From positions 1-55,869 of the forward strand of contig JBFJVD010000002.1 in the NCBI GenBank assembly GCA_041624375.1: 55,869 bases of DNA, written 5' to 3'. A program made the position numbers and the translations under genes. The notes under the pieces were generated by a model. That model ran no database searches. It was given only the letters and a program-made list of their open reading frames with translations, and had not been told where the DNA came from. Origin of the DNA: Anaerolineales bacterium. GTDB taxonomy: Bacteria; Chloroflexota; Anaerolineae; Anaerolineales; E44-bin32. Positions 1-55,869 of the stretch are shown piece by piece (positions within the stretch are counted from its first letter, which is position 1; each line of letters starts with the position of its first letter).

Positions 1-2
1 AG

Positions 3-1034
3 AACCAGCGCAGTCTCCCCTGGCGCCAGACGCAGGACCCCTATGCTGTCTGGGTCTCCGAAATCATGCTCCAGCAAACACGCGTCGAAACGGTGATCCC
101 TTACTACGAGCGCTGGATGGAGCGCTTTCCGAACGTTGAAGCGCTGGCGGAGGCGCCGCTCGACGACGTCTTGCAGCTCTGGGAAGGCCTGGGCTACTAC
201 CGCCGGGCCCACTTCCTGCATCAGGCTGCCCAACAAATTGCCGGGACGCATCATGGCCGGCTGCCGCAGACGGTGGAGCAGCTCAGGCGGCTGCCCGGGA
301 TCGGCCCCTATGCCGCCGCTGCCATTGGGGCCATCGCCTTCGGCCAGGACGTCCTGGCGCTCGACGGAAATCTGCGGCGCGTCCTGGCGCGTCTCTCTGA
401 TCTGGACCTGGATGTGCGCTCACCGGCCGGCGAGCGTCGGCTGCGGGAATTCGGTGAGGCGCACCTTCCGGCAGGGGTGGCCTCCGAGTACAACCAGGCA
501 CTGATGGATCTGGGAGCCAGCATCTGCACGCCGCGGTCGCCGAGGTGCCATGCCTGCCCGCTAACGGGCGATTGCCTTGCCTACGAGCGCGGAACGCAGG
601 CGCTGCGTCCCGTACGCCGCCCGAAGTCCGAGCTGCCGCATGCCACCCGGGCAGCGGCCGCCATTCTTCACCAAGGGCAAGTGCTGCTGGGTCGCCGTCC
701 GCAGGGGGCCCTGCTGGGGGGGCTGTGGGAGTTTCCCGGGGTTGAGCGTGAAGACGGCGGTTCGCTTGCTGCGCTTCTGAAGGACGAGCTTGCCTCCCGC
801 TTGAAGATCCGACTTCACCCAGCGCGCCCGCTCGGCAAGTTTGATCACAGCTACACCCATTTCAAGGTGACCGTGCATGCATTTGCCTGCGAGCTGAGGG
901 AAGGGGAGCCGAAATCCGGCTGGCACAGCGAATTGCGCTGGGCCCGGCCGGCGGATCTCGAGAGCTATCCGATGGGGAAGGTCGATCGAGCGATCGCACG
1001 CCGGCTTATGGAGGAGTCGGCTTCGGTTACATGA
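3..1034 (+). CDS. mutY: A/G-specific adenine DNA glycosylase MutY (5'-truncated by window edge)
   Basis: Frame open from position 3 (NQRSLPWRQTQDPYAVWVSEIMLQQT); WEGLGYY, HhH LPGIGPYAA, DGN, 4Fe-4S motif CTPRSPRCHACPLTGDC, C-terminal NUDIX-like GLWEFPG. Confidence 0.96.
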   Translation, partial: NQRSLPWRQTQDPYAVWVSEIMLQQTRVETVIPYYERWMERFPNVEALAEAPLDDVLQLWEGLGYYRRAHFLHQAAQQIAGTHHGRLPQTVEQLRRLPGIGPYAAAAIGAIAFGQDVLALDGNLRRVLARLSDLDLDVRSPAGERRLREFGEAHLPAGVASEYNQALMDLGASICTPRSPRCHACPLTGDCLAYERGTQALRPVRRPKSELPHATRAAAAILHQGQVLLGRRPQGALLGGLWEFPGVEREDGGSLAALLKDELASRLKIRLHPARPLGKFDHSYTHFKVTVHAFACELREGEPKSGWHSELRWARPADLESYPMGKVDRAIARRLMEESASVT

Positions 1035-1197
1035 AAAGACTCAAATCAGCCGCCCCTTCGTATCTATCGGTACCAGCCTCGGCGCGACCCAGGGCCGGCG
1101 TCAGCCGAAACCGGCATCGGCGGTAGGTCCACCACGGCTTCAGACATGGATGTGCTAAGATCATAAGCATTCAAGATAGGGTAGTCAGGTAGGTACG

Positions 1198-2571
1198 ATG
1201 AACGGTCAAGATGGTTTATTGGTACAGCGAAGACACCCGCTCTCGTCACGATTTCTTCTCCTGGTCATCGCCTCGCTTGTGATTGCCGCCTGTGTGCCGG
1301 AGGGGATCCGCCTCCCGCAAAGTCCGCTGCTCAGCTCGCTCGAGCGCAAGTCTGGCCTGATTGCTTATGTCGGGACCGATGGGAACATTTACACCACCAA
1401 CCAGGCGGGTGATTCACCGGTCGCCATCACACAAGACTCCCAGACCGATCCGGACTCCGGTGCGCTGCGGTTCTATGACTTCCCCACCTGGTCGCCGGTG
1501 GAGAACCGCCTTGCCTATCAGGGGGTCACAGTCAGCGAACGAGGTATCGAGGTCGCCGAGATTTTCACGAGCACGGCCCGCGGCGAGGATTCTGTCCGGA
1601 TCTACGACAGCTCAGTGGATATTCCGCTCTACCTGTACTGGTCCCCGGACGGCAACCTGGTCAGCTTCCTGACCACGAATATCAACGGCGGGTTGCTCGA
1701 CCTGCAAGTGGCGGAGTCGACCGGCGGCGAGGTGTCGCTGGTGGACACCGGCCAGCCCTACTACTGGGCATGGTCTCCTGATCAGCGGATCCTGGCGCAC
1801 GTTGGGGGCGCGGCAGACATCAACCCATCCGGGGCCAGGCTTTCGCTGCTCGAGATGGGGCCGATCATCGGCGAGATCGGCTACCCCTTGAAGCCGAGCT
1901 ACTTCCAGGCCCCGGCCTTCTCCCCGGACGGCTCGCTGATGCTCTTTGCCGCCTACCTCGATTCCGGAGGACAGTCGCTGATTGTCGCCACACGGGACGG
2001 CGAAGTCCGCAACCAGCTCGCTTCGTTCCCCGGCGCAGTCGCCTTCGACTGGTCTCCCAGCGGCCAGCACATCGCCTACGTCACCAGCCTGCGAGTGGGG
2101 CAGGGACTGCTTGGGCGGCTTACGATTGTCGATCTGGATGACCCTGACGAGCCGCGAGTGATCGAGACCGGAGCCGACACTGTGGCCGCGTTCTTCTGGT
2201 CTCCAAACGGTGAAGAAGTTGCCTATTTCGTGCCGACGGTGTTCCGCAGCAGTTCCAGCGATGCGGCCGCGCCTGAAGGCGGCGAGCAGGCCCAGGATCA
2301 GCTCTTTCTGTCCGTGTTCATCGCCGAAGCGCGCACGGGCGAGACCCGCGAGCTGCTCAGTTTCCGTCCAACACGGGCGTTTCTGAACATCCTTCCGTTC
2401 TTCGACCAGTATCAGCGCTCAACGACCCTCTGGTCGCCCGACTCCAAATACTTGGTCCTCTCGGCGCTGCGCCCGGACGGCACGCCCGGCATTTTCGTGC
2501 TGCCGACCTCCGGACAGCTCAGCGAACGATTTCTGGTGGAGGGGACTCTCGCCTTCTGGTCGTGGCGCTAG
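1198..2571 (+). CDS. TolB-like beta-propeller (PD40 repeat) lipoprotein
   Basis: Hydrophobic signal with lipobox IAAC; repeated W/FSPDG propeller motifs; exact start uncertain. Confidence 0.8.
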   Translation: MNGQDGLLVQRRHPLSSRFLLLVIASLVIAACVPEGIRLPQSPLLSSLERKSGLIAYVGTDGNIYTTNQAGDSPVAITQDSQTDPDSGALRFYDFPTWSPVENRLAYQGVTVSERGIEVAEIFTSTARGEDSVRIYDSSVDIPLYLYWSPDGNLVSFLTTNINGGLLDLQVAESTGGEVSLVDTGQPYYWAWSPDQRILAHVGGAADINPSGARLSLLEMGPIIGEIGYPLKPSYFQAPAFSPDGSLMLFAAYLDSGGQSLIVATRDGEVRNQLASFPGAVAFDWSPSGQHIAYVTSLRVGQGLLGRLTIVDLDDPDEPRVIETGADTVAAFFWSPNGEEVAYFVPTVFRSSSSDAAAPEGGEQAQDQLFLSVFIAEARTGETRELLSFRPTRAFLNILPFFDQYQRSTTLWSPDSKYLVLSALRPDGTPGIFVLPTSGQLSERFLVEGTLAFWSWR

Positions 2572-2669
2572 CCGCCGCGGCTCGCGGCCTAACCCCTGGC
2601 CCAAGATCAATGGAGCGCCGATGCGGCGCTCCATTTGCTTGCGGGTCGATTGCGGCCGGGTCCGTGAGA

Positions 2670-4568
2670 TCAATCCCCGCTCTCGGATTCGCTGGTGGAC
2701 GGATCCGGACTGACTTCTTCTTCGGCCTTCTGCCGGCGCCGGTAGGCCAGGCCCTCCGAGCTGACGCCGATTTGCTCGAGCACGCTCTCGAATTCCTCGC
2801 CGGCTTCGCGCGCCAGCTGCATGCTGTTCTTACCCAGAAGTTCGAGCACTTCCCGGTTCGAGAGGTCCTTCTTCTCCAGCAGGGCTTCAACCAGCGCCTC
2901 GACTTCATCGGCGTGCTCAAAAAGCATGCGCCGGACCTGCTCTTCAAGCTGGTTCCAGACTCGCTCGACGCGCTCATCCGAGAACCGCAGCTCTTTCACG
3001 TCGACGAACAGCTCCGAGACCGGAGGGCCGAAGAAACCATGCATCGCCAGCAGGCGCAGCATGGTGCGGGCGTTGTTGTAGTCGCCGGTGGCCCCGGTCC
3101 AGAATTCGCCCATGAAGATCTTTACGGCCAGGTGCCCGGCGAGTGCAACCATGATCCGGCCGACGATCCGCCGCAGCGGCTGTGCGTAGATCTCGTCGGT
3201 ATCGACGGGCAGCACGTAGCCGAGGATCCCGCTCGAGCGCCGAACGATGCTGACGCGCGCAATCCGCTGGTCTGGCAGGACGTAGTGCTGGATCACGGCG
3301 TGACCGGCTTCGTGATAAGCGACCTGCCGCATCTGGAGCGGGTCCATCTCGGCGATCGGATTCGCCATCCCGACCAGCTGTTCCTGCAGCGCCTGATCGA
3401 TGTCGTCCTGGACGACGTGATCGCGCCCGTTGAAGAGCGCCCTGCGGACCGCATCCTTGGTGATCGCCGACATGATCTGCGCTGGCGTCGCGTGGGGCGT
3501 GTCGGCGACGATCGCTTCGAGGTCGATCTTTTCCGCGTCGTGGCGGATCTTGTTGAGGTAGCCCCGGATGATCTCGCGCCGGCCGACACGATCCGGGCGC
3601 TCGACCTTGATCACCTGATCGAAGCGGCCGGGGCGCAGCAGGGCCGGGTCCAGGATGTCCGGCCGGTTGGTGGAGCCCATGAACAGGACGTGCCAGTCGC
3701 GCTTCGGCGGCGCCTTGCCGAACAGGCCATAAATCTTGGCCTGCAGCCGTTCCCAGAACGAGGCCTCGCCGATGCCGTCCATCTCGTAAAGCAGGCGGGT
3801 GAGGGCGCCGTTCATCATCATGCCGCCCATCATGCCGCCCATCGCCATGCCGCCGCCGCGTCCCATCACGCCGGAGCGGCTCTGCCCGACCGCATCGATC
3901 TCGTCGATGTAAGCGATGCAGGCGCCGTAATCGCGCGCCATGCGTCGCGCCTTGCGGACAAAGCTCATCATCTTGAGCGTGTCCATACCCCAGAACATGC
4001 CGCGGAAGCCGGAGCCTTCCACAGAAAGGAAGGCAACGCCGGCCTCGCCGGCCATCGCCTTAGCGAGCATGGTTTTGCCGGTGCCGGGCTCCCCAAAGAG
4101 CATGATGCCGTTGATGTACTGCCCGCCCATATCGACGAATTTGTCGCGATCGGAGAGCAGGTCGATCCACTGGCGCACAAGCTCCACCAGCGCCGGCTGG
4201 CCCCAGTAGTCGTCGAATGTGACCTGCTTTGCATCGCCCGGACGGATGATCACCGTGCGGGTCCGGCTGATGAACCAGAAGAGGGCGCCGAACTGCACAA
4301 CGATAAACATGATGCCGAACATCAACCGGCCCACAAAACTCAAGCCCAGCAGCAGGATGTTCAGGTTGACGGGATCTGCCAGGGCCCAACCGATGAGCAG
4401 GACGGCCAGGATCAACCACCAGAATTGGCGCAGGATGCGGCCGACAAGACGCAGTGGGCGCCGCCGCCGGCGCTGGATCGGCGCGTCAGAGTCGGAACCA
4501 TTGATGCGGCTGAGCCAGCTCAGCCAGCCTCGGTCGTTGGCCTCAGGGGGGTTACCATTTTCACTCAT
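2670..4568 (-). CDS. FtsH-family membrane AAA+ zinc metalloprotease (M41), divergent paralogue
   Basis: Two N-terminal TM segments; Walker A GEPGTGKT, Walker B YIDEID, SRH TNRPDILDPALLRPGRFD, HEAGH zinc motif, TGATGD. Confidence 0.9.
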   Translation of the reverse strand: MSENGNPPEANDRGWLSWLSRINGSDSDAPIQRRRRRPLRLVGRILRQFWWLILAVLLIGWALADPVNLNILLLGLSFVGRLMFGIMFIVVQFGALFWFISRTRTVIIRPGDAKQVTFDDYWGQPALVELVRQWIDLLSDRDKFVDMGGQYINGIMLFGEPGTGKTMLAKAMAGEAGVAFLSVEGSGFRGMFWGMDTLKMMSFVRKARRMARDYGACIAYIDEIDAVGQSRSGVMGRGGGMAMGGMMGGMMMNGALTRLLYEMDGIGEASFWERLQAKIYGLFGKAPPKRDWHVLFMGSTNRPDILDPALLRPGRFDQVIKVERPDRVGRREIIRGYLNKIRHDAEKIDLEAIVADTPHATPAQIMSAITKDAVRRALFNGRDHVVQDDIDQALQEQLVGMANPIAEMDPLQMRQVAYHEAGHAVIQHYVLPDQRIARVSIVRRSSGILGYVLPVDTDEIYAQPLRRIVGRIMVALAGHLAVKIFMGEFWTGATGDYNNARTMLRLLAMHGFFGPPVSELFVDVKELRFSDERVERVWNQLEEQVRRMLFEHADEVEALVEALLEKKDLSNREVLELLGKNSMQLAREAGEEFESVLEQIGVSSEGLAYRRRQKAEEEVSPDPSTSESESGD

Positions 4569-4705
4569 CGAACACTCCCGATCTTGAGAAAGGCTACCGA
4601 TCCAAGTCAGAGCAATCTGTCGGCAGATGACCGTATTTTCCCTGTGTACGCTATTCTGTCACAGAATCGGCGCATCCGCGGCTGGATTCACAGGTTCTCA
4701 TGCCT

Positions 4706-4874
4706 GGAAGGCGGTCGGTGTATATCAGGTTAACCAGGGAGCACAGGCGAAGGTTCGGCCCGGCTTGAGCCGCCGCTCGTGGGTCTTCATCAGCCAGGGG
4801 GCGACACCTGCTGATCGCGCCGGCGGCACGACCGGCATTGGGTTGATTCTGTTGATCGTTCGCCGACTGCTTCC
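4706..4874 (+). ncRNA. Candidate structured ncRNA, 6S RNA-like rod
   Basis: Intergenic ~170 nt with nested pairings 4706-4720/4861-4874, 4730-4735/4841-4846, 4769-4775/4821-4827, 4789-4793/4811-4815 and an apical GCGA loop; G-U pairs favour the + strand; folded by eye only. Confidence 0.5.
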
Positions 4875-4876
4875 GC

Positions 4877-5803
4877 CTAGGCGGGACCTGGCGGATGGGC
4901 ATCGGCGTGCGGCGGCCGGACGCCTTGCGGATCGACATCCAGCACGAAGGTTCGGGCGGCCAGCCCTGCCCGAGCGAAGCCGGCTTCCAGGGCTTCCGCG
5001 ATCGCTGGATGACCGGTGGGAGCGAAGGCGACGACGCCAGGCCCGGCGCCGGAGAGGGTGGCCGCGGCGGCGCCGGCAGCGAGTGCCGCCGCCACCGCTT
5101 CCGGGTAGCCCGGAATGTGCACGGCACGGTGCCGTTCGTGGAGCCGGTCTTTCATCACGTGTGCCAGAAGCTCGTAATCGCCGGATCGCAGGGCTTCTAC
5201 CGTCAGCAGGCTGCGTCCCAGATTGAATACGGCATCCTCCAGCGGAACACGGGCTGGCAGTGCCCGGCGCATCTCCGCCGTCGCGAGCGCCAATTCCGGC
5301 ACGGCGACCGCCACGCGCAGCGGCGGGGTTTCGATCCGCCGCGCCACTGGCGAGTTTTCGTCAGGGGCCACCGCCACCAGACCGCCGAGTAGCGCGGCCG
5401 CTGCATTGTCGGCGTGCCCTTCGAGCCCGAAGGCCAGCCTCAGCAATCGAGACGTGGTGAACGGCTCGGTGAGCAGCATGTTCGCAGCTGCGAGACCGCC
5501 AACGATCGCCGCAGCCGAGGAGCCGAGTCCGGAGGCAAGCGGGATGGCGTTGGCTGCCCGCAGCCGTAGGCCCGCTGGTTGTATGTCTGCGGCTTCGAAC
5601 AACCGCAGCGCGGCCTTCAACCCAAGGTGTTCACCGTCTACCGGCAAGGTCGCCGCGCCCTCGCCTTCGACCGCTGCCTGAAACCCACCGGCGGCGAACT
5701 CGAGCTCGACGCGGTTGTGGAGCGAGAGCGCCAGCGCGAGGCTGTCGAAGCCAGGCCCTAGATTCGCTGTCGAGGCAGGGACGAGCACGGCGGCGCGCTT
5801 CAT
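4877..5803 (-). CDS. thrB: Homoserine kinase
   Basis: VPASTANLGPGFD, GHMP motif IPLASGLGSSAAA, EGHADN, LSGAGP; overlaps thrC stop. Confidence 0.95.
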   Translation of the reverse strand: MKRAAVLVPASTANLGPGFDSLALALSLHNRVELEFAAGGFQAAVEGEGAATLPVDGEHLGLKAALRLFEAADIQPAGLRLRAANAIPLASGLGSSAAAIVGGLAAANMLLTEPFTTSRLLRLAFGLEGHADNAAAALLGGLVAVAPDENSPVARRIETPPLRVAVAVPELALATAEMRRALPARVPLEDAVFNLGRSLLTVEALRSGDYELLAHVMKDRLHERHRAVHIPGYPEAVAAALAAGAAAATLSGAGPGVVAFAPTGHPAIAEALEAGFARAGLAARTFVLDVDPQGVRPPHADAHPPGPA

Positions 5804-6870
5804 GCCCGGATGATGGCGCGCAGCGCCTCGAGGTCTGCGGCGACCTGGGTCGGCTCCGGCGCCCGCTCGGCGATGGTCTCTGGATCTTTCAACCCGTGCC
5901 CGGTGCAGACGCAGACCACGTTCTGCTCACTCAGATCGAGGCGCCCCTGTTCGACCTCCGACAGCAGGCCGGCGAGACCGGCCGCCGAAGCCGGCTCGAC
6001 CCACAAGCCCTCGGCGGCAAGCCGAGACTGGGCGGCCAGGATCGCTGCGTCGTCGACCGCGATGATCCGCCCGCCGGACTCCGCGGCCGCCTGCAGCGCC
6101 TGCTCCCCCCGGGCCGGCCGGCCGATCCGAATCGCCGTGGCGATCGTCTCCGGCTGCGCCACCGGCTCGCCCAGCACGAGCGGCGCCGCGCCGGCGGCCT
6201 GGACCCCGAGCAGGCGGGGGAGGCCGCTCGAGTACCGTGCGTCGTATTGCTGGAAGCCCATCCAGTAGGCGCTGATGTTGCCTGCGTTGCCGACCGGGAG
6301 CGCAAGCCAGTCTGGCGCCCGGCCAAGGGACTCGCAAATCTCGAAGGCCGCCGTCTTCTGTCCTTCGAGGCGAAAGGGGTTGACGGAATTGACCAAGGCC
6401 AGCGGCAGGGACTCGACCAGCGCCAGCACCAGAGCCAGCGCCTGGTCGAACGAACCCTCGATCTGGAGCACCCTGGCGCCATAGGCTTGTGCGCCAGCCA
6501 GCTTGCCGCTGGCGACCTTGCCCTTGGGCACGAGCACATAGCAGCGCATCCCGGCGCGGGCGGCATAGGCGGCTGCGCTGGCGGCAGTGTTCCCGGTGCT
6601 GGCGCAGATCACCGCCTGAGTGCCGCGAGCGGCCGCCTCTGTGATCGCTGTGGTCATGCCGCGATCCTTGAACGAACCGGTGGGGTTCAATCCCTCGAAC
6701 TTCACCCAGAACGCGGCCGCGCCAAGCTGCGCAGCAAGGCGCGGGGCAGGGATCAGCGGGGTGCTGCCTTCCAGCAGGGTCACCGCCGGTGCCCCGTGTG
6801 GAAGGTCAAGCAGCGGGCGAAAGCGCTCAATGACGCCGGGCCAAGGTTCCATCGTCGCGATTGTACTCAA
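5800..6870 (-). CDS. thrC: Threonine synthase
   Basis: PLP lysine motif EGLNPTGSFKDRG, ASTGNT, PVGNAGN, TGHGLKDP; TTG start after GAAGGGG. Confidence 0.95.
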   Translation of the reverse strand: MSTIATMEPWPGVIERFRPLLDLPHGAPAVTLLEGSTPLIPAPRLAAQLGAAAFWVKFEGLNPTGSFKDRGMTTAITEAAARGTQAVICASTGNTAASAAAYAARAGMRCYVLVPKGKVASGKLAGAQAYGARVLQIEGSFDQALALVLALVESLPLALVNSVNPFRLEGQKTAAFEICESLGRAPDWLALPVGNAGNISAYWMGFQQYDARYSSGLPRLLGVQAAGAAPLVLGEPVAQPETIATAIRIGRPARGEQALQAAAESGGRIIAVDDAAILAAQSRLAAEGLWVEPASAAGLAGLLSEVEQGRLDLSEQNVVCVCTGHGLKDPETIAERAPEPTQVAADLEALRAIIRA

Positions 6871-6896
6871 GCCGCCCCTTCACCGGAAGCCGCGAC

Positions 6897-6925
6897 TTGA
6901 CAGCCCGAACAAACGTTCGTATGCT
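6897..6925 (+). promoter_or_regulatory. Sigma70 promoter with LexA (SOS) box in the spacer
   Basis: TTGACA (6897-6902), 17 bp spacer, TATGCT (6920-6925); CGAACAAACGTTCG at 6906-6919 matches GAAC-N4-GTTC. Confidence 0.85.
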
Positions 6926-6964
6926 GATGGTTGCTGCCCGCTCTCCGGTGAGGTGCCGATCTCG

Positions 6965-8224
6965 ATGAAATCTCTCCCGCTCTCCGCTGCTCGCGCCCTG
7001 GCGCTGCACGCGCAACAGCTGGCGACTCCCTATGGCGAGGAGCCGGAGCCCCGGCCTGGAGCGATCGCCGCGCTCGTTGAGCGCCTGGGCGCCGTCCAGG
7101 TGGACACCCAGCAGCGCGTCCAGCGCAGTCACTACCTGACGATCTGGAGCCGGCTCGGCGCCTACGATCCGGACGATTTTGATCGCCTGATCTACCCCAG
7201 GCGGGCACAGGACGAAGCCCAACGGCTTCTCTTCGAAGATTGGTACCATGCCGCCTGCATCCTGCCGTTCAGCGAGTACCGTTACCGGCTGCCGCTGAAG
7301 CGCCGGCTGCGCAAGAAACCGGCGAACTTCACGCAGAGTTTGCTCAACAAGCAGGACAGCGATCATTTCCTGGCCTCTGTACTCAAGCGCATCGGCCGCG
7401 AGGGACCACTGGCCGTCTCGGATTTCAAGTCGGACGGCAAGCGGCGCGGCTCATGGTGGGATTGGCGCCCCGCCAAGGTTGCGCTGGAGCATCTGTTCGT
7501 GATCGGTGACCTGATGATCGCCGACCGGGTCCATTTTCAACGCTACTACGACCTGACCAAGCGGGTGCTGCCGGCGTGGGTGGATCGGCGCGTACCTTCC
7601 CAGGATGCGACCCTGCGGCACCTACTTGCGCGAAGCGTGCGTAGCTTTGGCATCTGCCGGCCGGCTCAGGCTGCGGATGCCGTGCATGAGCTTGGGCGCG
7701 GTCGCGTCCGCCCAATCGTCGAATCCATGATCGAGGAGGGGGTCTTCGTTCCAGTACGAGTTGAGAGCTCGGACGGAATCGATCTCGAGATGATGGTCCA
7801 CCGGGAGGACCGTCCCCTGCTGGAACGCGCCGCAGATGGGTCGCTGGCCGCGGCCCGTACAACGTTTCTGAACCCGTTCGACAGCCTGTTCTGGCCGCAG
7901 GGTCGCGACGAGGAACTCTGGGGGTTCGAGCAGGTCCTGGAAGCGTATAAGCCCGCTGCGCAGCGCAGGTGGGGGTACTTCTGCCTGCCCATCCTGCACG
8001 GTGATCGCCTCGTGGGTCGTTTCGATCCCAAACTGGAACGCGCGAATGGGACGCTGCGCCTCGTGGCACTCTACCTGGAACCCGGTGTGAAGCCGGATGC
8101 GCGGCTGATCGCCGGGGTTGCGCAGGCCCTGCGCGATTTTCTTGTCTTCCACCAGGCGACGGATGTGGTGATCGAGAAGAGCGAGCCGGCTGCATTCGGC
8201 CGCAAGCTCCTGGCGGCGCTTTAG
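6965..8224 (+). CDS. ycaQ: YcaQ/AlkZ-family winged-helix DNA crosslink glycosylase
   Basis: QVD catalytic-type motif (LGAVQVDT), WSRLG, WWDW, LNPFDSL, EAYKPAAQRRWGYFCLPILHGDRLVGRFD; ATG at 6965 after GAGGTG. Confidence 0.88.
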   Translation: MKSLPLSAARALALHAQQLATPYGEEPEPRPGAIAALVERLGAVQVDTQQRVQRSHYLTIWSRLGAYDPDDFDRLIYPRRAQDEAQRLLFEDWYHAACILPFSEYRYRLPLKRRLRKKPANFTQSLLNKQDSDHFLASVLKRIGREGPLAVSDFKSDGKRRGSWWDWRPAKVALEHLFVIGDLMIADRVHFQRYYDLTKRVLPAWVDRRVPSQDATLRHLLARSVRSFGICRPAQAADAVHELGRGRVRPIVESMIEEGVFVPVRVESSDGIDLEMMVHREDRPLLERAADGSLAAARTTFLNPFDSLFWPQGRDEELWGFEQVLEAYKPAAQRRWGYFCLPILHGDRLVGRFDPKLERANGTLRLVALYLEPGVKPDARLIAGVAQALRDFLVFHQATDVVIEKSEPAAFGRKLLAAL

Positions 8225-8283
8225 TTCGTCACCTCAGGGCCATACGTTCACTTGCCCGTAGCGGCAAGGACCGCCCGTTCGGC

Positions 8284-9057
8284 TCAGCGGGCGCAGGTCT
8301 GGCCACGCCCGCCGTCGATGGAATAGGTGGCACCCGTGATCCAGCCGGCATGGGGGGAGGCCAGGTAGTAAATCAGCTCGGCGACTTCCTCCGGCTGCCC
8401 GACCCGGCCGATCGGGTGCGTGGTATTGCTGTGTTCAAGAAACGCGGCATAGGATCCCTCATCCATCATCGAGGCGCGGTGCAGATTGGTGACAACAACG
8501 CCGGGGTTGACGGCGTTGACCCGCACACCTTTGCTCGCCATTTCCAGCGCGGCGCAGCGGGTGAGATGATCCAGCGCAGCTTTGCTTACGCAGTAGGCCA
8601 GGACCCCGGGAAAGGCGCGCAGCCCGTTCACGCTGGATACGTTCACCACGCACCCCTGGCGCGCGACCAGATGCGGCATCGCCAGGTGCATCAATAGGAA
8701 CGGCGCGCGCAGGTTGATTCCCATCATCTCGTCCCAATCGGCCAAAGCGGTCGTTTCAATGCTGCCGCCCTCGATGATGCCGGCGCTGTTGACCAGCACA
8801 TCGAGTCCACCGAGCGCATCCACCGTGGTTTCCAGCACTCGCTCGGTTTCTGCCGGGTGGGTGATATCGGCGGACAGGGCAAGCGCCCGGCCGCCATCGG
8901 CCTCGATCTCCCGCGCCAGTTCTTCCAGGATCGACTGGCGGCGGGCGACCAGCACCACAGCTGCGCCGGCTTGCGCGAAGCGCAACGCCGCCGCGCGGCC
9001 GATTCCACTGCTGGCGCCGGTGATCAAGACGGCTTTGGACTCCATGTCACGTGTCAT
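8284..9057 (-). CDS. Short-chain dehydrogenase/reductase (SDR)
   Basis: TGASSGIG, VNSAG, catalytic YCVSK, NAVNPG; AAGGAG RBS before ATG 9057. Confidence 0.92.
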   Translation of the reverse strand: MTRDMESKAVLITGASSGIGRAAALRFAQAGAAVVLVARRQSILEELAREIEADGGRALALSADITHPAETERVLETTVDALGGLDVLVNSAGIIEGGSIETTALADWDEMMGINLRAPFLLMHLAMPHLVARQGCVVNVSSVNGLRAFPGVLAYCVSKAALDHLTRCAALEMASKGVRVNAVNPGVVVTNLHRASMMDEGSYAAFLEHSNTTHPIGRVGQPEEVAELIYYLASPHAGWITGATYSIDGGRGQTCAR

Positions 9058-9260
9058 GATGGCACTCCTTGTGTAGCTCTCCGGATGAGGCCCGGGTGTT
9101 TTTGAAGGCGGCTTGGATTTTAGCGGATGTCCAGCGCGGGGCTCGGCATTGTCGTGGTTGGAGGCGGCGGAGCAGCCCTGAGCTTCTACGGACGGCCCAT
9201 CGTTGTCGGCCCTCATTCAGCATGCTATCCTGATCCTTAAGCCTGAGCCTGGGAGGCCCG

Positions 9261-10160
9261 ATGGAGCGCACGAGATACACCACCATTCACCGCAGCCTCG
9301 ACCGTGATTCCCCGCCGATGCGACTCTACGAGAAGGCCAAGCGCTACGGCCACTGGAATCCGAGCGAACTGGACTTCAGCCAGGATATGCAGGACTGGCA
9401 GACCTTCAGCCCAGAGGAGCGCGACCTGGTGCTCAGACTGAGCGCCATGTTTCAGGCAGGTGAGGAGGCGGTGACGCTCGATCTCCTGCCGCTGATCCAG
9501 GTGATTGCCGCGGAAGGCCGCCTCGAAGAAGAGATCTTCCTCACCACCTTCCTGTACGACGAAGCGAAGCACACCGATTTCTTTCGACGCTTTCTGGATG
9601 AAGTCGTCGGCGACCAAGGCGATCTCGAGCGTTACCACACCCCGAGTTATCGGGTAGTGTTCTACGTTGCGCTGCCGGCGGCGCTGCAAAACCTGCGCGA
9701 CGACCCTTCGCCGGCCACCCAGGCGCGCGCGGCAACGACCTACAACATGATCGTGGAAGGGGTGCTGGCCGAATCGGGCTATTATGCGTACCACCAGGCT
9801 CTTGAGACAAAAGGCTTGCTTCCCGGCGTGCGCGAAGGCGTGATCCATCTCCGCCGGGATGAGTCACGCCATCTGGCCTACGGCCTCTACCTGCTCTCGC
9901 GTCTGATCGCCGCCGACGCGTCCCTGTGGGAGGTGGTCGAGGAAACGATGAACGCCTTGCTAACCCCGGCTGTAGGGATGATTGGCGAAGCGTTTTCCCA
10001 CTACGACCCGATCCCGTTCGGGCTGAACGAGGAGGAATTTATCGGCTACGCGATGGGCCAATTCCAGAAGCGTTTCGAGCGATTGGAGCGGGCCCGTGGT
10101 GCTTCACAGGGCGATGTGGTGCGGGAAGCCCTGGCGCACATTGAAGCCGAGGACGCCTGA
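9261..10160 (+). CDS. R2-like ligand-binding oxidase (R2lox, Mn/Fe ferritin-like)
   Basis: GEEAV, DEAKH, YNMIVEGVLAE, DESRH metal-ligand pattern; GGAGG RBS; no RNR large subunit nearby. Confidence 0.88.
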   Translation: MERTRYTTIHRSLDRDSPPMRLYEKAKRYGHWNPSELDFSQDMQDWQTFSPEERDLVLRLSAMFQAGEEAVTLDLLPLIQVIAAEGRLEEEIFLTTFLYDEAKHTDFFRRFLDEVVGDQGDLERYHTPSYRVVFYVALPAALQNLRDDPSPATQARAATTYNMIVEGVLAESGYYAYHQALETKGLLPGVREGVIHLRRDESRHLAYGLYLLSRLIAADASLWEVVEETMNALLTPAVGMIGEAFSHYDPIPFGLNEEEFIGYAMGQFQKRFERLERARGASQGDVVREALAHIEAEDA

Positions 10161-10243
10161 GTCGCCCTGCGCGGGCTTCTCTGCGCCGCAATCGAGTACG
10201 CTGATGAAACGAAGCAATCCACCTGAGCAGTGAGGAGAAGAAC

Positions 10244-11401
10244 ATGGCCGAAATCGCCGCCCGTCTGGCGAATTTCACCGAATCGGTTATCCGCGAGATG
10301 ACCAGGGTGGCCGATCAACATGGGGCCATCAACCTTTCGCAGGGCTTCCCCGACTTTGACCCGCCGCACCAACTGATTGAGGCCGCCGGCCGTGCGCTCG
10401 ACGAGGGCTACCATCAGTACGCCGTGACCTGGGGGTCGCCGCGCTTCCGCAAAGCGCTGGCCAAGAAGCAGCGCCGCTTCATGGGGATCGACATCGATCC
10501 CGACGCCCATATCACCGTCACCTGCGGCAGCACAGAGGCGATGATGGTGGCGATGATGACGGTCTGCAATCCTGGCGATCGAGTGATCGTCTTCTCTCCG
10601 TTCTATGAGAACTACGGCGCCGACACGATCCTGTCCGGCGCCGAGCCGATCTATGTCCCGCTGCACCCGCCGGACTTCACCTTTGACCTGGACGAGCTGC
10701 GCCGGGCCTTCCAGCGCGGGGTGAAAGCGCTTGTACTCTGCAACCCCTCCAACCCTACCGGGCGTGTCTTTCGTCGGGAGGAGCTTCAGACCATCGCTGA
10801 TCTGGCTCAGGAATTTGATGCCTTTGTGCTGACCGATGAGGTCTATGAGCACATCGTCTATGAGCCCCATGAGCACGTCTACATCGCTAGCCTGCCCGGA
10901 ATGTTCGAACGCACGCTGTCCGGCAGCTCGCTCTCGAAGACCTACGCCATCACCGGCTGGCGCCTGGGCTATGTGATCGCCCCGGAACGGGTGACGGCCG
11001 GAGCACGCAAGGTCCACGATTTCCTCACCGTCGGGGCCCCCTCACTCCTCCAGGAGGCCGCCGCCACCGCACTGGCGTTCCCAGACGAGTACTACCGGGA
11101 GCTTCAGGCCGATTACACGCGGCGGCGCGATGTCTTTCTAGAATACCTGGATGAAGTTGGGTTGCGCTACACGCGACCGGAAGGCGCCTATTACGTCCTG
11201 GTGGATGTCTCCGAATTCGGCGTCGAAGACGACACAGCGTTCTGCAAGTGGCTGGCGCGTGAAGTTGGGGTGGCCGCGGTGCCCGGCTCCAGCTTCTTCC
11301 GTGAGCCGGTCCAGCATATGATCCGCTTCCACTTCGCCAAGCGCGAGGAGACGCTGCACAAAGCTGGCCAGCGTCTGCTGCGGCTGAAGGAGAAGGTCTA
11401 G
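10244..11401 (+). CDS. PLP-dependent aminotransferase class I/II (YbdL-like)
   Basis: NLSQGFPDF, NPSNPTG, DEVY, SLSKTYAITGWRLGY. Confidence 0.92.
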   Translation: MAEIAARLANFTESVIREMTRVADQHGAINLSQGFPDFDPPHQLIEAAGRALDEGYHQYAVTWGSPRFRKALAKKQRRFMGIDIDPDAHITVTCGSTEAMMVAMMTVCNPGDRVIVFSPFYENYGADTILSGAEPIYVPLHPPDFTFDLDELRRAFQRGVKALVLCNPSNPTGRVFRREELQTIADLAQEFDAFVLTDEVYEHIVYEPHEHVYIASLPGMFERTLSGSSLSKTYAITGWRLGYVIAPERVTAGARKVHDFLTVGAPSLLQEAAATALAFPDEYYRELQADYTRRRDVFLEYLDEVGLRYTRPEGAYYVLVDVSEFGVEDDTAFCKWLAREVGVAAVPGSSFFREPVQHMIRFHFAKREETLHKAGQRLLRLKEKV

Positions 11402-11498
11402 CCGATCCTTCGCGCTGGCGCACCAGGCGACAAGGCCGCGTCCGATCTAGGACGCGGCCTTGCTATTTTTGGAGGTGGCGACTGGCTTTTGGGTGGGC

Positions 11499-11960
11499 TC
11501 AGCCGCCGCTGGTAGGAGCCTCGGATTCGGTGATCGGTTCGCCGAGCACGCTATGGAGCAGCTCGAGGCCGCCGCTGTCCTGGCCGACGTAGAGCACGAT
11601 CAAGCGGCCTTTGGCCCAGAAGTGCGGCTGGTCGATCCAGGTGATCATCGTCGTCCCGACCGACCCGCCGTCGGGGGCGATCAGCTCGGCCTCGGCCGCG
11701 CGTCCGGCCTCATCAGCGTACTCGAAGACCTGCACGTCCAGTCCGTTCAGCCGGATCATCTGACCGCCCACGGTGAAGAAGGGCTGCTCGAGCCCCCCGG
11801 CGGGTTCAACCTCCGCGCCGGCGGCCCGCAGGGCATCGATCAAGTCGACATAGCCGCCGATCTCGTTGCCGTGGGAGACGATCGGGGTCGGTTGGCCGGC
11901 CGCACAAGCCGCCAGCATCAACCCGAAGAAGATCGTGAGCGCAATTCGAAACGTGTTCAT
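11499..11960 (-). CDS. Hypothetical lipoprotein
   Basis: Signal peptide with lipobox LAAC; GGAGG RBS; preceded by an ECF-type promoter. Confidence 0.75.
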   Translation of the reverse strand: MNTFRIALTIFFGLMLAACAAGQPTPIVSHGNEIGGYVDLIDALRAAGAEVEPAGGLEQPFFTVGGQMIRLNGLDVQVFEYADEAGRAAEAELIAPDGGSVGTTMITWIDQPHFWAKGRLIVLYVGQDSGGLELLHSVLGEPITESEAPTSGG

Positions 11961-12010
11961 GGTTGGAGATCCTCCCCTCCATCAGAATGCGCTGGATTTG
12001 ATATATGCGA

Positions 12011-12037
12011 AACGCCAAGCAGTCGCCGAAAGTTCCC
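12011..12037 (-). promoter_or_regulatory. ECF-type promoter for the lipoprotein gene
   Basis: GGGAAC-N15-GGCGTT on the minus strand, same spacing as the two + strand copies. Confidence 0.6.
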
Positions 12038-12079
12038 GAATTGTGGCGGGATCTTCGGTGCCCGAATCCCGGCGATGCA

Positions 12080-12106
12080 GGGAACGGAGCTGCCCTGAAT
12101 GGTGTA
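12080..12106 (+). promoter_or_regulatory. ECF-type autoregulatory promoter for the sigma/anti-sigma operon
   Basis: GGGAAC-N15-GGTGTA. Confidence 0.7.
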
Positions 12107-12142
12107 TATAGGTTGCAACAAACCTCTCCGGAGAGGTGCCGA

Positions 12143-12715
12143 CTGTCGGAATCAGCGTGGGTTCAGCGGGCCCGGCGCGGCGATGAGGCCGCCTGGGAGG
12201 CGCTCGTTCGCCACCATCAGGATGGCGTCTTCCGCTTCGCCTACCTGCACCTTGGCGACGCCGCCGAGGCGGAGGATGTGGCCCAGGAGACCTTTCTGCG
12301 GGCGTTCCGCGCCCTGGAGCGGTTTGATATCCAGCGTCCGATGCGCCCCTGGCTGTTGAGCATCGCCGCCAACCTGGCACGCAACCGCCGCCGGTCGCTT
12401 GGCCGCGCCTGGGCGGCGCTGCAGCGGGCGGTGCAGCGCGAGCCGGAGGGGGTTGGACTCCAACCAGAGCACCTTGGCGCTGAAACCGACTCCTGGCGGG
12501 GCCAGCTGCTCTGGCAGGCGATGCAGGGGCTGAGCCCGACGGATCGAGAGCTGCTCTATCTACGTTACTTCATGGACCTCTCCATCGCTGAGGCGGCCGA
12601 AGCGACCGGCGTGGCGAGTGGGACGGTGAAATCGCGTACCCACCGGGCACTCGAACGCCTGCGCCAGGTCATTGTGGCGGAGTACCCGGAGCTCGATCAG
12701 GAGCAGATCGTATGA
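12143..12715 (+). CDS. ECF RNA polymerase sigma factor (sigma-70 family)
   Basis: Region 2 AEDVAQETFLRAF...WLLSIAAN; region 4 SIAEAAEATGVASGTVKSRTHRA; start uncertain, in-frame CTG at 12143 follows GGAGAGGTG. Confidence 0.9.
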   Translation: MSESAWVQRARRGDEAAWEALVRHHQDGVFRFAYLHLGDAAEAEDVAQETFLRAFRALERFDIQRPMRPWLLSIAANLARNRRRSLGRAWAALQRAVQREPEGVGLQPEHLGAETDSWRGQLLWQAMQGLSPTDRELLYLRYFMDLSIAEAAEATGVASGTVKSRTHRALERLRQVIVAEYPELDQEQIV

Positions 12716-13512
12716 ACGAGCATGAGATCGAGCGCTTTGAAGACCAGGTTCGCGCCTGGGCGCGGACCTTCCACTACCCTCCCACGCCGAACCTCGTCGC
12801 GCGCACATCGCGGCCGATCCAACGCCCGATTCGATTCGCCTGGACGACCCCGCGTCTGGCCTGGTCCCTGCTCGCCGTGCTGCTCGTCGTCTGCCTGGCC
12901 ACCCTGGCGGTTCCGGCTGCGCGGGCCACGGTATTTGAGATCGTGCGTCTGGGCGCGGTGCGCATCCTGCTCGGCGAGCCAACCCCGGCTCCGCGGGCGA
13001 GTCCCACCTCCCCGAGTCTCGGAGCAGTTCCATCTGTCCCCGACGAGTCAGCCGCGCCGTTCCCGACGGCGGCGGCCATCGACTTTGCCGGCGAGACCAC
13101 GCTTGACTCGATCCGGGAGAGGGTCAGTTTTGACATCCGCTTGCCCACCTACCCATCCGATCTCGGGCCGCCGGACCGAGTCTTCTACCAGGATTGGCTC
13201 GGCGACATTGTGCTGCTGGTCTGGACCGATCCGTCGGATTCCCGGCAGGCCGTGCTCAGCCTGCACATCCTGGAACAGGACGTGGTGGTCGAGAAGAGCC
13301 AGCCGCAGCTCATTGAGTCGACCGAGGTGAACGGCCAGCTCGCCTTCTGGACCACCGGGCCCTACCAGCTGGTGGTCGGACAGGGCGAATTCGCCGGCCG
13401 CCGCCTGATTGAAGGTCACGTGCTCATCTGGACGGAGGATGGCCTGACCTACCGGCTGGAAACCGATCTCCCCCTCGAAGAGGCCGTGCGCGTGGCCGAG
13501 TCGCTGCGGTGA
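12712..13512 (+). CDS. Putative single-pass membrane anti-sigma factor
   Basis: ATGA overlap with sigma; short cytoplasmic N-terminus, one TM, Pro-rich linker, extracytoplasmic domain ending LIWTEDGLTYRLE...EEAVRVAESLR (DUF4367-like). Confidence 0.75.
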   Translation: MNEHEIERFEDQVRAWARTFHYPPTPNLVARTSRPIQRPIRFAWTTPRLAWSLLAVLLVVCLATLAVPAARATVFEIVRLGAVRILLGEPTPAPRASPTSPSLGAVPSVPDESAAPFPTAAAIDFAGETTLDSIRERVSFDIRLPTYPSDLGPPDRVFYQDWLGDIVLLVWTDPSDSRQAVLSLHILEQDVVVEKSQPQLIESTEVNGQLAFWTTGPYQLVVGQGEFAGRRLIEGHVLIWTEDGLTYRLETDLPLEEAVRVAESLR

Positions 13513-13621
13513 AGCGGTTGGCATGTTCAGCGGGCGGGCGAGCTGGGCCGCGCGCGGAAGTTCGGCCTCCCCCGAAATCAGCTCGATAAACTCATCGCGA
13601 GACATTCGATCAGGATGCTTC

Positions 13622-13648
13622 GGGAACCTCCTTCGGGCGGTCGGTGTA
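13622..13648 (+). promoter_or_regulatory. ECF-type promoter for the 13709-15276 operon
   Basis: GGGAAC-N15-GGTGTA, same elements as the promoter upstream of the sigma gene. Confidence 0.7.
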
Positions 13649-13708
13649 CCTTCTGTGAATTCATGAGGCTCACAGCAGCCTCTCTCAGCGGAAGGAGATG
13701 TGCCCGGG

Positions 13709-14257
13709 ATGAAGAAGAAACTTGCAGCTTCCACGCTCCTCCTGGCGTTCTTGTGGGGGCTTTCGGCCACGGCTGCGAGTGCGGGCGGCTGGGTGGTCAT
13801 CACGCTGGATGCACTGCCCACCGCGCCACGCGCCGGCGAATCGCTTTTGATTGGATTCATGGTGCGCCAGCACGGCCAGACGCCGATCAGCGATGTTGAA
13901 CCGCGCCTGATCGCCACGCACAGCGATTCGGGCGAGAAGCTGGAGGTCGCCGCCGTTCAGGAGGGGAGAACCGGTCACTTCGTCGTCGAGGTCGCATTCC
14001 CGCAGCAGGGTGCCTGGTCCTGGCAGATCGAGGCACGGCCGTTTCCGACCCAGGACTTCGGGCTGTTGGAGGTTCTGCCGGCGCCGGCGGTGCCGGTTCG
14101 AAGCGACGTGGGTACGGTTTCGTCCGCCGAGCCGGTCGGCGAGGCCCAAACCTGGCTCCGTTGGGGCGGCATCTTCCTGCTCGGCGCCGCCACAGGCATG
14201 TTCGTGGCCGAGCGACGTCGCGAAGCGGCTGCCCGTCCGGCGGATGTGAGAGCGTGA
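13709..14257 (+). CDS. Secreted Ig-like (YtkA/FixH-like) protein with C-terminal membrane anchor
   Basis: Signal peptide (ASA), GHFVVEVAFPQQGAWSW motif, C-terminal TM plus basic tail; alternative GTG start at 13700. Confidence 0.65.
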   Translation: MKKKLAASTLLLAFLWGLSATAASAGGWVVITLDALPTAPRAGESLLIGFMVRQHGQTPISDVEPRLIATHSDSGEKLEVAAVQEGRTGHFVVEVAFPQQGAWSWQIEARPFPTQDFGLLEVLPAPAVPVRSDVGTVSSAEPVGEAQTWLRWGGIFLLGAATGMFVAERRREAAARPADVRA

Positions 14258-14646
14258 TGATGCGGCCGTGGCTGATGACCGGGATCGCCGGAATGCTGAT
14301 GGTGCTGGGATCGTTCCTCCCGGTCAACGCTCGGCCAGAGCCCTCGAAGCCAGCCTTCGACTCGGGCCAGGCATTGGGGCTGACTCAGGCAGAGCTGGGC
14401 CACAGGCTGTTTGTGGCCAAGGGCTGCGCTGGCTGTCACCAGCACGATGCGATCGCCAACGATATGGGGATCCAGATGGGGCCAGACCTGAGCAGAATCA
14501 CCCTCGATCCGGCCTTTCTGCGGGAGTGGCTCGAGAACCCGGCGGCAGTCCGTCCCGGGACGGAAATGCCCGCGCTCGGACTGGACGATGCTGAAATCGA
14601 GGCGCTGATCGCCTTCCTCACGACACCACCGCCGGAGAGTCCGTAG
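14254..14646 (+). CDS. Mono-heme c-type cytochrome
   Basis: Signal peptide, CAGCH heme motif, GPDL, distal Met in PGTEMP; GTGA overlap with the upstream gene. Confidence 0.88.
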   Translation: MMMRPWLMTGIAGMLMVLGSFLPVNARPEPSKPAFDSGQALGLTQAELGHRLFVAKGCAGCHQHDAIANDMGIQMGPDLSRITLDPAFLREWLENPAAVRPGTEMPALGLDDAEIEALIAFLTTPPPESP

Positions 14647-14676
14647 GCGAAATCCCGAGCTTGGAGGCGCGGGCTG

Positions 14677-15276
14677 ATGAAGAAGATTGTCTTGTTGCTT
14701 ATTCTTCTCGCACTGGTATGGCAGCCACTCTCGCTGGCGCAGGCCAAAGGCGGCGAGCTGATCACGGTCTCCGGGCCGGCGATGTTCGGCCCGATTGAGA
14801 CCAATAACCTCGACATCACTCTTGCACTCAGCACGACGGTGTTCGAAGACCTGGAGCGGCCGATCGACCCGCCCACGGACCTGACGTTTCTGTTCCTGGT
14901 CACCCGTTCTTATCCGCGCGCAGATTCCTATGAGCCGTTCGACCAGGTGATCTACGTGCCCAACCTGGATGGGGGACCAGGCGCGGTCTATTACCTGGGC
15001 ATCGTCAACGGTTCGGGTCCCCACGACGGCAAGTGGTACCAGGCCTCGGCGCGCGGGGAAGCGGCGATGAAGCGCTTGTTCGAGGAGAACGGCGTGCGGC
15101 TCGACCTGGCCCTGCCCGGCTACAGCAGCGAGCCGGTCGAAGCTGCCGCCCGCTTCCAATTCCCGTTCGACGCACGGCAGTCGTTGGCCGCGGTTCTGCT
15201 GACGCTCAGCGGGATTGGGCTTGGGTGGGTGCTTGGCACGCGGCGAGTGGAATCGATGTTGAAGCGCGGCGCCTAG
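14677..15276 (+). CDS. Hypothetical secreted protein with C-terminal membrane anchor
   Basis: MKK signal peptide (AQA), C-terminal TM; GGAGG RBS. Confidence 0.7.
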   Translation: MKKIVLLLILLALVWQPLSLAQAKGGELITVSGPAMFGPIETNNLDITLALSTTVFEDLERPIDPPTDLTFLFLVTRSYPRADSYEPFDQVIYVPNLDGGPGAVYYLGIVNGSGPHDGKWYQASARGEAAMKRLFEENGVRLDLALPGYSSEPVEAAARFQFPFDARQSLAAVLLTLSGIGLGWVLGTRRVESMLKRGA

Positions 15277-15382
15277 CTGAGCTGCCGGGCCGTCATCCCG
15301 GGCAGCACTGGATGGAAAGGAACAAAGTGGACCCCGCAGCCTGGGTGATGGGCTGCGGGGTCGGCCTTCTCGCTGGAAGCTG

Positions 15383-16471
15383 TCACCTGTTGGCGGTGCC
15401 CTGGCGGGCTGCATTCCACAATGTGGCCAGCTGATCGAGGGGCAGCTCATGGGCCACCCGCCCCTGCTTCCCCTTGAGGGTTTCGGCTGCAGTAAGCGAG
15501 TTCAGAATCGCCTCCTCGGTGGCCTCGGCGGCCGCTTCGAAGAGGCTGTCCAGTGCGCCGTGTGGCAGCATCTCGAGCCGGAGCAGCGCTCCGGCAGTGC
15601 CGGAGGCCAGCCGGTTGCCGGTCGAGAATGCGAGGAATAGGTCGCCGCTGCTGTTGTGGCCCAGGCCGCCAGCCCTCGCCAGACCGACTGTTGCCCGTCG
15701 CGCCAGCCGGCGGCACTGCAATGGGATCAGGGGCGCATCGGTGGCCAGCACGACGAGGATCGAACCGGCGCCGGGCGTTTGTGCCTGCGGCGTCGGCACC
15801 ACCTGTGCATCGATCAACTGGCCGATAGGAACCCCATCCAACCGCAATTGGTGACGCAGGCCATAGTTGGCCTGGACGAGCGCGCCGAGATGGTACGTTG
15901 CGCCCAGGAGCTCCATGTGACGCGATGCGGTGCCAATCCCGCCCTTAAACTCGTGGCAGATAGTGCCCGTACCGCCGCCGACGTTGCCTTCCGCCACCGG
16001 GCCCGGGCTTGCCGCTGCCATGGCCGAGTCGAGGTGCTCGGCACCTAGGTGGAAGGCCTCAATGTCGTTCAGCCAGCCATCATAAGTCTCGGCCACCACC
16101 GGCAGGTCCCACGCCTGGGCGATCCCGGCCCGGTGGGCGTAGGCGACCAGGGCATCGCGCACCATCCCGACCTGGTGGGTGTTTGTGAGCGCGATCGGTG
16201 AGGTGAGCAGGCCGGCCTCTTCCAACCAGGCCAACCCGGTCATTTCGCCGTTGCCGTTAAAGATATGAAAGCCGGCCGGCAGGTGCTGCTGCCAGATCGC
16301 TCCTTCTTCCGGCACGATCACGGTGACCCCGGTGCGGGCAACCCTCGGTTCATCGTAGATCAGCGTGGTGTGCCCCACCCAAACCCCCGGAACATCAGTG
16401 ATTGCGTTCTGTGGGCCGGGTGGGAGACGTCCGATCGAGATTCCCAGATCTCGAAGGCGAGCGCGGCTCAT
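15383..16471 (-). CDS. dmpA: P1/S58 family aminopeptidase (DmpA-like)
   Basis: NAITDVPGVWVGH, RTGVTVI, NGNGEMTG, EGNVGGGTG, autocleavage G|SI, NSSGD; GGAGG RBS before ATG 16471. Confidence 0.9.
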   Translation of the reverse strand: MSRARLRDLGISIGRLPPGPQNAITDVPGVWVGHTTLIYDEPRVARTGVTVIVPEEGAIWQQHLPAGFHIFNGNGEMTGLAWLEEAGLLTSPIALTNTHQVGMVRDALVAYAHRAGIAQAWDLPVVAETYDGWLNDIEAFHLGAEHLDSAMAAASPGPVAEGNVGGGTGTICHEFKGGIGTASRHMELLGATYHLGALVQANYGLRHQLRLDGVPIGQLIDAQVVPTPQAQTPGAGSILVVLATDAPLIPLQCRRLARRATVGLARAGGLGHNSSGDLFLAFSTGNRLASGTAGALLRLEMLPHGALDSLFEAAAEATEEAILNSLTAAETLKGKQGRVAHELPLDQLATLWNAARQGTANR

Positions 16472-16519
16472 TGAGCTGCCTCCTCTCATCTGGTGGGCGG
16501 CACATCTTCGGCGGGTAAA

Positions 16520-17803
16520 TTAACTCGAGCGGGCCAAACCTACACCGGCCAGCACCCGCAGCGCGGCGGCGAGCAGCAGCACATTGCGCAGACCGAGACC
16601 CACCGCCAGCAGCGGGCCAAGCAGCGATCCGGCAAGGATCCCCAGGTTGAGGACAAGGTTGTGAAGCGCCATGTGCGCGGGGGCATCCTCCGGCGGCACC
16701 CGATCCATAAGCTGGTGTGTGAGCCCGACGTTGGCGACAGCCCACACAGCGCCGCCCAGCGCGCTGGCGATCAGGTAGAGCGCGGGGCCATCCGCCAGTG
16801 CGGTCAGCAAGGGAAACTGGCCATAGAGCAGCGCGCCAAGCACGAGAACACGCCGCTGGCCCCAGCGCGCAGCCAGCTGCTCGCTGGAGAGCGATATGAG
16901 CAGCATGCTGGAAAAGAAGAGCCCGTTGCCGATGCTGATGGTCCATTCGCTGAGACCCAATTCTCGGACAAAGAGAAGCGGGAATAGCGGAATCGGGAGG
17001 AACTGAAAGAAGTAGAAGAAGAAGTACGCGCCCATCAGGCGCCCGAAATCGCGGCGGATCAGGGACGGACGGAGCAGGGCTCCGGGTTGGGCGCGCGTAA
17101 GGAATCGCAATCCCGTCGTCGGCCGCATGGCATCGAAGACCCGCATCAGGCCGGGGCGGGCCGCGTCTCCGATGGGCTGGCTGTGGCGCTCCGGGCTGTC
17201 CGCAGCGAGCCGCATCTGGCCCAGCATCCAGCTGCTGAGCGCAGCGCCGGCGGCGCCGATCGTGAAGACCAGCTGATAGTTCAGTGGGTAGGGCAGCCGA
17301 ATGAGCAGCTGGCCGCAGCCGAGCGTGGTGAGCGTTGTCACGACCGCCAGCAGCGCGTTGCGCTGGCCGACCACCCGCGCCCTCCGTGCTGCCGGGACGG
17401 CATCGGCGAACAAGGCATTGAAGGCGATCGCCAGCACCGTGCCGGGCAGGGACATGACCAGCACCAATAGGACCAGCGCCTCCGGCTGTGCTGCCGGGGC
17501 GATCAGCCAGGGCAGCGGAATGAGCAGCAGATAAGCCAGCCGGTGCCAAACGGACGACCAGAAGGTGGAATGCACCAACGACCGTCCAGCGAGCATGCGC
17601 CCCGCAGGAAGCGATAGGGCCAGCTGGACCGCTGCGGGACCGGCCGTGAGCAGTCCGATCTCAAAGGCCGTCGCGCCGAGCTGGGTGGCGAAGATGGTCA
17701 GAAACGCGAGCGTGCTGCCGGCGAGCAGGCCATAGGCGGCGACGTCCGCGTAGAGAAGGCGCAGGTTGCGTTCAATGCGTTGCGAGTTCGCTGTGAGGGT
17801 CAT
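16520..17803 (-). CDS. MFS transporter
   Basis: About 12 hydrophobic segments in two halves separated by a hydrophilic loop; start chosen at MTLTANS. Confidence 0.82.
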   Translation of the reverse strand: MTLTANSQRIERNLRLLYADVAAYGLLAGSTLAFLTIFATQLGATAFEIGLLTAGPAAVQLALSLPAGRMLAGRSLVHSTFWSSVWHRLAYLLLIPLPWLIAPAAQPEALVLLVLVMSLPGTVLAIAFNALFADAVPAARRARVVGQRNALLAVVTTLTTLGCGQLLIRLPYPLNYQLVFTIGAAGAALSSWMLGQMRLAADSPERHSQPIGDAARPGLMRVFDAMRPTTGLRFLTRAQPGALLRPSLIRRDFGRLMGAYFFFYFFQFLPIPLFPLLFVRELGLSEWTISIGNGLFFSSMLLISLSSEQLAARWGQRRVLVLGALLYGQFPLLTALADGPALYLIASALGGAVWAVANVGLTHQLMDRVPPEDAPAHMALHNLVLNLGILAGSLLGPLLAVGLGLRNVLLLAAALRVLAGVGLARSS

Positions 17804-17873
17804 CGAGCGGCCGGGAAGAATGGAGCTGCGGTGTCGATCGATTGCGGCTTGGGCTGAGGTTATGCGGCCGCCG

Positions 17874-20800
17874 TCAAGCGGTCTCGCCATTGAGCGCCTG
17901 GCGTACCAGCCGGGCCAGCGTCTCCGAATTGAGCGGCTTCTGCACCCAGACCACCTGCTCGCGGTCGAGCAACATGCGCGTGTTCCGACCGAGAGGGTAG
18001 CCGGTCATCAGGATCATGCGCAGCTCCGGATAGCGCTCCTTGAGCTGATGGTAGAGGTCCACGCCACCGAGCTCGGGCATCACCATGTCGCTGATCACGA
18101 TGTCGATTTCCTCGGGCTGGGCTTCGAAGACCTTGAGCGCTTGCGCACCGTTCTCAGCCATGAGGACATCGTAGTTCAGCGACTGGAGAATCTCGCAGAC
18201 CGCCTCGCGCGTTGCGGGCTCGTCTTCCACCACAAGGATGGTCTCGCGTCCGCCGCGCAGCGGCGCGGGCCGCTCCCAGCTTCGCACCTCTTCGGCAACG
18301 GCAATGTCGAGCGCGGGCAGGTAGAGCACAAACGTGGTGCCTTCGCCGACGCGGCTGACAACGTCGATATAACCGTTGTGCTGCTTGATGATGCCATAGA
18401 CCTGCGCCAGGCCGAGACCGGTTCCCTGCCCCGGGGCTTTGGTGGTGAAGAAGGGTTCAAAGATGTGGGGCAGATCCTCAGGTGTGATGCCTTGCCCGCT
18501 ATCGGTAATCTTGATCCGGACCCAGTCGCCCTTCGGCATCCCGCGGAAGGGGGATGTCTGGCCCGGGCGCACCCGCCAGCGGTCGACCTCGAAGCGGAGC
18601 CAACCGCCTTCCCGCATCGCATCGCGGGAGTTCAAGGCCAGGTTCATGAAGACCTGCTGGAAACGGGCCGGGTCCACCCGGATCATCTCTCCATCACCGG
18701 CATACTCCAAGTCGAGCTGGATGCTTTCCGGCAGCGTGCGCTCGAGCAGTTTCATGAACTCCTTGAGGAACGGGATCAGATCGATCGGGATCATGTCCAT
18801 GATCGTCTGACGGCCGAAGTCCAGGATCTGGCGGGTGAGGGTGGTGGCCCGGTGGGCCTGTTCAATCACCACCGAGAGCCGTTCGCTGCCCTTCGGCGTG
18901 AGGTCCGGCTCATCGAGCAGCATCTCGCTGAAGAGGATGATGGCGTTCATAATGTTGTTGAAGTCGTGGGCAATGCCGGCTGCAAGCTGGCCGACCGCGG
19001 CCAGGCGGTCCTGCTGGTGGACGCGGTTCTGGACCCGGCGGACTTCGGTGACGTCGCGCAGAAGGACCGTCCAACCCGGGTTCTCTTCTTCACCGGACAT
19101 CGAAGTGGCCAGCACTTCGTAGGTCCGCTCCTCACCGTTCACGATGCGTAGTTCGTGTGGCAGGCCGTCCGATCGGGTTTCGAGCAAGCCGCCGATCGGG
19201 CGCCCGCCGAGCACGCTGAGCTTCTCACCTTCCTCGACCCCAGCCAGCAGATCCAGGTAGCGCTTGGCGGTGGGGTTGGCATGGATGATCCGCAGGTCGC
19301 CATCGAGGGTGACGATGCCCTCCTGAACGGTCTCGAGGATCAGCTCCAGCTGCCTTGCCTGGCGCCGGATCTGCTCGATCAGCTTCAGGCGCTCGACGGC
19401 GCCGCCGAGCTGCGAACCGATGGCGTCGGCGAGCGCAACCTCTCCTTCGCTCCAGGCGCGGGGGAAACCGGAAGCCAGGATGAGGCCGCCCATCGTCCGA
19501 CCTTCGCGCCGCAGCGGGACGGCAAGGGAGGCGCGCACGCCAAGATCGAGCGGCACGGCCACATGCGCCGGCTCGGGCGAGCGCGCCAGCCGCTGCTCCC
19601 AATCCTGCACAATGAGCGGGCTGGTGAGGTTGCGGGTCCCGATGAAGACCCTGGAAATCGGTGTCTCGCCGTAGAGTTCCGGCAGGCCGCTGTGCTCGAC
19701 CAGCGGCGGGTTGTCCAGCCAGGCAACGCCGCGTTCAAGACCGAGCGCGTTGAGGGTCTCACGCAGGGCTACTTTGAGCAGGTCGGTGAGCTCGGGCGCA
19801 GCTGCAGCGGCGGAGATGACGGCGTTGAGGGCGCTTTGCTGTGCCGCCCGTTGGCGCGCTTCCTCAAACAGATCGGCGTTGGCCAGGGCCAGCGCGACCT
19901 GATTGGCGAGTGCCGAAAGCAGATCAATGTCGTGGCGCGGATAGAAGTCGTCGGGATCCCGACGCCCGAAGAGCCAGATGCCGATCGGCTGCTCGCGCAC
20001 TTCGAGCGGGATCGCCACCCTCACCCAGGCAAGCGGAGATTGGTCCCGGTCCGGTTCGGGGCGGTAGCTGCCCGCCTGCTCCAGCAGTGCGTCGAGCACA
20101 CCGTGCTCCTGCGGCAGGCTGGTAGGCTCGACTCCTTGATGGTAGATCACCGTTGCCGGTTGGCCGCGGGTGAAGACGGCCAGCGCGGATTCACGGATCA
20201 GCAGGCTCGGGGCGACCGCATCACGCAGCAGCTGGACCAGTGCCTGGCGATCGGCGACGGTTGGGATTTGGGCGGCGAAGTAGCGCAGCAGCTCGTCGGG
20301 GTTGTGGCGCGTGCCGTATGCCAGCCGGTCGAAGGCGCGCTGGTAGGCGCTGCGCAGCACGGGCGCAGCGGCGACGAACACCGCCGAGAGCACCAGGCCA
20401 AGGAAGATCGATTCGGTTGAGGCGCGAATCCAGCGGATGCCGAGCACGTAGACGAGCGTGAAGGCGGTCACATAGACCAGCAGGAAGCTGTAGTTGCTCA
20501 ACAGGCGGCTGATGCGGAATTCCAGGTTGCCGGACTGCCGCCGGTAGAGGGCATAGGTGTAGAACAGCGGCATCGCTGGCAAGGACAAGGCAGAGATGGC
20601 GCTCAGCCAGAAGGATGCCAACCGAGCACCAGTGAGGGTGGGGACGGCCCACAAGATCACCCCCGGGCCAAACGCCAGGGCAATGCCTACCAGCAGCCAG
20701 CGCGTCGCCAGCCGTTCGGCCGGGGAACCGCGCAGCCAGCGGTAGAAGAGCAGCCCCAGGCTCGCACCGACGCCAACCAGCAGTCCAAGCAGATAGAGGG

Positions 20801-21536
20801 ACGGGGGGAGGACTTGAAACACCTCAAGCCCGGTTAGGACTCCGGCGATCGCATACAGGCTGATAAATGGCCAGCGCATCTGCTGGCGGATCAGTGGTGA
20901 AGGAACGATCAGGTGCAGGTGGACGTAGGCGGCAACCATCGCCCAGGTGACGGCGCCGAGCACGATCGACGAATAGGCGATGCGGGTAAAAGACACACTC
21001 CCGGCCACCAGCCAGACCGCGGTGAGATAGAAGACCAGGATGAGAGCCAGCCAGCGGTCGTCGCGCGGCCGGAGGAAGAGCAGCACTGCTGTTCCGGCGA
21101 GCCAGAACGGCAGGAAGATCAACGTGCCTGAAAACCTGAGCAGCCGGTCATCGAGCGTCACCGGTGGCATGGTCCATTCGGCTTCCACTGTGCGACCGGC
21201 GCGAAGCAAGCGGAGCGGGAGACGGTCTCCCGGCTGGAAACCTTCGAATGGAACGACGACCAAATTGCCTTCGTAGGTTTCTTTGGTGAGGTCCCCGAGC
21301 TGGAGGAGCACATCCCCGGGCAGCACGCGGCCGGCGACCGCCTCACACCACAGCTCGCGCCCCTGGCAATTGCTGAGCGCATACACGCGCAGGGTTTCGT
21401 CGTGGTCGATTCCGGGGTAGGGCGCGGCGTAGGTGTAGCTGAGCGTGAAGGTGAGGCATACGCCCAACACGATCAGTGAGAGCAGGCCAAGCAGCCACTC
21501 TCTCTCGCGGAACACTCGCTTGTCCGAGTCGGCCAT
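17874..21536 (-). CDS. Membrane hybrid sensor histidine kinase (TM, PDZ-like, ~9 TM, GAF, GAF, PAS, HisKA, HATPase, REC); ComP-like input
   Basis: PDZ-like loop ([11 protein letters not shown]...[13 protein letters not shown]), ~10 TM helices, two GAF-type segments, PAS ([16 protein letters not shown]), H-box AHDFNN, N box [11 protein letters not shown] boxes DSGQG/GTGLGL, REC (VVEDE, SDMVMP, QKP). Confidence 0.92.
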
Positions 21537-21544
21537 GACCAGCC

Positions 21545-22489
21545 TTATGCGAGCAACTCTTCGGGCACCTCCGCCCCGACCTCTTCGAGCAGGTGCACCA
21601 AGGGACGGAGCTGCTGAACCAGTAACTCTAGCATGCTCTCCCGCCGGGGCAAGTCCAGCGAATCGATCTGCGCTGCCGCCTGGCGATGGCGCAGGAGCAG
21701 GTGGTAGGCGCAGTAGCTCACCGCGCCGCCGCGAATCAGGATCTGCTGGGCCTCCGCCAGGCGCGCCGGATCGTCAACCTGCGCGGCCAGCTCTGCGAAG
21801 CGCTCCTGATCCGTATGGTCGGCAGTGAGCGCGTAGCGCAACAGCAGGTTGTTGCCCGGGTGGCGCCAATCGGGGTTGGCCGGCGATTCGAAGGCATCGA
21901 GCAAATCGTCGTGGAGCTGGACCACCTCACCGACAAGAATTCCGATGTCGTACAGGCCGTCGGCAACCTCCGGCGCAGCGCCGCCGAGCAGGGCTCCGAG
22001 CTGCAGGGCCGCGCCATAGAACGGGGTGCTCTTGGCACGGACCACCGCCCAGTACTCCTCCTCGGTGGCCGGATGCTGCGCGTCGAGATGCTGGCCGCGA
22101 GCGGTCTCGAGCAGCATGGCGCTCAACTGTCTGATCGCCTCCGCGCGGCGTTCCGCGGGAACATCGGCGCGTGCCAGGGCATGGAAGGCGGCCGACTGCA
22201 GCCCAAGCGCCAGGTTGGCTGTCGGCCCGACTCCCTGGCGAACATGTTCGCCGCGCGGATCCTCGTCGAGCATGTCATCGACGAAGATGATGCTGATCTG
22301 GCTGAGAAGGATCGCCGCTGCAGCGGGTAGCGCCTGTTCTGCTTCAGCGCCGACGGCCTCACAGGCGGCCAGTGGAAGCGACCAGTCGATGCTCCCGCCA
22401 GCAGCCTCAAGCAGCTCGTTCAGTTCTGGCCAGCTGCTGACCTCTGGCAGGTCTTGCAGATAGGCTTTAACGTCGGCGATCTCGCTCAT
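21545..22489 (-). CDS. Isoprenyl-synthase-fold prenyltransferase, ComQ-like (putative peptide Trp prenyltransferase)
   Basis: DDMLD, GQHLD, KS, QLHDDLLD; lacks the N-terminal GGKRxRP and the post-FARM RRG IPP-binding motifs of chain-elongating synthases; lies between the small Trp-tailed peptide and the sensor kinase. Confidence 0.8.
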   Translation of the reverse strand: MSEIADVKAYLQDLPEVSSWPELNELLEAAGGSIDWSLPLAACEAVGAEAEQALPAAAAILLSQISIIFVDDMLDEDPRGEHVRQGVGPTANLALGLQSAAFHALARADVPAERRAEAIRQLSAMLLETARGQHLDAQHPATEEEYWAVVRAKSTPFYGAALQLGALLGGAAPEVADGLYDIGILVGEVVQLHDDLLDAFESPANPDWRHPGNNLLLRYALTADHTDQERFAELAAQVDDPARLAEAQQILIRGGAVSYCAYHLLLRHRQAAAQIDSLDLPRRESMLELLVQQLRPLVHLLEEVGAEVPEELLA

Positions 22490-22537
22490 GCGTCCCTGCT
22501 CGAATACTCCCTGAACCGGCGATCTTCGATTAAATGA

Positions 22538-22594
22538 CGGCGCGCCGCGTATCGGTCCACGGAATAGATTTCCATGGAGCGCTGCAGCGCGCCG
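22538..22594 (-). terminator. GC-rich stem-loop between the peptide gene and the prenyltransferase (possible partial terminator or mRNA stabiliser)
   Basis: Minus strand CGGCGCGCTGC...TCCATGGAA-ATCTA-TTCCGTGGA...GCGGCGCGCCG; no strong U-tract. Confidence 0.45.
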
Positions 22595-22647
22595 GCAACT
22601 CAGAAGATAAAGATGTCAGTTGCGCACAGGCAACAAGTATCGCTCGA

Positions 22648-22815
22648 CTAGCGCCCCCACCACCATGCCGCAAGCGCGTAGGCCGTCGTCGCAGCGGTCA
22701 CGTCCTCAGGCCTCTCGATCCTCGTCAGCTTGCGCAGTGCCTCTAGCCAGGCTTCTTCCTTGCGCTCAGAAGTAATCAACTTGCTGAACTCATGGATCGT
22801 CAGTGCTGTATCCAT
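22648..22815 (-). CDS. 55-aa ComX-like pheromone/RiPP precursor (not in the ORF track)
   Basis: GGAGG 7 nt before ATG; translates to MDTALTIHEFSKLITSERKEEAWLEALRKLTRIERPEDVTAATTAYALAAWWWGR*; Trp at positions -3 to -5 from the C-terminus; directly upstream of the prenyltransferase. Confidence 0.8.
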   Translation of the reverse strand: MDTALTIHEFSKLITSERKEEAWLEALRKLTRIERPEDVTAATTAYALAAWWWGR

Positions 22816-23004
22816 TTGTTCCCCTCCGGCAGTGAGTTACTTTCTACGCGACAGCGTGCATCGGCTGCAGACCGAACCTACCCCTGGAGCCTCTGCGTGA
22901 CGATTACCTCCTCTCTTCTGAGTTAGGGCAGACACAGAAGATTGCCCGCCATTAAATAGGAACAGCCTGTGCGTTTGTGCTGTCGCGCTCCCTCAATAGT
23001 GTCC

Positions 23005-23069
23005 AGTATAGAGAATTCTTGCAGAAAAATAAATAGCCACATATGTCGGTTTTAACGTGACAAACGACA
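23005..23069 (-). promoter_or_regulatory. Putative promoter and upstream inverted repeat for the peptide operon
   Basis: Minus strand -10 TATACT (23005-23010) with a poor -35; AT-rich region; TGTCG-N16-CGACA inverted repeat at 23044-23069. Confidence 0.5.
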
Positions 23070-23111
23070 GGGGTAATGGTTTTCTAACCTCGGGATAACG
23101 TCCGCGCAGGT

Positions 23112-24278
23112 TTACAGGGGTTCGGTGCGCGTCAGCCGGCTCTCGATTCCGCGCTCCGAGAGCGCGGAAAAGAAGCGCCCGGCGTCCACCGCCTGCTCCG
23201 GTGGCCAGACTCCTGGCTGCTCCAGCGAGCGGTCCGCCAGCCAGCGGCCGACGACCGCCGGCGGGCTGGCCACCATCAGCTTGCCGCCCGACATTCCCCA
23301 CCGTTCATGCGGCCAGGCGGTGGTATCCATCCGCAGGCGTTGCGCTTTCCCATTCGAGCCGCCGTCGACCACGGTGACCACATCCTTGAACCCCAGCGTC
23401 TTCGGCGGCAGCTGGGCAGCCGGCGACTGGCGCAGGAGGGCGATCAGCACCTCGCGCGGGGCGACCTGAACGCCGCCCACCTCGATCGGATCCCGGCGCG
23501 CGAAACCCAATTCGGCCAGGAACTGGAGTTTGCGGAGGGCCGGCTCGGCGTAGCCGAAAAAGGTGATTTTGAAGAAGCACTCGCGGATGCCCTTCTCGGC
23601 AAAGGTCAGTGGGATGGTGGCGACCTCGGAGTGCAGGCTGAGGTGGGTCTTGGCGTGCCCGATCGGCTCGGGGAAATCGAAGAACTCCTCCTCGCCCAAT
23701 GGGGGCGCCTCGACGAAGCGGCCCTCGCGAAAGACCATCGCCGGCTGGCTGATCTCATCCAGGATGGTGTCCACCGAATAGGCCCAGGACAACGACTCGC
23801 CCTCGTCGAGCGTGCTGCCATTGTAGATGCGGACCGACTCGATCGTGTCGAGCATGGCGCCCAGGTGGCCGGCCTGCACGTTGGCCACGCCGGGACAGCT
23901 CCCCAGACCCAGCAGCGCCGTCACGCCGGCCTCGCGGAACGCCTCGCCCAGCTCAAGCTGCTCTCGGGTGGTGTGGAACAAGCCGCCCAGATCAAGGTAC
24001 GGGACCCGAGCCCGCAGGCACCCTTGCATGACGTCGAGGTTGAAGTAGTACTGCACGCTGTTCAGGCAGGCGTCTGCGCCGGCGAGCACCGCATCCAGCG
24101 ATTGCGGATCCGTGACGTCGACCTGCGCGGGAGCAGCCCCGCCCCCGAGACGTTCGGCCGCTCGATGGGCGCCGGCTTCATCGAGATCTGCGACGATGAC
24201 TTCTCCGACATCTTCAACCAGGTCCTGTGCGATGGCCGAACCGATGATCCCCGCTCCGCCTAGCACGACGATCCGCAT
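23112..24278 (-). CDS. Saccharopine dehydrogenase-family oxidoreductase
   Basis: Rossmann VLGGAGIIG, YLDLGG, GLGSCPGVAN, HSEVATIP. Confidence 0.88.
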   Translation of the reverse strand: MRIVVLGGAGIIGSAIAQDLVEDVGEVIVADLDEAGAHRAAERLGGGAAPAQVDVTDPQSLDAVLAGADACLNSVQYYFNLDVMQGCLRARVPYLDLGGLFHTTREQLELGEAFREAGVTALLGLGSCPGVANVQAGHLGAMLDTIESVRIYNGSTLDEGESLSWAYSVDTILDEISQPAMVFREGRFVEAPPLGEEEFFDFPEPIGHAKTHLSLHSEVATIPLTFAEKGIRECFFKITFFGYAEPALRKLQFLAELGFARRDPIEVGGVQVAPREVLIALLRQSPAAQLPPKTLGFKDVVTVVDGGSNGKAQRLRMDTTAWPHERWGMSGGKLMVASPPAVVGRWLADRSLEQPGVWPPEQAVDAGRFFSALSERGIESRLTRTEPL

Positions 24279-24307
24279 GCGCGTGACTCCTCAATCAGTC
24301 TGCGGCG

Positions 24308-25765
24308 TCAGTCCCAGGGGTACCACCAGGACTTCACGCCGCCTTCGATCTCCCAGTGAAGGTGCTTTGTTTCGAGGAAGGCTTCAAAACCCTCCTCGCC
24401 GAGCTCGCGCCCCAGCCCCGATCGCTTCATGCCGCCAAACGGCCCGGCCAGGTTGTCGATCAGCGGGTCGTTCACCCATACATTTCCCGCCTCGATGGTC
24501 TCCATGTAGCGCTTCACCCTGCGCGCGTTGCGGCTGAAGAGCGTGGCGCCAAGCCCGTAGTGCCCGCGGTTGGCGCGCTCCAGCGCCGTTTCGAAATCGT
24601 CCACCGGGACGATCGGCAGCACGGGACCGAAGGTCTCCTCCCGCATCAGCAGCATGTCGTCATCCACTTCGGTCAGCACGGTGGGCGCGTAGTAGTAGCC
24701 GCGATCCGGCTCGGCGGGGATGGCGCCGCCGGTATGGGCCACCGCGCCCGCCTCGAGCGCCTGCTCGATGTGGCGGATGACCTTCTCCCGCTCCTGCGGT
24801 CGGATCATCGGCGTCACTTCGCTTTCTGGATCCGAACCAGGCCCGATCGTCAGATGCCGGGTGAGGTCCAGTATGCGCTCGAGCAGCGGCTCGAAAGCCG
24901 GCGCCTCGACGAAGGCGCGCTCGATCGAAGTGCAGACCTGCCCGGCGTTGAGGAAACCGCCCCACACGGCTGCGCGGGCCGCAGCCTCCAGATCCGCATC
25001 GGCGCAGACGATCAGCGGATCCTTCCCCCCGAGCTCAAGGTTGATCCGCTTCAAATCATCCGCTGCGAGGCGCATCAGATGCTGCCCGGTCTCGACGCTG
25101 CCGGTGAAGGCGATCATGCGCACATCCGGATGCCGGGCCAGCCGTTCGCCGACCACCGGTCCGTCGCCGCTGACAAGGTTGACCACGCCGGCGGGCAGGT
25201 GATCGAAGATGCGCTGCAGGCCGAGGGTGGTCCAGGGCGTGTACTCCGCCGGTTTGACGACCACGGTGTTGCCCGCTGCAAGGGCAGGGGCCAGTTTCCA
25301 GGCGAGCAGGAGCAGGGGATAATTCCACGGGAGGATGGCGGCGACGACTCCCAGTGGCGCCTTCAGCACCAGCGAAAGCTGACCCGGCTCAGGTGAGGGG
25401 ATCACGCGGCCTCGATGGTGGCGCCCTAGCTCCGCGTAGTAGTCGAAGCACTCGGCCGCCCACTCCACGTAGCCGCGATTCTTGCGGATGGAGCGGCCCG
25501 TTTCCATCGTCAGCTCGACGGCCAACGTCTCTTTGGAGGCCCGCATGCGGCGGGCAATCTCATGCAGCAGCCCGGCACGCTCGGCGGCAGGCACGCGCCG
25601 CCATTCTTTGAAGGCGGCGCGCGCGGCAGCGACAGCGCGATCCGCATCGACCTCGGTTCCCCAGGCGACCTGCCCAACAACCTCCGTAGTTGCCGGATCG
25701 ATGACCGGCTGGGGTTCGCCGCTCCCGCTGGTCCGCTGGTTGTTGATCCACAGATCCCGCATCAC
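24308..25765 (-). CDS. Aldehyde dehydrogenase
   Basis: PWNYP, FTGS, ELGGK, NAGQVC catalytic Cys, EETFGP, PFGGMKRSG. Confidence 0.95.
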   Translation of the reverse strand: MMRDLWINNQRTSGSGEPQPVIDPATTEVVGQVAWGTEVDADRAVAAARAAFKEWRRVPAAERAGLLHEIARRMRASKETLAVELTMETGRSIRKNRGYVEWAAECFDYYAELGRHHRGRVIPSPEPGQLSLVLKAPLGVVAAILPWNYPLLLLAWKLAPALAAGNTVVVKPAEYTPWTTLGLQRIFDHLPAGVVNLVSGDGPVVGERLARHPDVRMIAFTGSVETGQHLMRLAADDLKRINLELGGKDPLIVCADADLEAAARAAVWGGFLNAGQVCTSIERAFVEAPAFEPLLERILDLTRHLTIGPGSDPESEVTPMIRPQEREKVIRHIEQALEAGAVAHTGGAIPAEPDRGYYYAPTVLTEVDDDMLLMREETFGPVLPIVPVDDFETALERANRGHYGLGATLFSRNARRVKRYMETIEAGNVWVNDPLIDNLAGPFGGMKRSGLGRELGEEGFEAFLETKHLHWEIEGGVKSWWYPWD

Positions 25766-25773
25766 GCCTCCGC

Positions 25774-27084
25774 TCAGCGTGTGGTGCGCTTCACCGCCTC
25801 CTCGAACGTATTCAACGTTTCGGCGATCACCGCTTCATCGTGGCTGTAGGAGAGGAACCAGGGTTCGCGTCCGTCCGCATCCGGCATCACGCCCAGCTCG
25901 CACAGCACGAAGGCCAGCTTTTCATAGCGCGCATGGTCCGATTTGAGGTAGTCGCGGAAATCGCGCGGTTCCTGATCGCGACCCAGACCGATGCCGAACA
26001 TGCCGGGCACGCCAGTGATCGTGTGGGGGATGCCGGCGTCGGAGAGGATCTCACCCAGGCCGCTCATGAGCAGCCGGCCGTTCTGATTCAGGGTCTCGAG
26101 CACCGGCTCTTCTTCGAGGATTTCGAGCGTGGCAGAGGCGGCTGCGGCCCCGACCACGCTGCCGGAATAGGTGCCGCCGTGTGCCGTCGCGCCCGGCTCG
26201 ATGGTCATCATCACCTCGTCTTTGCCGGCGATGGCCGCGATCGGAAAGCCGTTGCCGAGCGCCTTGGCGTACGTGACCAGGTCGGAGCGGACGCCGAAGT
26301 AGGCCTGAGCGCCGCCGTTGGCCATGCGGAATCCGGTTTTCACTTCGTCCATCACCATGACGATACCGTACTCATCGCAGAGCTGGCGGATGAGCTGAAG
26401 AAAGCCCTCTTCCGGCATCACACCGGCGGCGTTGCCCAACATGGGCTCAACAAAGATGGCGGCAAGATCGCCCCAGTGGGCGCGCACCGTCCTTTCCAGC
26501 AGTTCGCCGTCATTAAAGGGCAGGCTCAAGACGTATTGCGCGATGGCGGTGGGTATCCCGGAGGTTGATGGAATCGGGATCGGGCTGCGGCGCGAGCCCA
26601 TGACACTCAGCGGAGTCGAGGCCGTGCTGTACATGAAGTAATCGACCATCCCGTGGTACTGCCCCTCGAACTTGATGAACTTCTCACGCCCGGTGTGCGC
26701 GCGGGCGATCCGCAGGGCGTGCATCGTCGCCTCGGTGCCCGTGTTCGTCAGCCGGACTTTGTCCACGCCGCAAAGGCGGCAGATGCGCTCAGCGACCTCG
26801 ATCTCGAGCGGAGTGGTCCAGGCAAACAAAGTGCCCCCTTCGATCGCCTGCTGCACGCGCTGCACCACCCTGGGTTCTGCATGCCCAAGGATCAGCGGAC
26901 CGAAGGCAAGCCGGTAGTCGATGTAGCGCTTGCCGTCCGCATCCCAAATGTGAGGGCCTTCACCGCGGGTGATCACCAGCGTGTCGTCAGGGCCCCAGTA
27001 GCGGAAATTGGAGTTGACGCCGTAGGGTATGAACTGCTGGGCTCGCAGGAAGGCGTTGCGGGTTTCAGGTCCTTGGAGTGGCAT
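25774..27084 (-). CDS. Class III aminotransferase (GSA-aminomutase-like fold)
   Basis: DADGKRYIDY, GTEAT, FEGQYHG, DEVKTGFR, PLP Lys in YAKALGNG, HGGTY. Confidence 0.9.
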   Translation of the reverse strand: MPLQGPETRNAFLRAQQFIPYGVNSNFRYWGPDDTLVITRGEGPHIWDADGKRYIDYRLAFGPLILGHAEPRVVQRVQQAIEGGTLFAWTTPLEIEVAERICRLCGVDKVRLTNTGTEATMHALRIARAHTGREKFIKFEGQYHGMVDYFMYSTASTPLSVMGSRRSPIPIPSTSGIPTAIAQYVLSLPFNDGELLERTVRAHWGDLAAIFVEPMLGNAAGVMPEEGFLQLIRQLCDEYGIVMVMDEVKTGFRMANGGAQAYFGVRSDLVTYAKALGNGFPIAAIAGKDEVMMTIEPGATAHGGTYSGSVVGAAAASATLEILEEEPVLETLNQNGRLLMSGLGEILSDAGIPHTITGVPGMFGIGLGRDQEPRDFRDYLKSDHARYEKLAFVLCELGVMPDADGREPWFLSYSHDEAVIAETLNTFEEAVKRTTR

Positions 27085-27140
27085 GGCTAGGGTTCTCCGT
27101 CATTGGCCCCGGCGTCGCGCACCGGAAGATTGGGCGGGTC

Positions 27141-28301
27141 TCAGGCGATCGTCCCCGCTTCGACGATGGTTTCTTCGATGGTGATGCCCCGCTGCGCCAG
27201 CTCTTGAAAGAAGCGTCCCGTGGGCAAGGCCTGTTCGGGCGGCAGCACGCCGCGTCCCTCAGCTTCGCCCCCGGCGATCAGCTGGGCGCCGATTGAGAGT
27301 GGAACGCCAACGTTTTTGAAATAGGCCGCTTCATCGCCCCACGCTTCCTGGGGCGGATGGTGGCTGCGGTAGGTGCACTGCATGCGCCGTCCCCGCCGTT
27401 GGCCGCTGACCTCGACCACCAGCCCGTACCCCCAGACAGGGTTTTCTGTGGAGAAGGGGCTGTCGGCGAGCAGCGCACGGGTGGCTTCGATCGCTGGAAT
27501 CTGGGATCCGTTGATGGTGACCGGGCGGGAGGAGAGCAGCCCGGCGTGCATGAGGGCCGCCATGGTTTGCATCACGTGGGGCGGGAAGCAGCCGCGCACG
27601 GCCGCCCGCCGCAGCGAGGGATAGGAGGCCGGCAAGGTGTAAGCCTCATCGTGCGGCACGTAGTACACCCGCTGTTCGCCGATGTGCTCGTGGAAGCGGA
27701 CCGTCACCTCACCGGTCAGCGGCGGCGTGGCATGCCACGACCCCGCTTCGAAATAGACTTCCTGGCGCGCCTCTTCCTCCGGGTTGAACTCCCAGAGGGT
27801 GGTCTGGAGCAGCCCCGGAGCCGGCGCAAGGCAGCGGAAGGCGGCAAAGTAGATCTCCACGCGCTCCAGCGAATCAAGCTGCTCGGCGGCCTGGCGCACC
27901 ATCAGATTGGTGATCCCCGGCGTTGCGCCCACCCCGGGAACGAAGAGCATGCCTTTGGCCTCGGCTTCCGGGTGAAGAGCGAATTGGGCGTCGTCGCTCG
28001 AGAGGTCCAGCCCGTTGACCCCAAGCTCGACACAGACCTGGTTCACCGCCAGGTCGTAGCGGAAGGGCAGACCATTGATGACGATCTCAAAGTCGGGGAA
28101 GAGAGAACGCATGGCGTCCTCATCGTTGGCGTCGAACGCCAAGGGCTTGAGGCGTGCGTCGCCGATGTCCTGCGCCAGGCGCTCGACCGCCGCCTGGTTG
28201 TAGTCGGCGAGGACGATCTCTGAAAAATCGCTTGTCGAGGCCAGGTCGCGCGTGGTCTCCTTGCAGACGGCGCCGGCAGCGCCGAGGACGAGCGCCCTCA
28301 T
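27141..28301 (-). CDS. Saccharopine dehydrogenase-family oxidoreductase (second paralogue)
   Basis: VLGAAGAV, GVGATPGITN, PHDEAYTLP, GVLPPEQ. Confidence 0.85.
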   Translation of the reverse strand: MRALVLGAAGAVCKETTRDLASTSDFSEIVLADYNQAAVERLAQDIGDARLKPLAFDANDEDAMRSLFPDFEIVINGLPFRYDLAVNQVCVELGVNGLDLSSDDAQFALHPEAEAKGMLFVPGVGATPGITNLMVRQAAEQLDSLERVEIYFAAFRCLAPAPGLLQTTLWEFNPEEEARQEVYFEAGSWHATPPLTGEVTVRFHEHIGEQRVYYVPHDEAYTLPASYPSLRRAAVRGCFPPHVMQTMAALMHAGLLSSRPVTINGSQIPAIEATRALLADSPFSTENPVWGYGLVVEVSGQRRGRRMQCTYRSHHPPQEAWGDEAAYFKNVGVPLSIGAQLIAGGEAEGRGVLPPEQALPTGRFFQELAQRGITIEETIVEAGTIA

Positions 28302-28305
28302 ATGC

Positions 28306-29340
28306 TCACCTCATTTCGTCTTCTGCGGCCGCGCCCGCGACCGGCGCGCCAGAGGTCTGCAACCAGCGACCCAAGCCTTTGCTGAGGGCGCGGCGGTACA
28401 CGGCCGGTAGCAGGGCGGCGTACTCGCCCCAAAGGCCGAGTGCAATGTAGAGGATGACGTCTTCCGCCGATTCGCGACCGGCTCGACGCCCGGCGACCAC
28501 CTCCGGCCACTCGGCGTGCACATCGCGGCGGCCGAAGGAACCCTGCTCGGCGAGCAGCTTCAATTCCGGGATGCGCGTCTCAAGATACGACCAGCGGTCG
28601 ACGATCACCTTGTCGGCGCCGGTGATCACATCGAGCCCCAGCTCCTGGTACGAGCCCAGTTTGGCGACGAACGTCCCCGGCCCCAACCAGCTGCGCTCGA
28701 TCAGCGGCTCGTTGGCGGTGGTCACGAGCACGATCACCTGCGCCTGCGGAATGATCTCGGCGCGCGCCTCGAGCGGGGCCGCCTGGACGCGTATGCCAAG
28801 TTCGGCGCTCATCCGGGCGGCGAACGCGGCGGCGACCTGCTCGAAGGCGTCGAAGACCCAGACCTGCGAGAGGGGGAGCAGTTCCGCCAGGCCGCGCAGA
28901 TGCATCCGTCCCTGCATGCCGGCCCCAAAGATCGCCAGACGGGCAGCCTCGCGCAGCGCCAGGGACTGCGCCGTGACGGCGGTGGATGCGCCGGTTTTTA
29001 AGCCGGTGATCCAATCGGCTTCCATGATGCAGACTTGCCGGCCGCTGTGGGCATCGAAGAGGACCACAAGCGAGGTGGTGATTTGCCGGGAGATCGAAGG
29101 AAAGAAGCTGAAGGTCTTGACGAAGACCAGTGGCTCGCCTTCCAGGTGGCCGGCGAACGGCTTGATGAAGCCACCGGCGTCACCGATGGGCAGGTAGAAC
29201 TTGTCGCCGCGCACCCGGCCGGCCGCATCGGCCTGGATGCCGCGCCGCGCCAATTCGATCGCCTCGGCCATGGTCAGCGTCTGGCGAACGTCCGCCTCGG
29301 TGAGGTAGAGCAACCCGGGTGGTTCGCTCCCGTCGCTCAC
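28306..29340 (-). CDS. Ornithine cyclodeaminase/mu-crystallin family protein
   Basis: LYLTEADV, ITGLKTGAST, IFGAGMQG, GRRAGRES; GTG start after GAGGGAG. Confidence 0.85.
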   Translation of the reverse strand: MSDGSEPPGLLYLTEADVRQTLTMAEAIELARRGIQADAAGRVRGDKFYLPIGDAGGFIKPFAGHLEGEPLVFVKTFSFFPSISRQITTSLVVLFDAHSGRQVCIMEADWITGLKTGASTAVTAQSLALREAARLAIFGAGMQGRMHLRGLAELLPLSQVWVFDAFEQVAAAFAARMSAELGIRVQAAPLEARAEIIPQAQVIVLVTTANEPLIERSWLGPGTFVAKLGSYQELGLDVITGADKVIVDRWSYLETRIPELKLLAEQGSFGRRDVHAEWPEVVAGRRAGRESAEDVILYIALGLWGEYAALLPAVYRRALSKGLGRWLQTSGAPVAGAAAEDEMR

Positions 29341-29356
29341 GATTGATGCTCCCTCG

Positions 29357-30646
29357 TCAGCCGGCGGCTTGCTGTGGCGCCAGCACACTGGTCAGGCTGG
29401 CCGCGAAGGTCTCCAGGGCCTCAGCAATCTGCGCTTCATCAACGATCAGGGGAGGGATAAAGCGGATCGTGTTGTCCCAGGGGCCGCAGCTGAGGAGCAG
29501 CAGCCGGCGCTTGAAGCAAGCCTTCAGAATCACCTTCGCCGCGGCTTTGTCGGGGTTGCGCTCGGCATCGCGGATTTCGCAGCCGATCATCAGCCCGCGA
29601 CCGCGAACCTCTCCGATCATCGGATGGGCCGCTTGCAGTTGGCGGAGGCCCTCCATGAGCTGCTCGCCGCGGGCAGCGGCGTTCGCCAGCAGCCCTTCGG
29701 ATTCAATCGTTTCGATGGTGGCGACAGCGGCCGCGGCGGCCACTGCGTTGCCACCGTACGTACCTCCGTGGGTGCCGGGTGGCCAGCGCTCCATCAGCTG
29801 CCGGGAAGCGATCACCCCGGAAAGCGGCAGCCCGGAGGCCAATCCTTTGGCGATCACCAGGATGTCGGGGGTGACCTCATCGTGTTCGAAGGCGAACCAG
29901 CGGCCGGTCCGTCCGAAGCCGGACTGGACCTCATCGGCGATCAGCAGGATGCCGTGCGCATCGGCGATGGCGCGCAAGCCCTCCAGGAAGCCCGGTGGGG
30001 AGGGAACGTAGCCGCCCTCGCCGAGGATCGGTTCGATGAGCAGGGCGGCCGTCTCTTCCGGCGCGGTCTGCGTCGCAAACAGGAACTCGAGTTCCTTGAG
30101 GCACCAGCGCACGGTCTCCTCGTCGTTCCATCCGTAGCGGTAGCTGTAGGGGAAGGGAGCGACGAACACGCCGGGCATCAGCGGCTGATAGCCCGCACGG
30201 TAGATCGTCTTCGAGGTCGTCAGTGACATGGCGCCGACGGTACGGCCATGAAAACTTCCCTGGAAGACGATCACGTTGGGACGACCCGTTGCCATGCGCG
30301 CCAATTTGACGGCGCCCTCAACGGCTTCAGCGCCGGAATTGCTGAAATAGAATCCATCGAGTGAAGGTGGCAGGACCCTGCGCAAACGGTCCACGAGATC
30401 GAGCAAGGGCGGGTGCCAGGCGATGTTGGTCTGGCCGTGGATCAGCCGCGCCGCCTGCTGCTGGATCGCTTCTACCACCCGCGGATGGCAGTGGCCGGTG
30501 TTGGTCACCCCGATCCCGGACGTGAAATCGAGGTACGCCGTCCCATCTGGATCGTAGAGGTAGGCTCCCTCGCCGCGCGCAGCCACGAGATCGGTGCTGC
30601 GATACCAGACAGGCGAGAGATGGTCGAGCGAGACATGGCGCTTCAT
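29357..30646 (-). CDS. Class III aminotransferase (4-aminobutyrate/putrescine aminotransferase-like)
   Basis: LDFTSGIG, NSGAEAVE, FHGRT, DEVQSGFGRTG, AKGLASG, HGGTYGGN. Confidence 0.92.
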   Translation of the reverse strand: MKRHVSLDHLSPVWYRSTDLVAARGEGAYLYDPDGTAYLDFTSGIGVTNTGHCHPRVVEAIQQQAARLIHGQTNIAWHPPLLDLVDRLRRVLPPSLDGFYFSNSGAEAVEGAVKLARMATGRPNVIVFQGSFHGRTVGAMSLTTSKTIYRAGYQPLMPGVFVAPFPYSYRYGWNDEETVRWCLKELEFLFATQTAPEETAALLIEPILGEGGYVPSPPGFLEGLRAIADAHGILLIADEVQSGFGRTGRWFAFEHDEVTPDILVIAKGLASGLPLSGVIASRQLMERWPPGTHGGTYGGNAVAAAAAVATIETIESEGLLANAAARGEQLMEGLRQLQAAHPMIGEVRGRGLMIGCEIRDAERNPDKAAAKVILKACFKRRLLLLSCGPWDNTIRFIPPLIVDEAQIAEALETFAASLTSVLAPQQAAG

Positions 30647-32112
30647 GTGGACGACTCTCCATAGGGGTACCAGTAGTCCTTCACCCCGGCTTCGACATCC
30701 CAGTGGACATGTTTGACCTCGCGGAACTGATCGAAACCCTCCTGGCCGAGTTCGCGGGCGCCGCCGCTCATTTTCATCCCGCCGAACGGGCCGGCGAAGT
30801 TGTCGGTGAGCGGGTCGTTGATCCAGATCGTCCCGGCTTTCACCTCTTCATAGAAGCGTTTGACCAGGCGGGCGTCATGAGTCATCAGGGAGGCGCCGAG
30901 GCCGTACTCGGTGTCGTTGGCCATCTGGATGGCGTCGTCGAATTCGCGGTACGGCATGAGTGGAATCACCGGGCCGAAGGTTTCGTCGCGCATGATGCGC
31001 ATCGAGTGGTCGACGTTGATCAGGACGGTCGGCTCAAAGAAGAATCCGGTTTCAAAAGCTGGGGGTCGCCGGCCGCCGACGAGGGGTTTGGCGCCGGCCT
31101 GCACCGCCTCCTGCAGCTGGCCTTCGACCTTTTCGCGGAAGCGGTTGCGGATCATCGGGCCGATATCGGTTCCTTCATCGAGCCCATTGCCCAGCTTGAG
31201 CTTGCTGACAAAGTCGGCCAGTTCCTCGCTGAACTGCGAGAAGCGGCTTTCATGGACATAGACGCGTTCGGTGCTTGTGCAGACCTGGCCGGCGTTGAGC
31301 AGCGCAGCATAGGCAAGGCCGCTCACGGCAGTCTCGGTCTCGATGTCCTCGGCGATCACCAGCGGATCCTTGCCGCCCAGCTCGAGGTGAAGCTTCTTCA
31401 TCATCGGCGCAGCGATCGAAGCGATCCGCTGCCCGGTGGCGAGCGAGCCGGTGAAGGCGATCAGCGGGACGTCAGGGTGGCGCACCAGCGGCTCCCCGAC
31501 TTCGGGGCCGAAGCCGGTCACCACGTTGACGACCCCGGGCGGCAGGTGGTCGAAGGCGACCTCCACCGCGCGCAGGGTAGCGAGCGGAGTCAATTCGGAG
31601 GGTTTGATCACCACCGTATTCCCGGCCGCCAGCGCCGGCGCCAGCTTCCAGGCCAGCAGCAGGAGCGGGTAGTTCCAGGGAATGATGCAGGCGACCACTC
31701 CGTAGGGCTCTTTCAGCACGAAATTGATCTGGCCCGGTTCGCCCGGCGGGATCACCCGGCCGCGGTCGTGCCGGCCCAGTTCGGCGTAATAGTCGAACGT
31801 TTCGTAGGCCCACCAAACCTCTTCCTCGTTCTCCGGAACTGGCTTGCCTTCTTCCTGGGTCAGCAGTCGAACAAGTTCGTCATGGTGGGAGCGCAGTTTG
31901 GCAGCCACCTCGTGGAGCAAAGCGGCGCGCTCCGATGCAGGAACATGCTTCCAGCTGTGGAACGCTTGCCTGGCCGATTCGACCGCGGCGAGGGCGTCCG
32001 CTTCGGTCCCACGCGGCGCCGTATCGAGCATCTCCTCAGTCGCCGGGTTGATCACCGGGATGGTCTCGGCGGCCGACCCGGAGGTGAACGATCCATTGAT
32101 GTACATCTGCAT
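30643..32112 (-). CDS. Aldehyde dehydrogenase (aminoaldehyde dehydrogenase-like)
   Basis: PWNYP, FTGS, ELGGK, NAGQVC, ETFGP; close paralogue of 24308-25765. Confidence 0.95.
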   Translation of the reverse strand: MQMYINGSFTSGSAAETIPVINPATEEMLDTAPRGTEADALAAVESARQAFHSWKHVPASERAALLHEVAAKLRSHHDELVRLLTQEEGKPVPENEEEVWWAYETFDYYAELGRHDRGRVIPPGEPGQINFVLKEPYGVVACIIPWNYPLLLLAWKLAPALAAGNTVVIKPSELTPLATLRAVEVAFDHLPPGVVNVVTGFGPEVGEPLVRHPDVPLIAFTGSLATGQRIASIAAPMMKKLHLELGGKDPLVIAEDIETETAVSGLAYAALLNAGQVCTSTERVYVHESRFSQFSEELADFVSKLKLGNGLDEGTDIGPMIRNRFREKVEGQLQEAVQAGAKPLVGGRRPPAFETGFFFEPTVLINVDHSMRIMRDETFGPVIPLMPYREFDDAIQMANDTEYGLGASLMTHDARLVKRFYEEVKAGTIWINDPLTDNFAGPFGGMKMSGGARELGQEGFDQFREVKHVHWDVEAGVKDYWYPYGESST

Positions 32113-32129
32113 GCGTGTGCCCTCGGGTG

Positions 32130-32170
32130 GGGGGACGCGGCGCCGCGGAGCGCGCCGCGCCGCGTCCCCC
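32130..32170 (-). terminator. GC-rich stem-loop after potD
   Basis: GGGGGACGCGGCGC / GCGCCGCGTCCCCC inverted repeat immediately after the SBP stop; no U-tract, likely an mRNA stabiliser. Confidence 0.55.
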
Positions 32171-32177
32171 GTGCTGG

Positions 32178-33278
32178 TTACGGAACAGGGGCGGATTTCA
32201 CCTCGTCAAAGAGGCGTTGGTAGACGGCCTCGAACTCGCCGACCGGTTCGATGTACTGGAGACGTGCGAGCACATCCGGCGGCGGGTAGACCGCCGGATC
32301 GGAGAGGAACTCCTCACCGAGGATCTCTTCTGCTGCCGCGTTCGGGCTGGCGTAGTAGTTCCAGTCGGAGAGCATCGCGCCGACTTCCGCATCGAGCAGG
32401 AAGTTGATGAACATCTCGCCGGCCAGCTTCTGCTCCGGGGTGGCCGTGTTCGGGATGCAGATGTTGTCCACCCAGATCACCCCACCTTCTTCGGGGATGG
32501 TGTAGGCCAGGTTCTCGTTGTCCTCGAGCACAAAGAGGAAGTCGCCGTTCCATCCATGCGCCAGCAGGTTTTCGCCGGCGGCCACCAGGTCTTCGTAGTT
32601 GTCGCTGTCGTAGCCGGCGAGCCCGGCCTTGGCCTGGATGAGCAGCTGCTTGGCCTCTTCGAGCTGGGCCTCGTCGGTGGAGTTGATGTCGTAGCCGAGG
32701 TACACGAGCGCGGCGGCAAACGACTCGCGGACGTCATCGAGCATGGTGTAGCGCCCGAAGTAGTCGGCGGCTGGATCCGGCTCGAAGATCACCGCCCACG
32801 ACGTAGGCTCCTCCATCTGATCGGAGAGGTAGCCGATGCCGGTGGTCCCCCACTGGTAGGGGACGCAGTATTCGTTGCCGGGGTCATACGGCAGCGTGCG
32901 GAAGCGTTCGGACAGGTTCGCCAGGTTGGGGAGGTTGTCGTGATCCAGCGCGGCCAGCATGCCCTCTTCCTTCATGATGCTGACGGTGTAATCGGAGGGC
33001 ACGATCAGCGCGTAGCCGGTGGCGCCTCCCTGCAGCTTGGCCAACATCTCCTCGTTGCTGGAGAAGTTGTCTTCGACGACGGTGATGCCGGATTCTTCTT
33101 CGAACATCGTATAGATTTCGGGGTCGAGATACTCCGACCAGTTGAAGATCACGATCTCGCTGGCCGGTTCGACCACCGCCGGCGGCGCTTCCGTCGGCTG
33201 TCCCCCGCAGGCCGCGAGCACAAGCCCAAAGACGAGGAGCGACGAGAGGGCAAACCACCAGGTGCGAGTACGGGACAT
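32178..33278 (-). CDS. potD: Spermidine/putrescine ABC transporter substrate-binding lipoprotein
   Basis: Lipobox LAAC; FNWSEYLDP, SSNEEMLAKL, PSDY, PYQWGTTGI, WNGD, WVDN. Confidence 0.93.
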   Translation of the reverse strand: MSRTRTWWFALSSLLVFGLVLAACGGQPTEAPPAVVEPASEIVIFNWSEYLDPEIYTMFEEESGITVVEDNFSSNEEMLAKLQGGATGYALIVPSDYTVSIMKEEGMLAALDHDNLPNLANLSERFRTLPYDPGNEYCVPYQWGTTGIGYLSDQMEEPTSWAVIFEPDPAADYFGRYTMLDDVRESFAAALVYLGYDINSTDEAQLEEAKQLLIQAKAGLAGYDSDNYEDLVAAGENLLAHGWNGDFLFVLEDNENLAYTIPEEGGVIWVDNICIPNTATPEQKLAGEMFINFLLDAEVGAMLSDWNYYASPNAAAEEILGEEFLSDPAVYPPPDVLARLQYIEPVGEFEAVYQRLFDEVKSAPVP

Positions 33279-33311
33279 CGATCTCCTCCTTACGTGAGAT
33301 GGATTTGGGGA

Positions 33312-34247
33312 TCAGAGGCTGAAGTCGATCTTCGAATCGTCACCTCCTCTGCGAAACACGATCGAAATCACCACCAGCAGGAGCGAGGCGGCGAGCATGA
33401 CGGTGGACACTGCGTTGATTTTCGGCGTCACGCCGCGCTTGATCATCCCGAACACGCGCACCGGCAGCGTGTTGAAACCGGCGCCGCTGGTGAAGAAGGT
33501 GATCACGAAATCATCGAGCGACAGGGTGAAAGCCAGCAGCGCCCCGCCGAGGATGCCCGGCATCATGAGCGGGAGGGTGACCCGGCGGAACGTCTTCCAG
33601 GCATTGGCATACAGGTCCTGGGCCGCCTCCTCCAGGCTGCGGTCCATATTCGCCAGCCGGGCGCGCACGACGACGGCGACGAAGGAGATGTTGAAGGCCA
33701 CATGGCCGATGATCACCGAGAACGGGACCGCCAGCCGCACCCCGAACAGGCTCAGGCGCCAGGGCTCGAAACCGATCCCGCTCAAGTTGAAGAAGATGAG
33801 CAGCATGATCGCCATCGCGATGTCGGGGATGACGATCGGCAGGTAGAGCACGGCGTCCATGCCCAGCTTGCCGACGAAGTCGTAGCGCTCCATCGCCATC
33901 GCCGCCAGCGTTCCGAGGATGGTGGAAATCACCGTCGAGACGATCGCGACGAACAGGCTGTTCCACAGTGCCAGGATGATCTGCTGGTCGCCGGCCATCT
34001 CGGCGTACCAGCTGAGGCTGAAGCCGGTCCACTGCGCCGTGGATCGGGAGGCGTTAAACGAGAAGAAGACCAGGATCAGGATCGGAAGATAAAAGAAGAG
34101 GTAGCCCAGGAGGCCGTATCCGCCGAGCGCCAGTTCACCGAGCGCGGCGCGCAGGCGGAACCATGGGTTCGAGCCAGGCTGCTGCCGGGCCTGCCGTCCC
34201 ATGCGCGCCGGGGAAAGGTCCCGCACCTGACTCTGCGGCGCGGTCAT
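33312..34247 (-). CDS. potC: Polyamine ABC transporter permease
   Basis: YLPILIL..FSFN, EAA motif LEEAAQDLYA, FTLSLDDF. Confidence 0.92.
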   Translation of the reverse strand: MTAPQSQVRDLSPARMGRQARQQPGSNPWFRLRAALGELALGGYGLLGYLFFYLPILILVFFSFNASRSTAQWTGFSLSWYAEMAGDQQIILALWNSLFVAIVSTVISTILGTLAAMAMERYDFVGKLGMDAVLYLPIVIPDIAMAIMLLIFFNLSGIGFEPWRLSLFGVRLAVPFSVIIGHVAFNISFVAVVVRARLANMDRSLEEAAQDLYANAWKTFRRVTLPLMMPGILGGALLAFTLSLDDFVITFFTSGAGFNTLPVRVFGMIKRGVTPKINAVSTVMLAASLLLVVISIVFRRGGDDSKIDFSL

Positions 34248-35110
34248 CGCGGCGTGCCCGTTCGAATGGCGGTGCGGAAGTAGATCAGGGTGGCGAGCAA
34301 CATCAGCACCATCATCACCGTCGAGAGCGCCGATCCGAACGGCCAGTCATGCGCTGCAAGGAACTGGTTGCTGATGATATTGCCGATCATCAGCGACTTT
34401 CCGCCGCCCAGGATGGCCGGCGTGATGAAGGCGCCCAGCGCGGGGATGAACACCAGCATCGACCCGGCGACAACCCCGGGGATTGAGAGTGGCCAGACGA
34501 CCCGCGTGAAGACGCGGAAGCCGGAGGCATACAGGTCGGCCGCCGCTTCGAGCAGACTGCGGTCGATGCGCTCAAGGGCGGCGTAGATGGGCAGCACCAT
34601 CACCGGCATCCAGCCATAGACCAGCCCGAGGATGATGGCGAAGTCGTTGCCGAAGAGCGGCAGAGGCTCGTCGATCAGGCCAAGGGACATCAGGGAAACG
34701 TTGACCAGGCCGGTGTTCGTGCGCAGGATGGTGAGCCAGGCGTAGGTGCGAATCAGGAAATTGGTCCAGAACGGGATCATTAACCCCAGCAAGAGCAAGT
34801 TCCTGTGCCGGCGGGAGCGGGTGGCGATGAAATAGGCCAGCGGGAAGCCAAACAGCAGACTCAAGACTGTGGTTGCCACGGCGATATAGGTCGAGCGGAA
34901 GAGGGTGTTCAGGTAGAGGCTGTCGACCACCCGCTGGAAGTTCCCGAAAGTGAAATTCCAGATCACGCCGCCGTAGGTGCCGCGCTCCAAGAAGCTGTAT
35001 ACGAGAACGACCACCAGCGGCGCCAGAAAGAAGACCAGCAGCCAGGCGGCCGCCGGGCTCAGCAGCAGCCAGGCACGGAAGGAAGGGGAACGGCGCCAGC
35101 GCTCTTGCAT
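34244..35110 (-). CDS. potB: Polyamine ABC transporter permease
   Basis: IPFWTNFLIRTYAW, LLEAAADLYA, WPFGSAL. Confidence 0.92.
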   Translation of the reverse strand: MQERWRRSPSFRAWLLLSPAAAWLLVFFLAPLVVVLVYSFLERGTYGGVIWNFTFGNFQRVVDSLYLNTLFRSTYIAVATTVLSLLFGFPLAYFIATRSRRHRNLLLLGLMIPFWTNFLIRTYAWLTILRTNTGLVNVSLMSLGLIDEPLPLFGNDFAIILGLVYGWMPVMVLPIYAALERIDRSLLEAAADLYASGFRVFTRVVWPLSIPGVVAGSMLVFIPALGAFITPAILGGGKSLMIGNIISNQFLAAHDWPFGSALSTVMMVLMLLATLIYFRTAIRTGTPR

Positions 35111-35128
35111 ATTCGGATCTCCCAGCGC

Positions 35129-36226
35129 TCAGTCGATCAGCACGCGCGCGTGCTGTGGATCCCACATAACGGCAACGGCGTCCCCGACCGCATGGCGCTG
35201 GACGCCGTCGCCGACGTTTTGCATTCGCACCGCCAGCGTGGCCCCACCAGCGGCCTCGATGACGTAGCGGGTGTCGGTCCCGAGATACATGGCCTGCGTG
35301 ATCGTGCCGGCCAGCCGGGCCAGTTCCGCTCCGGTTCCACCATCATCGACCCCCTGCAGGCCGATCCGTTCAGGACGGATGGAGACGGTGACTTCGGCGC
35401 CGACCGTTGTCCCTTCCTCCGCCCAGCCGCAGAGGACCGAGGCGCCACCATCGAGCGCGACCTCCACCGGCGGACCCAGTGGGGCGACACGCCCAGGGAT
35501 GAAATTGGTCTCGCCGATGAAGTCGGCGACGAAACGGTTCGCCGGGTGCTCGTAGATGCCTTCGGGCGCGCCCATCTGCAGGACCCGGCCGCGGCGGATC
35601 ACCGCGATCCGATCGGACATCGTCAGCGCTTCCTCCTGGTCGTGGGTGACATAGATGAACGTGATGCCCACCCGGTGCTGAAGCGCTTTCAGCTCGATCT
35701 GCATCGCCTTACGCAGCTTCAAGTCCAGGGCGCCGAGCGGCTCGTCGAGCAAGAGCACCTTGGGTTGATTGACCAACGCTCGTGCCAGCGCCACCCGCTG
35801 CTGCTGCCCACCGGAGAGCTGATCGGGCCGCCGGTGCACCATGCCGGGCAGTTGAACCAGCTCGAGGGCCTCGTGCACACGGCTTTTCGTTTCCTTGTCC
35901 GGGACACCGCGCATCTCGAGGCCAAACGCGACGTTGTCGTAGACGCTCATGTGTGGAAAGAGCGCGTAATGCTGGAAGACGGTGTTCACTGGGCGCTGAA
36001 AGGCCGGCCGATAGCCCTGCAGCTCGCCACCGATGAGGATCTGGCCCGAGGTCGGCATCTCGAAGCCGGCGATCAACCGCAGCGTGGTTGTCTTGCCGCA
36101 GCCGCTGGGTCCCAGCAGGGAGAAGAATTCGCCGTCCCGAATCTGCAGGGAGATGTGGTCCACGGCGGTCACATCGCCGAAGCGCTTTACAACCTCCTGA
36201 AGCTCGACTGCGAACCCATCGCTCAT
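35129..36226 (-). CDS. potA: Polyamine ABC transporter ATP-binding protein
   Basis: GPSGCGKT, FQHYALFPH, LSGGQQQR, LLLDEP, C-terminal TOBE-like region. Confidence 0.95.
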   Translation of the reverse strand: MSDGFAVELQEVVKRFGDVTAVDHISLQIRDGEFFSLLGPSGCGKTTTLRLIAGFEMPTSGQILIGGELQGYRPAFQRPVNTVFQHYALFPHMSVYDNVAFGLEMRGVPDKETKSRVHEALELVQLPGMVHRRPDQLSGGQQQRVALARALVNQPKVLLLDEPLGALDLKLRKAMQIELKALQHRVGITFIYVTHDQEEALTMSDRIAVIRRGRVLQMGAPEGIYEHPANRFVADFIGETNFIPGRVAPLGPPVEVALDGGASVLCGWAEEGTTVGAEVTVSIRPERIGLQGVDDGGTGAELARLAGTITQAMYLGTDTRYVIEAAGGATLAVRMQNVGDGVQRHAVGDAVAVMWDPQHARVLID

Positions 36227-36243
36227 GCGACTCTCCCCGCGCG

Positions 36244-36753
36244 TCAGTCCATCGAGGGGTGATCGACCCGGGATTCCTGCTCCTGTTCGGAGGGCAAGGA
36301 GAACATCGGCCGCGCGCCGTAGGCCATTTTGAAGGTGTCAAGGATGAGGAACGTCTGTGTCCGCTGAATACCGGGGAGTTTGCGCAGGCGCTCGTTGAGG
36401 AATGAGGTCAGGTGGGCGCGATCCCGGCACATCACCTCCACCATCAGGTCGTATTCGCCCGACACTAGGATCAGGTAGCTGACTTCCGGGAAGCCGGCGA
36501 TCGCCGCCGCCACCTGATCAAGTTCGGAGGGTTTGGCGGACACGCCGATCATCGCCGGCGCATCGAATCCCAGTTCGTACGGGTTGACCAGCCCGACGAT
36601 GTGGACCACCTGGTCCTCCACCAGGCGCGCCACCCGGTTGCGGACCGTCCCTTCCGAAACGCCCACTCTTTGGGCGATTTCCGTGAACGGCCTGCGCCCA
36701 TCGCGCTGGAGTATAGCGAGGATCGAGGTATCGAGCTGATCAAGATCGGGCAT
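36244..36753 (-). CDS. Lrp/AsnC family transcriptional regulator
   Basis: LDQLDTSILAILQRDGRRPFTEIAQRVGVSEGTVRNRV HTH; SGEYDL in the RAM domain. Confidence 0.93.
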   Translation of the reverse strand: MPDLDQLDTSILAILQRDGRRPFTEIAQRVGVSEGTVRNRVARLVEDQVVHIVGLVNPYELGFDAPAMIGVSAKPSELDQVAAAIAGFPEVSYLILVSGEYDLMVEVMCRDRAHLTSFLNERLRKLPGIQRTQTFLILDTFKMAYGARPMFSLPSEQEQESRVDHPSMD

Positions 36754-36764
36754 GAAATGCGAAT

Positions 36765-36810
36765 TTCGTAGAATTATGGCTATTCTAGCGTGAAATTCGT
36801 AGATTTTCAA
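36765..36810 (-). promoter_or_regulatory. Sigma70 promoter of the Lrp-pot operon with a repeated operator
   Basis: Minus strand TTGAAA, 17 bp, TAGAAT; TCTACGAA direct repeats 31 bp apart (36765-36772, 36796-36803). Confidence 0.7.
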
Positions 36811-36892
36811 GCGTTTCAGGGCCGAAAACGTACAGCCAGGGCGAATCAGGCTTCGTGTCGCGCCATTCGCTGGAAGTTTGCAGCCGCCGCGC

Positions 36893-37759
36893 TCAACCCC
36901 GGAAGATGAACGACAGGCTCGAGATCAGCACGAACATCAGGCTGGCGCCCAGCTGGCGCAAACCGATGCGCGTTGGGGTCACGCTTCGCGCAGGGCGCAG
37001 CACAGCATCCACTGCGTCGACCGCCAGCAGACCGAACGCGATGGTCACGCCCCATGGGAGGGTCGCTGCCAGTGACAGGCCGGCCGCCAGTCCAAGATTG
37101 AACAGGTGGTAGAGCAGCGGCCGCCAGGCCGCGCGCAAGCGGGCGTCAAGCTCAGGAAGGGAGTCTTGGTCGCGCTGCCCCAGCCGCAAATACACCAGCA
37201 GGATCGACGCAGCTGCTTGCAGCCAGGTGATCAGCCAGAGCAGCACGGCGAGTCCGAGCTCCTGACCGCCGGCGACCCAGAAGGCAGCCGGCGCAGTGAG
37301 CGCCAGCACACCGGCCCCAACCAGCTCAATCCCAACCCGCCCCCGCTCCGCCCGTCGGCTCACCAGCCAAAGATGCCAGAGGAAGACCGGGATGCCGGGC
37401 GCGGCGAGCCACAGGAGCCGGCTGTGGCCGGCGAAGACAAGGAGCAGGATCAGGACGCTCAGGGACCCGCCGTATATGGCGGCCCAGGCGAGCGAAGCCC
37501 GCAGATCACTTCGGCGGCGGCGCCGGCTCAAGACCTTGACGACCATCGTCACCGGCTGCCGCAGCAAGAACGCTGTCAAACTGGCGCCAACAAGAAGGAG
37601 CGCGGAAGGCCCTGGGCTTCCACCAGCAGCCAATCCGATCGCCAGCGGGCCGAACAACCAGATCCAGGCGCCATGTTCGGCGGGGATGGCGTACTGGCGC
37701 CGCCAGAGCCCCTGCGATCGACTCAGCTCCTGGCGGGCAGGTGCGGGTCCGGCATTCAG
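36893..37759 (-). CDS. YwiC-like (UbiA-superfamily-related) membrane protein; start uncertain
   Basis: IPAEHGAW motif upstream of the track start; about 8 TM segments; only CTG codons available in frame upstream. Confidence 0.7.
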   Translation of the reverse strand: MNAGPAPARQELSRSQGLWRRQYAIPAEHGAWIWLFGPLAIGLAAGGSPGPSALLLVGASLTAFLLRQPVTMVVKVLSRRRRRSDLRASLAWAAIYGGSLSVLILLLVFAGHSRLLWLAAPGIPVFLWHLWLVSRRAERGRVGIELVGAGVLALTAPAAFWVAGGQELGLAVLLWLITWLQAAASILLVYLRLGQRDQDSLPELDARLRAAWRPLLYHLFNLGLAAGLSLAATLPWGVTIAFGLLAVDAVDAVLRPARSVTPTRIGLRQLGASLMFVLISSLSFIFRG

Positions 37760-37791
37760 CTGGCGCTCATGTGGGGGGTGGGCGTCGGCGC

Positions 37792-38118
37792 TCAGTACTT
37801 ATAGTCCTCACGTACCGGGCTGAAGACATCGATCACGCGCGCGCCCTCCGGCCCGGCTACGGCGCGGTGGGAGACATCTCCGGGGATCAGATAGCTTTCA
37901 CCGGCCTTGAGCGAGCGGGTCTCGCCTTCCACGGTGAGGGTCATCGTCCCCTGGATCATCACGCCGGCTTGTTCGTGGGGGTGGCTGTGTTCCGGGAGCA
38001 CGGCGTTGGGGTCGAGTTCGACGTCGGAGATCAGCATGCGCTCGCCCCAGTGAGTCCGGATGCGGATTCCCGGCGCCACCTCCTTGGCCGATCGCTCGAC
38101 TGCGTCGAAGAAGTACAT
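37792..38118 (-). CDS. Cupin domain protein
   Basis: PEHSHPHEQ and IPGDVSH cupin motifs, DVFSPVREDY; AGGAGG RBS. Confidence 0.9.
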   Translation of the reverse strand: MYFFDAVERSAKEVAPGIRIRTHWGERMLISDVELDPNAVLPEHSHPHEQAGVMIQGTMTLTVEGETRSLKAGESYLIPGDVSHRAVAGPEGARVIDVFSPVREDYKY

Positions 38119-38252
38119 CGCTCCCTCCTGCGGCATACCTGCAGCGCGTGCGCTACGTCATCATACACCGGCTGTAACCCGCCGACAGTGCGGTCTTTCG
38201 GGGTGATATAGTGAGACGGCAGCCTCATCATTCCGGCTCAAGAGGAGGACGG

Positions 38253-39353
38253 ATGTCCATGGAACGGCTCGACCGAGTCCGCGCGCAGCTCGAACGTTTG
38301 CAGGTCGACGCGGTCGCCCTTGTCCCCGGCCCGAATCTGCGCTACCTGACCGGCGTTTCCTTCCACCTGCTCGAGCGGCTCTTCCTGTTCATCCTGCCGC
38401 GAGAGGGGGAGCCGGTGGCCGTGCTGCCTTCGCTGGAGCTGCCCACCTGGGAAGCGGGCGCTGCTTTTGCGGCTCACCTCTTTGGCTGGCACGACTCCGC
38501 CGGGCATGCGGCGGCGCTGGCGAGCGCCGTGGAGGCGCTTCCGCCGATTGAATCGCTGGCGGTGGAGCATCTGCGCATGCGGGTGATGGAGTTCCGCACG
38601 CTGCAGTCGGTCTATCCCCAGGCGCGCTTTTCATCGGCGGAGGATGTGCTGGACCCGGTGCGCATCCGCAAAGATGGGGCGGAACTGGAGGCGCTCCGGC
38701 GGGCCATCGCCATCGCAGAGACCGCGCTCGAAGAGGTCGTCGTCGAGGTGTCCGCCGGCCTGAGTGAGCGCGAGATCGCCAACCGGCTGAGCGCTGCGCT
38801 CCTGGCGCATGGCGGCGAGAGCGTACCGATCGACCCGATCGTCCTCAGTGGCCCTCGATCAGCGTTGCCTCATGGGACCGCCGGCGCCCGCAGGGTGGAA
38901 TCCGGCGACTACCTCTTGATCGATTTCGGGACGACGATTCGAGGCTACCACTCAGACATCACCCGCACCTTCATCGTCGGCGAGGCGCGTGAGAAGAAGC
39001 AGCGGGCGGTGTACGAGGCCGTGCGCGCCGCCAACGAGGCGGCGCGGGCCGCCGTCCGACCGGGCGTGTCCTGTGCCGACGTGGACGCCGCCGCGCGCGC
39101 CGTGATCACCGCTGCCGGCTACGGCGACGCCTTCATCCACCGCACTGGCCACGGCCTGGGCATCGATATCCATGAGGCCCCCTCGATCGCTGCGGGGAAT
39201 TCGCTGGAGCTGGAACCCGGGATGGTCTTCACCATCGAGCCGGGGATCTACCTGCCCGATTGGGGCGGCGTGCGGGTTGAGGACGATGTCGTCGTCACCG
39301 CGGAAGGCGCTGAAAGCCTCACAGGCTTCGACCGCGACCTGCGCTTCATTTAA
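38253..39353 (+). CDS. Xaa-Pro peptidase (M24B family)
   Basis: Creatinase-type N-domain, IDFG, SDITRT, HRTGHGLGIDIHE, TIEPG, GVRVEDD; GAGGAGG RBS. Confidence 0.93.
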   Translation: MSMERLDRVRAQLERLQVDAVALVPGPNLRYLTGVSFHLLERLFLFILPREGEPVAVLPSLELPTWEAGAAFAAHLFGWHDSAGHAAALASAVEALPPIESLAVEHLRMRVMEFRTLQSVYPQARFSSAEDVLDPVRIRKDGAELEALRRAIAIAETALEEVVVEVSAGLSEREIANRLSAALLAHGGESVPIDPIVLSGPRSALPHGTAGARRVESGDYLLIDFGTTIRGYHSDITRTFIVGEAREKKQRAVYEAVRAANEAARAAVRPGVSCADVDAAARAVITAAGYGDAFIHRTGHGLGIDIHEAPSIAAGNSLELEPGMVFTIEPGIYLPDWGGVRVEDDVVVTAEGAESLTGFDRDLRFI

Positions 39354-39374
39354 CTTCCTTTCAGGTCGCCCCTG

Positions 39375-40754
39375 ATGAACGACCCTGCCCAGGCGGATGT
39401 GGTGATCTGCGGCGCCGGTATCGCCGGGATCGCGGCTGCCTGGGCGCTGAGCGCGCGTGGTCAGCGGCAGGTGGTGCTGGTCGACGATCGCCCCCCCATG
39501 ACGTTGACAAGCGACAAATCCACGGAAGCCTACCGCAACTGGTGGCCGGCGCCCGACGGGGCCATGATCGAGCTGATGAACCGCAGCATCGACTGGCTGG
39601 AGCAGCTCGCTGCCGAGAGCGGAAATGCCTTTCTGCTCAACCGGCGCGGGTATCTCTACGCAACGAAGATGCACGAACACGTGGACGTCTGGCGGCTGCA
39701 AGCGGAACGCGCGCAGGCTTTCGGCGCCGGCAGGCTGCGGATCCATGATCAAATGCCGGGCAGCGGCTATCGAGCCGCGCCCGCCGAGGGCTTCGCGGAT
39801 CAGCCCGACGGCGCTGATCTGCTCCTGAGTCAGGGACTGATCCGCCAGGAGTTTCCATTTCTCTCGGAAGAGGCCGTCGCCGTGCTTCACACACGCCGCT
39901 GTGGCTGGTTTAGCGGCCAGCAGCTCGGCATGTACTTGCTGCAAAAAGCCCGGGATGCCGGTGCCGAGGTTCTCCAGGGCCGTGTCACCGGCGTGGGTAC
40001 CGGCGGCGGCCGGGTGGACTCGGTGCATGTGCAGACCCCGGCGCGCAGCCTGCGGCTGGCCACCGGCGCGTTCATCAACGCCGCCGGCCCGGACGTTGGC
40101 GCCGTCGCCGAGCTCTTAGGGGTGGAACTGCCGGTCTTCTCCGAGCTCCATCTCAAGATGTCGTTTCCAGATGCGCATGGCGCGCTCCCGCGGACGGCGC
40201 CGATGGTGATTGGTGACGATGAACTCGAGCTTGACTGGGATCCGGCGGAAGTCCGGCTGCTGAGGGAAACGGGCGCGCCGCCCTGGCTCATGGAGCGCCT
40301 GCCGGCCGGGGTGCACACGCGCCCGGAAGGCGGCCACGGGAGCCAGAACGTGCTGCTCCTTTGGCCGAACCATTTGGAGCCCGTTCAACCGCGCTTCCCG
40401 CTTCCGGACGATCCCTTCTTCCCCGAAGTCGCGCTGCGCGGGATGGCGGCGTGGATCCCCGGTTTTCGCACCTACATCAATCGGCTTCCCCGACCCTACA
40501 TCGATGGCGGCTATTACACCAAGACGGTCGAGAATCGGCCGCTCATCGGCCCGCTCCCCGTCGAAGGTGCCTATGTGGTCGGCGCGCTCTCGGGTTTCGG
40601 CCTGATGGCCGCCTGCGCCGCGGGGGAGCTCGTTGCGGCGCATGTGCTTGGCGAAAGGCTGCCGTCCTATGCGCCGGCCTTCCGCCTCGAGCGCTACGAC
40701 GACCCGGCCTATCAGGCGCGCCTCAAAGACTGGGGCCCCAGCGCACAGCTCTGA
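39375..40754 (+). CDS. FAD-dependent oxidoreductase (DAO/sarcosine oxidase-like)
   Basis: VVICGAGIAG, FINAAG, GYYTKTVENRPLIGP, LSGFGLM. Confidence 0.88.
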   Translation: MNDPAQADVVICGAGIAGIAAAWALSARGQRQVVLVDDRPPMTLTSDKSTEAYRNWWPAPDGAMIELMNRSIDWLEQLAAESGNAFLLNRRGYLYATKMHEHVDVWRLQAERAQAFGAGRLRIHDQMPGSGYRAAPAEGFADQPDGADLLLSQGLIRQEFPFLSEEAVAVLHTRRCGWFSGQQLGMYLLQKARDAGAEVLQGRVTGVGTGGGRVDSVHVQTPARSLRLATGAFINAAGPDVGAVAELLGVELPVFSELHLKMSFPDAHGALPRTAPMVIGDDELELDWDPAEVRLLRETGAPPWLMERLPAGVHTRPEGGHGSQNVLLLWPNHLEPVQPRFPLPDDPFFPEVALRGMAAWIPGFRTYINRLPRPYIDGGYYTKTVENRPLIGPLPVEGAYVVGALSGFGLMAACAAGELVAAHVLGERLPSYAPAFRLERYDDPAYQARLKDWGPSAQL

Positions 40755-40945
40755 GAGTCACCGGCACACTCGAGGCAGTCGTGCCCGGTACCGATCTGCG
40801 CCGATTTGTGGCAAAATGCGGGGGCGCCGGAGGGGCGCCTGCAGGATCGTTCAATGCACAGCGCCAGGGGTGGCGCCGTAGTTAAGATCGGCGGCTCGGC
40901 CTCCTTCACCTCGAGCTCCCGACAGGAAGGACATCAACCCCATCC

Positions 40946-42379
40946 ATGAGACTATTCCCCTTCGGTCGAAAAACGGAAGCCCGCAAAGTCCTGGTCATTG
41001 GTTTGGACTGCGCCGCGCCCGAGCTGGTCTTTGATCGCTGGCGGGACGAACTGCCAGCCTTTCGGGCTTTGATGGAGCGCGGACGCTGGGGCGAGCTGCG
41101 CTCCAGCCTGCCGGCTATCACCGTCCCCGCCTGGTCGTCGATGCTCTCAGGCCGCGACCCGGGCGAGCTTGGCATCTACGGCTTCCGTAATCGGGCGGAC
41201 CACACCTACACCGGCAAGTTCATCGCCACCGGCAACTACGTCCGTGTCAAGCGAATCTGGGACTACCTGGATGAAGCCGGCAAGCAGTCGATCGTTATCG
41301 GTGTGCCGCAGACTTATCCGGTGCGCCCGATCAACGGGCAGCTCATCTCCGGCTTTCTGGCGCCCGGCACCGACAGCGAATTCACCTATCCGGCTGCGCT
41401 GCGGGATGAGGTGCTTGCCATCGCCCCCGGGTACAGCGTGGACGTGCGTGAGTTCCGCACGGAGAACAAAGACTGGCTGCTCGACCAGATCCAGGACATG
41501 ACCGAGAAACGCTTCCGGGTGGTGGACTACTTGATCCGGGAGCGGCCATGGGACTTCTTCATGCTTATGGAAATTGGCGTCGACCGCATCCACCATGGCT
41601 TCTGGAGCTACCACGATCCGGGGCACCGGCGCTATCAAGCCGGGAACCCCTACGAGCGTGCGATCTACGACTACTATGTTCGTATCGATCAGAAACTGGG
41701 CGAATGGCTTGATGTCATTGACGATGACACGGTTGTGCTGGTGGTCTCCGATCACGGGGCGAAGAAAATGGACGGTGGGATCTGTGTGAACGAGTGGCTG
41801 GTACGGGAAGGATACCTTTCCTTTAAGACACCGCCGGAAGCGGGCAAGATCACCCGCTTCGATGAGGAGAATGTTGATTGGTCGAAGACGATGGCCTGGG
41901 GAGACGGCGGCTACTACGGCCGGGTATTCCTGAACGTGAAAGATCGGGAGCCCGAGGGCGTGATCGAGCCGGCGGCGTACGAGCAGTTCCGCGACGAGCT
42001 GGCAGAGAAGCTTTGCGCCATTCCGGGTCCCGACGGCGAGGATCTCGGTACCCGGGTGTTCAAACCTCAGGAGGTTTACCGCTCTGTGAGCGGTGTGGCC
42101 CCCGATCTCATGGTCTACTTCGGCGACCTTGACTGGCGCTCCGTCGGATCCCTCGGCCATGGCGACGTCTACACGTTTGAAAACGACACCGGCCCCGACG
42201 ACTGCAACCACGCGGAGAACGGCCTGTTCATCCTGGCCGACCCGCGGGCGGAGCCACGCCGGTCGCCAGTGGAGGGTGCGCAGCTCATGGACGTCACGCC
42301 GACACTGCTGGAACTCTTTGGGATCCCGATCCCGGCTGAGGTTCAGGGCGAAAGCTTGCGCACAAGGGGCGGCCGATGA
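40946..42379 (+). CDS. Alkaline phosphatase superfamily protein (type I phosphodiesterase/NPP-like)
   Basis: VIGLDC, nucleophile region PAITVPAWSS, DRIHH, VSDHG, NHAENG. Confidence 0.88.
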   Translation: MRLFPFGRKTEARKVLVIGLDCAAPELVFDRWRDELPAFRALMERGRWGELRSSLPAITVPAWSSMLSGRDPGELGIYGFRNRADHTYTGKFIATGNYVRVKRIWDYLDEAGKQSIVIGVPQTYPVRPINGQLISGFLAPGTDSEFTYPAALRDEVLAIAPGYSVDVREFRTENKDWLLDQIQDMTEKRFRVVDYLIRERPWDFFMLMEIGVDRIHHGFWSYHDPGHRRYQAGNPYERAIYDYYVRIDQKLGEWLDVIDDDTVVLVVSDHGAKKMDGGICVNEWLVREGYLSFKTPPEAGKITRFDEENVDWSKTMAWGDGGYYGRVFLNVKDREPEGVIEPAAYEQFRDELAEKLCAIPGPDGEDLGTRVFKPQEVYRSVSGVAPDLMVYFGDLDWRSVGSLGHGDVYTFENDTGPDDCNHAENGLFILADPRAEPRRSPVEGAQLMDVTPTLLELFGIPIPAEVQGESLRTRGGR

Positions 42380-43464
42380 TCCCGTTTGACGCCGGCCGCG
42401 GCACCCTCGCTGTGCTCCTTTCCGCGGCCGCGCTGCTCGCAGCCTGCGGCGGCACGCCAACGCCGATCCTGCAAGCGACAGCGACCCCGGCCCCGCCGAC
42501 GGAGATGCCGACTCCTGAGGGTCCGCCCGACGGGCCATCACCGACCTCCGTGGTACCGATTGAACTGGAGCTGGCTTCCGATGCATACCGGCATCCCGAA
42601 GGCCTCTTCTCACTGCGCCCGCCGGAAGGCTGGGAGCTCATGGTGACGGAAGCCTCGGCGGAATTTCGTTCACCGGACGATGCGCTGCTCATCGAGGCGC
42701 AGTCCACCTACACAGGCTATGCGCTTGCGGCGGATGCCTTCACCGCCTTTGTCGAGGGCCGTGAAGGGACGCTCTTTGCCGAGAAGCCGGGCTTTGTATC
42801 GCTTCAGCAGGAGATCGCCGCAAACGCAGGTACGGCGAGAAGCGTTAAGCAGGTGGAGCTCGAGGGTCAGTTGTGGACGGTCCGGTCGAGCTATGTCCAG
42901 GGCGGGGCGTGGATCCATGTGCTGGAGTCAAGGGTCCCGAGCGACAGCTATCCGGCCTACGAGCAGGCCCTGGCGGCGTTCGAGGCCACCTTTGACGCGC
43001 CCGCCAATCTTGCGGCCGGCGAAGCCGCCTACTCGTGGGTGATCTCGTTTACCGGACCGCAGGACCTTTTCTCATTTGATGTACCCGTCCCATGGAAGCA
43101 CGAAATCCTGCGCGCGAATTTCGTGGCGGTGGACAGCTTCATCTCCCCGGACGGCAGGGCACAGGTGCAGTCGATCGTCTTTGACGACGGGACCACCATT
43201 TCACGCGCCGAGGCCGGCACGCTGGCCCTGGCGATGCTGCGTGACTACTACGCAGAAGACGTTGATGTGGTGGACGATCTGGTTCAGCCGGACGGCAGTG
43301 AACGGCTTACCTGGGTGTCACCATCGGGCGAGTTTACCGGTGTGTCGTTCTTTGAAACCCAGGGCACGACCTTCCTGATGCTGACGCTACAGTATGAGGC
43401 AGCTGTTGAGGACATCTATCTAGATCTGCTAACCTATCTAGTGGGGACCTACAACGCGCCCTGA
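42376..43464 (+). CDS. Lipoprotein with two tandem PsbP-like domains
   Basis: Lipobox LAAC, PT-rich linker, duplicated domain starts (GLFSLRPPEGW / DLFSFDVPVPW). Confidence 0.7.
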   Translation: MIPFDAGRGTLAVLLSAAALLAACGGTPTPILQATATPAPPTEMPTPEGPPDGPSPTSVVPIELELASDAYRHPEGLFSLRPPEGWELMVTEASAEFRSPDDALLIEAQSTYTGYALAADAFTAFVEGREGTLFAEKPGFVSLQQEIAANAGTARSVKQVELEGQLWTVRSSYVQGGAWIHVLESRVPSDSYPAYEQALAAFEATFDAPANLAAGEAAYSWVISFTGPQDLFSFDVPVPWKHEILRANFVAVDSFISPDGRAQVQSIVFDDGTTISRAEAGTLALAMLRDYYAEDVDVVDDLVQPDGSERLTWVSPSGEFTGVSFFETQGTTFLMLTLQYEAAVEDIYLDLLTYLVGTYNAP

Positions 43465-43592
43465 GCCCACGGTCATCTCGGAGAACGATCCGCCGCCGGT
43501 CATCCCATCTCCCAGCCTCGGCGAAGGCCCTTGCCGGCGGTTCCATGGTTCGAACGCCCTGAGCACCGAATCGCTGTCCGCCCCTCATCCGT

Positions 43593-43616
43593 CAGGATGA
43601 AATTGATTTCATCCTG
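43593..43616. promoter_or_regulatory. 24-bp inverted repeat, putative operator
   Basis: CAGGATGAAAT-TG-ATTTCATCCTG, 11-bp perfect arms. Confidence 0.55.
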
Positions 43617-43846
43617 CGGGGTGATGCAATTCGAGCCTCGTAGCTACAAAATAGTGTTAGCTCATGGTTGGGTAGCTGGTTTGAAGCTGCCAAAAGCACG
43701 GCCAGGCGCTCCATCGTCTGATTGGTTAGCGACTAGAGGGAGGGGCCGAAGAGCTCCCGAGTTTGCGCAGTGTCCTTGAGGAGGAAAACAAACCGGAGGC
43801 TTTCCTGACCGCTGCTATCGCTAGCCAGCACCTGACAAGCAACGTG

Positions 43847-43902
43847 AAAGCCTTTACTTCCTCGCAGAGGTGAAAAACTCCCACGAGGAGGGCTTTCTTT
43901 TT
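43847..43902 (+). terminator. Intrinsic terminator/attenuator upstream of the PaaK-like operon
   Basis: AAAGCC...TTCCTCG / CGAGGAG GGCTTT followed by CTTTTT; an alternative pairing 43796-43804 with 43846-43854 is possible. Confidence 0.55.
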
Positions 43903-44240
43903 CGACCAGCGGAACCTGTCCCGAAGAAGTCGTAGCGGAAGTTTGGCCCGCCCTCACGCAACGCTTGGCGCCGCCGAGTTCTCTTCCCATCTTCGCTGAC
44001 TGAATCGGGTCCGCACGGCTCGACCACCGGGTCGGGCGCGTCCAGATGTGCAGACCGGCTTCGGCAGGCCAAAGCACCGGACAGGTTTCGGGGCTCTGGT
44101 CGCCCGGCGCGTCTGCGGGCCGTGAACGCGGACAGGGCAGCGGCCATAAAGCTGGGTTTGGCCATCGAGGCGAGGTCGCCTGTACCCAGCTAACGGCTGG
44201 CTGCCGGGCTCGGATCGTGATCCAGAGGAGAATCGACCGC

Positions 44241-45566
44241 TTGGAAACCCTTTCCGTCGGAACCTACTACCGCCCAGAGGTCGAAACGGCGAGCCGTGAC
44301 GAGTTGGCGCAGCTCCAATGGGATGCCCTGCGCAAGCTGGTCCGGACGCTTTTCAGCCACAATCCGTTCTATCAACGCAAGTGGGAGTCTGCCGGGCTGA
44401 CTGACTGGCGTGACGTGGACTCGTTTGAGGCGTTTAAGCAGCTCCCGATCATCACTCGCGCCGACCTGGCGAAGGACCAGGATGATGCGCCGCCGTACGG
44501 CACCAACCTCACCTTCCCGCTGGATCATTACACCCATTGGTACCGGACCTCCGGCAGCAGTGGACGTCCCCTCAGAGTGCTGCTTACGCGTGACGATTGG
44601 ATCGCCGTGGGAGAAACCTGGGCGTATAACTTCGCCGGCGTCGGCCTGCGCCAGGGCGATCCGCTCTACATCGCGTTCGGCTTCGGCCCCTATGCTGGCC
44701 TCTGGGGGGCGGTGAGCGGCGCCGAAATGTACGGACTCATGATGATCCCCGGCGGTGGGCACCGCACACTCGAACGGATCCGATTCTTGCTGGATCTGAA
44801 GCCGGCGGCGGTGGTCTGCATTCCCTCTTATGCGCTGAGGATGGCAGAGGCGGCGCGTGAGGAGGGCGTCGATCTCCGTGCGACAGGCGTCCATACCCTG
44901 ATTACCGGGGGCGAGCCGGGGGCCAGCATCCCGGCGACCAAAGCCCGCATCGAGCAGGCATGGGGCGCCCGCAATTACGACACCATCGGCCTGTCGGAAG
45001 TCGGCCACCATAGTTTCGAATGTACGTCCCAGAGCGGGGTCCACATGATTGAGAGCGGCTTCATCACCGAGGTCTTCGACCCAGAGACGGGTGAGCCCAC
45101 ACCCGAGGGCGAGGTGGGTGAGATGGTGCTGACGGCGCTGGGTCGCACGGGCATGCCGGTCGTCCGCTATCAAACCGGCGATCTGGTGCGGCTGAACACC
45201 GCGCCCTGCAGCTGCGGGCGCACCTCCGCCAGGCTCGTGGGCGGCATCCTCAGCCGGACGGATGGAATGATCACCGTCCGCGGTATCAATATCTTTCCAA
45301 CAGCGCTCGAAGACTTCCTGCTGACTTTTCCCGAGGTCCGCGAATTCCTGGTCGAGATCTACGAGACGCGCGGCATGCGCGAGATTCGTATTCAGATCGA
45401 GATCGATGCGGCGCCTGACAGCGATGCCGCCAAGCAGGCGGCGCTCCGCGTGGCTGAGGATCTTCGGCACCGGCTGGCGCTGCGGGCCGATGTCGCCGCC
45501 GTGCCTGCCGGATCGCTGCCGCGTCCCCCCGGGAAAGCTCGCCGCTTCGTGCATACGGTTGAATGA
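44241..45566 (+). CDS. Phenylacetate-CoA ligase family adenylate-forming enzyme (PaaK-like)
   Basis: TSGSSG P-loop, GGEPG, IGLSEVG, RYQTGD, RTDGMITVRGINIFP, GKARR; TTG start after GAGGAG. Confidence 0.9.
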   Translation: METLSVGTYYRPEVETASRDELAQLQWDALRKLVRTLFSHNPFYQRKWESAGLTDWRDVDSFEAFKQLPIITRADLAKDQDDAPPYGTNLTFPLDHYTHWYRTSGSSGRPLRVLLTRDDWIAVGETWAYNFAGVGLRQGDPLYIAFGFGPYAGLWGAVSGAEMYGLMMIPGGGHRTLERIRFLLDLKPAAVVCIPSYALRMAEAAREEGVDLRATGVHTLITGGEPGASIPATKARIEQAWGARNYDTIGLSEVGHHSFECTSQSGVHMIESGFITEVFDPETGEPTPEGEVGEMVLTALGRTGMPVVRYQTGDLVRLNTAPCSCGRTSARLVGGILSRTDGMITVRGINIFPTALEDFLLTFPEVREFLVEIYETRGMREIRIQIEIDAAPDSDAAKQAALRVAEDLRHRLALRADVAAVPAGSLPRPPGKARRFVHTVE

Positions 45567-45573
45567 GGTGAGG

Positions 45574-46371
45574 ATGGAGAACGGATCGAAGCCAAAAATC
45601 GAAGCGGTCGACCTGACCAAGGTCTACGGCCCGGAGCGAGGCGGTGTGCTGGCCCTGGACCGCTTCAATCTGGATGTTCGCGCCGGCGAGTTCGTTTGCG
45701 TCGTCGGTCCGAGCGGCTGCGGGAAGACCACCTTCCTGCGCATCCTCGGTGGTCTGGTTGAGCAGACCTCCGGGAAGCTGGTCGTCCATCGGGATGGCGA
45801 TTATCAGACCCCGCTCACTGCGATCGTCTTTCAGGAGTATGCCATCTTCCCCTGGCGCACGGTGATGGACAATGTGGCCTTTGGTCTCGAGATGCGCGAC
45901 GTTCCGGAGCGCGAACGAGAGGAAGTCGCCGGCTACTACGTGCACAAGGTGGGCCTCACCGAATTCGCCTACAGCTATCCGCCGCAGCTTTCGGGGGGCA
46001 TGAAGCAGCGCGTGGCCATTGCCCGAGCCCTGGCTGCCGACCCCGAGATCTTGCTGATGGACGAGCCGTTTGGCGCGCTCGATGCCCAGACGCGCAACGT
46101 GATGCAGGAAGAGCTTGTACGCGTGTGGGAAGAAGAGCGCAAGACGGTGGTCTACATCACCCACAGCATCGAGGAGGCGATCTTCCTCGGCGACCGGGTG
46201 GTGATCATGACGGCTCGCCCCGGAACGAACAAACGCGAGTTCTCCATCCCGTTCGACCGGCCCCGGTCGCTCGAAATCCACCGAAGCAAGCGCTTCGGTG
46301 AGCTGTACTACGAGATCTGGCAGGTCCTTTTCGAAGAAGTCCAGCGTTCGATGCAGGAGGAGGAGGCATGA
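45574..46371 (+). CDS. NitT/TauT/SsuB-family ABC transporter ATP-binding protein
   Basis: GPSGCGKT, FQEYAIFPW, LSGGMKQR, DEPFGALD, THSIEEA. Confidence 0.94.
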   Translation: MENGSKPKIEAVDLTKVYGPERGGVLALDRFNLDVRAGEFVCVVGPSGCGKTTFLRILGGLVEQTSGKLVVHRDGDYQTPLTAIVFQEYAIFPWRTVMDNVAFGLEMRDVPEREREEVAGYYVHKVGLTEFAYSYPPQLSGGMKQRVAIARALAADPEILLMDEPFGALDAQTRNVMQEELVRVWEEERKTVVYITHSIEEAIFLGDRVVIMTARPGTNKREFSIPFDRPRSLEIHRSKRFGELYYEIWQVLFEEVQRSMQEEEA

Positions 46372-47945
46372 ATGGCTTGGCGCTGAACTGGAAAGGGCTG
46401 GGGAAGGGTGCGCTCGATGCCCTGAAACGATCGTCCTCGCTGCTGTTCGTCCTGGTGGCTTGGGAGGTGATGGTCCGGGTGAGCATCCTCGATCCGCGCT
46501 TCTTCCCGGCGCCGACCACTGTGTTGGTCACGCTGGGGAAGCTCTTTCTCAGCGGCGAGATGCTGATCCATATCGGGGCCAGCCTGCAGCGCGTCGTGCT
46601 CGGATTTGCCGTCGGTTCATTGCTGGGCTTGCTCCTGGGGCTGGCGATGGGCTGGTCGCGGGCGGCGGAGCAGATCCTCGATCCACTTATCGCCGTCTTC
46701 TATCCGATTCCTAAGCTGGCGCTGCTGCCCCTGATTCTGATCATCTTCGGCCTGGGTGAGGCCTCCAAGGTGGCGATCGTGGCAGTCGCCGTTTTCTTCA
46801 CGGTGGTTATTAACACGGCGGCGGGCGTGAAAATGATCGAGCCGGTTCTGCTCGATGCGGCCCGCAATTTCGGCGCGCGCGGCGTCCGCATGTTCATAAC
46901 TGTTGTGATTCCGGCCACACTGCCGGCTATCTTCACCGGCCTGCGTCTGGGCCTTGGCATCGCCCTGGTGGTGATCATCGCCGCCGAATTCGTCGCCTCG
47001 CGTAATGGACTGGGCTACATGATCTGGCTCGCGTGGGGCTCGCTCGCCACCAGCCGCATGTACGCCGGCCTGATCATGATCGGCGTCATCGGATTGCTGA
47101 CGACGAACGCGCTGCAGTGGCTGGCGGATCACCTGATGCCCTGGGAAGGCGCGGGCGAGAGCCGCGCCGCGCGCAGCTCAGGAGCGCGTCGTGAGCAAGG
47201 CCTGCGGCCCCTGCGCATCTTCCAGCAATTCGGCGAAGGGCTGTTCTCCTACACACGCCAGTACCTCTACGAGCTGCCGATGGACGCCGAGCTTCCCGTC
47301 CCGGAGCGTCCCGCCAACGGCATCGAGTTCAAGTGGATCGACCCCGCCAATGTGGACATGATCCGGCCGTGGAAAGGGTCGCTGGTGGCCCATCTCTTCC
47401 ACCGCAATTTGAACCGGGGTTTGCTCGGGATCTATGCACTGACGAACAACCAGGTGGTTGGCTATGTCTGGGGAGCACTGAAGACCGATCAATCCGCGCT
47501 CACGGCGTCTCATTTCCCCATCGAGATCGGCGACGGGTTGACTCTGGCGGCCGAGGTGCATCCGGAGTATCGCCGCCGCGGCATCGCCTCGCATCTGCGC
47601 TATACGCTCATCGAGCGGATGCGTGAATTGGGCGCCGACCTGAACATCCGCCGTGTCTGCGGCTCGGTGGTGGTCCAGAACACCCCCATTCAGAAGCTGA
47701 TCGAGCGCCAGGGTTCCGTACGCACAGAGGAATTCGTGCTGGTCCGCCTCACACCCTGGATCTACCTCCGCTGGACCTGGCCGCTCGACGGCCAGAGCCG
47801 GCGGGTCGAAGATGCGCCAGGCCAGTTCAGCGTGCGCTTTAAGGTTCCTGAAGTGCTCTCCGACCCGCTGCTCCTGCGCGTGTTCGGGCGCGGGATCGTG
47901 GTGTCGAGCAGCCTGATTCAGGCGGCGGAAGATCCGCGCGCCTGA
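46368..47945 (+). CDS. SsuC/TauC-type ABC permease fused to a C-terminal GNAT-like domain
   Basis: N-terminal permease (PIPKLALLP, LLDAARNFGA, AAEFVAS..GLG); C-terminal soluble domain with acetyl-CoA motif VHPEYRRRGIA. Confidence 0.85.
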   Translation: MNGLALNWKGLGKGALDALKRSSSLLFVLVAWEVMVRVSILDPRFFPAPTTVLVTLGKLFLSGEMLIHIGASLQRVVLGFAVGSLLGLLLGLAMGWSRAAEQILDPLIAVFYPIPKLALLPLILIIFGLGEASKVAIVAVAVFFTVVINTAAGVKMIEPVLLDAARNFGARGVRMFITVVIPATLPAIFTGLRLGLGIALVVIIAAEFVASRNGLGYMIWLAWGSLATSRMYAGLIMIGVIGLLTTNALQWLADHLMPWEGAGESRAARSSGARREQGLRPLRIFQQFGEGLFSYTRQYLYELPMDAELPVPERPANGIEFKWIDPANVDMIRPWKGSLVAHLFHRNLNRGLLGIYALTNNQVVGYVWGALKTDQSALTASHFPIEIGDGLTLAAEVHPEYRRRGIASHLRYTLIERMRELGADLNIRRVCGSVVVQNTPIQKLIERQGSVRTEEFVLVRLTPWIYLRWTWPLDGQSRRVEDAPGQFSVRFKVPEVLSDPLLLRVFGRGIVVSSSLIQAAEDPRA

Positions 47946-47964
47946 GCGATTGAACTGAGGATTC

Positions 47965-49209
47965 ATGGTACATCAACAGGATACCGTCAGCCCTCGTAAA
48001 GTAGAGGCGCAGCCCCAGCCAGCCGCTGAGGCTGAAGCTGGCCGCGTGATTGCGCACGCTTTGTGGGACGCCGGCACAGCGGTTCTCACCCATGTGCCCG
48101 GCTTCGGCGCCAATCAGGTTTTTGACGCCTTTCGAGACGTGTCGGGGATGGATCTGCCGGTCTCGTACCACGAGGAAGTCGCCTACACAATCGCCCACGG
48201 GGCAGCCCTGGTCGGCCGACGTTCGGCGGCGGTAATCAAGGCGCACGGCTTTGCCAAGGCGGCCAACAGCGCCGTCGATGCGCTGGTCGCCGGGACAACG
48301 GCCGGCTTCGTCACGCTCATCGTTGACGATCCAAAGGCCGAGCACTCGGACTGCGTATTCGACATCCAGGGCTACCTCGAAGGCCTAGGCTACCCGTATC
48401 GCCGCCTCAAAGACGGCGACCTGTATGAGCAGGTCCGTGCCGCGTTCGATTGGTCGGAGGCGCGCGCCCAGCCGGTGGCGCTGGTTCTGGAAGCGCCTGA
48501 CGTTGCGGCGACGCACGCATTCGTCCGGCGGGAGCGGGAGCAGCCGGAGCTGGCTTTTGAGCCCGACCCGACTCGCTATTACCTGCAGCCGGTTTTCGCC
48601 GCGTACCAGGCCGATGTACTCGTGGCGAAGCAGCGCGGCGAAGACTGGCGTTCCATTCCCAAGCCGGCGCTGCCGCGGATACCGGACGGCCTGCCCGAGG
48701 CCTGGCTTACGAGGATGAGCGTCTACCGGCCCTTCTTCGATGTCTTTCGTGAACTGCGAGGTGAGATCGTCACCGGTGACACCGGCGTCTCTCATCTGTT
48801 TGCCTTCCCACCCTACGACTGCTGCGACCTTTCCACGTATATGGGCGGGAGCGTCCCGCTGGCGATCGGCGCCCATCTGGCCGGCTATCGCGATGTTTGG
48901 GCTTTGATCGGGGATTTCGCCTTCGTATCCGCCGGCCATCTGGCGCTGGCCGAGGCGTTGCAGCGCAGGACGCCGATCAAAGTGGTGGTGTTCTACAACG
49001 GGCGCGCCGCAGGTACCGGGGGTCAGCCGGTGTCCGAAGTTGTCTGGAATTCCGTCCTCGCCGGTTACCAGGATGCCGTACGAGTCATTCATGACGGACT
49101 GGATCGGACCGAGATCCACGCGGCGCTTGAGGCGGCCGCCGCGGCGGAGTCGCTACAGATCATTGTGCTCGATGTGCGCGGCGCGGAGCCGCGGGCCTGG
49201 AAGGACTAG
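47965..49209 (+). CDS. ThDP-dependent enzyme related to IorA, shortened and lacking Fe-S motifs
   Basis: PYR domain (HEEVAYTIAHGA..GRRS...K, DDP..HS); ThDP motif GDFAF...N..AGTGGQP; no ferredoxin domain; no iorB neighbour. Confidence 0.75.
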   Translation: MVHQQDTVSPRKVEAQPQPAAEAEAGRVIAHALWDAGTAVLTHVPGFGANQVFDAFRDVSGMDLPVSYHEEVAYTIAHGAALVGRRSAAVIKAHGFAKAANSAVDALVAGTTAGFVTLIVDDPKAEHSDCVFDIQGYLEGLGYPYRRLKDGDLYEQVRAAFDWSEARAQPVALVLEAPDVAATHAFVRREREQPELAFEPDPTRYYLQPVFAAYQADVLVAKQRGEDWRSIPKPALPRIPDGLPEAWLTRMSVYRPFFDVFRELRGEIVTGDTGVSHLFAFPPYDCCDLSTYMGGSVPLAIGAHLAGYRDVWALIGDFAFVSAGHLALAEALQRRTPIKVVVFYNGRAAGTGGQPVSEVVWNSVLAGYQDAVRVIHDGLDRTEIHAALEAAAAAESLQIIVLDVRGAEPRAWKD

Positions 49210-49427
49210 ACCGCAGGCCGGATAGGAGCTTCTGACTCAGATCTGATTTTGCCGTTATGCCCGAGTTTGAAATCGCACGTCCGCCGCGCTGGAGGGGCGA
49301 GGGGACAGCGGGAAAGGATGGTCGATTGCGGATCACTGAAGCACGGGATGCGTTGTCCTCATCCGCCGTTTGAACGGGAGAGAAGAAACGGGTTTGATGA
49401 GCCAATCAAACCCCACGGAGGAAATTG

Positions 49428-50492
49428 ATGACCAAGAAACTGATCTTCGGATTGAACCTGCTGATGGCGCTCTCGCTGATCCTGAGCGCCTGCGGCGCAG
49501 CAACGGAGGAGCCGCCCGAGGTGCCCGACCTGGGCACGATCAACGTCGGCTATCTGCCGATCATCGCCTTCACCCCGCTGTTCGTCGCCCAGGAGAAGGG
49601 CTACTTCGCTGAGCAGGGGCTCACCGTCGAGATGCAGTCGTTCCGCACCGGCGATGACATGATCGCCCCGCTGAGCCTGGGGCAGCTGGACGTCGGCGGC
49701 GGTGAGACCGGACCGGCGCTGTTCAACGCCATCAACCAGGACCTTGACGTGAGAGTGGTCTCCGCCAATGCGCGCCAGACCGAAGGCCACGGCGCGGTGC
49801 CGCTCGTGGTACGCACCGAGCTGCTGTCCTCAGGCCAGGTCTCTTCCGTCGCTGATCTTGCCGGGCTCAAGGTGGCGGTGAACGTCGAGCGCGGCATGGC
49901 CGAGTACCTGCTCTCGAAGGCACTGGAGCAGGGCGGACTGGCACTGGAAGATGTCGAGGTGATCACGATCCCCTTCCCCGAGATGCCGCAGGCGCTGGCA
50001 AACGCTGCGGTAGACGCGGCCATCCTGCCGCATCCGCTGGCATCAGCCGCGTTGCGGCCGGGTGAGGGCGGCGAACCGCCGATCGGCGGCGTGCTGATCG
50101 AAGGCGACAAGATCGCCGATGGGCCGCAGAACGGAGTTACGTACTACGGCGCTCGTTTCCTGGATCCGGCGAACCGCGAGGTGGCGGTTCGGTTTATGAT
50201 GGCCCTGCTGAAGGCCGGCCGCGAAATGGTGGGCGAGGAGTGGCGCCAGGATGATGTGATCATCCAGGCCATCCTCAGCTTCACGACCGTTCCTGAGCCG
50301 GCGGCGCGCAACGCCATCGTGTACTTCTTCGATCCGAACGGTGAAATCTTTCGGCCGAGTACGGAAGACATCCAGGCCTATCACGTCGGTCGCGGCTACA
50401 CGGAGTTCGACACGCCGCTCCCGCTTGATCAGGTCATCGACGATTCCTTCCTCCAGGAGGCCCTGGATCGGCTCGGACGCGTCGACAGTTAG
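49428..50492 (+). CDS. SsuA/THI5-family ABC substrate-binding lipoprotein
   Basis: Lipobox LSAC; PLFVAQEKGYFAEQGL, SVADLAGLKVA, LANAAVDAA. Confidence 0.9.
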   Translation: MTKKLIFGLNLLMALSLILSACGAATEEPPEVPDLGTINVGYLPIIAFTPLFVAQEKGYFAEQGLTVEMQSFRTGDDMIAPLSLGQLDVGGGETGPALFNAINQDLDVRVVSANARQTEGHGAVPLVVRTELLSSGQVSSVADLAGLKVAVNVERGMAEYLLSKALEQGGLALEDVEVITIPFPEMPQALANAAVDAAILPHPLASAALRPGEGGEPPIGGVLIEGDKIADGPQNGVTYYGARFLDPANREVAVRFMMALLKAGREMVGEEWRQDDVIIQAILSFTTVPEPAARNAIVYFFDPNGEIFRPSTEDIQAYHVGRGYTEFDTPLPLDQVIDDSFLQEALDRLGRVDS

Positions 50493-50522
50493 CGTTTGCT
50501 CGTAGGACACGGAGGGAGAAAG

Positions 50523-50554
50523 GATGGAGGGGGTGCGGCCGCACCCCCTCCATC
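50523..50554. repeat. Perfect 32-bp palindrome after the SBP gene (mRNA stem-loop)
   Basis: GATGGAGGGGGTGCGG|CCGCACCCCCTCCATC. Confidence 0.75.
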
Positions 50555-50629
50555 ACCCAGTCGATCCCAGCGGCGGCTCGATAGCAGGCGGAGCGTTCGC
50601 CCAAGGATTCGACCGTGAGGAGGCAGGAC

Positions 50630-52168
50630 ATGGTTCAGCAGGACACGATGGAAGAAAAACGCCCACCGGCACTGGAAGTCCGGGATTATCAGCATTTCAT
50701 TCATGGTGAGTGGGTGGATTCGACCTCGGATGCGCGAATCGACCTGCTGAATCCGGCGACCGAAGAGAAGATCGGGACCATCCCGGAAGGTACGAAGGAA
50801 GACGTCGACCGGGCCGTCCAGGCGGCGCAGGAAGCCCACGCCCGCGGTGAGTGGCGCAAGATGGCGGTCGCCGACCGGTCGCGCATTATCCGCCGCGTCG
50901 GTGAAATCATGATGCAGCGCAAAGACGAGATCGCCGTCGCCGAAACCACCGACCAGGGGCGCTCGATCCGCCAGAGCATGGGGATGATGGTCCCGCTGGC
51001 GGCCAACGCCTGGGATTTCTTCGCCAGCGCCCTGATGACCTTCCATGGTGCTGCGGTTCGCCCTGTTCCCTGGGCCTCGGGCTATACGATGTACCAGCCC
51101 ATCGGCGTTGTGGGGGCGATTACGCCTGCCAATGTGCCGCTCGTGCTGGGCAGCGAGAAGCTGGCCCCGGCGCTTTCCGCCGGCAACTGCGTGGTCTTCA
51201 AGCCGCCGCCGGAGTGCCCGGTGTCTTCGGTGAAGATGGTGGAGTGCATCATCGAAGCCGGCGTCCCGGAAGGGGTCATCAACCTGGTCCTCGGCGACGG
51301 CCCGACGGTGGGTCAGGCGATGGGTGAGCATCCCGGGATCCAGATGATCGCCTTCACCGGCTCGACTAAGGTCGGCAAGCTGCTCATGCAGCAGGGTTCC
51401 GTGAATGTGAAGCGGCTGCTGCTCGAACTGGGCGGCAAGGCACCACAGGTCGTATTCGCCGATGCAGACCTCGACGGGGCCGTCGAAGGCGCGATGTGGG
51501 GTGCATATCTGAACGGCGGCCAGATCTGCATGGCCACCACCCGGATTCTGGTCCAGGACCCGGCTTATGAGGAATTCATCGACAAGTTTGTTGCCAAATC
51601 GCAGAAGCTCCGGCTGGGACCGGGTCTGAATCCTGAGAACGATCTTGGGCCGATGGTGAGCACCCGAATCCGCGACCGGGTCGAAGGCTACATCCAGGAA
51701 GGGATCGATGGGGGCGCGACGATGCTGACCGGAGGCATCCTTGAACGTGAAGGGCCCTTTGCGAAGGGTTTCTGGGTCCAGCCGACGGTCTTCGCCGACG
51801 CCACCTCCGAGATGAGCATTGTGCGCGATGAGATCTTCGGTCCGGTGCCGGTGATCCAGCGCTTCGTGAACCGTGAAGATGCCATTCGAATGGCGAACGA
51901 CACTCCCTACGGCCTGACCGGTTCGGTGTGGACCAACGATTTGTACACCGCCCTGGACATGGCCGATGCGGTCGAGGCCGGCTACGTCTGGCTCAACGAC
52001 CATCTCATTCGCGCCCCCGGGCTGCCTTTCGGCGGCTGGAAGCAGTCGGGGTTCGGCCGCGAGGCCGCTGCGCAGACGCTGGCGGAGTTCAGCCAGACCA
52101 AATCTGTGTTCTTCGATCGGACGGCGATGAGTTTCAAGCCGCGCTACAAGCTGGTCTATCCCGGCTGA
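50630..52168 (+). CDS. Aldehyde dehydrogenase
   Basis: FTGS, ELGGK, NGGQIC catalytic Cys, EIFGP, PFGGWKQSG; atypical PANVP in place of PWNxP. Confidence 0.93.
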   Translation: MVQQDTMEEKRPPALEVRDYQHFIHGEWVDSTSDARIDLLNPATEEKIGTIPEGTKEDVDRAVQAAQEAHARGEWRKMAVADRSRIIRRVGEIMMQRKDEIAVAETTDQGRSIRQSMGMMVPLAANAWDFFASALMTFHGAAVRPVPWASGYTMYQPIGVVGAITPANVPLVLGSEKLAPALSAGNCVVFKPPPECPVSSVKMVECIIEAGVPEGVINLVLGDGPTVGQAMGEHPGIQMIAFTGSTKVGKLLMQQGSVNVKRLLLELGGKAPQVVFADADLDGAVEGAMWGAYLNGGQICMATTRILVQDPAYEEFIDKFVAKSQKLRLGPGLNPENDLGPMVSTRIRDRVEGYIQEGIDGGATMLTGGILEREGPFAKGFWVQPTVFADATSEMSIVRDEIFGPVPVIQRFVNREDAIRMANDTPYGLTGSVWTNDLYTALDMADAVEAGYVWLNDHLIRAPGLPFGGWKQSGFGREAAAQTLAEFSQTKSVFFDRTAMSFKPRYKLVYPG

Positions 52169-52253
52169 GCGAGCCGTGCCGGTTTCGGTGGAGGTAGCGG
52201 CCTGCCGTCAGCAAGATCAGGTGAGAAGGCAGGCCGGGAAACGAGTTTCGCAA

Positions 52254-53009
52254 GTGGACATTGTCAAAGCGCCAACAGCCCTCGACCTCGAGCCGCAAGT
52301 CCTGGTGGTCATACCGGCGTTCAACGAAGAGGGCAGCATCGCCAACGTGGTCCAGCAGGTCCGCAAGGAAGGCCTTGGGATCGTGCTGGTGGTCGATGAC
52401 GGCTCGGAAGATGAGACGGCCCGTGCGGCGGCGCAGGCCGGCGCCCATGTGCTTCGCCTGCCCTACAACCTCGGCATTGGGGGCGCGGTTCAGGCCGGCT
52501 TCAAGTACGCCGTGGACCTGGGCTTCGAGTACGTCGTGCGCCTTGACGGCGACGGGCAGCATCGAGTCGAGGAAGTCCGGCATTTGCTGGCGCCGGTCCG
52601 GCGCGGCGAGGTCGATGTGGCGATCGGTTCGCGCTTCTTGCCGGGCCAGCATACCTACAGTCCGCCGCGGGCCCGCGCCCTGGGCATCCGCTGGTTTGCG
52701 CGCTTGGTCAGCTGGTTCGTGCGCCAGCCGACCTACGATCCCACCTCGGGGATGCAGGCCTTGAATCGACGGGCGACCAAGGTGCTGGCCGAAAACTACC
52801 CGCAGGACTACCCGGAGGTGGAAGCGCGCGTCCTGCTGGGGAAAGCAAAACTGCGTGTACAAGAAGTCAGGGTGATGATGGAACCGCGGCGGACAGGGGC
52901 GTCGTCGATCACCTACCTGCGCTCCATCTACTATGCGTTCAAAGTCACCCTGGCGACCTTTTTGGCAGCCCTGCGAGAGCCGCCACGACGGCGGAACGGG
53001 AGGACCTAA
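52254..53009 (+). CDS. Glycosyltransferase family 2 (polyprenol-phosphate sugar synthase-like)
   Basis: IPAFNEE, VVDDGSED, NLGIGGA, DGDGQH, GSRF, DPTSG; start uncertain. Confidence 0.92.
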   Translation: MDIVKAPTALDLEPQVLVVIPAFNEEGSIANVVQQVRKEGLGIVLVVDDGSEDETARAAAQAGAHVLRLPYNLGIGGAVQAGFKYAVDLGFEYVVRLDGDGQHRVEEVRHLLAPVRRGEVDVAIGSRFLPGQHTYSPPRARALGIRWFARLVSWFVRQPTYDPTSGMQALNRRATKVLAENYPQDYPEVEARVLLGKAKLRVQEVRVMMEPRRTGASSITYLRSIYYAFKVTLATFLAALREPPRRRNGRT

Positions 53010-53956
53010 TGCAGCTTCGACTTCAAATCCTGGTCCTGTTGGCGAGCATCGGGCTGATCCTGCTCGTGCTCGAGCTCATTCGCCGCGGACGCCTGCGCGA
53101 GGAGTACTCGCTGATTTGGCTGCTCGGTGGCGTAATCATCTTCATCATGGCGCTTTTCCGTGGCTCGCTCCAGCTGTTGGCCGGGCTGGTGCAGATCGAA
53201 TACGGCCCTTCGCTCATCTTCATGGTCGGGATTGTTCTGCTGGCCGTGATTCAGCTGTTCCAGACGGTCACTATTTCCAGGCTTACTTCGCACAACCGGG
53301 ATCTGGCGCAGAAGCTGGCGATCCTCGAGTTGCGGCAGCGCAATCTGATGGGTGAGGTGGCGCCGCAGATGATGGCGGCGCTCTCCCGCCTTTCGCAGGA
53401 GCGGCTGCTCGCACTCGGACAGGGGCTGCAAGAGGCGATCGACGTGCACGGCTTTCTGCGCCACGCGCTGCAGCTATCGCTCGCGAGCCTCGGCGCCTCG
53501 AGTGGCAGCATCTTGATCCTGGATGAGAACGGCAATCCGATCGAGGGCGCACTTGCGTACGGCGATGAGGAGCCATCTTACGAAGACCACAAACTGGAAG
53601 ACACCGTTGTCCAAGGGCTGGCCGGCTGGGTGGTCCGCAATCGGCAGCCGGCGCTGGTGATCAGCACGCGGGACGATTCTCGCTGGCTGAAGCGGCCGTG
53701 GGACGATACCAACGGCAGCTCGCGATCGGCGATGAGCGTTCCGCTGCTCGCGGGCGACAAAGTGCTCGGTGTGCTCACGCTTTCGCACCCGCAGGCAAGG
53801 CGCTTCTCTGAAAACGATCTGGCGCTGCTGATGGCGATCGCCACCGTTGTGTCGCTGCAGGGTGGAAAGGTGCTGCGCCCGTCATCCGAGCCGGCTGAGG
53901 ATCTGGAATTGGCGGTCGACGAGGAAGTTCGGGATCTATCGACAACGCAGGGTTAG
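53009..53956 (+). CDS. DUF2304-like membrane protein fused to a GAF domain
   Basis: N-terminal 3-TM RRGRLREEYSLIW...LAQKLA; C-terminal GAF (GLAGWV..NRQP, SAMSVPL, FSENDLALL). Confidence 0.8.
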   Translation: MQLRLQILVLLASIGLILLVLELIRRGRLREEYSLIWLLGGVIIFIMALFRGSLQLLAGLVQIEYGPSLIFMVGIVLLAVIQLFQTVTISRLTSHNRDLAQKLAILELRQRNLMGEVAPQMMAALSRLSQERLLALGQGLQEAIDVHGFLRHALQLSLASLGASSGSILILDENGNPIEGALAYGDEEPSYEDHKLEDTVVQGLAGWVVRNRQPALVISTRDDSRWLKRPWDDTNGSSRSAMSVPLLAGDKVLGVLTLSHPQARRFSENDLALLMAIATVVSLQGGKVLRPSSEPAEDLELAVDEEVRDLSTTQG

Positions 53957-54054
53957 CTGCCGGTGGTGCGGCGGCGTTTCCGCGTCGGGCGGGCACTCGC
54001 CGGTGGGCGCCGCAGAAGCAAGCCGGATATCAAAGGTAGCGTAAAGAGGGTGTT

Positions 54055-55743
54055 ATGGGTTTGGAGAAGCACTATAAGGTACTGGTCATTGGCCTCGATG
54101 GGGCCACCTACGACCTGATCAAACCATGGGCTGAGCAGGGCAAGCTGCCGACGATCCAGCGGCTGCTCAAGGAAGGGGCAGCGGGCGAATTGGAGAGCAC
54201 GGTCCCGCCTATGACGGCTCCCGCCTGGACCTCCTTCATGACCGGCATGAACCCGGGCAAGCACGGCCTGTACGATTGGATCTACCGGCACCGTCACAGC
54301 TATGACGTTTCGCCGGTCACGGCGGAGCATTGCCAGGAGCCGCCGCTCTGGCGCATCCTGAGTCATGCGGATCGGCGTGTGTGTTTGATCAATATCCCCA
54401 TGACTTTTCCGCCACAGCCGGTCAACGGTTTGCTGATTTCCGGTATGCCAGCCCCGTCCAAGAAGGTGACCATCACCTTCCCATCGAATCTGCTGAGCCA
54501 GCTGGAAGCGGAGCTCGGGGAGTATTTGCTGTACCCGGATCCGGGTCAGGCATACTCCGACTCGGGGGTGGATGAGTTCATCGACCGGCTCTATCGCACC
54601 ACCGAGATGCGCTTGAAAGTCCTCCACCACCTCCGCGCTCGTGAAGACTGGGATTTCTGCATGCTGGTCTTCAACGGTACGGATACCGTGCAGCATGCGA
54701 TGTGGAAATATATGGACTCCCAGCACCCGCTGCATGATCCGGCCAAAGCAGAGAAGTATGGCGACGCCATCCTGGCGTACTTCCAGTACGTCGATCGGGC
54801 GCTCGGCGAGATTGCCGATTCGCTCGACGAGCAGACCGTGCTGATGCTGATGTCGGACCACGGCTTTGGTCCGTTCCACAAGTTCATCCATGTCAACAAC
54901 TGGCTGCGTCAGGAGGGTTTCCTGAAGATCCGCCGCCGCCCCTGGTCGATGTTCAAGGCTGGGCTCTTCCGGCTTGGTTTTGCGCCGATGGCGATCTACA
55001 ACTTCCTCATGCGCTTCGGCTTTGGCAGGCTCAAGCGCGAAGTGGTCCGCGGTCAGGGACAAGGACTGCTGAAGACACTGTTCCTTTCCTTCGGCGATGT
55101 GGACTGGCCGCGCACGCAGGCTTATTCCCTCGGGAACGTCGGTCAGATCCGGATCAATGTGCGCGGGCGCGAGCCTCAGGGACGAGTCGAGCCCGGCGAG
55201 ACCTACGAGGCGGTTCGGGAAGAGATCATCGCCCGGCTCAAAGAGCTGCGCGACCCGCAGACCGGCGAAGCGGTCGTGCAGGAAATCTACCGGCGGGAGG
55301 AAATCTACAGCGGCAAGAATCTGGAAGAAGCCTCCGACATCGTCTTCATCCCGACGCGCATGGAGTACTTCGGCTTTGGCGAATACGAGTTCGGCTCCAA
55401 CCAGGTGATCGAACAGATGCGCCGTGGGATCTCCGGGACGCATCGCCCGAATGGGATGTTCCTGCTGTGGGGGCCGCCGGTCAAAAAAGGGACTTGGCAC
55501 GATAACGCGCAGATCATCGACCTTGCACCCACGATCCTGCACCTGCTCGGTGAGTCGGTCCCGTCCAATATGGACGGCAGTGTGCTTGAAGCGGCGTTTG
55601 CTGCGGATCTGGGGCCGGTGCGCGTCATCGACACGGAAGAGCAGACGCGCGCGGACGAGGCGGATGGGACGGGCGAAGGACTCTCCAGCGAAGAAAAGGA
55701 GATCATCGTCAAACGCCTGCGCGATATGGGGTACGTCGGCTGA
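54055..55743 (+). CDS. Alkaline phosphatase superfamily protein (NPP-like, second paralogue)
   Basis: VIGLDGAT, PPMTAPAWTSFMTG, DTVQH, SDHGF, GTHRPNG, C-terminal RLRDMGY. Confidence 0.9.
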   Translation: MGLEKHYKVLVIGLDGATYDLIKPWAEQGKLPTIQRLLKEGAAGELESTVPPMTAPAWTSFMTGMNPGKHGLYDWIYRHRHSYDVSPVTAEHCQEPPLWRILSHADRRVCLINIPMTFPPQPVNGLLISGMPAPSKKVTITFPSNLLSQLEAELGEYLLYPDPGQAYSDSGVDEFIDRLYRTTEMRLKVLHHLRAREDWDFCMLVFNGTDTVQHAMWKYMDSQHPLHDPAKAEKYGDAILAYFQYVDRALGEIADSLDEQTVLMLMSDHGFGPFHKFIHVNNWLRQEGFLKIRRRPWSMFKAGLFRLGFAPMAIYNFLMRFGFGRLKREVVRGQGQGLLKTLFLSFGDVDWPRTQAYSLGNVGQIRINVRGREPQGRVEPGETYEAVREEIIARLKELRDPQTGEAVVQEIYRREEIYSGKNLEEASDIVFIPTRMEYFGFGEYEFGSNQVIEQMRRGISGTHRPNGMFLLWGPPVKKGTWHDNAQIIDLAPTILHLLGESVPSNMDGSVLEAAFAADLGPVRVIDTEEQTRADEADGTGEGLSSEEKEIIVKRLRDMGYVG

Positions 55744-55869
55744 GGTTAGGTTGCCTGCTGCACCTCGCCGTCAGGAACAGGATGCGAAGCTTGACATCCA
55801 ACGTTTTCTTACCGGTCCATGTGAAGGGCGGTTCCGCTGGTGGGCGCGCCGGCAAGCTGGGGGTTGAAC

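Follow-up and report, generated by a model that had tools for sequence, protein, structure and literature searches.

We analyzed a 55,869-nucleotide stretch of DNA from an Anaerolineales bacterium (GCA_041624375.1, JBFJVD010000002.1:1-55869), hereafter the window, and focused on three genes that lie in the order X-Q-P on its minus strand. The original prediction of a co-oriented trio, consisting of a 55-aa Trp-tailed open reading frame (ORF) with a ribosome-binding site, an isoprenyl-diphosphate-synthase (IPPS)-fold enzyme and a sensor kinase, was borne out, including the 8 nt that separate the end of the Q gene from the start of the P gene. The following features were located:

22821..22827, minus strand: Shine-Dalgarno-like GGAGGGG, 5 nt upstream of the ATG of X, read directly
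22648..22815, minus strand: X, gene for a 55-aa precursor peptide, stop codon included, from the ORF and its homologues
22699..22815, minus strand: leader of X, residues 1–39, from the alignment of 62 peptides (A3), the leader/core boundary being an estimate
22651..22698, minus strand: variable core of X, residues 40–55 (TAATTAYALAAWWWGR), with Trp51–53, from the alignment of 62 peptides
[quoted passage not shown]
22259..22279, minus strand: first Asp-rich motif of Q, D71-D72-M-L-D75-E-D77 (D71 and D75 in 36/36 family members, D72 and D77 in 35/36)
21896..21919, minus strand: second Asp-rich motif of Q, Q191-x-x-D194-D195-L-L-D198 (D194, D195 and D198 in 36/36, Q191 in 35/36)
21701..21739, minus strand: family-specific helix of Q, residues 251–263 (L..CGAVSYCAYH), the modelled leader-docking surface
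17874..21536, minus strand: P, 1,220-aa hybrid sensor histidine kinase, from the ORF and domain matches
20337..21536, minus strand: input module of P, residues 1–400, with TM1, an extracytoplasmic PDZ fold and approximately nine more membrane helices (AF2)
21144..21425, minus strand: PDZ-like domain, P residues 38–131
17874..20336, minus strand: cytoplasmic part of P, with GAF (492–553 and 582–715), PAS (729–834), HisKA (848–909), HATPase_c (955–1075) and receiver (1100–1211) domains

The ORF of X starts in the context GGAGGGG-N5-ATG and its product ends in AAWWWGR, which places the tryptophans at positions –5 to –3 from the C terminus. P is followed by genes for an MFS protein and an S58 peptidase.

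The search for a small Trp-containing ORF beside homologues of the enzyme had been set beforehand as a check, and we carried it out on 80 loci with Q homologues at 41–60% identity. Homologues of X adjoined the Q homologue in 76 loci, always on the strand of Q, and the remaining four loci have just 18–490 nt of sequence upstream of Q. The positive loci contained 87 X-like ORFs, 78 upstream and nine downstream of Q at a median distance of 164 nt, and some loci held two to three peptide genes. Among 5.8 billion database proteins, 65 matched X at E ≤ 0.001, and a search of Pfam and NCBIfam matched it to no family. In the alignment of 62 peptides, a conserved leader, with its conserved columns at positions 7, 10, 23 and 27 of the window peptide and an IE(K/R)PED-like end, is followed by a variable core with near-invariant Trp; Trp occupies each of columns 51 and 53 in 90% or more of the peptides. 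The pattern W-x-x-W was present in 80 of 88 X peptides and in 155 of 6,443 control ORFs of 45–90 aa, while W.W alone was found in two of the 88 and at least one Trp within the last 30 residues in 87. The Trp motif is followed by 0–21 residues across the family and by 8–21 in the Acidobacteriota loci, which means that not all family members end in a free Trp motif.

More than 120 homologues of Q share 49–59% identity, and the AF2 model of the enzyme has a pLDDT of 92.7. The invariant residues specific to the family include Trp36 and Trp208 and, in the helix at 251–263, L251, G255 and Y259, with A256, V257 and S258 nearly invariant. The predicted pairing of enzyme and peptide was supported by a model of the complex that passed its controls (ipSAE of 0.77, 0.77 and 0.76, best of three controls 0.00). 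In calibration, 58 of 80 solved complexes and two of 110 mismatched pairs attained the ipSAE mark, counts that apply only roughly here because the complex was run on custom alignments. The runs share at least 77% of the contacts, with a partner pLDDT of at least 71. X residues 4–46 contact Q in the model, and the contacts of lowest error join Q residues 252–262 with X residues 7, 10, 27, 30, 31 and 33. In X, the invariant F10 and the residues at the conserved columns 7 and 27 are predicted to contact the invariant Y219 and Y259 and the near-invariant S258 of Q, and X residues 36–46 are predicted to contact Q residues 193–200, beside the second Asp-rich motif. Residues 47–55 are absent from the low-error contacts: the leader is placed confidently, the core is not. 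With a conserved leader, a variable core and an enzyme modelled to bind the leader, X has the appearance of a RiPP precursor.

For P, a multi-TM sensor with an extracellular PDZ-like loop had been proposed, and the AF2 model of the input module (pLDDT 91.3) agrees, showing about ten helices and placing the PDZ fold in the first extracytoplasmic loop. No Pfam family matched the module. Using tblastn, we found it beside Q in 72 of the 80 loci, directly downstream on the same strand in 60 and upstream and divergent in 10. The output domains vary: among 49 sensors, HATPase_c occurs in 41, HisKA_3 in nine and, in place of the kinase, HD_5 in seven. A fixed input combined with swappable outputs is the expected look of a ligand-binding module. 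One subgroup of the loci, about 14, combines HisKA_3 kinases of approximately 750–840 aa with a REC+GerE regulator directly after Q. After Q, the sensor and their antisense shadows, the next shared gene cluster is a response regulator (18/80 loci), and our search of the 80 loci for another common enzyme family found none.

What is established computationally is the presence, conservation and linkage of the genes, together with the folds, the motifs and a controlled model of leader docking. X-Q-P is a three-gene unit conserved in Chloroflexota and the diderm Acidobacteriota that looks distantly related to the ComQXP pheromone system of Bacillus, and it is a real and apparently undescribed variant of the ComQXP(A)-type systems. 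We consider it fairly probable that the unit serves as a ComQXP-type peptide-pheromone module, the interpretation originally offered for the locus, which gains support from the linkage of X and Q, the co-occurrence of the sensor, its ComP architecture, the subgroup with a ComA-type regulator and the controlled complex model.

The comparisons with ComQ and ComP, as well as those with PalQ and StheQ below, are by description and not by sequence. ComX is an adjacent precursor of 52–73 aa with a Trp within its last 5–10 residues (PMC4008528), and ComP crosses the membrane ten times, its first extracellular loop containing a PDZ fold (PMC9620489). X is likewise an adjacent precursor, of 55 aa, with Trp near the C terminus, Q shares with ComQ the IPPS fold with the first Asp-rich motif, and the input of P is modelled with about ten membrane helices and a PDZ domain in the first outside loop. 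The second motif is the pseudo-motif NDxxx in ComQ but DDLxD in all 36 members of the Q family, and the single Trp of ComX contrasts with the conserved W-x-x-W of the X cores. The Pfam ComX model (PF05952) matches none of the 62 X peptides at E ≤ 1, and the leader family differs. The gene order is Q-X-P-A in Bacillus and X-Q-P in the window and 60 loci; in 10 loci P precedes X-Q and is encoded on the other strand, and the arrangement P(-) X Q A(-) also occurs. ComP ends in HisKA_3 (PF07730) and HATPase_c, whereas the window P has HisKA (PF00512) and a receiver instead; its series of GAF, GAF, PAS, HisKA and receiver domains, and the HD_5 ends of some relatives, are unlike ComP. No ComA-type REC + LuxR/GerE regulator is adjacent in the window, whereas in the subgroup of about 14 loci it directly follows Q, and these relatives, with a HisKA_3 kinase of ComP size and the adjacent regulator, resemble ComQXPA. 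The X-Q-P locus contains no dedicated protease or exporter, and to our knowledge neither does ComQXPA. The hosts are Chloroflexota and Acidobacteriota rather than Firmicutes, whereas the accessible text of a 2014 census reports comQXPA-like loci in "none outside the phylum Firmicutes" (PMC4008528).

In the proposed mechanism, X would be a ribosomal precursor whose helical leader (approximately residues 1–39) docks on the family-specific C-terminal surface of Q. The enzyme, which keeps the allylic-diphosphate and Mg2+ machinery but lacks the canonical IPP-binding GKRxRP, would prenylate the indole of one Trp of the W-x(1,2)-W core; the final Trp, conserved throughout the family (W53 in the window peptide), would be the likeliest acceptor. 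The leader would then be removed and the lipidated C-terminal peptide would exit the cell via proteins encoded outside the locus. P may sense the peptide via its ComP-like input module, setting the autophosphorylation of the hybrid kinase. We infer the prenylation, its site and chain length, the processing and export and the sensing by P.

A prenylated X might instead not be mainly a signal but, for example, a lipopeptide with a membrane-active, antimicrobial, surfactant or anchoring role, with the sensor regulating the genes or responding to membrane stress rather than serving as a specific receptor of the peptide. The pairing of X and Q is the only one directly modelled, and the core of X showed no co-variation with the PDZ domain (Spearman –0.0006, p = 0.997, for 31 non-independent pairs). 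One locus (L052), covered for 6 kb on both sides, has X, Q and the regulator but no sensor, and Trp prenylation has been employed to make membrane-active antimicrobial peptides more active (PMC13290415). However, the input of the sensor has the ComP architecture and accompanies Q in 72 of the 80 loci while the output domain varies. Furthermore, a search of the 80 loci found no conserved immunity, transporter or protease gene, and the MFS and S58 genes flanking the window kinase are present in none of the 80. We consider such a lipopeptide unlikely, though deserving of some weight.

Q could also be a working isoprenoid enzyme, such as an elongating synthase, a heteromer subunit or a terpene-forming enzyme, with X as its small regulatory or scaffold partner rather than its substrate and the sensor controlling lipid or terpenoid synthesis. 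With the canonical trans-IPPS (GGPP, octaprenyl and others) Q shares the fold, both Asp-rich motifs, GQxxD, the Lys of KT and the Gln of FQ. The structure search yielded only ordinary GGPP and long-chain synthases, the best Foldseek matches being GGPP synthases (TM 0.76–0.81), and the best sequence matches are of the same kinds. Both Asp-rich motifs are intact, and a true DDxxD in the second motif is a feature of chain-elongating synthases. At the first place of this motif, ComQ and StheQ have Asn where the Q family has D194 in 36/36, and a preprint reports the change from N to D as deleterious in both, with activity losses of approximately 90% for ComQ RO-E-2 and 98% for StheQ (10.64898/2026.08.29.745113). 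As a precedent for peptide prenylation, the characterized trans-IDS-like peptide prenyltransferases are all described as acting on Trp and as having in common a Gln immediately ahead of the second Asp-rich motif (PMC13290415), the place taken in Q by Q191, which is found in 35 of the 36 family members. Against a role in isoprenoid synthesis, all 36 members of the Q family have gaps in the columns of GKRxRP and of the GK of the final motif, 33 of the 36 keep only one R of RRG, and Q has PANPDW where synthases have GKxxxxD. GKRxRP, RRG and GKxxxxDxxxxKKT are the IPP-binding basic motifs of the chain-elongating trans-IPPS. The genome has a canonical synthase paralogue on contig C16, scoring 209 bits with PF00348 against the 73.8 of Q, that retains GKRIRP, RRG and GKPAGDDLIRRKKT; BLAST aligns its GKRIRP opposite GGSIDW of Q. 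The adjoining gene matches the Pfam family FMN_dh, and we take it to be a type-2 IPP isomerase. Judged by sequence, Q is distinct from this housekeeping synthase. Unlike the canonical enzymes, Q is paired with a peptide gene (76/80 loci), present in two to three copies in some loci, and the conserved leader, variable tail and near-invariant Trp of the peptide suggest the anatomy of a substrate. The Q family was found in six of the 401 sampled genomes of the phylum, in keeping with an accessory trait rather than core lipid synthesis. A working isoprenoid enzyme appears very unlikely.

Finally, short ORFs are plentiful in the window region (71 ORFs of 40 aa or longer overlap 8.5 kb) and a promoter-like or terminator-like site was looked for at the window locus and not found, but the idea of X as a chance open frame in GC-rich DNA beside an unrelated enzyme and kinase is almost certainly wrong, being ruled out by the comparative data: amino-acid conservation in 76 of 80 loci, in several phyla and at the same position and strand, the 65 database matches and the complex score of 0.77 against 0.00 for the controls.

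Returning to the pheromone module, we regard it as a rather unlikely, speculative extension that the family represents a large, unrecognized sister lineage of ComQXPA outside Firmicutes, with its own chemistry and wiring. On this reading, the near-universal W-x-x-W combined with a true DDxxD would point to a modification other than the single Trp C3 prenylation-cyclization of ComQ; both Trp might be prenylated, for example, or form a prenyl-bridged pair. The lipidated tail would be recognized by the ComP-like PDZ/10-TM receptor, and the HD_5 (HD-GYP-type) receptor fusions of some species would let a peptide pheromone act directly on cyclic-di-GMP turnover with no phosphorelay.

The original prediction left open whether the family is already described. 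We found no publication describing the X-Q-P family, although a ComQ homologue of another Chloroflexota lineage, StheQ/StheX of Sphaerobacter thermophilus, was published in an August 2026 preprint (10.64898/2026.08.29.745113). As reported there, StheX has 69 aa, with Trp second and third from the end, its N-terminal part is well ordered and its tail flexible, and StheQ binds full-length StheX and farnesylates the penultimate Trp in vitro (10.64898/2026.08.29.745113). StheQ, as described there, is like Q a Chloroflexota IPPS-fold enzyme adjoining a Trp-tailed peptide, and the two share the spacings K-38-Q-3-(N/D) and D/x/x/x/D/x/D, both general to the fold. By the same text, stheX is downstream of stheQ whereas X is mostly upstream of Q, and StheQ has DExxD and the pseudo-motif NDxxD in contrast to the DDMLDED and true DDLLD of Q; the accessible description mentions no kinase, whereas X-Q adjoins P. 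Set beside StheQ by description only, the Q family could be the same, a sister or an independent family.

PalP-PalX-PalQ of Paenibacillus alvei is a cluster of a histidine kinase, a precursor and a Trp prenyltransferase of the isoprenoid-synthase superfamily, in which the leader of PalX boosts the modification and an AlphaFold complex guided the discovery (PMC10853753). X-Q-P resembles it as a three-gene cluster of a kinase, a precursor and a putative Trp prenyltransferase. PalX carries a leader of the NHLP type and its Trp is strictly C-terminal, whereas the Trp of X is followed by 0–21 residues and none of the 62 X peptides significantly matched the NHLP or Nif11 models (one Nif11 match at E 0.13). 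PalQ is annotated as a terpene synthase and forms a network cluster of its own, whereas Q scores as PF00348.

The original prediction placed three co-oriented genes in this part of the window: a 55-aa ORF with a GGAGG ribosome-binding site, an isoprenyl-synthase-fold enzyme and, 8 nt later, a sensor kinase. All three were recovered on the minus strand, and we refer to them as X, Q and P.

Genes of the module and the two genes that follow it
22648..22815, minus strand: X, 55-aa ORF with GGAGGGG 5 nt ahead of the ATG and the C-terminal end AAWWWGR
21545..22489, minus strand: Q, 314 aa, starting 158 nt downstream of X, PF00348 polyprenyl_synt
17874..21536, minus strand: P, 1220 aa, starting 8 nt past the Q stop
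16520-17890, minus strand: MFS transporter, with a 17-nt overlap at the kinase stop
15383-16489, minus strand: Peptidase_S58 gene, next after the MFS gene

The 55-aa ORF alone would not count, since these 8.5 kb are overlapped by 71 ORFs of 40 aa or more. We therefore turned to comparison and fetched 80 genomic loci, each with a Q homologue. Reading the upstream 700 nt across the loci revealed a recurring ORF of 47-70 aa with a recognizable leader (M.IEEF..LL.S.....LL.AL..LT.IE.PED) and a Trp-rich end. Using all six-frame stop-to-stop ORFs of the 80 loci, we ran two series of iterated profile searches, one starting from the window peptide and the other from a peptide of a divergent subgroup, and both converged on a single family of 88 ORFs. 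All but one of these sit in 76 of the 80 loci, every one on the strand of Q, with 78 ORFs upstream and 9 downstream of the enzyme gene and a median gap of 164 nt. The four loci without an X match have only 18, 271, 283 and 490 nt of sequence ahead of Q. The small Trp-tailed ORFs that the original prediction proposed to look for beside homologous enzymes thus exist in 76 of the 80 loci, and at least one Trp is present in 87 of the 88 peptides.

In 80 of the 88 peptides a W-x-x-W motif lies within the last 30 residues. In the Acidobacteriota loci the motif is internal, with 8-21 residues following it. Only two peptides, that of the window and that of its closest relative (locus L005), have W-x-W alone. 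As a control, the remaining ORFs of 45-90 aa in this DNA were examined, and 155 of the 6443 had W-x-x-W. When a database of 5.8 billion proteins was searched with a profile of 62 aligned peptides, 65 matched at E <= 0.001 (best 1.9e-13), and any name on these matches was always "hypothetical protein." Pfam and NCBIfam models, including ComX, NHLP and Nif11, gave no meaningful match to the X peptides.

Several loci carry more than one peptide gene. Two or three per locus were seen in Acidobacteriota records (L053, L054, L057, L065, L069, L075, L076, L081 and L082), where one peptide gene precedes Q and another separates Q from the sensor; of the three in L054, two precede Q. Locus L033 contains a tandem precursor pair upstream of Q (5230-5729), whose leaders differ and whose cores both end SWSGWSW. 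The sole Trp-less peptide of the family (L064, 1612-1770) ends early, at …CQPCRDIERQE, and may be truncated or frameshifted.

Beyond X, Q and the sensor, no gene family was common to more than 18 of the 80 loci. It was tempting to assign the MFS transporter and the S58 peptidase of the window as the exporter and leader peptidase of the module, but tblastn found homologues of them in none of the 80 loci. As the same was true of three other neighboring genes, all five were left out of the module. A scan of 21400-23200 on both strands found no promoters or terminators. The segment upstream of X (22900-23110) is AT-rich in GC-rich surroundings and has no match to the sigma-70 consensus; any promoter there would be of a type other than the one scanned for. 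Twelve DNA runs from four studies contain all or part of the stretch, and no RNA runs are listed; samples with the contig are marine and sediment ones.

The enzyme Q belongs weakly but clearly to PF00348 (1.6e-20, 73.8 bits). GGPP-type and long-chain synthases head its NCBIfam and PDB matches, and all of these fall well short of the family cut-offs. Its AlphaFold model (pLDDT 92.7) has the trans-isoprenyl diphosphate synthase fold and was aligned by Foldseek to GGPP synthases with TM scores of 0.76-0.81. The family is tight, with more than 120 database proteins at 49-59% identity over 79-100% of the length (most at least 95%), which carry no other names than "polyprenyl synthetase family protein" and "geranylgeranyl pyrophosphate synthase"; the Atlas look-alikes, taken as leads only, are generic polyprenyl synthetase clusters. 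Its distribution is sporadic: when the phylum was sampled evenly, members were found at E <= 1e-40 in 6 of 401 genomes, and in 4 of 322 high-quality genomes.

Among 36 aligned members, the first Asp-rich motif (DDMLDED) retains D71 and D75 in all and D72 and D77 in 35, and a true second motif, D194-D195-L-x-D198, is present in every sequence. Lys153 is kept in all and Gln191 in 35 members, and GQxxD has its Gln and Asp in all and its Gly in 34. The canonical GKRxRP is missing from all 36 sequences, BLAST aligning GKRIRP of the canonical synthase with GGSIDW of Q; RRG is cut to one Arg, and PANPDW with an invariant Trp stands in place of GKxxxxD. In established enzymology, IPP is bound by the residues lost from these three motifs, and the allylic diphosphate and Mg2+ by those that Q retains. 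The genome's canonical synthase lies elsewhere (locus L002, contig C16 of G000, 290-2337), scores 209 bits on PF00348 and has all IPP-binding motifs intact; it directly follows, with a 4-nt overlap, a gene matching FMN_dh, which we take to be a type-2 IPP isomerase. Q is therefore an extra, specialized copy. Two further synthase fragments are found at contig ends. Before the first motif of Q, the small Ser66 and Ile67 at positions -5 and -4 hint, speculatively, at a roomy prenyl pocket.

We predicted the complex of Q and X with both alignments as input and with three controls. The pair reached ipSAE values of 0.77, 0.77 and 0.76, the best of the three controls 0.00. The calibration mark had been passed by 58 of 80 solved complexes and by 2 of 110 mismatched pairs, counts that hold only roughly for our runs as these used our own alignments. 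Contact agreement between the runs was at least 77% and partner pLDDT at least 71. In the model, X residues 4-46 sit on Q residues 218-225, 245-266 and 292-309, with contacts between conserved positions at Y259 (X positions 7 and 10), S258 (positions 10, 27, 30 and 31) and Y219 (position 7). Residues 36-46 of X contact Q 193-200, next to the second Asp-rich motif. The core itself (residues 47-55) was not confidently placed and is not set in the active site, so the model supports docking of the leader on Q and not catalysis. Binding has been published for PalQ-PalX (PMC10853753) and StheQ-StheX (10.64898/2026.08.29.745113), and the score may partly reflect likeness to these pairs.

The predicted sensor, with about 10 TM segments and a PDZ-like loop, agrees with a structure model that shows a PDZ/10-TM input module. 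The N-terminal ~430 residues of P have no Pfam match and are followed by GAF, GAF, PAS, HisKA, HATPase_c and receiver domains. With tblastn of residues 1-430, the module was found adjoining Q in 72 of the 80 loci, 60 times directly downstream on the same strand, 10 times upstream on the opposite strand and twice in other arrangements. Of the eight loci without it, four have 0-77 nt of sequence downstream, three belong to the upstream-sensor subgroup and have less than 800 nt upstream, and the eighth is L052. The Atlas look-alikes of the module, again only leads, are "hypothetical protein" clusters with partial PDZ annotation. Locus L052, with 6 kb on both sides, has X, Q and a regulator and no sensor, and the sensor of L027 (3791-5587) is only 599 aa long with no recognizable output domain; both come from one MAG record (MFD01213.bin.1.46) and may represent a split or shared receptor.

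The constant input is joined to differing outputs: 49 full-length sensors contained HATPase_c (41), HisKA (32), HisKA_3 (9), HD_5/HD (7) and receiver (7) domains. In the seven HD_5 sensors, confirmed one by one and all downstream of Q (L012, L013, L016, L019, L035, L051 and L060), the same PDZ/10-TM input ends in HD_5/HD replacing the histidine kinase, with one to three GAF domains in six and no GAF match in L012. We take HD_5 to be of the HD-GYP type, and sensors of this form may couple peptide sensing directly to cyclic-di-GMP turnover. The divergent subgroup has sensors of 749-838 aa with HATPase_c (a weak HisKA_3 match in two of the seven scanned) and a REC+GerE regulator, A, directly after Q, and is a full P, X, Q and A set.

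In the sensor-module alignment (residues 206-212 and 336-344 of P), invariant polar residues lie within the membrane bundle: H208 in LHLHL..P, Y228, Y326, and the E339 and R341 of LEFRANR. They may form part of a ligand site, or may point to catalysis by the bundle. Some close pairs of systems looked suggestive of co-variation between the peptide core and the PDZ domain. Across all 31 nonindependent pairs that share 68% or more identity in Q, no such correlation was found (Spearman -0.0006, p = 0.997), nor after regression on TM and Q identity (-0.05, p = 0.80). In 29 of these pairs identity was lower in the PDZ domain than in the TM part.

We propose that X would be a leader-guided substrate of Q, and that Q would alkylate a core Trp with an allylic diphosphate, most probably at the last Trp of the motif, a site favored because it is kept even in single-Trp peptides (L015, L032, L056 and L058). 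Leader removal and release of the lipidated tail would be performed by functions not encoded in the locus, and the ComP-like module of P would detect the tail, possibly via the PDZ domain. C-terminal peptides are the usual ligands of such domains. The module would, by analogy, work like ComQXP.

For a long time, pheromones with a prenylated tryptophan were regarded as a Firmicutes trait only. A 2014 census states of comQXPA-like loci "none outside the phylum Firmicutes" (PMC4008528), and a 2022 survey reports for Chloroflexi the kinase-regulator pair only (PMC8895600). The kind of system is already known from ComQXPA, from PalP-PalX-PalQ (PMC10853753) and from StheQ/StheX of Sphaerobacter thermophilus, a member of Chloroflexota whose enzyme-peptide pair was characterized in a preprint of August 2026 (10.64898/2026.08.29.745113). 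Unlike ComQXPA, the loci lack the pseudo second motif, the ComX family and the ComQXPA gene order, and in the window HisKA_3 and ComA are absent too. At the first place of the second motif, the invariant Asp of the Q family corresponds to Asn in ComQ and StheQ, and a change of N to D there is described as nearly abolishing the activity of both (10.64898/2026.08.29.745113). This difference speaks against the proposal, as do the unplaced core, the internal Trp motif and multiple peptide genes of the Acidobacteriota loci, and the null result on co-variation. The Gln and first motif Asp that lie near the indole NH in PalQ, the ChrPC P-domain and Ord1, according to a review (PMC13290415), fit Q191 and D194 of Q. 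The Q family is apparently undescribed; it may share its descent with the ComQ lineage or derive separately from canonical synthases. In the full-text literature outside subscription journals and supplements, we found no description of the X peptide family, of its W-x-x-W core or of HD_5 outputs joined to ComP-like modules.

Outside Firmicutes, peptide, enzyme and ComP-like receptor are conserved together as a whole family, ranging over Anaerolineae, Caldilineae, Ardenticatenaceae and Thermoanaerobaculia, and form a concrete, testable candidate for cell-cell signaling in poorly cultured, often filamentous environmental bacteria. The family offers new candidate leader-dependent Trp prenyltransferases for peptide lipidation. 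Its PDZ-bearing receptor module, which is joined to a kinase in some loci and to HD_5 in others, provides a natural experiment in wiring a peptide signal to differing responses. The record titles of the 80 loci name Anaerolineales and Anaerolineae, Ardenticatenaceae and Promineifilaceae, Caldilineaceae, Thermoanaerobaculia and Holophagales, one Zixiibacteriota and one "Promethearchaeota"; records labelled Litorilinea aerophila (Caldilineaceae) and Candidatus Amarolinea aalborgensis are among the carriers. The locus labelled as a Promethearchaeota archaeon MAG (L020) has an X-Q module of bacterial type, followed downstream by a convergent sensor, and its contig is probably mis-binned.

Follow-up and report, generated by a model that had tools for sequence, protein, structure and literature searches.

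A prenyl-synthase-fold enzyme without a canonical IPP site, encoded between a tryptophan-tailed peptide and a sensor kinase in an Anaerolineales bacterium: a candidate peptide tryptophan prenyltransferase

We analysed a stretch of 55,869 nucleotides from an Anaerolineales bacterium (GenBank assembly GCA_041624375.1, contig JBFJVD010000002.1), hereafter called the window. As listed in Table 1, a small ORF for a precursor-like peptide (X) lies 158 nt upstream of the gene of an enzyme with the trans-prenyl-synthase fold (Q). On the other side of Q, after a gap of 8 nt, begins the gene of a 1220-aa hybrid histidine kinase whose membrane sensor is multi-pass, and the gene of an MFS transporter, which may belong to the same operon, comes after it.

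Table 1. Features of the Q locus, in positions of the window.
Feature	Positions	Strand	Basis
X, precursor-like peptide, 55 aa, ends AAWWWGR (W51-W53)	22648..22815	-	ORF list, homologs adjoining Q
Spacer between X and Q, 158 nt, imperfect hairpin of ~55 nt	22490..22647	-	centroid fold
Q, trans-prenyl-synthase-fold enzyme, 314 aa, ATG start	21545..22489	-	translation, Pfam, model, tree
Q residues 31-39, GGSIDWSLP, at the position of the canonical GKRxRP IPP-site motif	22373..22399	-	translation, paralog alignment
Q residues 71-80, DDMLD (first Asp-rich motif), then E-D-P-R-G (shortened RRG loop)	22250..22279	-	
Q residues 191-198, Q191 and intact second Asp-rich motif DDLLD	21896..21919	-	
Kinase sensor module, residues 1-430: TM helix, ~90-aa beta-rich extracytoplasmic domain, ~ten helices in predicted membrane region	20247..21536	-	hydropathy, model
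Kinase cytoplasmic part: GAF x2, PAS, HisKA, HATPase_c, receiver domain	17874..20246	-	Pfam
MFS transporter gene, 17-nt overlap with the kinase stop	16520..17890	-	ORF list, Pfam

The fold of Q was supported by sequence and by model. Q scored 73.8 bits against PF00348, for which the cut-off is 27. None of the NCBIfam equivalog cut-offs for named synthases was reached, the best score being 90.1 bits against 450 (IdsA, 75.8 against 468; GGPP_syn, 49.5 against 500). The structure model of Q (pLDDT 90.9) was superimposed on the GGPP synthase 1wy0 over 294 residues with a Z of 30.7 and an rmsd of 2.8 A (VIA-align), and the identity to solved archaeal GGPP synthases such as 5jfq and 1wy0 was 23-25%. 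The best 50 Foldseek rows (library to April 2026) and the best 50 VIA-align rows for Q held canonical synthases only, with no structure of ComQ or StheQ among them. Matches in the ESM Atlas were confined to 'polyprenyl synthetase' clusters.

The basic residues of the IPP site are those of GKRxR, the His ahead of the first Asp-rich motif, RRG and the post-SARM Lys residues. Q was aligned with the canonical paralog of its own genome (L001:1342-2361; 31% identity over 226 aa, BLASTP). The canonical G-K-R-I-R-P corresponded to G31-G32-S33-I34-D35-W36 of Q, which continues as S37-L38-P39, and the replacement of GGKRxRP by GGSIDWSLP, proposed in an earlier note on this DNA, was thus borne out. Q64 was found in Q where the canonical enzyme has the His ahead of the first motif. 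The first-motif region reads D71-D72-M-L-D75-E-D77-P78-R79-G80-E-H82, in which the canonical T-R-R-G is aligned with gap-gap-R79-G80. The claim that RRG is missing after DDMLD therefore held in part: the loop is shortened to P-R-G, but RRG is not wholly absent, since one Arg and the Gly (R79-G80) remain. The second Asp-rich motif, D194-D195-L-L-D198, is intact, and in the post-SARM region the canonical GKPAGDD...RRKKT corresponds to PANPDW...LLRYALT.

The same positions were counted over the Q family, which comprised 258 clusters at E<=1e-30, in a census of 270 family proteins. In the first Asp-rich motif, D71 was present in 260, D72 in 256 and D75 in 261 proteins; in the second, D194 was present in 265 (N in 3), D195 in 268 and D198 in 267. 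K153 (264/270) and Q191 (267/270) were kept to a similar degree. The canonical Lys/Arg positions, on the other hand, were not kept basic: K/R were not among the commonest residues at position 32, and position 35 was Asp in 132/270, although R79 at the RRG position was retained in 168/270. Conserved aromatic residues had been gained at W20, W36, W208, Y219 and Y259; W36 occurred in 231/270 (21 gaps), and D207 and W208 in 265/270 each. Recurring over 270 family proteins, the motif pattern is a family trait rather than chance. Translation, paralog alignment and census together confirmed, at the level of sequence, the earlier proposal that Q keeps the donor site with both Asp-rich motifs and is without the basic residues of the IPP site.

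Relatives of Q are annotated as 'geranylgeranyl pyrophosphate synthase' or 'polyprenyl synthetase family protein', just as the note had expected of annotation pipelines. Each of six genomes examined carried one Q-type copy (60-75 bits), and PF00348 matched there another two to three times (204-227 bits). Among the full-length canonical ORFs of those genomes, GK[RK]xR was found in 11/12 and RRG in 10/12, versus 0/5 for each among the Q-type proteins. The genome of the window has PF00348 paralogs, one of which is full-length, carries the canonical motifs and adjoins a type-2 IDI. In a quick tree, 85 Q-type rows were split from 12 canonical paralogs by one branch with an SH-aLRT of 100, and the family profile gave at least 226 bits for its best 150 representatives versus 74 bits for the best solved synthase. 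Judged from tree and profile, the Q family stands apart from the canonical paralogs with which it shares its genomes, in agreement with the distinct clade suggested earlier.

The tryptophans of X, W51-W53, occupy positions -5 to -3 of the peptide, which ends W-W-W-G-R. In an alignment of 30 X sequences, F10, W51 and W53 were invariant, and the two tryptophans were the only invariant residues outside the leader. The X profile had one match in the 3.07-Mb genome, namely this ORF beside Q, and Pfam gave nothing for X at E<=10, ComX included. Among close relatives of X (16 pairs), the identity was 0.86 for the leader versus 0.72 for the core, and a conserved leader with a somewhat more variable core is weak evidence for the peptide prenyltransferase reading given below.

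A single-protein search of genome contigs returned no relative of Q; the related loci were obtained by an alignment-based search of genome contigs and belonged to Chloroflexota and Acidobacteriota, plus a single Deinococcota genome. Of the 80 related loci, 76 had an X-like peptide adjoining Q, with 92 X ORFs in all, a count that is partly circular for twenty peptides, because these were first recruited by position together with sub-threshold scores (E 0.07-18). In the four loci without X, the contig ends less than 500 nt upstream of Q. The 92 ORFs lay upstream (78) or downstream (14) of Q, all on the same strand and none elsewhere, and their tails carried WxxW in 83, WxW in 2 and a single W in 7 cases. 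The sensor module of the kinase was found in 74/80 related loci (tblastn), and the association of the three genes is thus an observed, conserved one. Since a peptide with C-terminal tryptophans is conserved next to Q, the non-IPP acceptor proposed earlier is strongly suggested by these sequences.

In contrast to the sensor module, the output part of the kinase varied between loci, being HisKA plus a receiver in the window. A REC-GerE regulator cluster occurred in 24/81 loci, and a sister clade of the window's Q (22 tree rows) carries this cluster. In L034, the one such locus that was domain-scanned, a HisKA_3 (PF07730) + HATPase_c kinase and a REC + GerE regulator were identified. A REC-EAL protein was present at 13 loci. 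No conserved protease, exporter or immunity-like gene was detected in the cassette across the related loci. The sensor module was modelled with a pLDDT of 88.8, and sixteen columns were invariant in an alignment of 23 sequences. It matched no Pfam family (nothing at E<=10 for the extracytoplasmic stretch), and its model had no Foldseek match in the PDB at E<=0.001. The modelled extracytoplasmic domain bears a PDZ-like resemblance, which is taken as a lead only.

Taken together, we consider with a probability of about 0.7 that Q is a peptide tryptophan prenyltransferase resembling ComQ, PalQ and StheQ and forms part of a peptide-signalling cassette. The acceptor, the chemistry, the export and cleavage of the peptide and its sensing by the kinase are those that we infer as follows. 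Q would no longer condense IPP despite its trans-prenyl-synthase fold. Its Asp-rich motifs, together with K153 and Q191, would hold an allylic prenyl diphosphate, whose prenyl group Q would move onto one or both tryptophans of the X tail (W-x-x-W; here W-W-W). The conserved N-terminal part of X would serve as the leader, and the lipidated C-terminal piece would be released and probably sensed by the membrane module of the adjacent kinase. With these steps of prenylation, release and sensing, the cassette would work like Bacillus ComX/ComQ/ComP. According to the available text of the sources, all characterised trans-IDS-like peptide prenyltransferases (ComQ, PalQ and ChrPC) target tryptophan (PMC13290415), and so does StheQ (bioRxiv 10.64898/2026.08.29.745113).

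Among the literature found, the closest published system to Q and X is StheQ/StheX of Sphaerobacter thermophilus, from a preprint of 31 August 2026. Literature searches found neither a publication on the Q family nor a description of ComQ-like systems from Anaerolineae or Acidobacteriota. As far as the available text of the preprint describes it (bioRxiv 10.64898/2026.08.29.745113), tryptophan farnesylation was shown in vitro for this pair. Like Q and X, it comes from Chloroflexi in the wide sense and joins an all-alpha IPPS fold to a small ORF alongside with tryptophans at the C-terminal end; StheQ also has DxxxDxD at the first motif and a Lys-Gln spacing of 38 residues, the same as K153-Q191 in Q. 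In ComQ and StheQ, however, the second motif opens with Asn, and an Asn to Asp change cut the activity by ~90% and 98%, respectively. StheQ thus has a pseudo-second motif N-D-x-x-D, whereas D-D-x-x-D is nearly invariant in the Q family, a comparison made by published description only. StheX lies downstream and has 69 aa, whereas X lies upstream, has 55 aa, a different conserved leader and belongs to a WxxW family. A kinase stands beside Q, but a histidine kinase is mentioned nowhere in the available text of the preprint.

The ComQXPA system of Bacillus subtilis and other Firmicutes, as the accessible part of PMC4008528 describes it, also combines a PF00348-type enzyme with a kinase that has a multi-pass N-terminal sensor. 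ComX is defined there by 52-73 aa and a Trp within 5-10 residues of the C-terminus, and X, with its 55 aa, lies within these ranges. The HisKA_3 + HATPase_c kinase and the REC + GerE regulator of L034 are of the ComP and ComA domain types (PMC4008528). In ComQXPA the gene order is Q-X-P-A on one strand, ComP is recognised by HisKA_3 (PF07730) + HATPase_c, and a REC + GerE regulator is adjacent (PMC4008528). In the window the order is X-Q-P, the kinase has HisKA (PF00512) and a fused receiver, and no DNA-binding regulator lies next to it. X also had no match at E<=10 to the ComX family of Pfam, PF05952. The IPPS fold and the first Asp-rich motif of the ComQ family (IPR033965) are both present in Q, but that family has the pseudo-second motif NDxxx, as given in the available text of the StheQ preprint and of PMC10853753, and the second motif of Q is intact. 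The Pfam and NCBIfam results for Q contained no ComQ model. In its accessible part, the ComQXPA census reports none outside Firmicutes (PMC4008528).

PalP-PalX-PalQ of Paenibacillus alvei likewise brings together a kinase, a precursor and a tryptophan prenyltransferase of the isoprenoid-synthase superfamily in one cluster, and in the portion of the source at hand both Asp-rich motifs are described as conserved in PalQ and the PalX leader as enhancing the modification (PMC10853753). PalX differs in its NHLP-type leader and strictly C-terminal Trp, compared with no Pfam match and the ending W-W-W-G-R in X. PalQ had been labelled a terpene synthase and falls into a network cluster separate from that of the polyprenyl synthases (PMC10853753); Q, by contrast, clearly belongs to PF00348. 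The canonical short-chain synthases (5jfq, 1wy0) share with Q the fold, both Asp-rich motifs, the Lys and the Gln, and differ from it by the basic IPP-site residues that Q is without, the aromatic residues that it has gained and its different genomic company.

Several observations speak against the peptide tryptophan prenyltransferase reading. Asp, not the Asn of ComQ and StheQ, opens the second motif in 265/270 family proteins. Q is much nearer to canonical synthases (31% to its paralog; Z 30.7) than StheQ, for which 19% is reported. X had no match to Pfam ComX or any other family at E<=10, and the cassette holds no conserved protease or exporter. If Q is a tryptophan prenyltransferase, its motifs indicate that it does not follow the ComQ active-site solution. 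We also entertain, tentatively and as a doubtful proposition, that the Q family arose independently as a large lineage of peptide tryptophan prenyltransferases, in which the full two-motif metal site of GGPP synthases is kept, the WxxW tail is modified and the product is read by a new receptor class with interchangeable outputs. In such a lineage, both tryptophans of WxxW might be modified, the PDZ-like extracytoplasmic domain could grip the peptide C-terminus and the helical bundle could take the prenyl chain; the receptor module would feed into a kinase plus receiver, a kinase plus LuxR-type regulator, or enzymes of c-di-GMP.

Prenylation of X by Q could also yield a secreted RiPP, for instance a membrane-active lipopeptide, with the kinase regulating production or immunity instead of acting as the receptor. 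The available text of the sources records that antiSMASH had picked up PalX/PalQ as a RiPP cluster (PMC10853753) and that antimicrobial activity is possible for prenylated tryptophan peptides (PMC10853753, PMC13290415), and the MFS transporter gene overlapping the kinase stop in the window also speaks for this reading. However, the MFS gene had no match in the 80 related loci (tblastn), and no immunity-like or exporter gene is conserved. Moreover, the membrane sensor module travels with X and Q (74/80 loci) while the output domains are swapped, as expected of a dedicated receptor. We hence regard a secreted RiPP as unlikely.

The loss of the IPP site with the donor site kept would fit any non-IPP acceptor, and Ord1, which has the same fold, prenylates free tryptophan according to the available text of PMC13290415. 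Q might then prenylate a non-peptide acceptor, or be terpene-synthase-like and make a small-molecule signal, X being, for example, a regulator or a kinase partner. This is improbable when the two tryptophans are the sole invariant residues of X outside the leader, when X stays beside Q and on its strand in 92/92 cases, and when the characterised peptide-linked enzymes of Q's fold, in the same text, all target tryptophan (PMC13290415).

An ordinary chain elongator, a GGPP or polyprenyl diphosphate synthase whose IPP site happens to be unusual, would account for the PF00348 score above the cut-off, the kept Asp-rich motifs, K153 and Q191, the GGPP synthases as closest solved structures among the best rows listed, and R79 at the RRG position in 168/270 proteins. 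Against it, the whole family has other residues in place of the basic ones of GKRxR and the post-SARM region and of the His ahead of the first motif, the NCBIfam equivalog scores are all far under their cut-offs, the Q clade is split off with a support of 100, and the genome already has a canonical full-length PF00348 paralog next to a type-2 IDI. Since it also leaves unexplained why Q is constantly accompanied by a Trp-tailed peptide and a sensor kinase, an ordinary synthase is very improbable. Hardly credible is a catalytically dead scaffold that binds only X or the kinase, which was raised because substrate-site residues are lost and has nothing direct in its favour, while the near-invariance of the metal- and diphosphate-binding residues over 270 proteins argues for catalysis by Q.

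Prenylated-tryptophan peptide signalling has so far been a Firmicutes speciality, to which one very recent preprint, in its available text, contributes an enzyme and its peptide from an isolate of the Chloroflexi (bioRxiv 10.64898/2026.08.29.745113). The Q family is a large one, routinely and probably wrongly annotated as GGPP synthase, that brings its own precursor-peptide family and sensor module, and its host phyla are mostly uncultured and dominant in many sediments and soils. If Q is indeed a peptide tryptophan prenyltransferase, a widespread annotation would be corrected, a testable entry into the cell-to-cell signalling of these groups would be gained, and new tryptophan-lipidating enzymes, whose active site differs in keeping the second Asp-rich motif intact, would become available for peptide engineering. 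If the reading as an independent lineage with its own receptor class holds, lipidated-peptide quorum sensing would be widespread in uncultured Chloroflexota and Acidobacteriota of sediments, soils and sea water.

Rfam gave nothing over positions 21400-23200. The fold of the whole X-Q spacer had a z-score of -1.62, which is not significant, and no terminator-like site was called in it; in the scan, terminator-like sites were at or below shuffle expectation and promoter-like sites numbered 0, a count to be read with the possible use of other promoter types by the organism. The X ORF is preceded by the ribosome-binding site GGAGGGG, 6 nt before its ATG.

The three motifs named in the earlier note, GGSIDWSLP, DDMLDEDPRGEH, and DDLLD, were all present in the translation of the enzyme, hereafter Q. 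The PF00348 match of Q scored 73.8 bits against a Pfam cut-off of 27. None of the NCBIfam equivalogs came near its cut-off for Q, and the top one was a polyprenyl-transferase encapsulin-cargo model (90 vs 450 bits). The AlphaFold2 model of Q, built with a 19-sequence alignment as input, was confident (pLDDT 90.9, pTM 0.89). Among the Foldseek matches listed, archaeal or bacterial GGPP or polyprenyl synthases aligned with this model at TM scores of 0.75-0.82, and the VIA-align comparison with 1wy0 gave a Z of 30.7 and an rmsd of 2.8 A over 294 residues.

Coordinates of the features in and around the peptide-enzyme-kinase cassette
Feature	Position	Strand	Basis or remark
MFS transporter gene	16520-17890	-	17-nt overlap with kinase stop codon
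Kinase, 1220 aa	17874-21536	-	starts 8 nt downstream of Q stop codon
Beta-rich extracytoplasmic domain	21129-21434 (kinase residues 35-136)	-	sensor model
Q ORF, 314 aa, ATG start	21545-22489	-	ORF calling and translation
GGSIDWSLP	Q residues 31-39	-	read from translation
First Asp-rich motif stretch, DDMLDEDPRGEH	Q residues 71-82	-	translation
DDLLD	Q residues 194-198	-	translation
Spacer X-Q, ~55-nt imperfect hairpin	22490-22647	-	centroid structure
Peptide X, 55 aa, ending ...AYALAAWWWGR	22648-22815	-	158 nt upstream of Q
Two saccharopine-dehydrogenase-like, aldehyde dehydrogenase, and class-III aminotransferase genes	23112-28301	-	upstream of cassette, same strand

The genome of the window (3.07 Mb, 374 contigs, 85% complete) contained three PF00348 matches besides Q. 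One canonical paralog among them was full-length (339 aa), adjoined a type-2 IPP isomerase gene, and carried the motifs GKRIRP, ...HDDIQDESDTRRG, GKTSALL, FQILDD, and GKPAGDDLIRRKKT. Q was 31% identical to this paralog over 226 aa (BLASTP). In the alignment, G-K-R-I-R-P of the paralog corresponded to G31-G32-S33-I34-D35-W36 of Q, the His located 7 residues ahead of the first motif to Q64, T-R-R-G to only R79-G80 in a loop two residues shorter, and GKPAGDD ... RRKKT to PANPDW ... LLRYALT, while K153, Q191, and both Asp-rich motifs were retained. The compared positions are those which we take, from general knowledge of the family, to bind either the IPP diphosphate or the allylic donor. The earlier note had considered the RRG motif lost; the motif was indeed not intact, but since T-R-R-G aligned with R79-G80, it is degenerate (P-R-G) rather than absent, and this remnant is the sole correction to that observation. 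As judged from the sequence, Q keeps its allylic-diphosphate and metal site intact and lacks an IPP site. Ser and Ile, neither of them aromatic, stand five and four positions ahead of the first motif and may, speculatively, leave room for a deep pocket.

In five further genomes that encode a family member, PF00348 matched a single Q-type copy at 60-75 bits, in addition to 2 or 3 canonical paralogs per genome at 204-227 bits. Twelve canonical ORFs were compared, 11 of them from these five genomes and the twelfth from the genome of the window: GK[RK]xR occurred in 11 and RRG in 10; neither motif was found in any of the 5 Q-type enzymes checked. Across 270 family proteins, the donor-site residues were nearly invariant, as were D207-W208 and W36, and the canonical Lys/Arg positions were not basic.

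A word-indexed search with Q gave 802 matches at E<=0.001 among 8000 candidates scored. Among the matches listed, 119 proteins beyond the window's own (P0002, 100%) were 49-61% identical to Q, and the names they bore, where given, were 'polyprenyl synthetase family protein' or 'geranylgeranyl pyrophosphate synthase'. When the family profile was compared with 1.84 billion cluster representatives, 14,577 matched at E<=0.001, 2,915 at 1e-10, and 258 at 1e-30; none of the 150 top representatives scored below 226 bits, and the top solved structure under the same profile scored only 74 bits. In a quick IQ-TREE phylogeny (LG+C20 PMSF, SH-aLRT), a branch with an SH-aLRT of 100 divided all 85 Q-type rows from the 12 canonical rows; since this thinly rooted tree was built without ComQ, StheQ, and PalQ and long branches meet at the split, it speaks for separateness from the paralogs only and says nothing on origin. 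The spread of the family was patchy, with a member at E<=1e-40 in 6 of 401 genomes (the window's included) in an even sample of the phylum.

The family alignment was searched against one genome per species, and the best 80 of 189 relatives were kept as loci, which came from Anaerolineae, other Chloroflexota, Thermoanaerobaculia and Holophagales (Acidobacteriota), one Truepera, and one MAG labelled Promethearchaeota. The small peptide X, preceded by GGAGGGG 6 nt ahead of its ATG, was found by tblastn in 19 of these loci and in 56 by an HMM grown from those; the rest of the loci with upstream sequence each held a similar ORF just under threshold (E 0.07-18). The final HMM, which included the sub-threshold peptides, recovered 92 X ORFs in 76 of the 80 loci, with exactly one in the 55.9-kb window, the recovery of twenty divergent-sub-family peptides being partly circular since they had entered this HMM by position. 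In the four loci without X, the sequence upstream of the enzyme was shorter than 500 nt. No false X matches were seen elsewhere in the loci with this last HMM. The X profile matched only the window's X ORF in the 3.07-Mb genome, and its one match in another genome again lay directly upstream of the enzyme gene. X was on the strand of the enzyme in 92/92 cases and upstream in 78; the other 14, in Acidobacteriota with two copies there, sat between enzyme and kinase.

In their last 32 residues, 83 of the 92 peptides had WxxW, 2 had WxW, and 7 had just one W; F10 and two tryptophans were the sole invariant residues in a 30-sequence alignment. X is a dedicated peptide, and in its core only the two tryptophans are conserved. 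Pherotype-like diversification is known for ComX. Among close relatives of X (16 pairs), the core was somewhat more variable than the leader (identity 0.72 vs 0.86), a weak hint at ComX-like pherotype diversification. The spacer hairpin could set the peptide-to-enzyme transcript ratio; compared with shuffled sequences it was not significant (z -1.62); the spacer had zero Rfam family matches.

Multiple peptide genes surrounded the enzyme gene in Acidobacteriota (L045, L048, L056, L060-L062, L064, L065, L073, L075, L076, L079, L080, and L084), two in each locus and three in L048, and a tail of ~7-25 residues followed WxxW, which was not terminal. In L033 (5687-6010) and L058 (1612-1819), the peptide ORF was apparently frameshifted, with the leader and the WxxW tail in different frames, which may reflect decay or an error in sequencing.

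The kinase consists of a ~430-residue membrane module followed by two GAF, PAS, HisKA, HATPase_c, and receiver domains, and Pfam found no family in its first ~430 residues. By tblastn with the window's neighbours, this N-terminal module was found in 74 of the 80 loci. Among those without it, the enzyme gene reaches the end of the contig in L005, L043, and L046; L039 and L051, with under 400 nt of upstream sequence, fall in a clade whose kinase is located upstream; in L054 (Truepera) the kinase is adjacent and its sensor was unmatched. Only the sensor module and the first GAF-like stretch were common to the kinases of the loci (tblastn), and the output differed. It is a hybrid kinase in the window. 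L034, the one scanned locus of the window's sister clade, has a divergent upstream kinase with HisKA_3 and HATPase_c, and a REC-GerE regulator after the enzyme gene, which are the ComP and ComA domain types; the cluster of that regulator occurred in 24 loci. A REC-EAL protein lay upstream in 13 Acidobacteriota loci. The membrane sensor is likewise a dedicated one.

The sensor model was confident (pLDDT 88.8): one helix leads to a ~90-residue beta-rich domain on the far side of the membrane, after which come about ten helices. Foldseek found nothing for this model at E<=0.001. Pfam gave no match for the beta-rich domain, which showed a weak alignment to HtrA and DegS PDZ domains (~95-107 columns, E 0.04-0.1). 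Since PDZ domains bind C-terminal peptide tails, this likeness is an attractive lead; a domain of this type would be well suited to capturing a peptide by its C-terminus. In one Anaerolineales clade (L041, L052, and L072), ~1254-aa kinase-cluster genes lay both up- and downstream of the peptide and enzyme, at about 1680-5470 and 6950-10730, the downstream copy of L052 being cut at 500 aa; L043 of this clade shows just the upstream gene, as its contig ends in the enzyme gene.

Since the MFS transporter gene and the stop codon of the kinase overlap, the two genes are probably co-transcribed. The transporter gene was found in 0 of the 80 related loci (tblastn), and may be a lineage-specific exporter or unrelated. 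The run of dehydrogenase and aminotransferase genes resembles an operon for amine or amino-acid catabolism with no tie to the cassette.

We propose that Q would prenylate one or both tryptophans of the X tail, with recognition guided by the X leader; the tail would then be cleaved and exported, and the sensor module would bind the lipopeptide and drive the kinase. A Firmicute census defines ComQXPA by an enzyme of PF00348, a precursor of 52-73 aa that carries a Trp close to its C-terminus, a multi-pass kinase with HisKA_3, and a REC-GerE regulator, with zero cases outside Firmicutes (PMC4008528). PalP-PalX-PalQ of Paenibacillus is a trio of kinase, precursor, and enzyme in which both Asp-rich motifs are conserved and the precursor has an NHLP leader and ends in Trp (PMC10853753). 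StheQ of Sphaerobacter thermophilus, for which crystal structures exist, attaches farnesyl to the penultimate Trp of StheX, a 69-aa peptide whose gene lies downstream; the StheQ motif is the ComQ-type N-D-x-x-D, N215D lost 98% of the activity, and the preprint of 31 August 2026 names no kinase (10.64898/2026.08.29.745113). In a 2026 review, the trans-IDS-like peptide prenyltransferases listed are ComQ, ChrPC, and PalQ, all tryptophan-specific, and Chloroflexi and Acidobacteria go unmentioned (PMC13290415). Our literature searches found no publication on the Q enzyme family. The window locus would work like the ComQ, PalQ, and StheQ systems, yet it departs from defining features of each: unlike in ComQ and StheQ, the second Asp-rich motif is intact; X has neither a ComX nor an NHLP match; and the gene order is different, as is, in the window, the kinase type. 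On the published descriptions of the three enzymes, we therefore class it as a probable variant of such systems rather than as a ComQ-family member.

The enzyme of L014, from the record labelled Promethearchaeota archaeon, nested among Anaerolineales in the tree, with the same peptide and kinase present; this contig probably comes from Chloroflexota and ended up in an archaeal MAG during binning.
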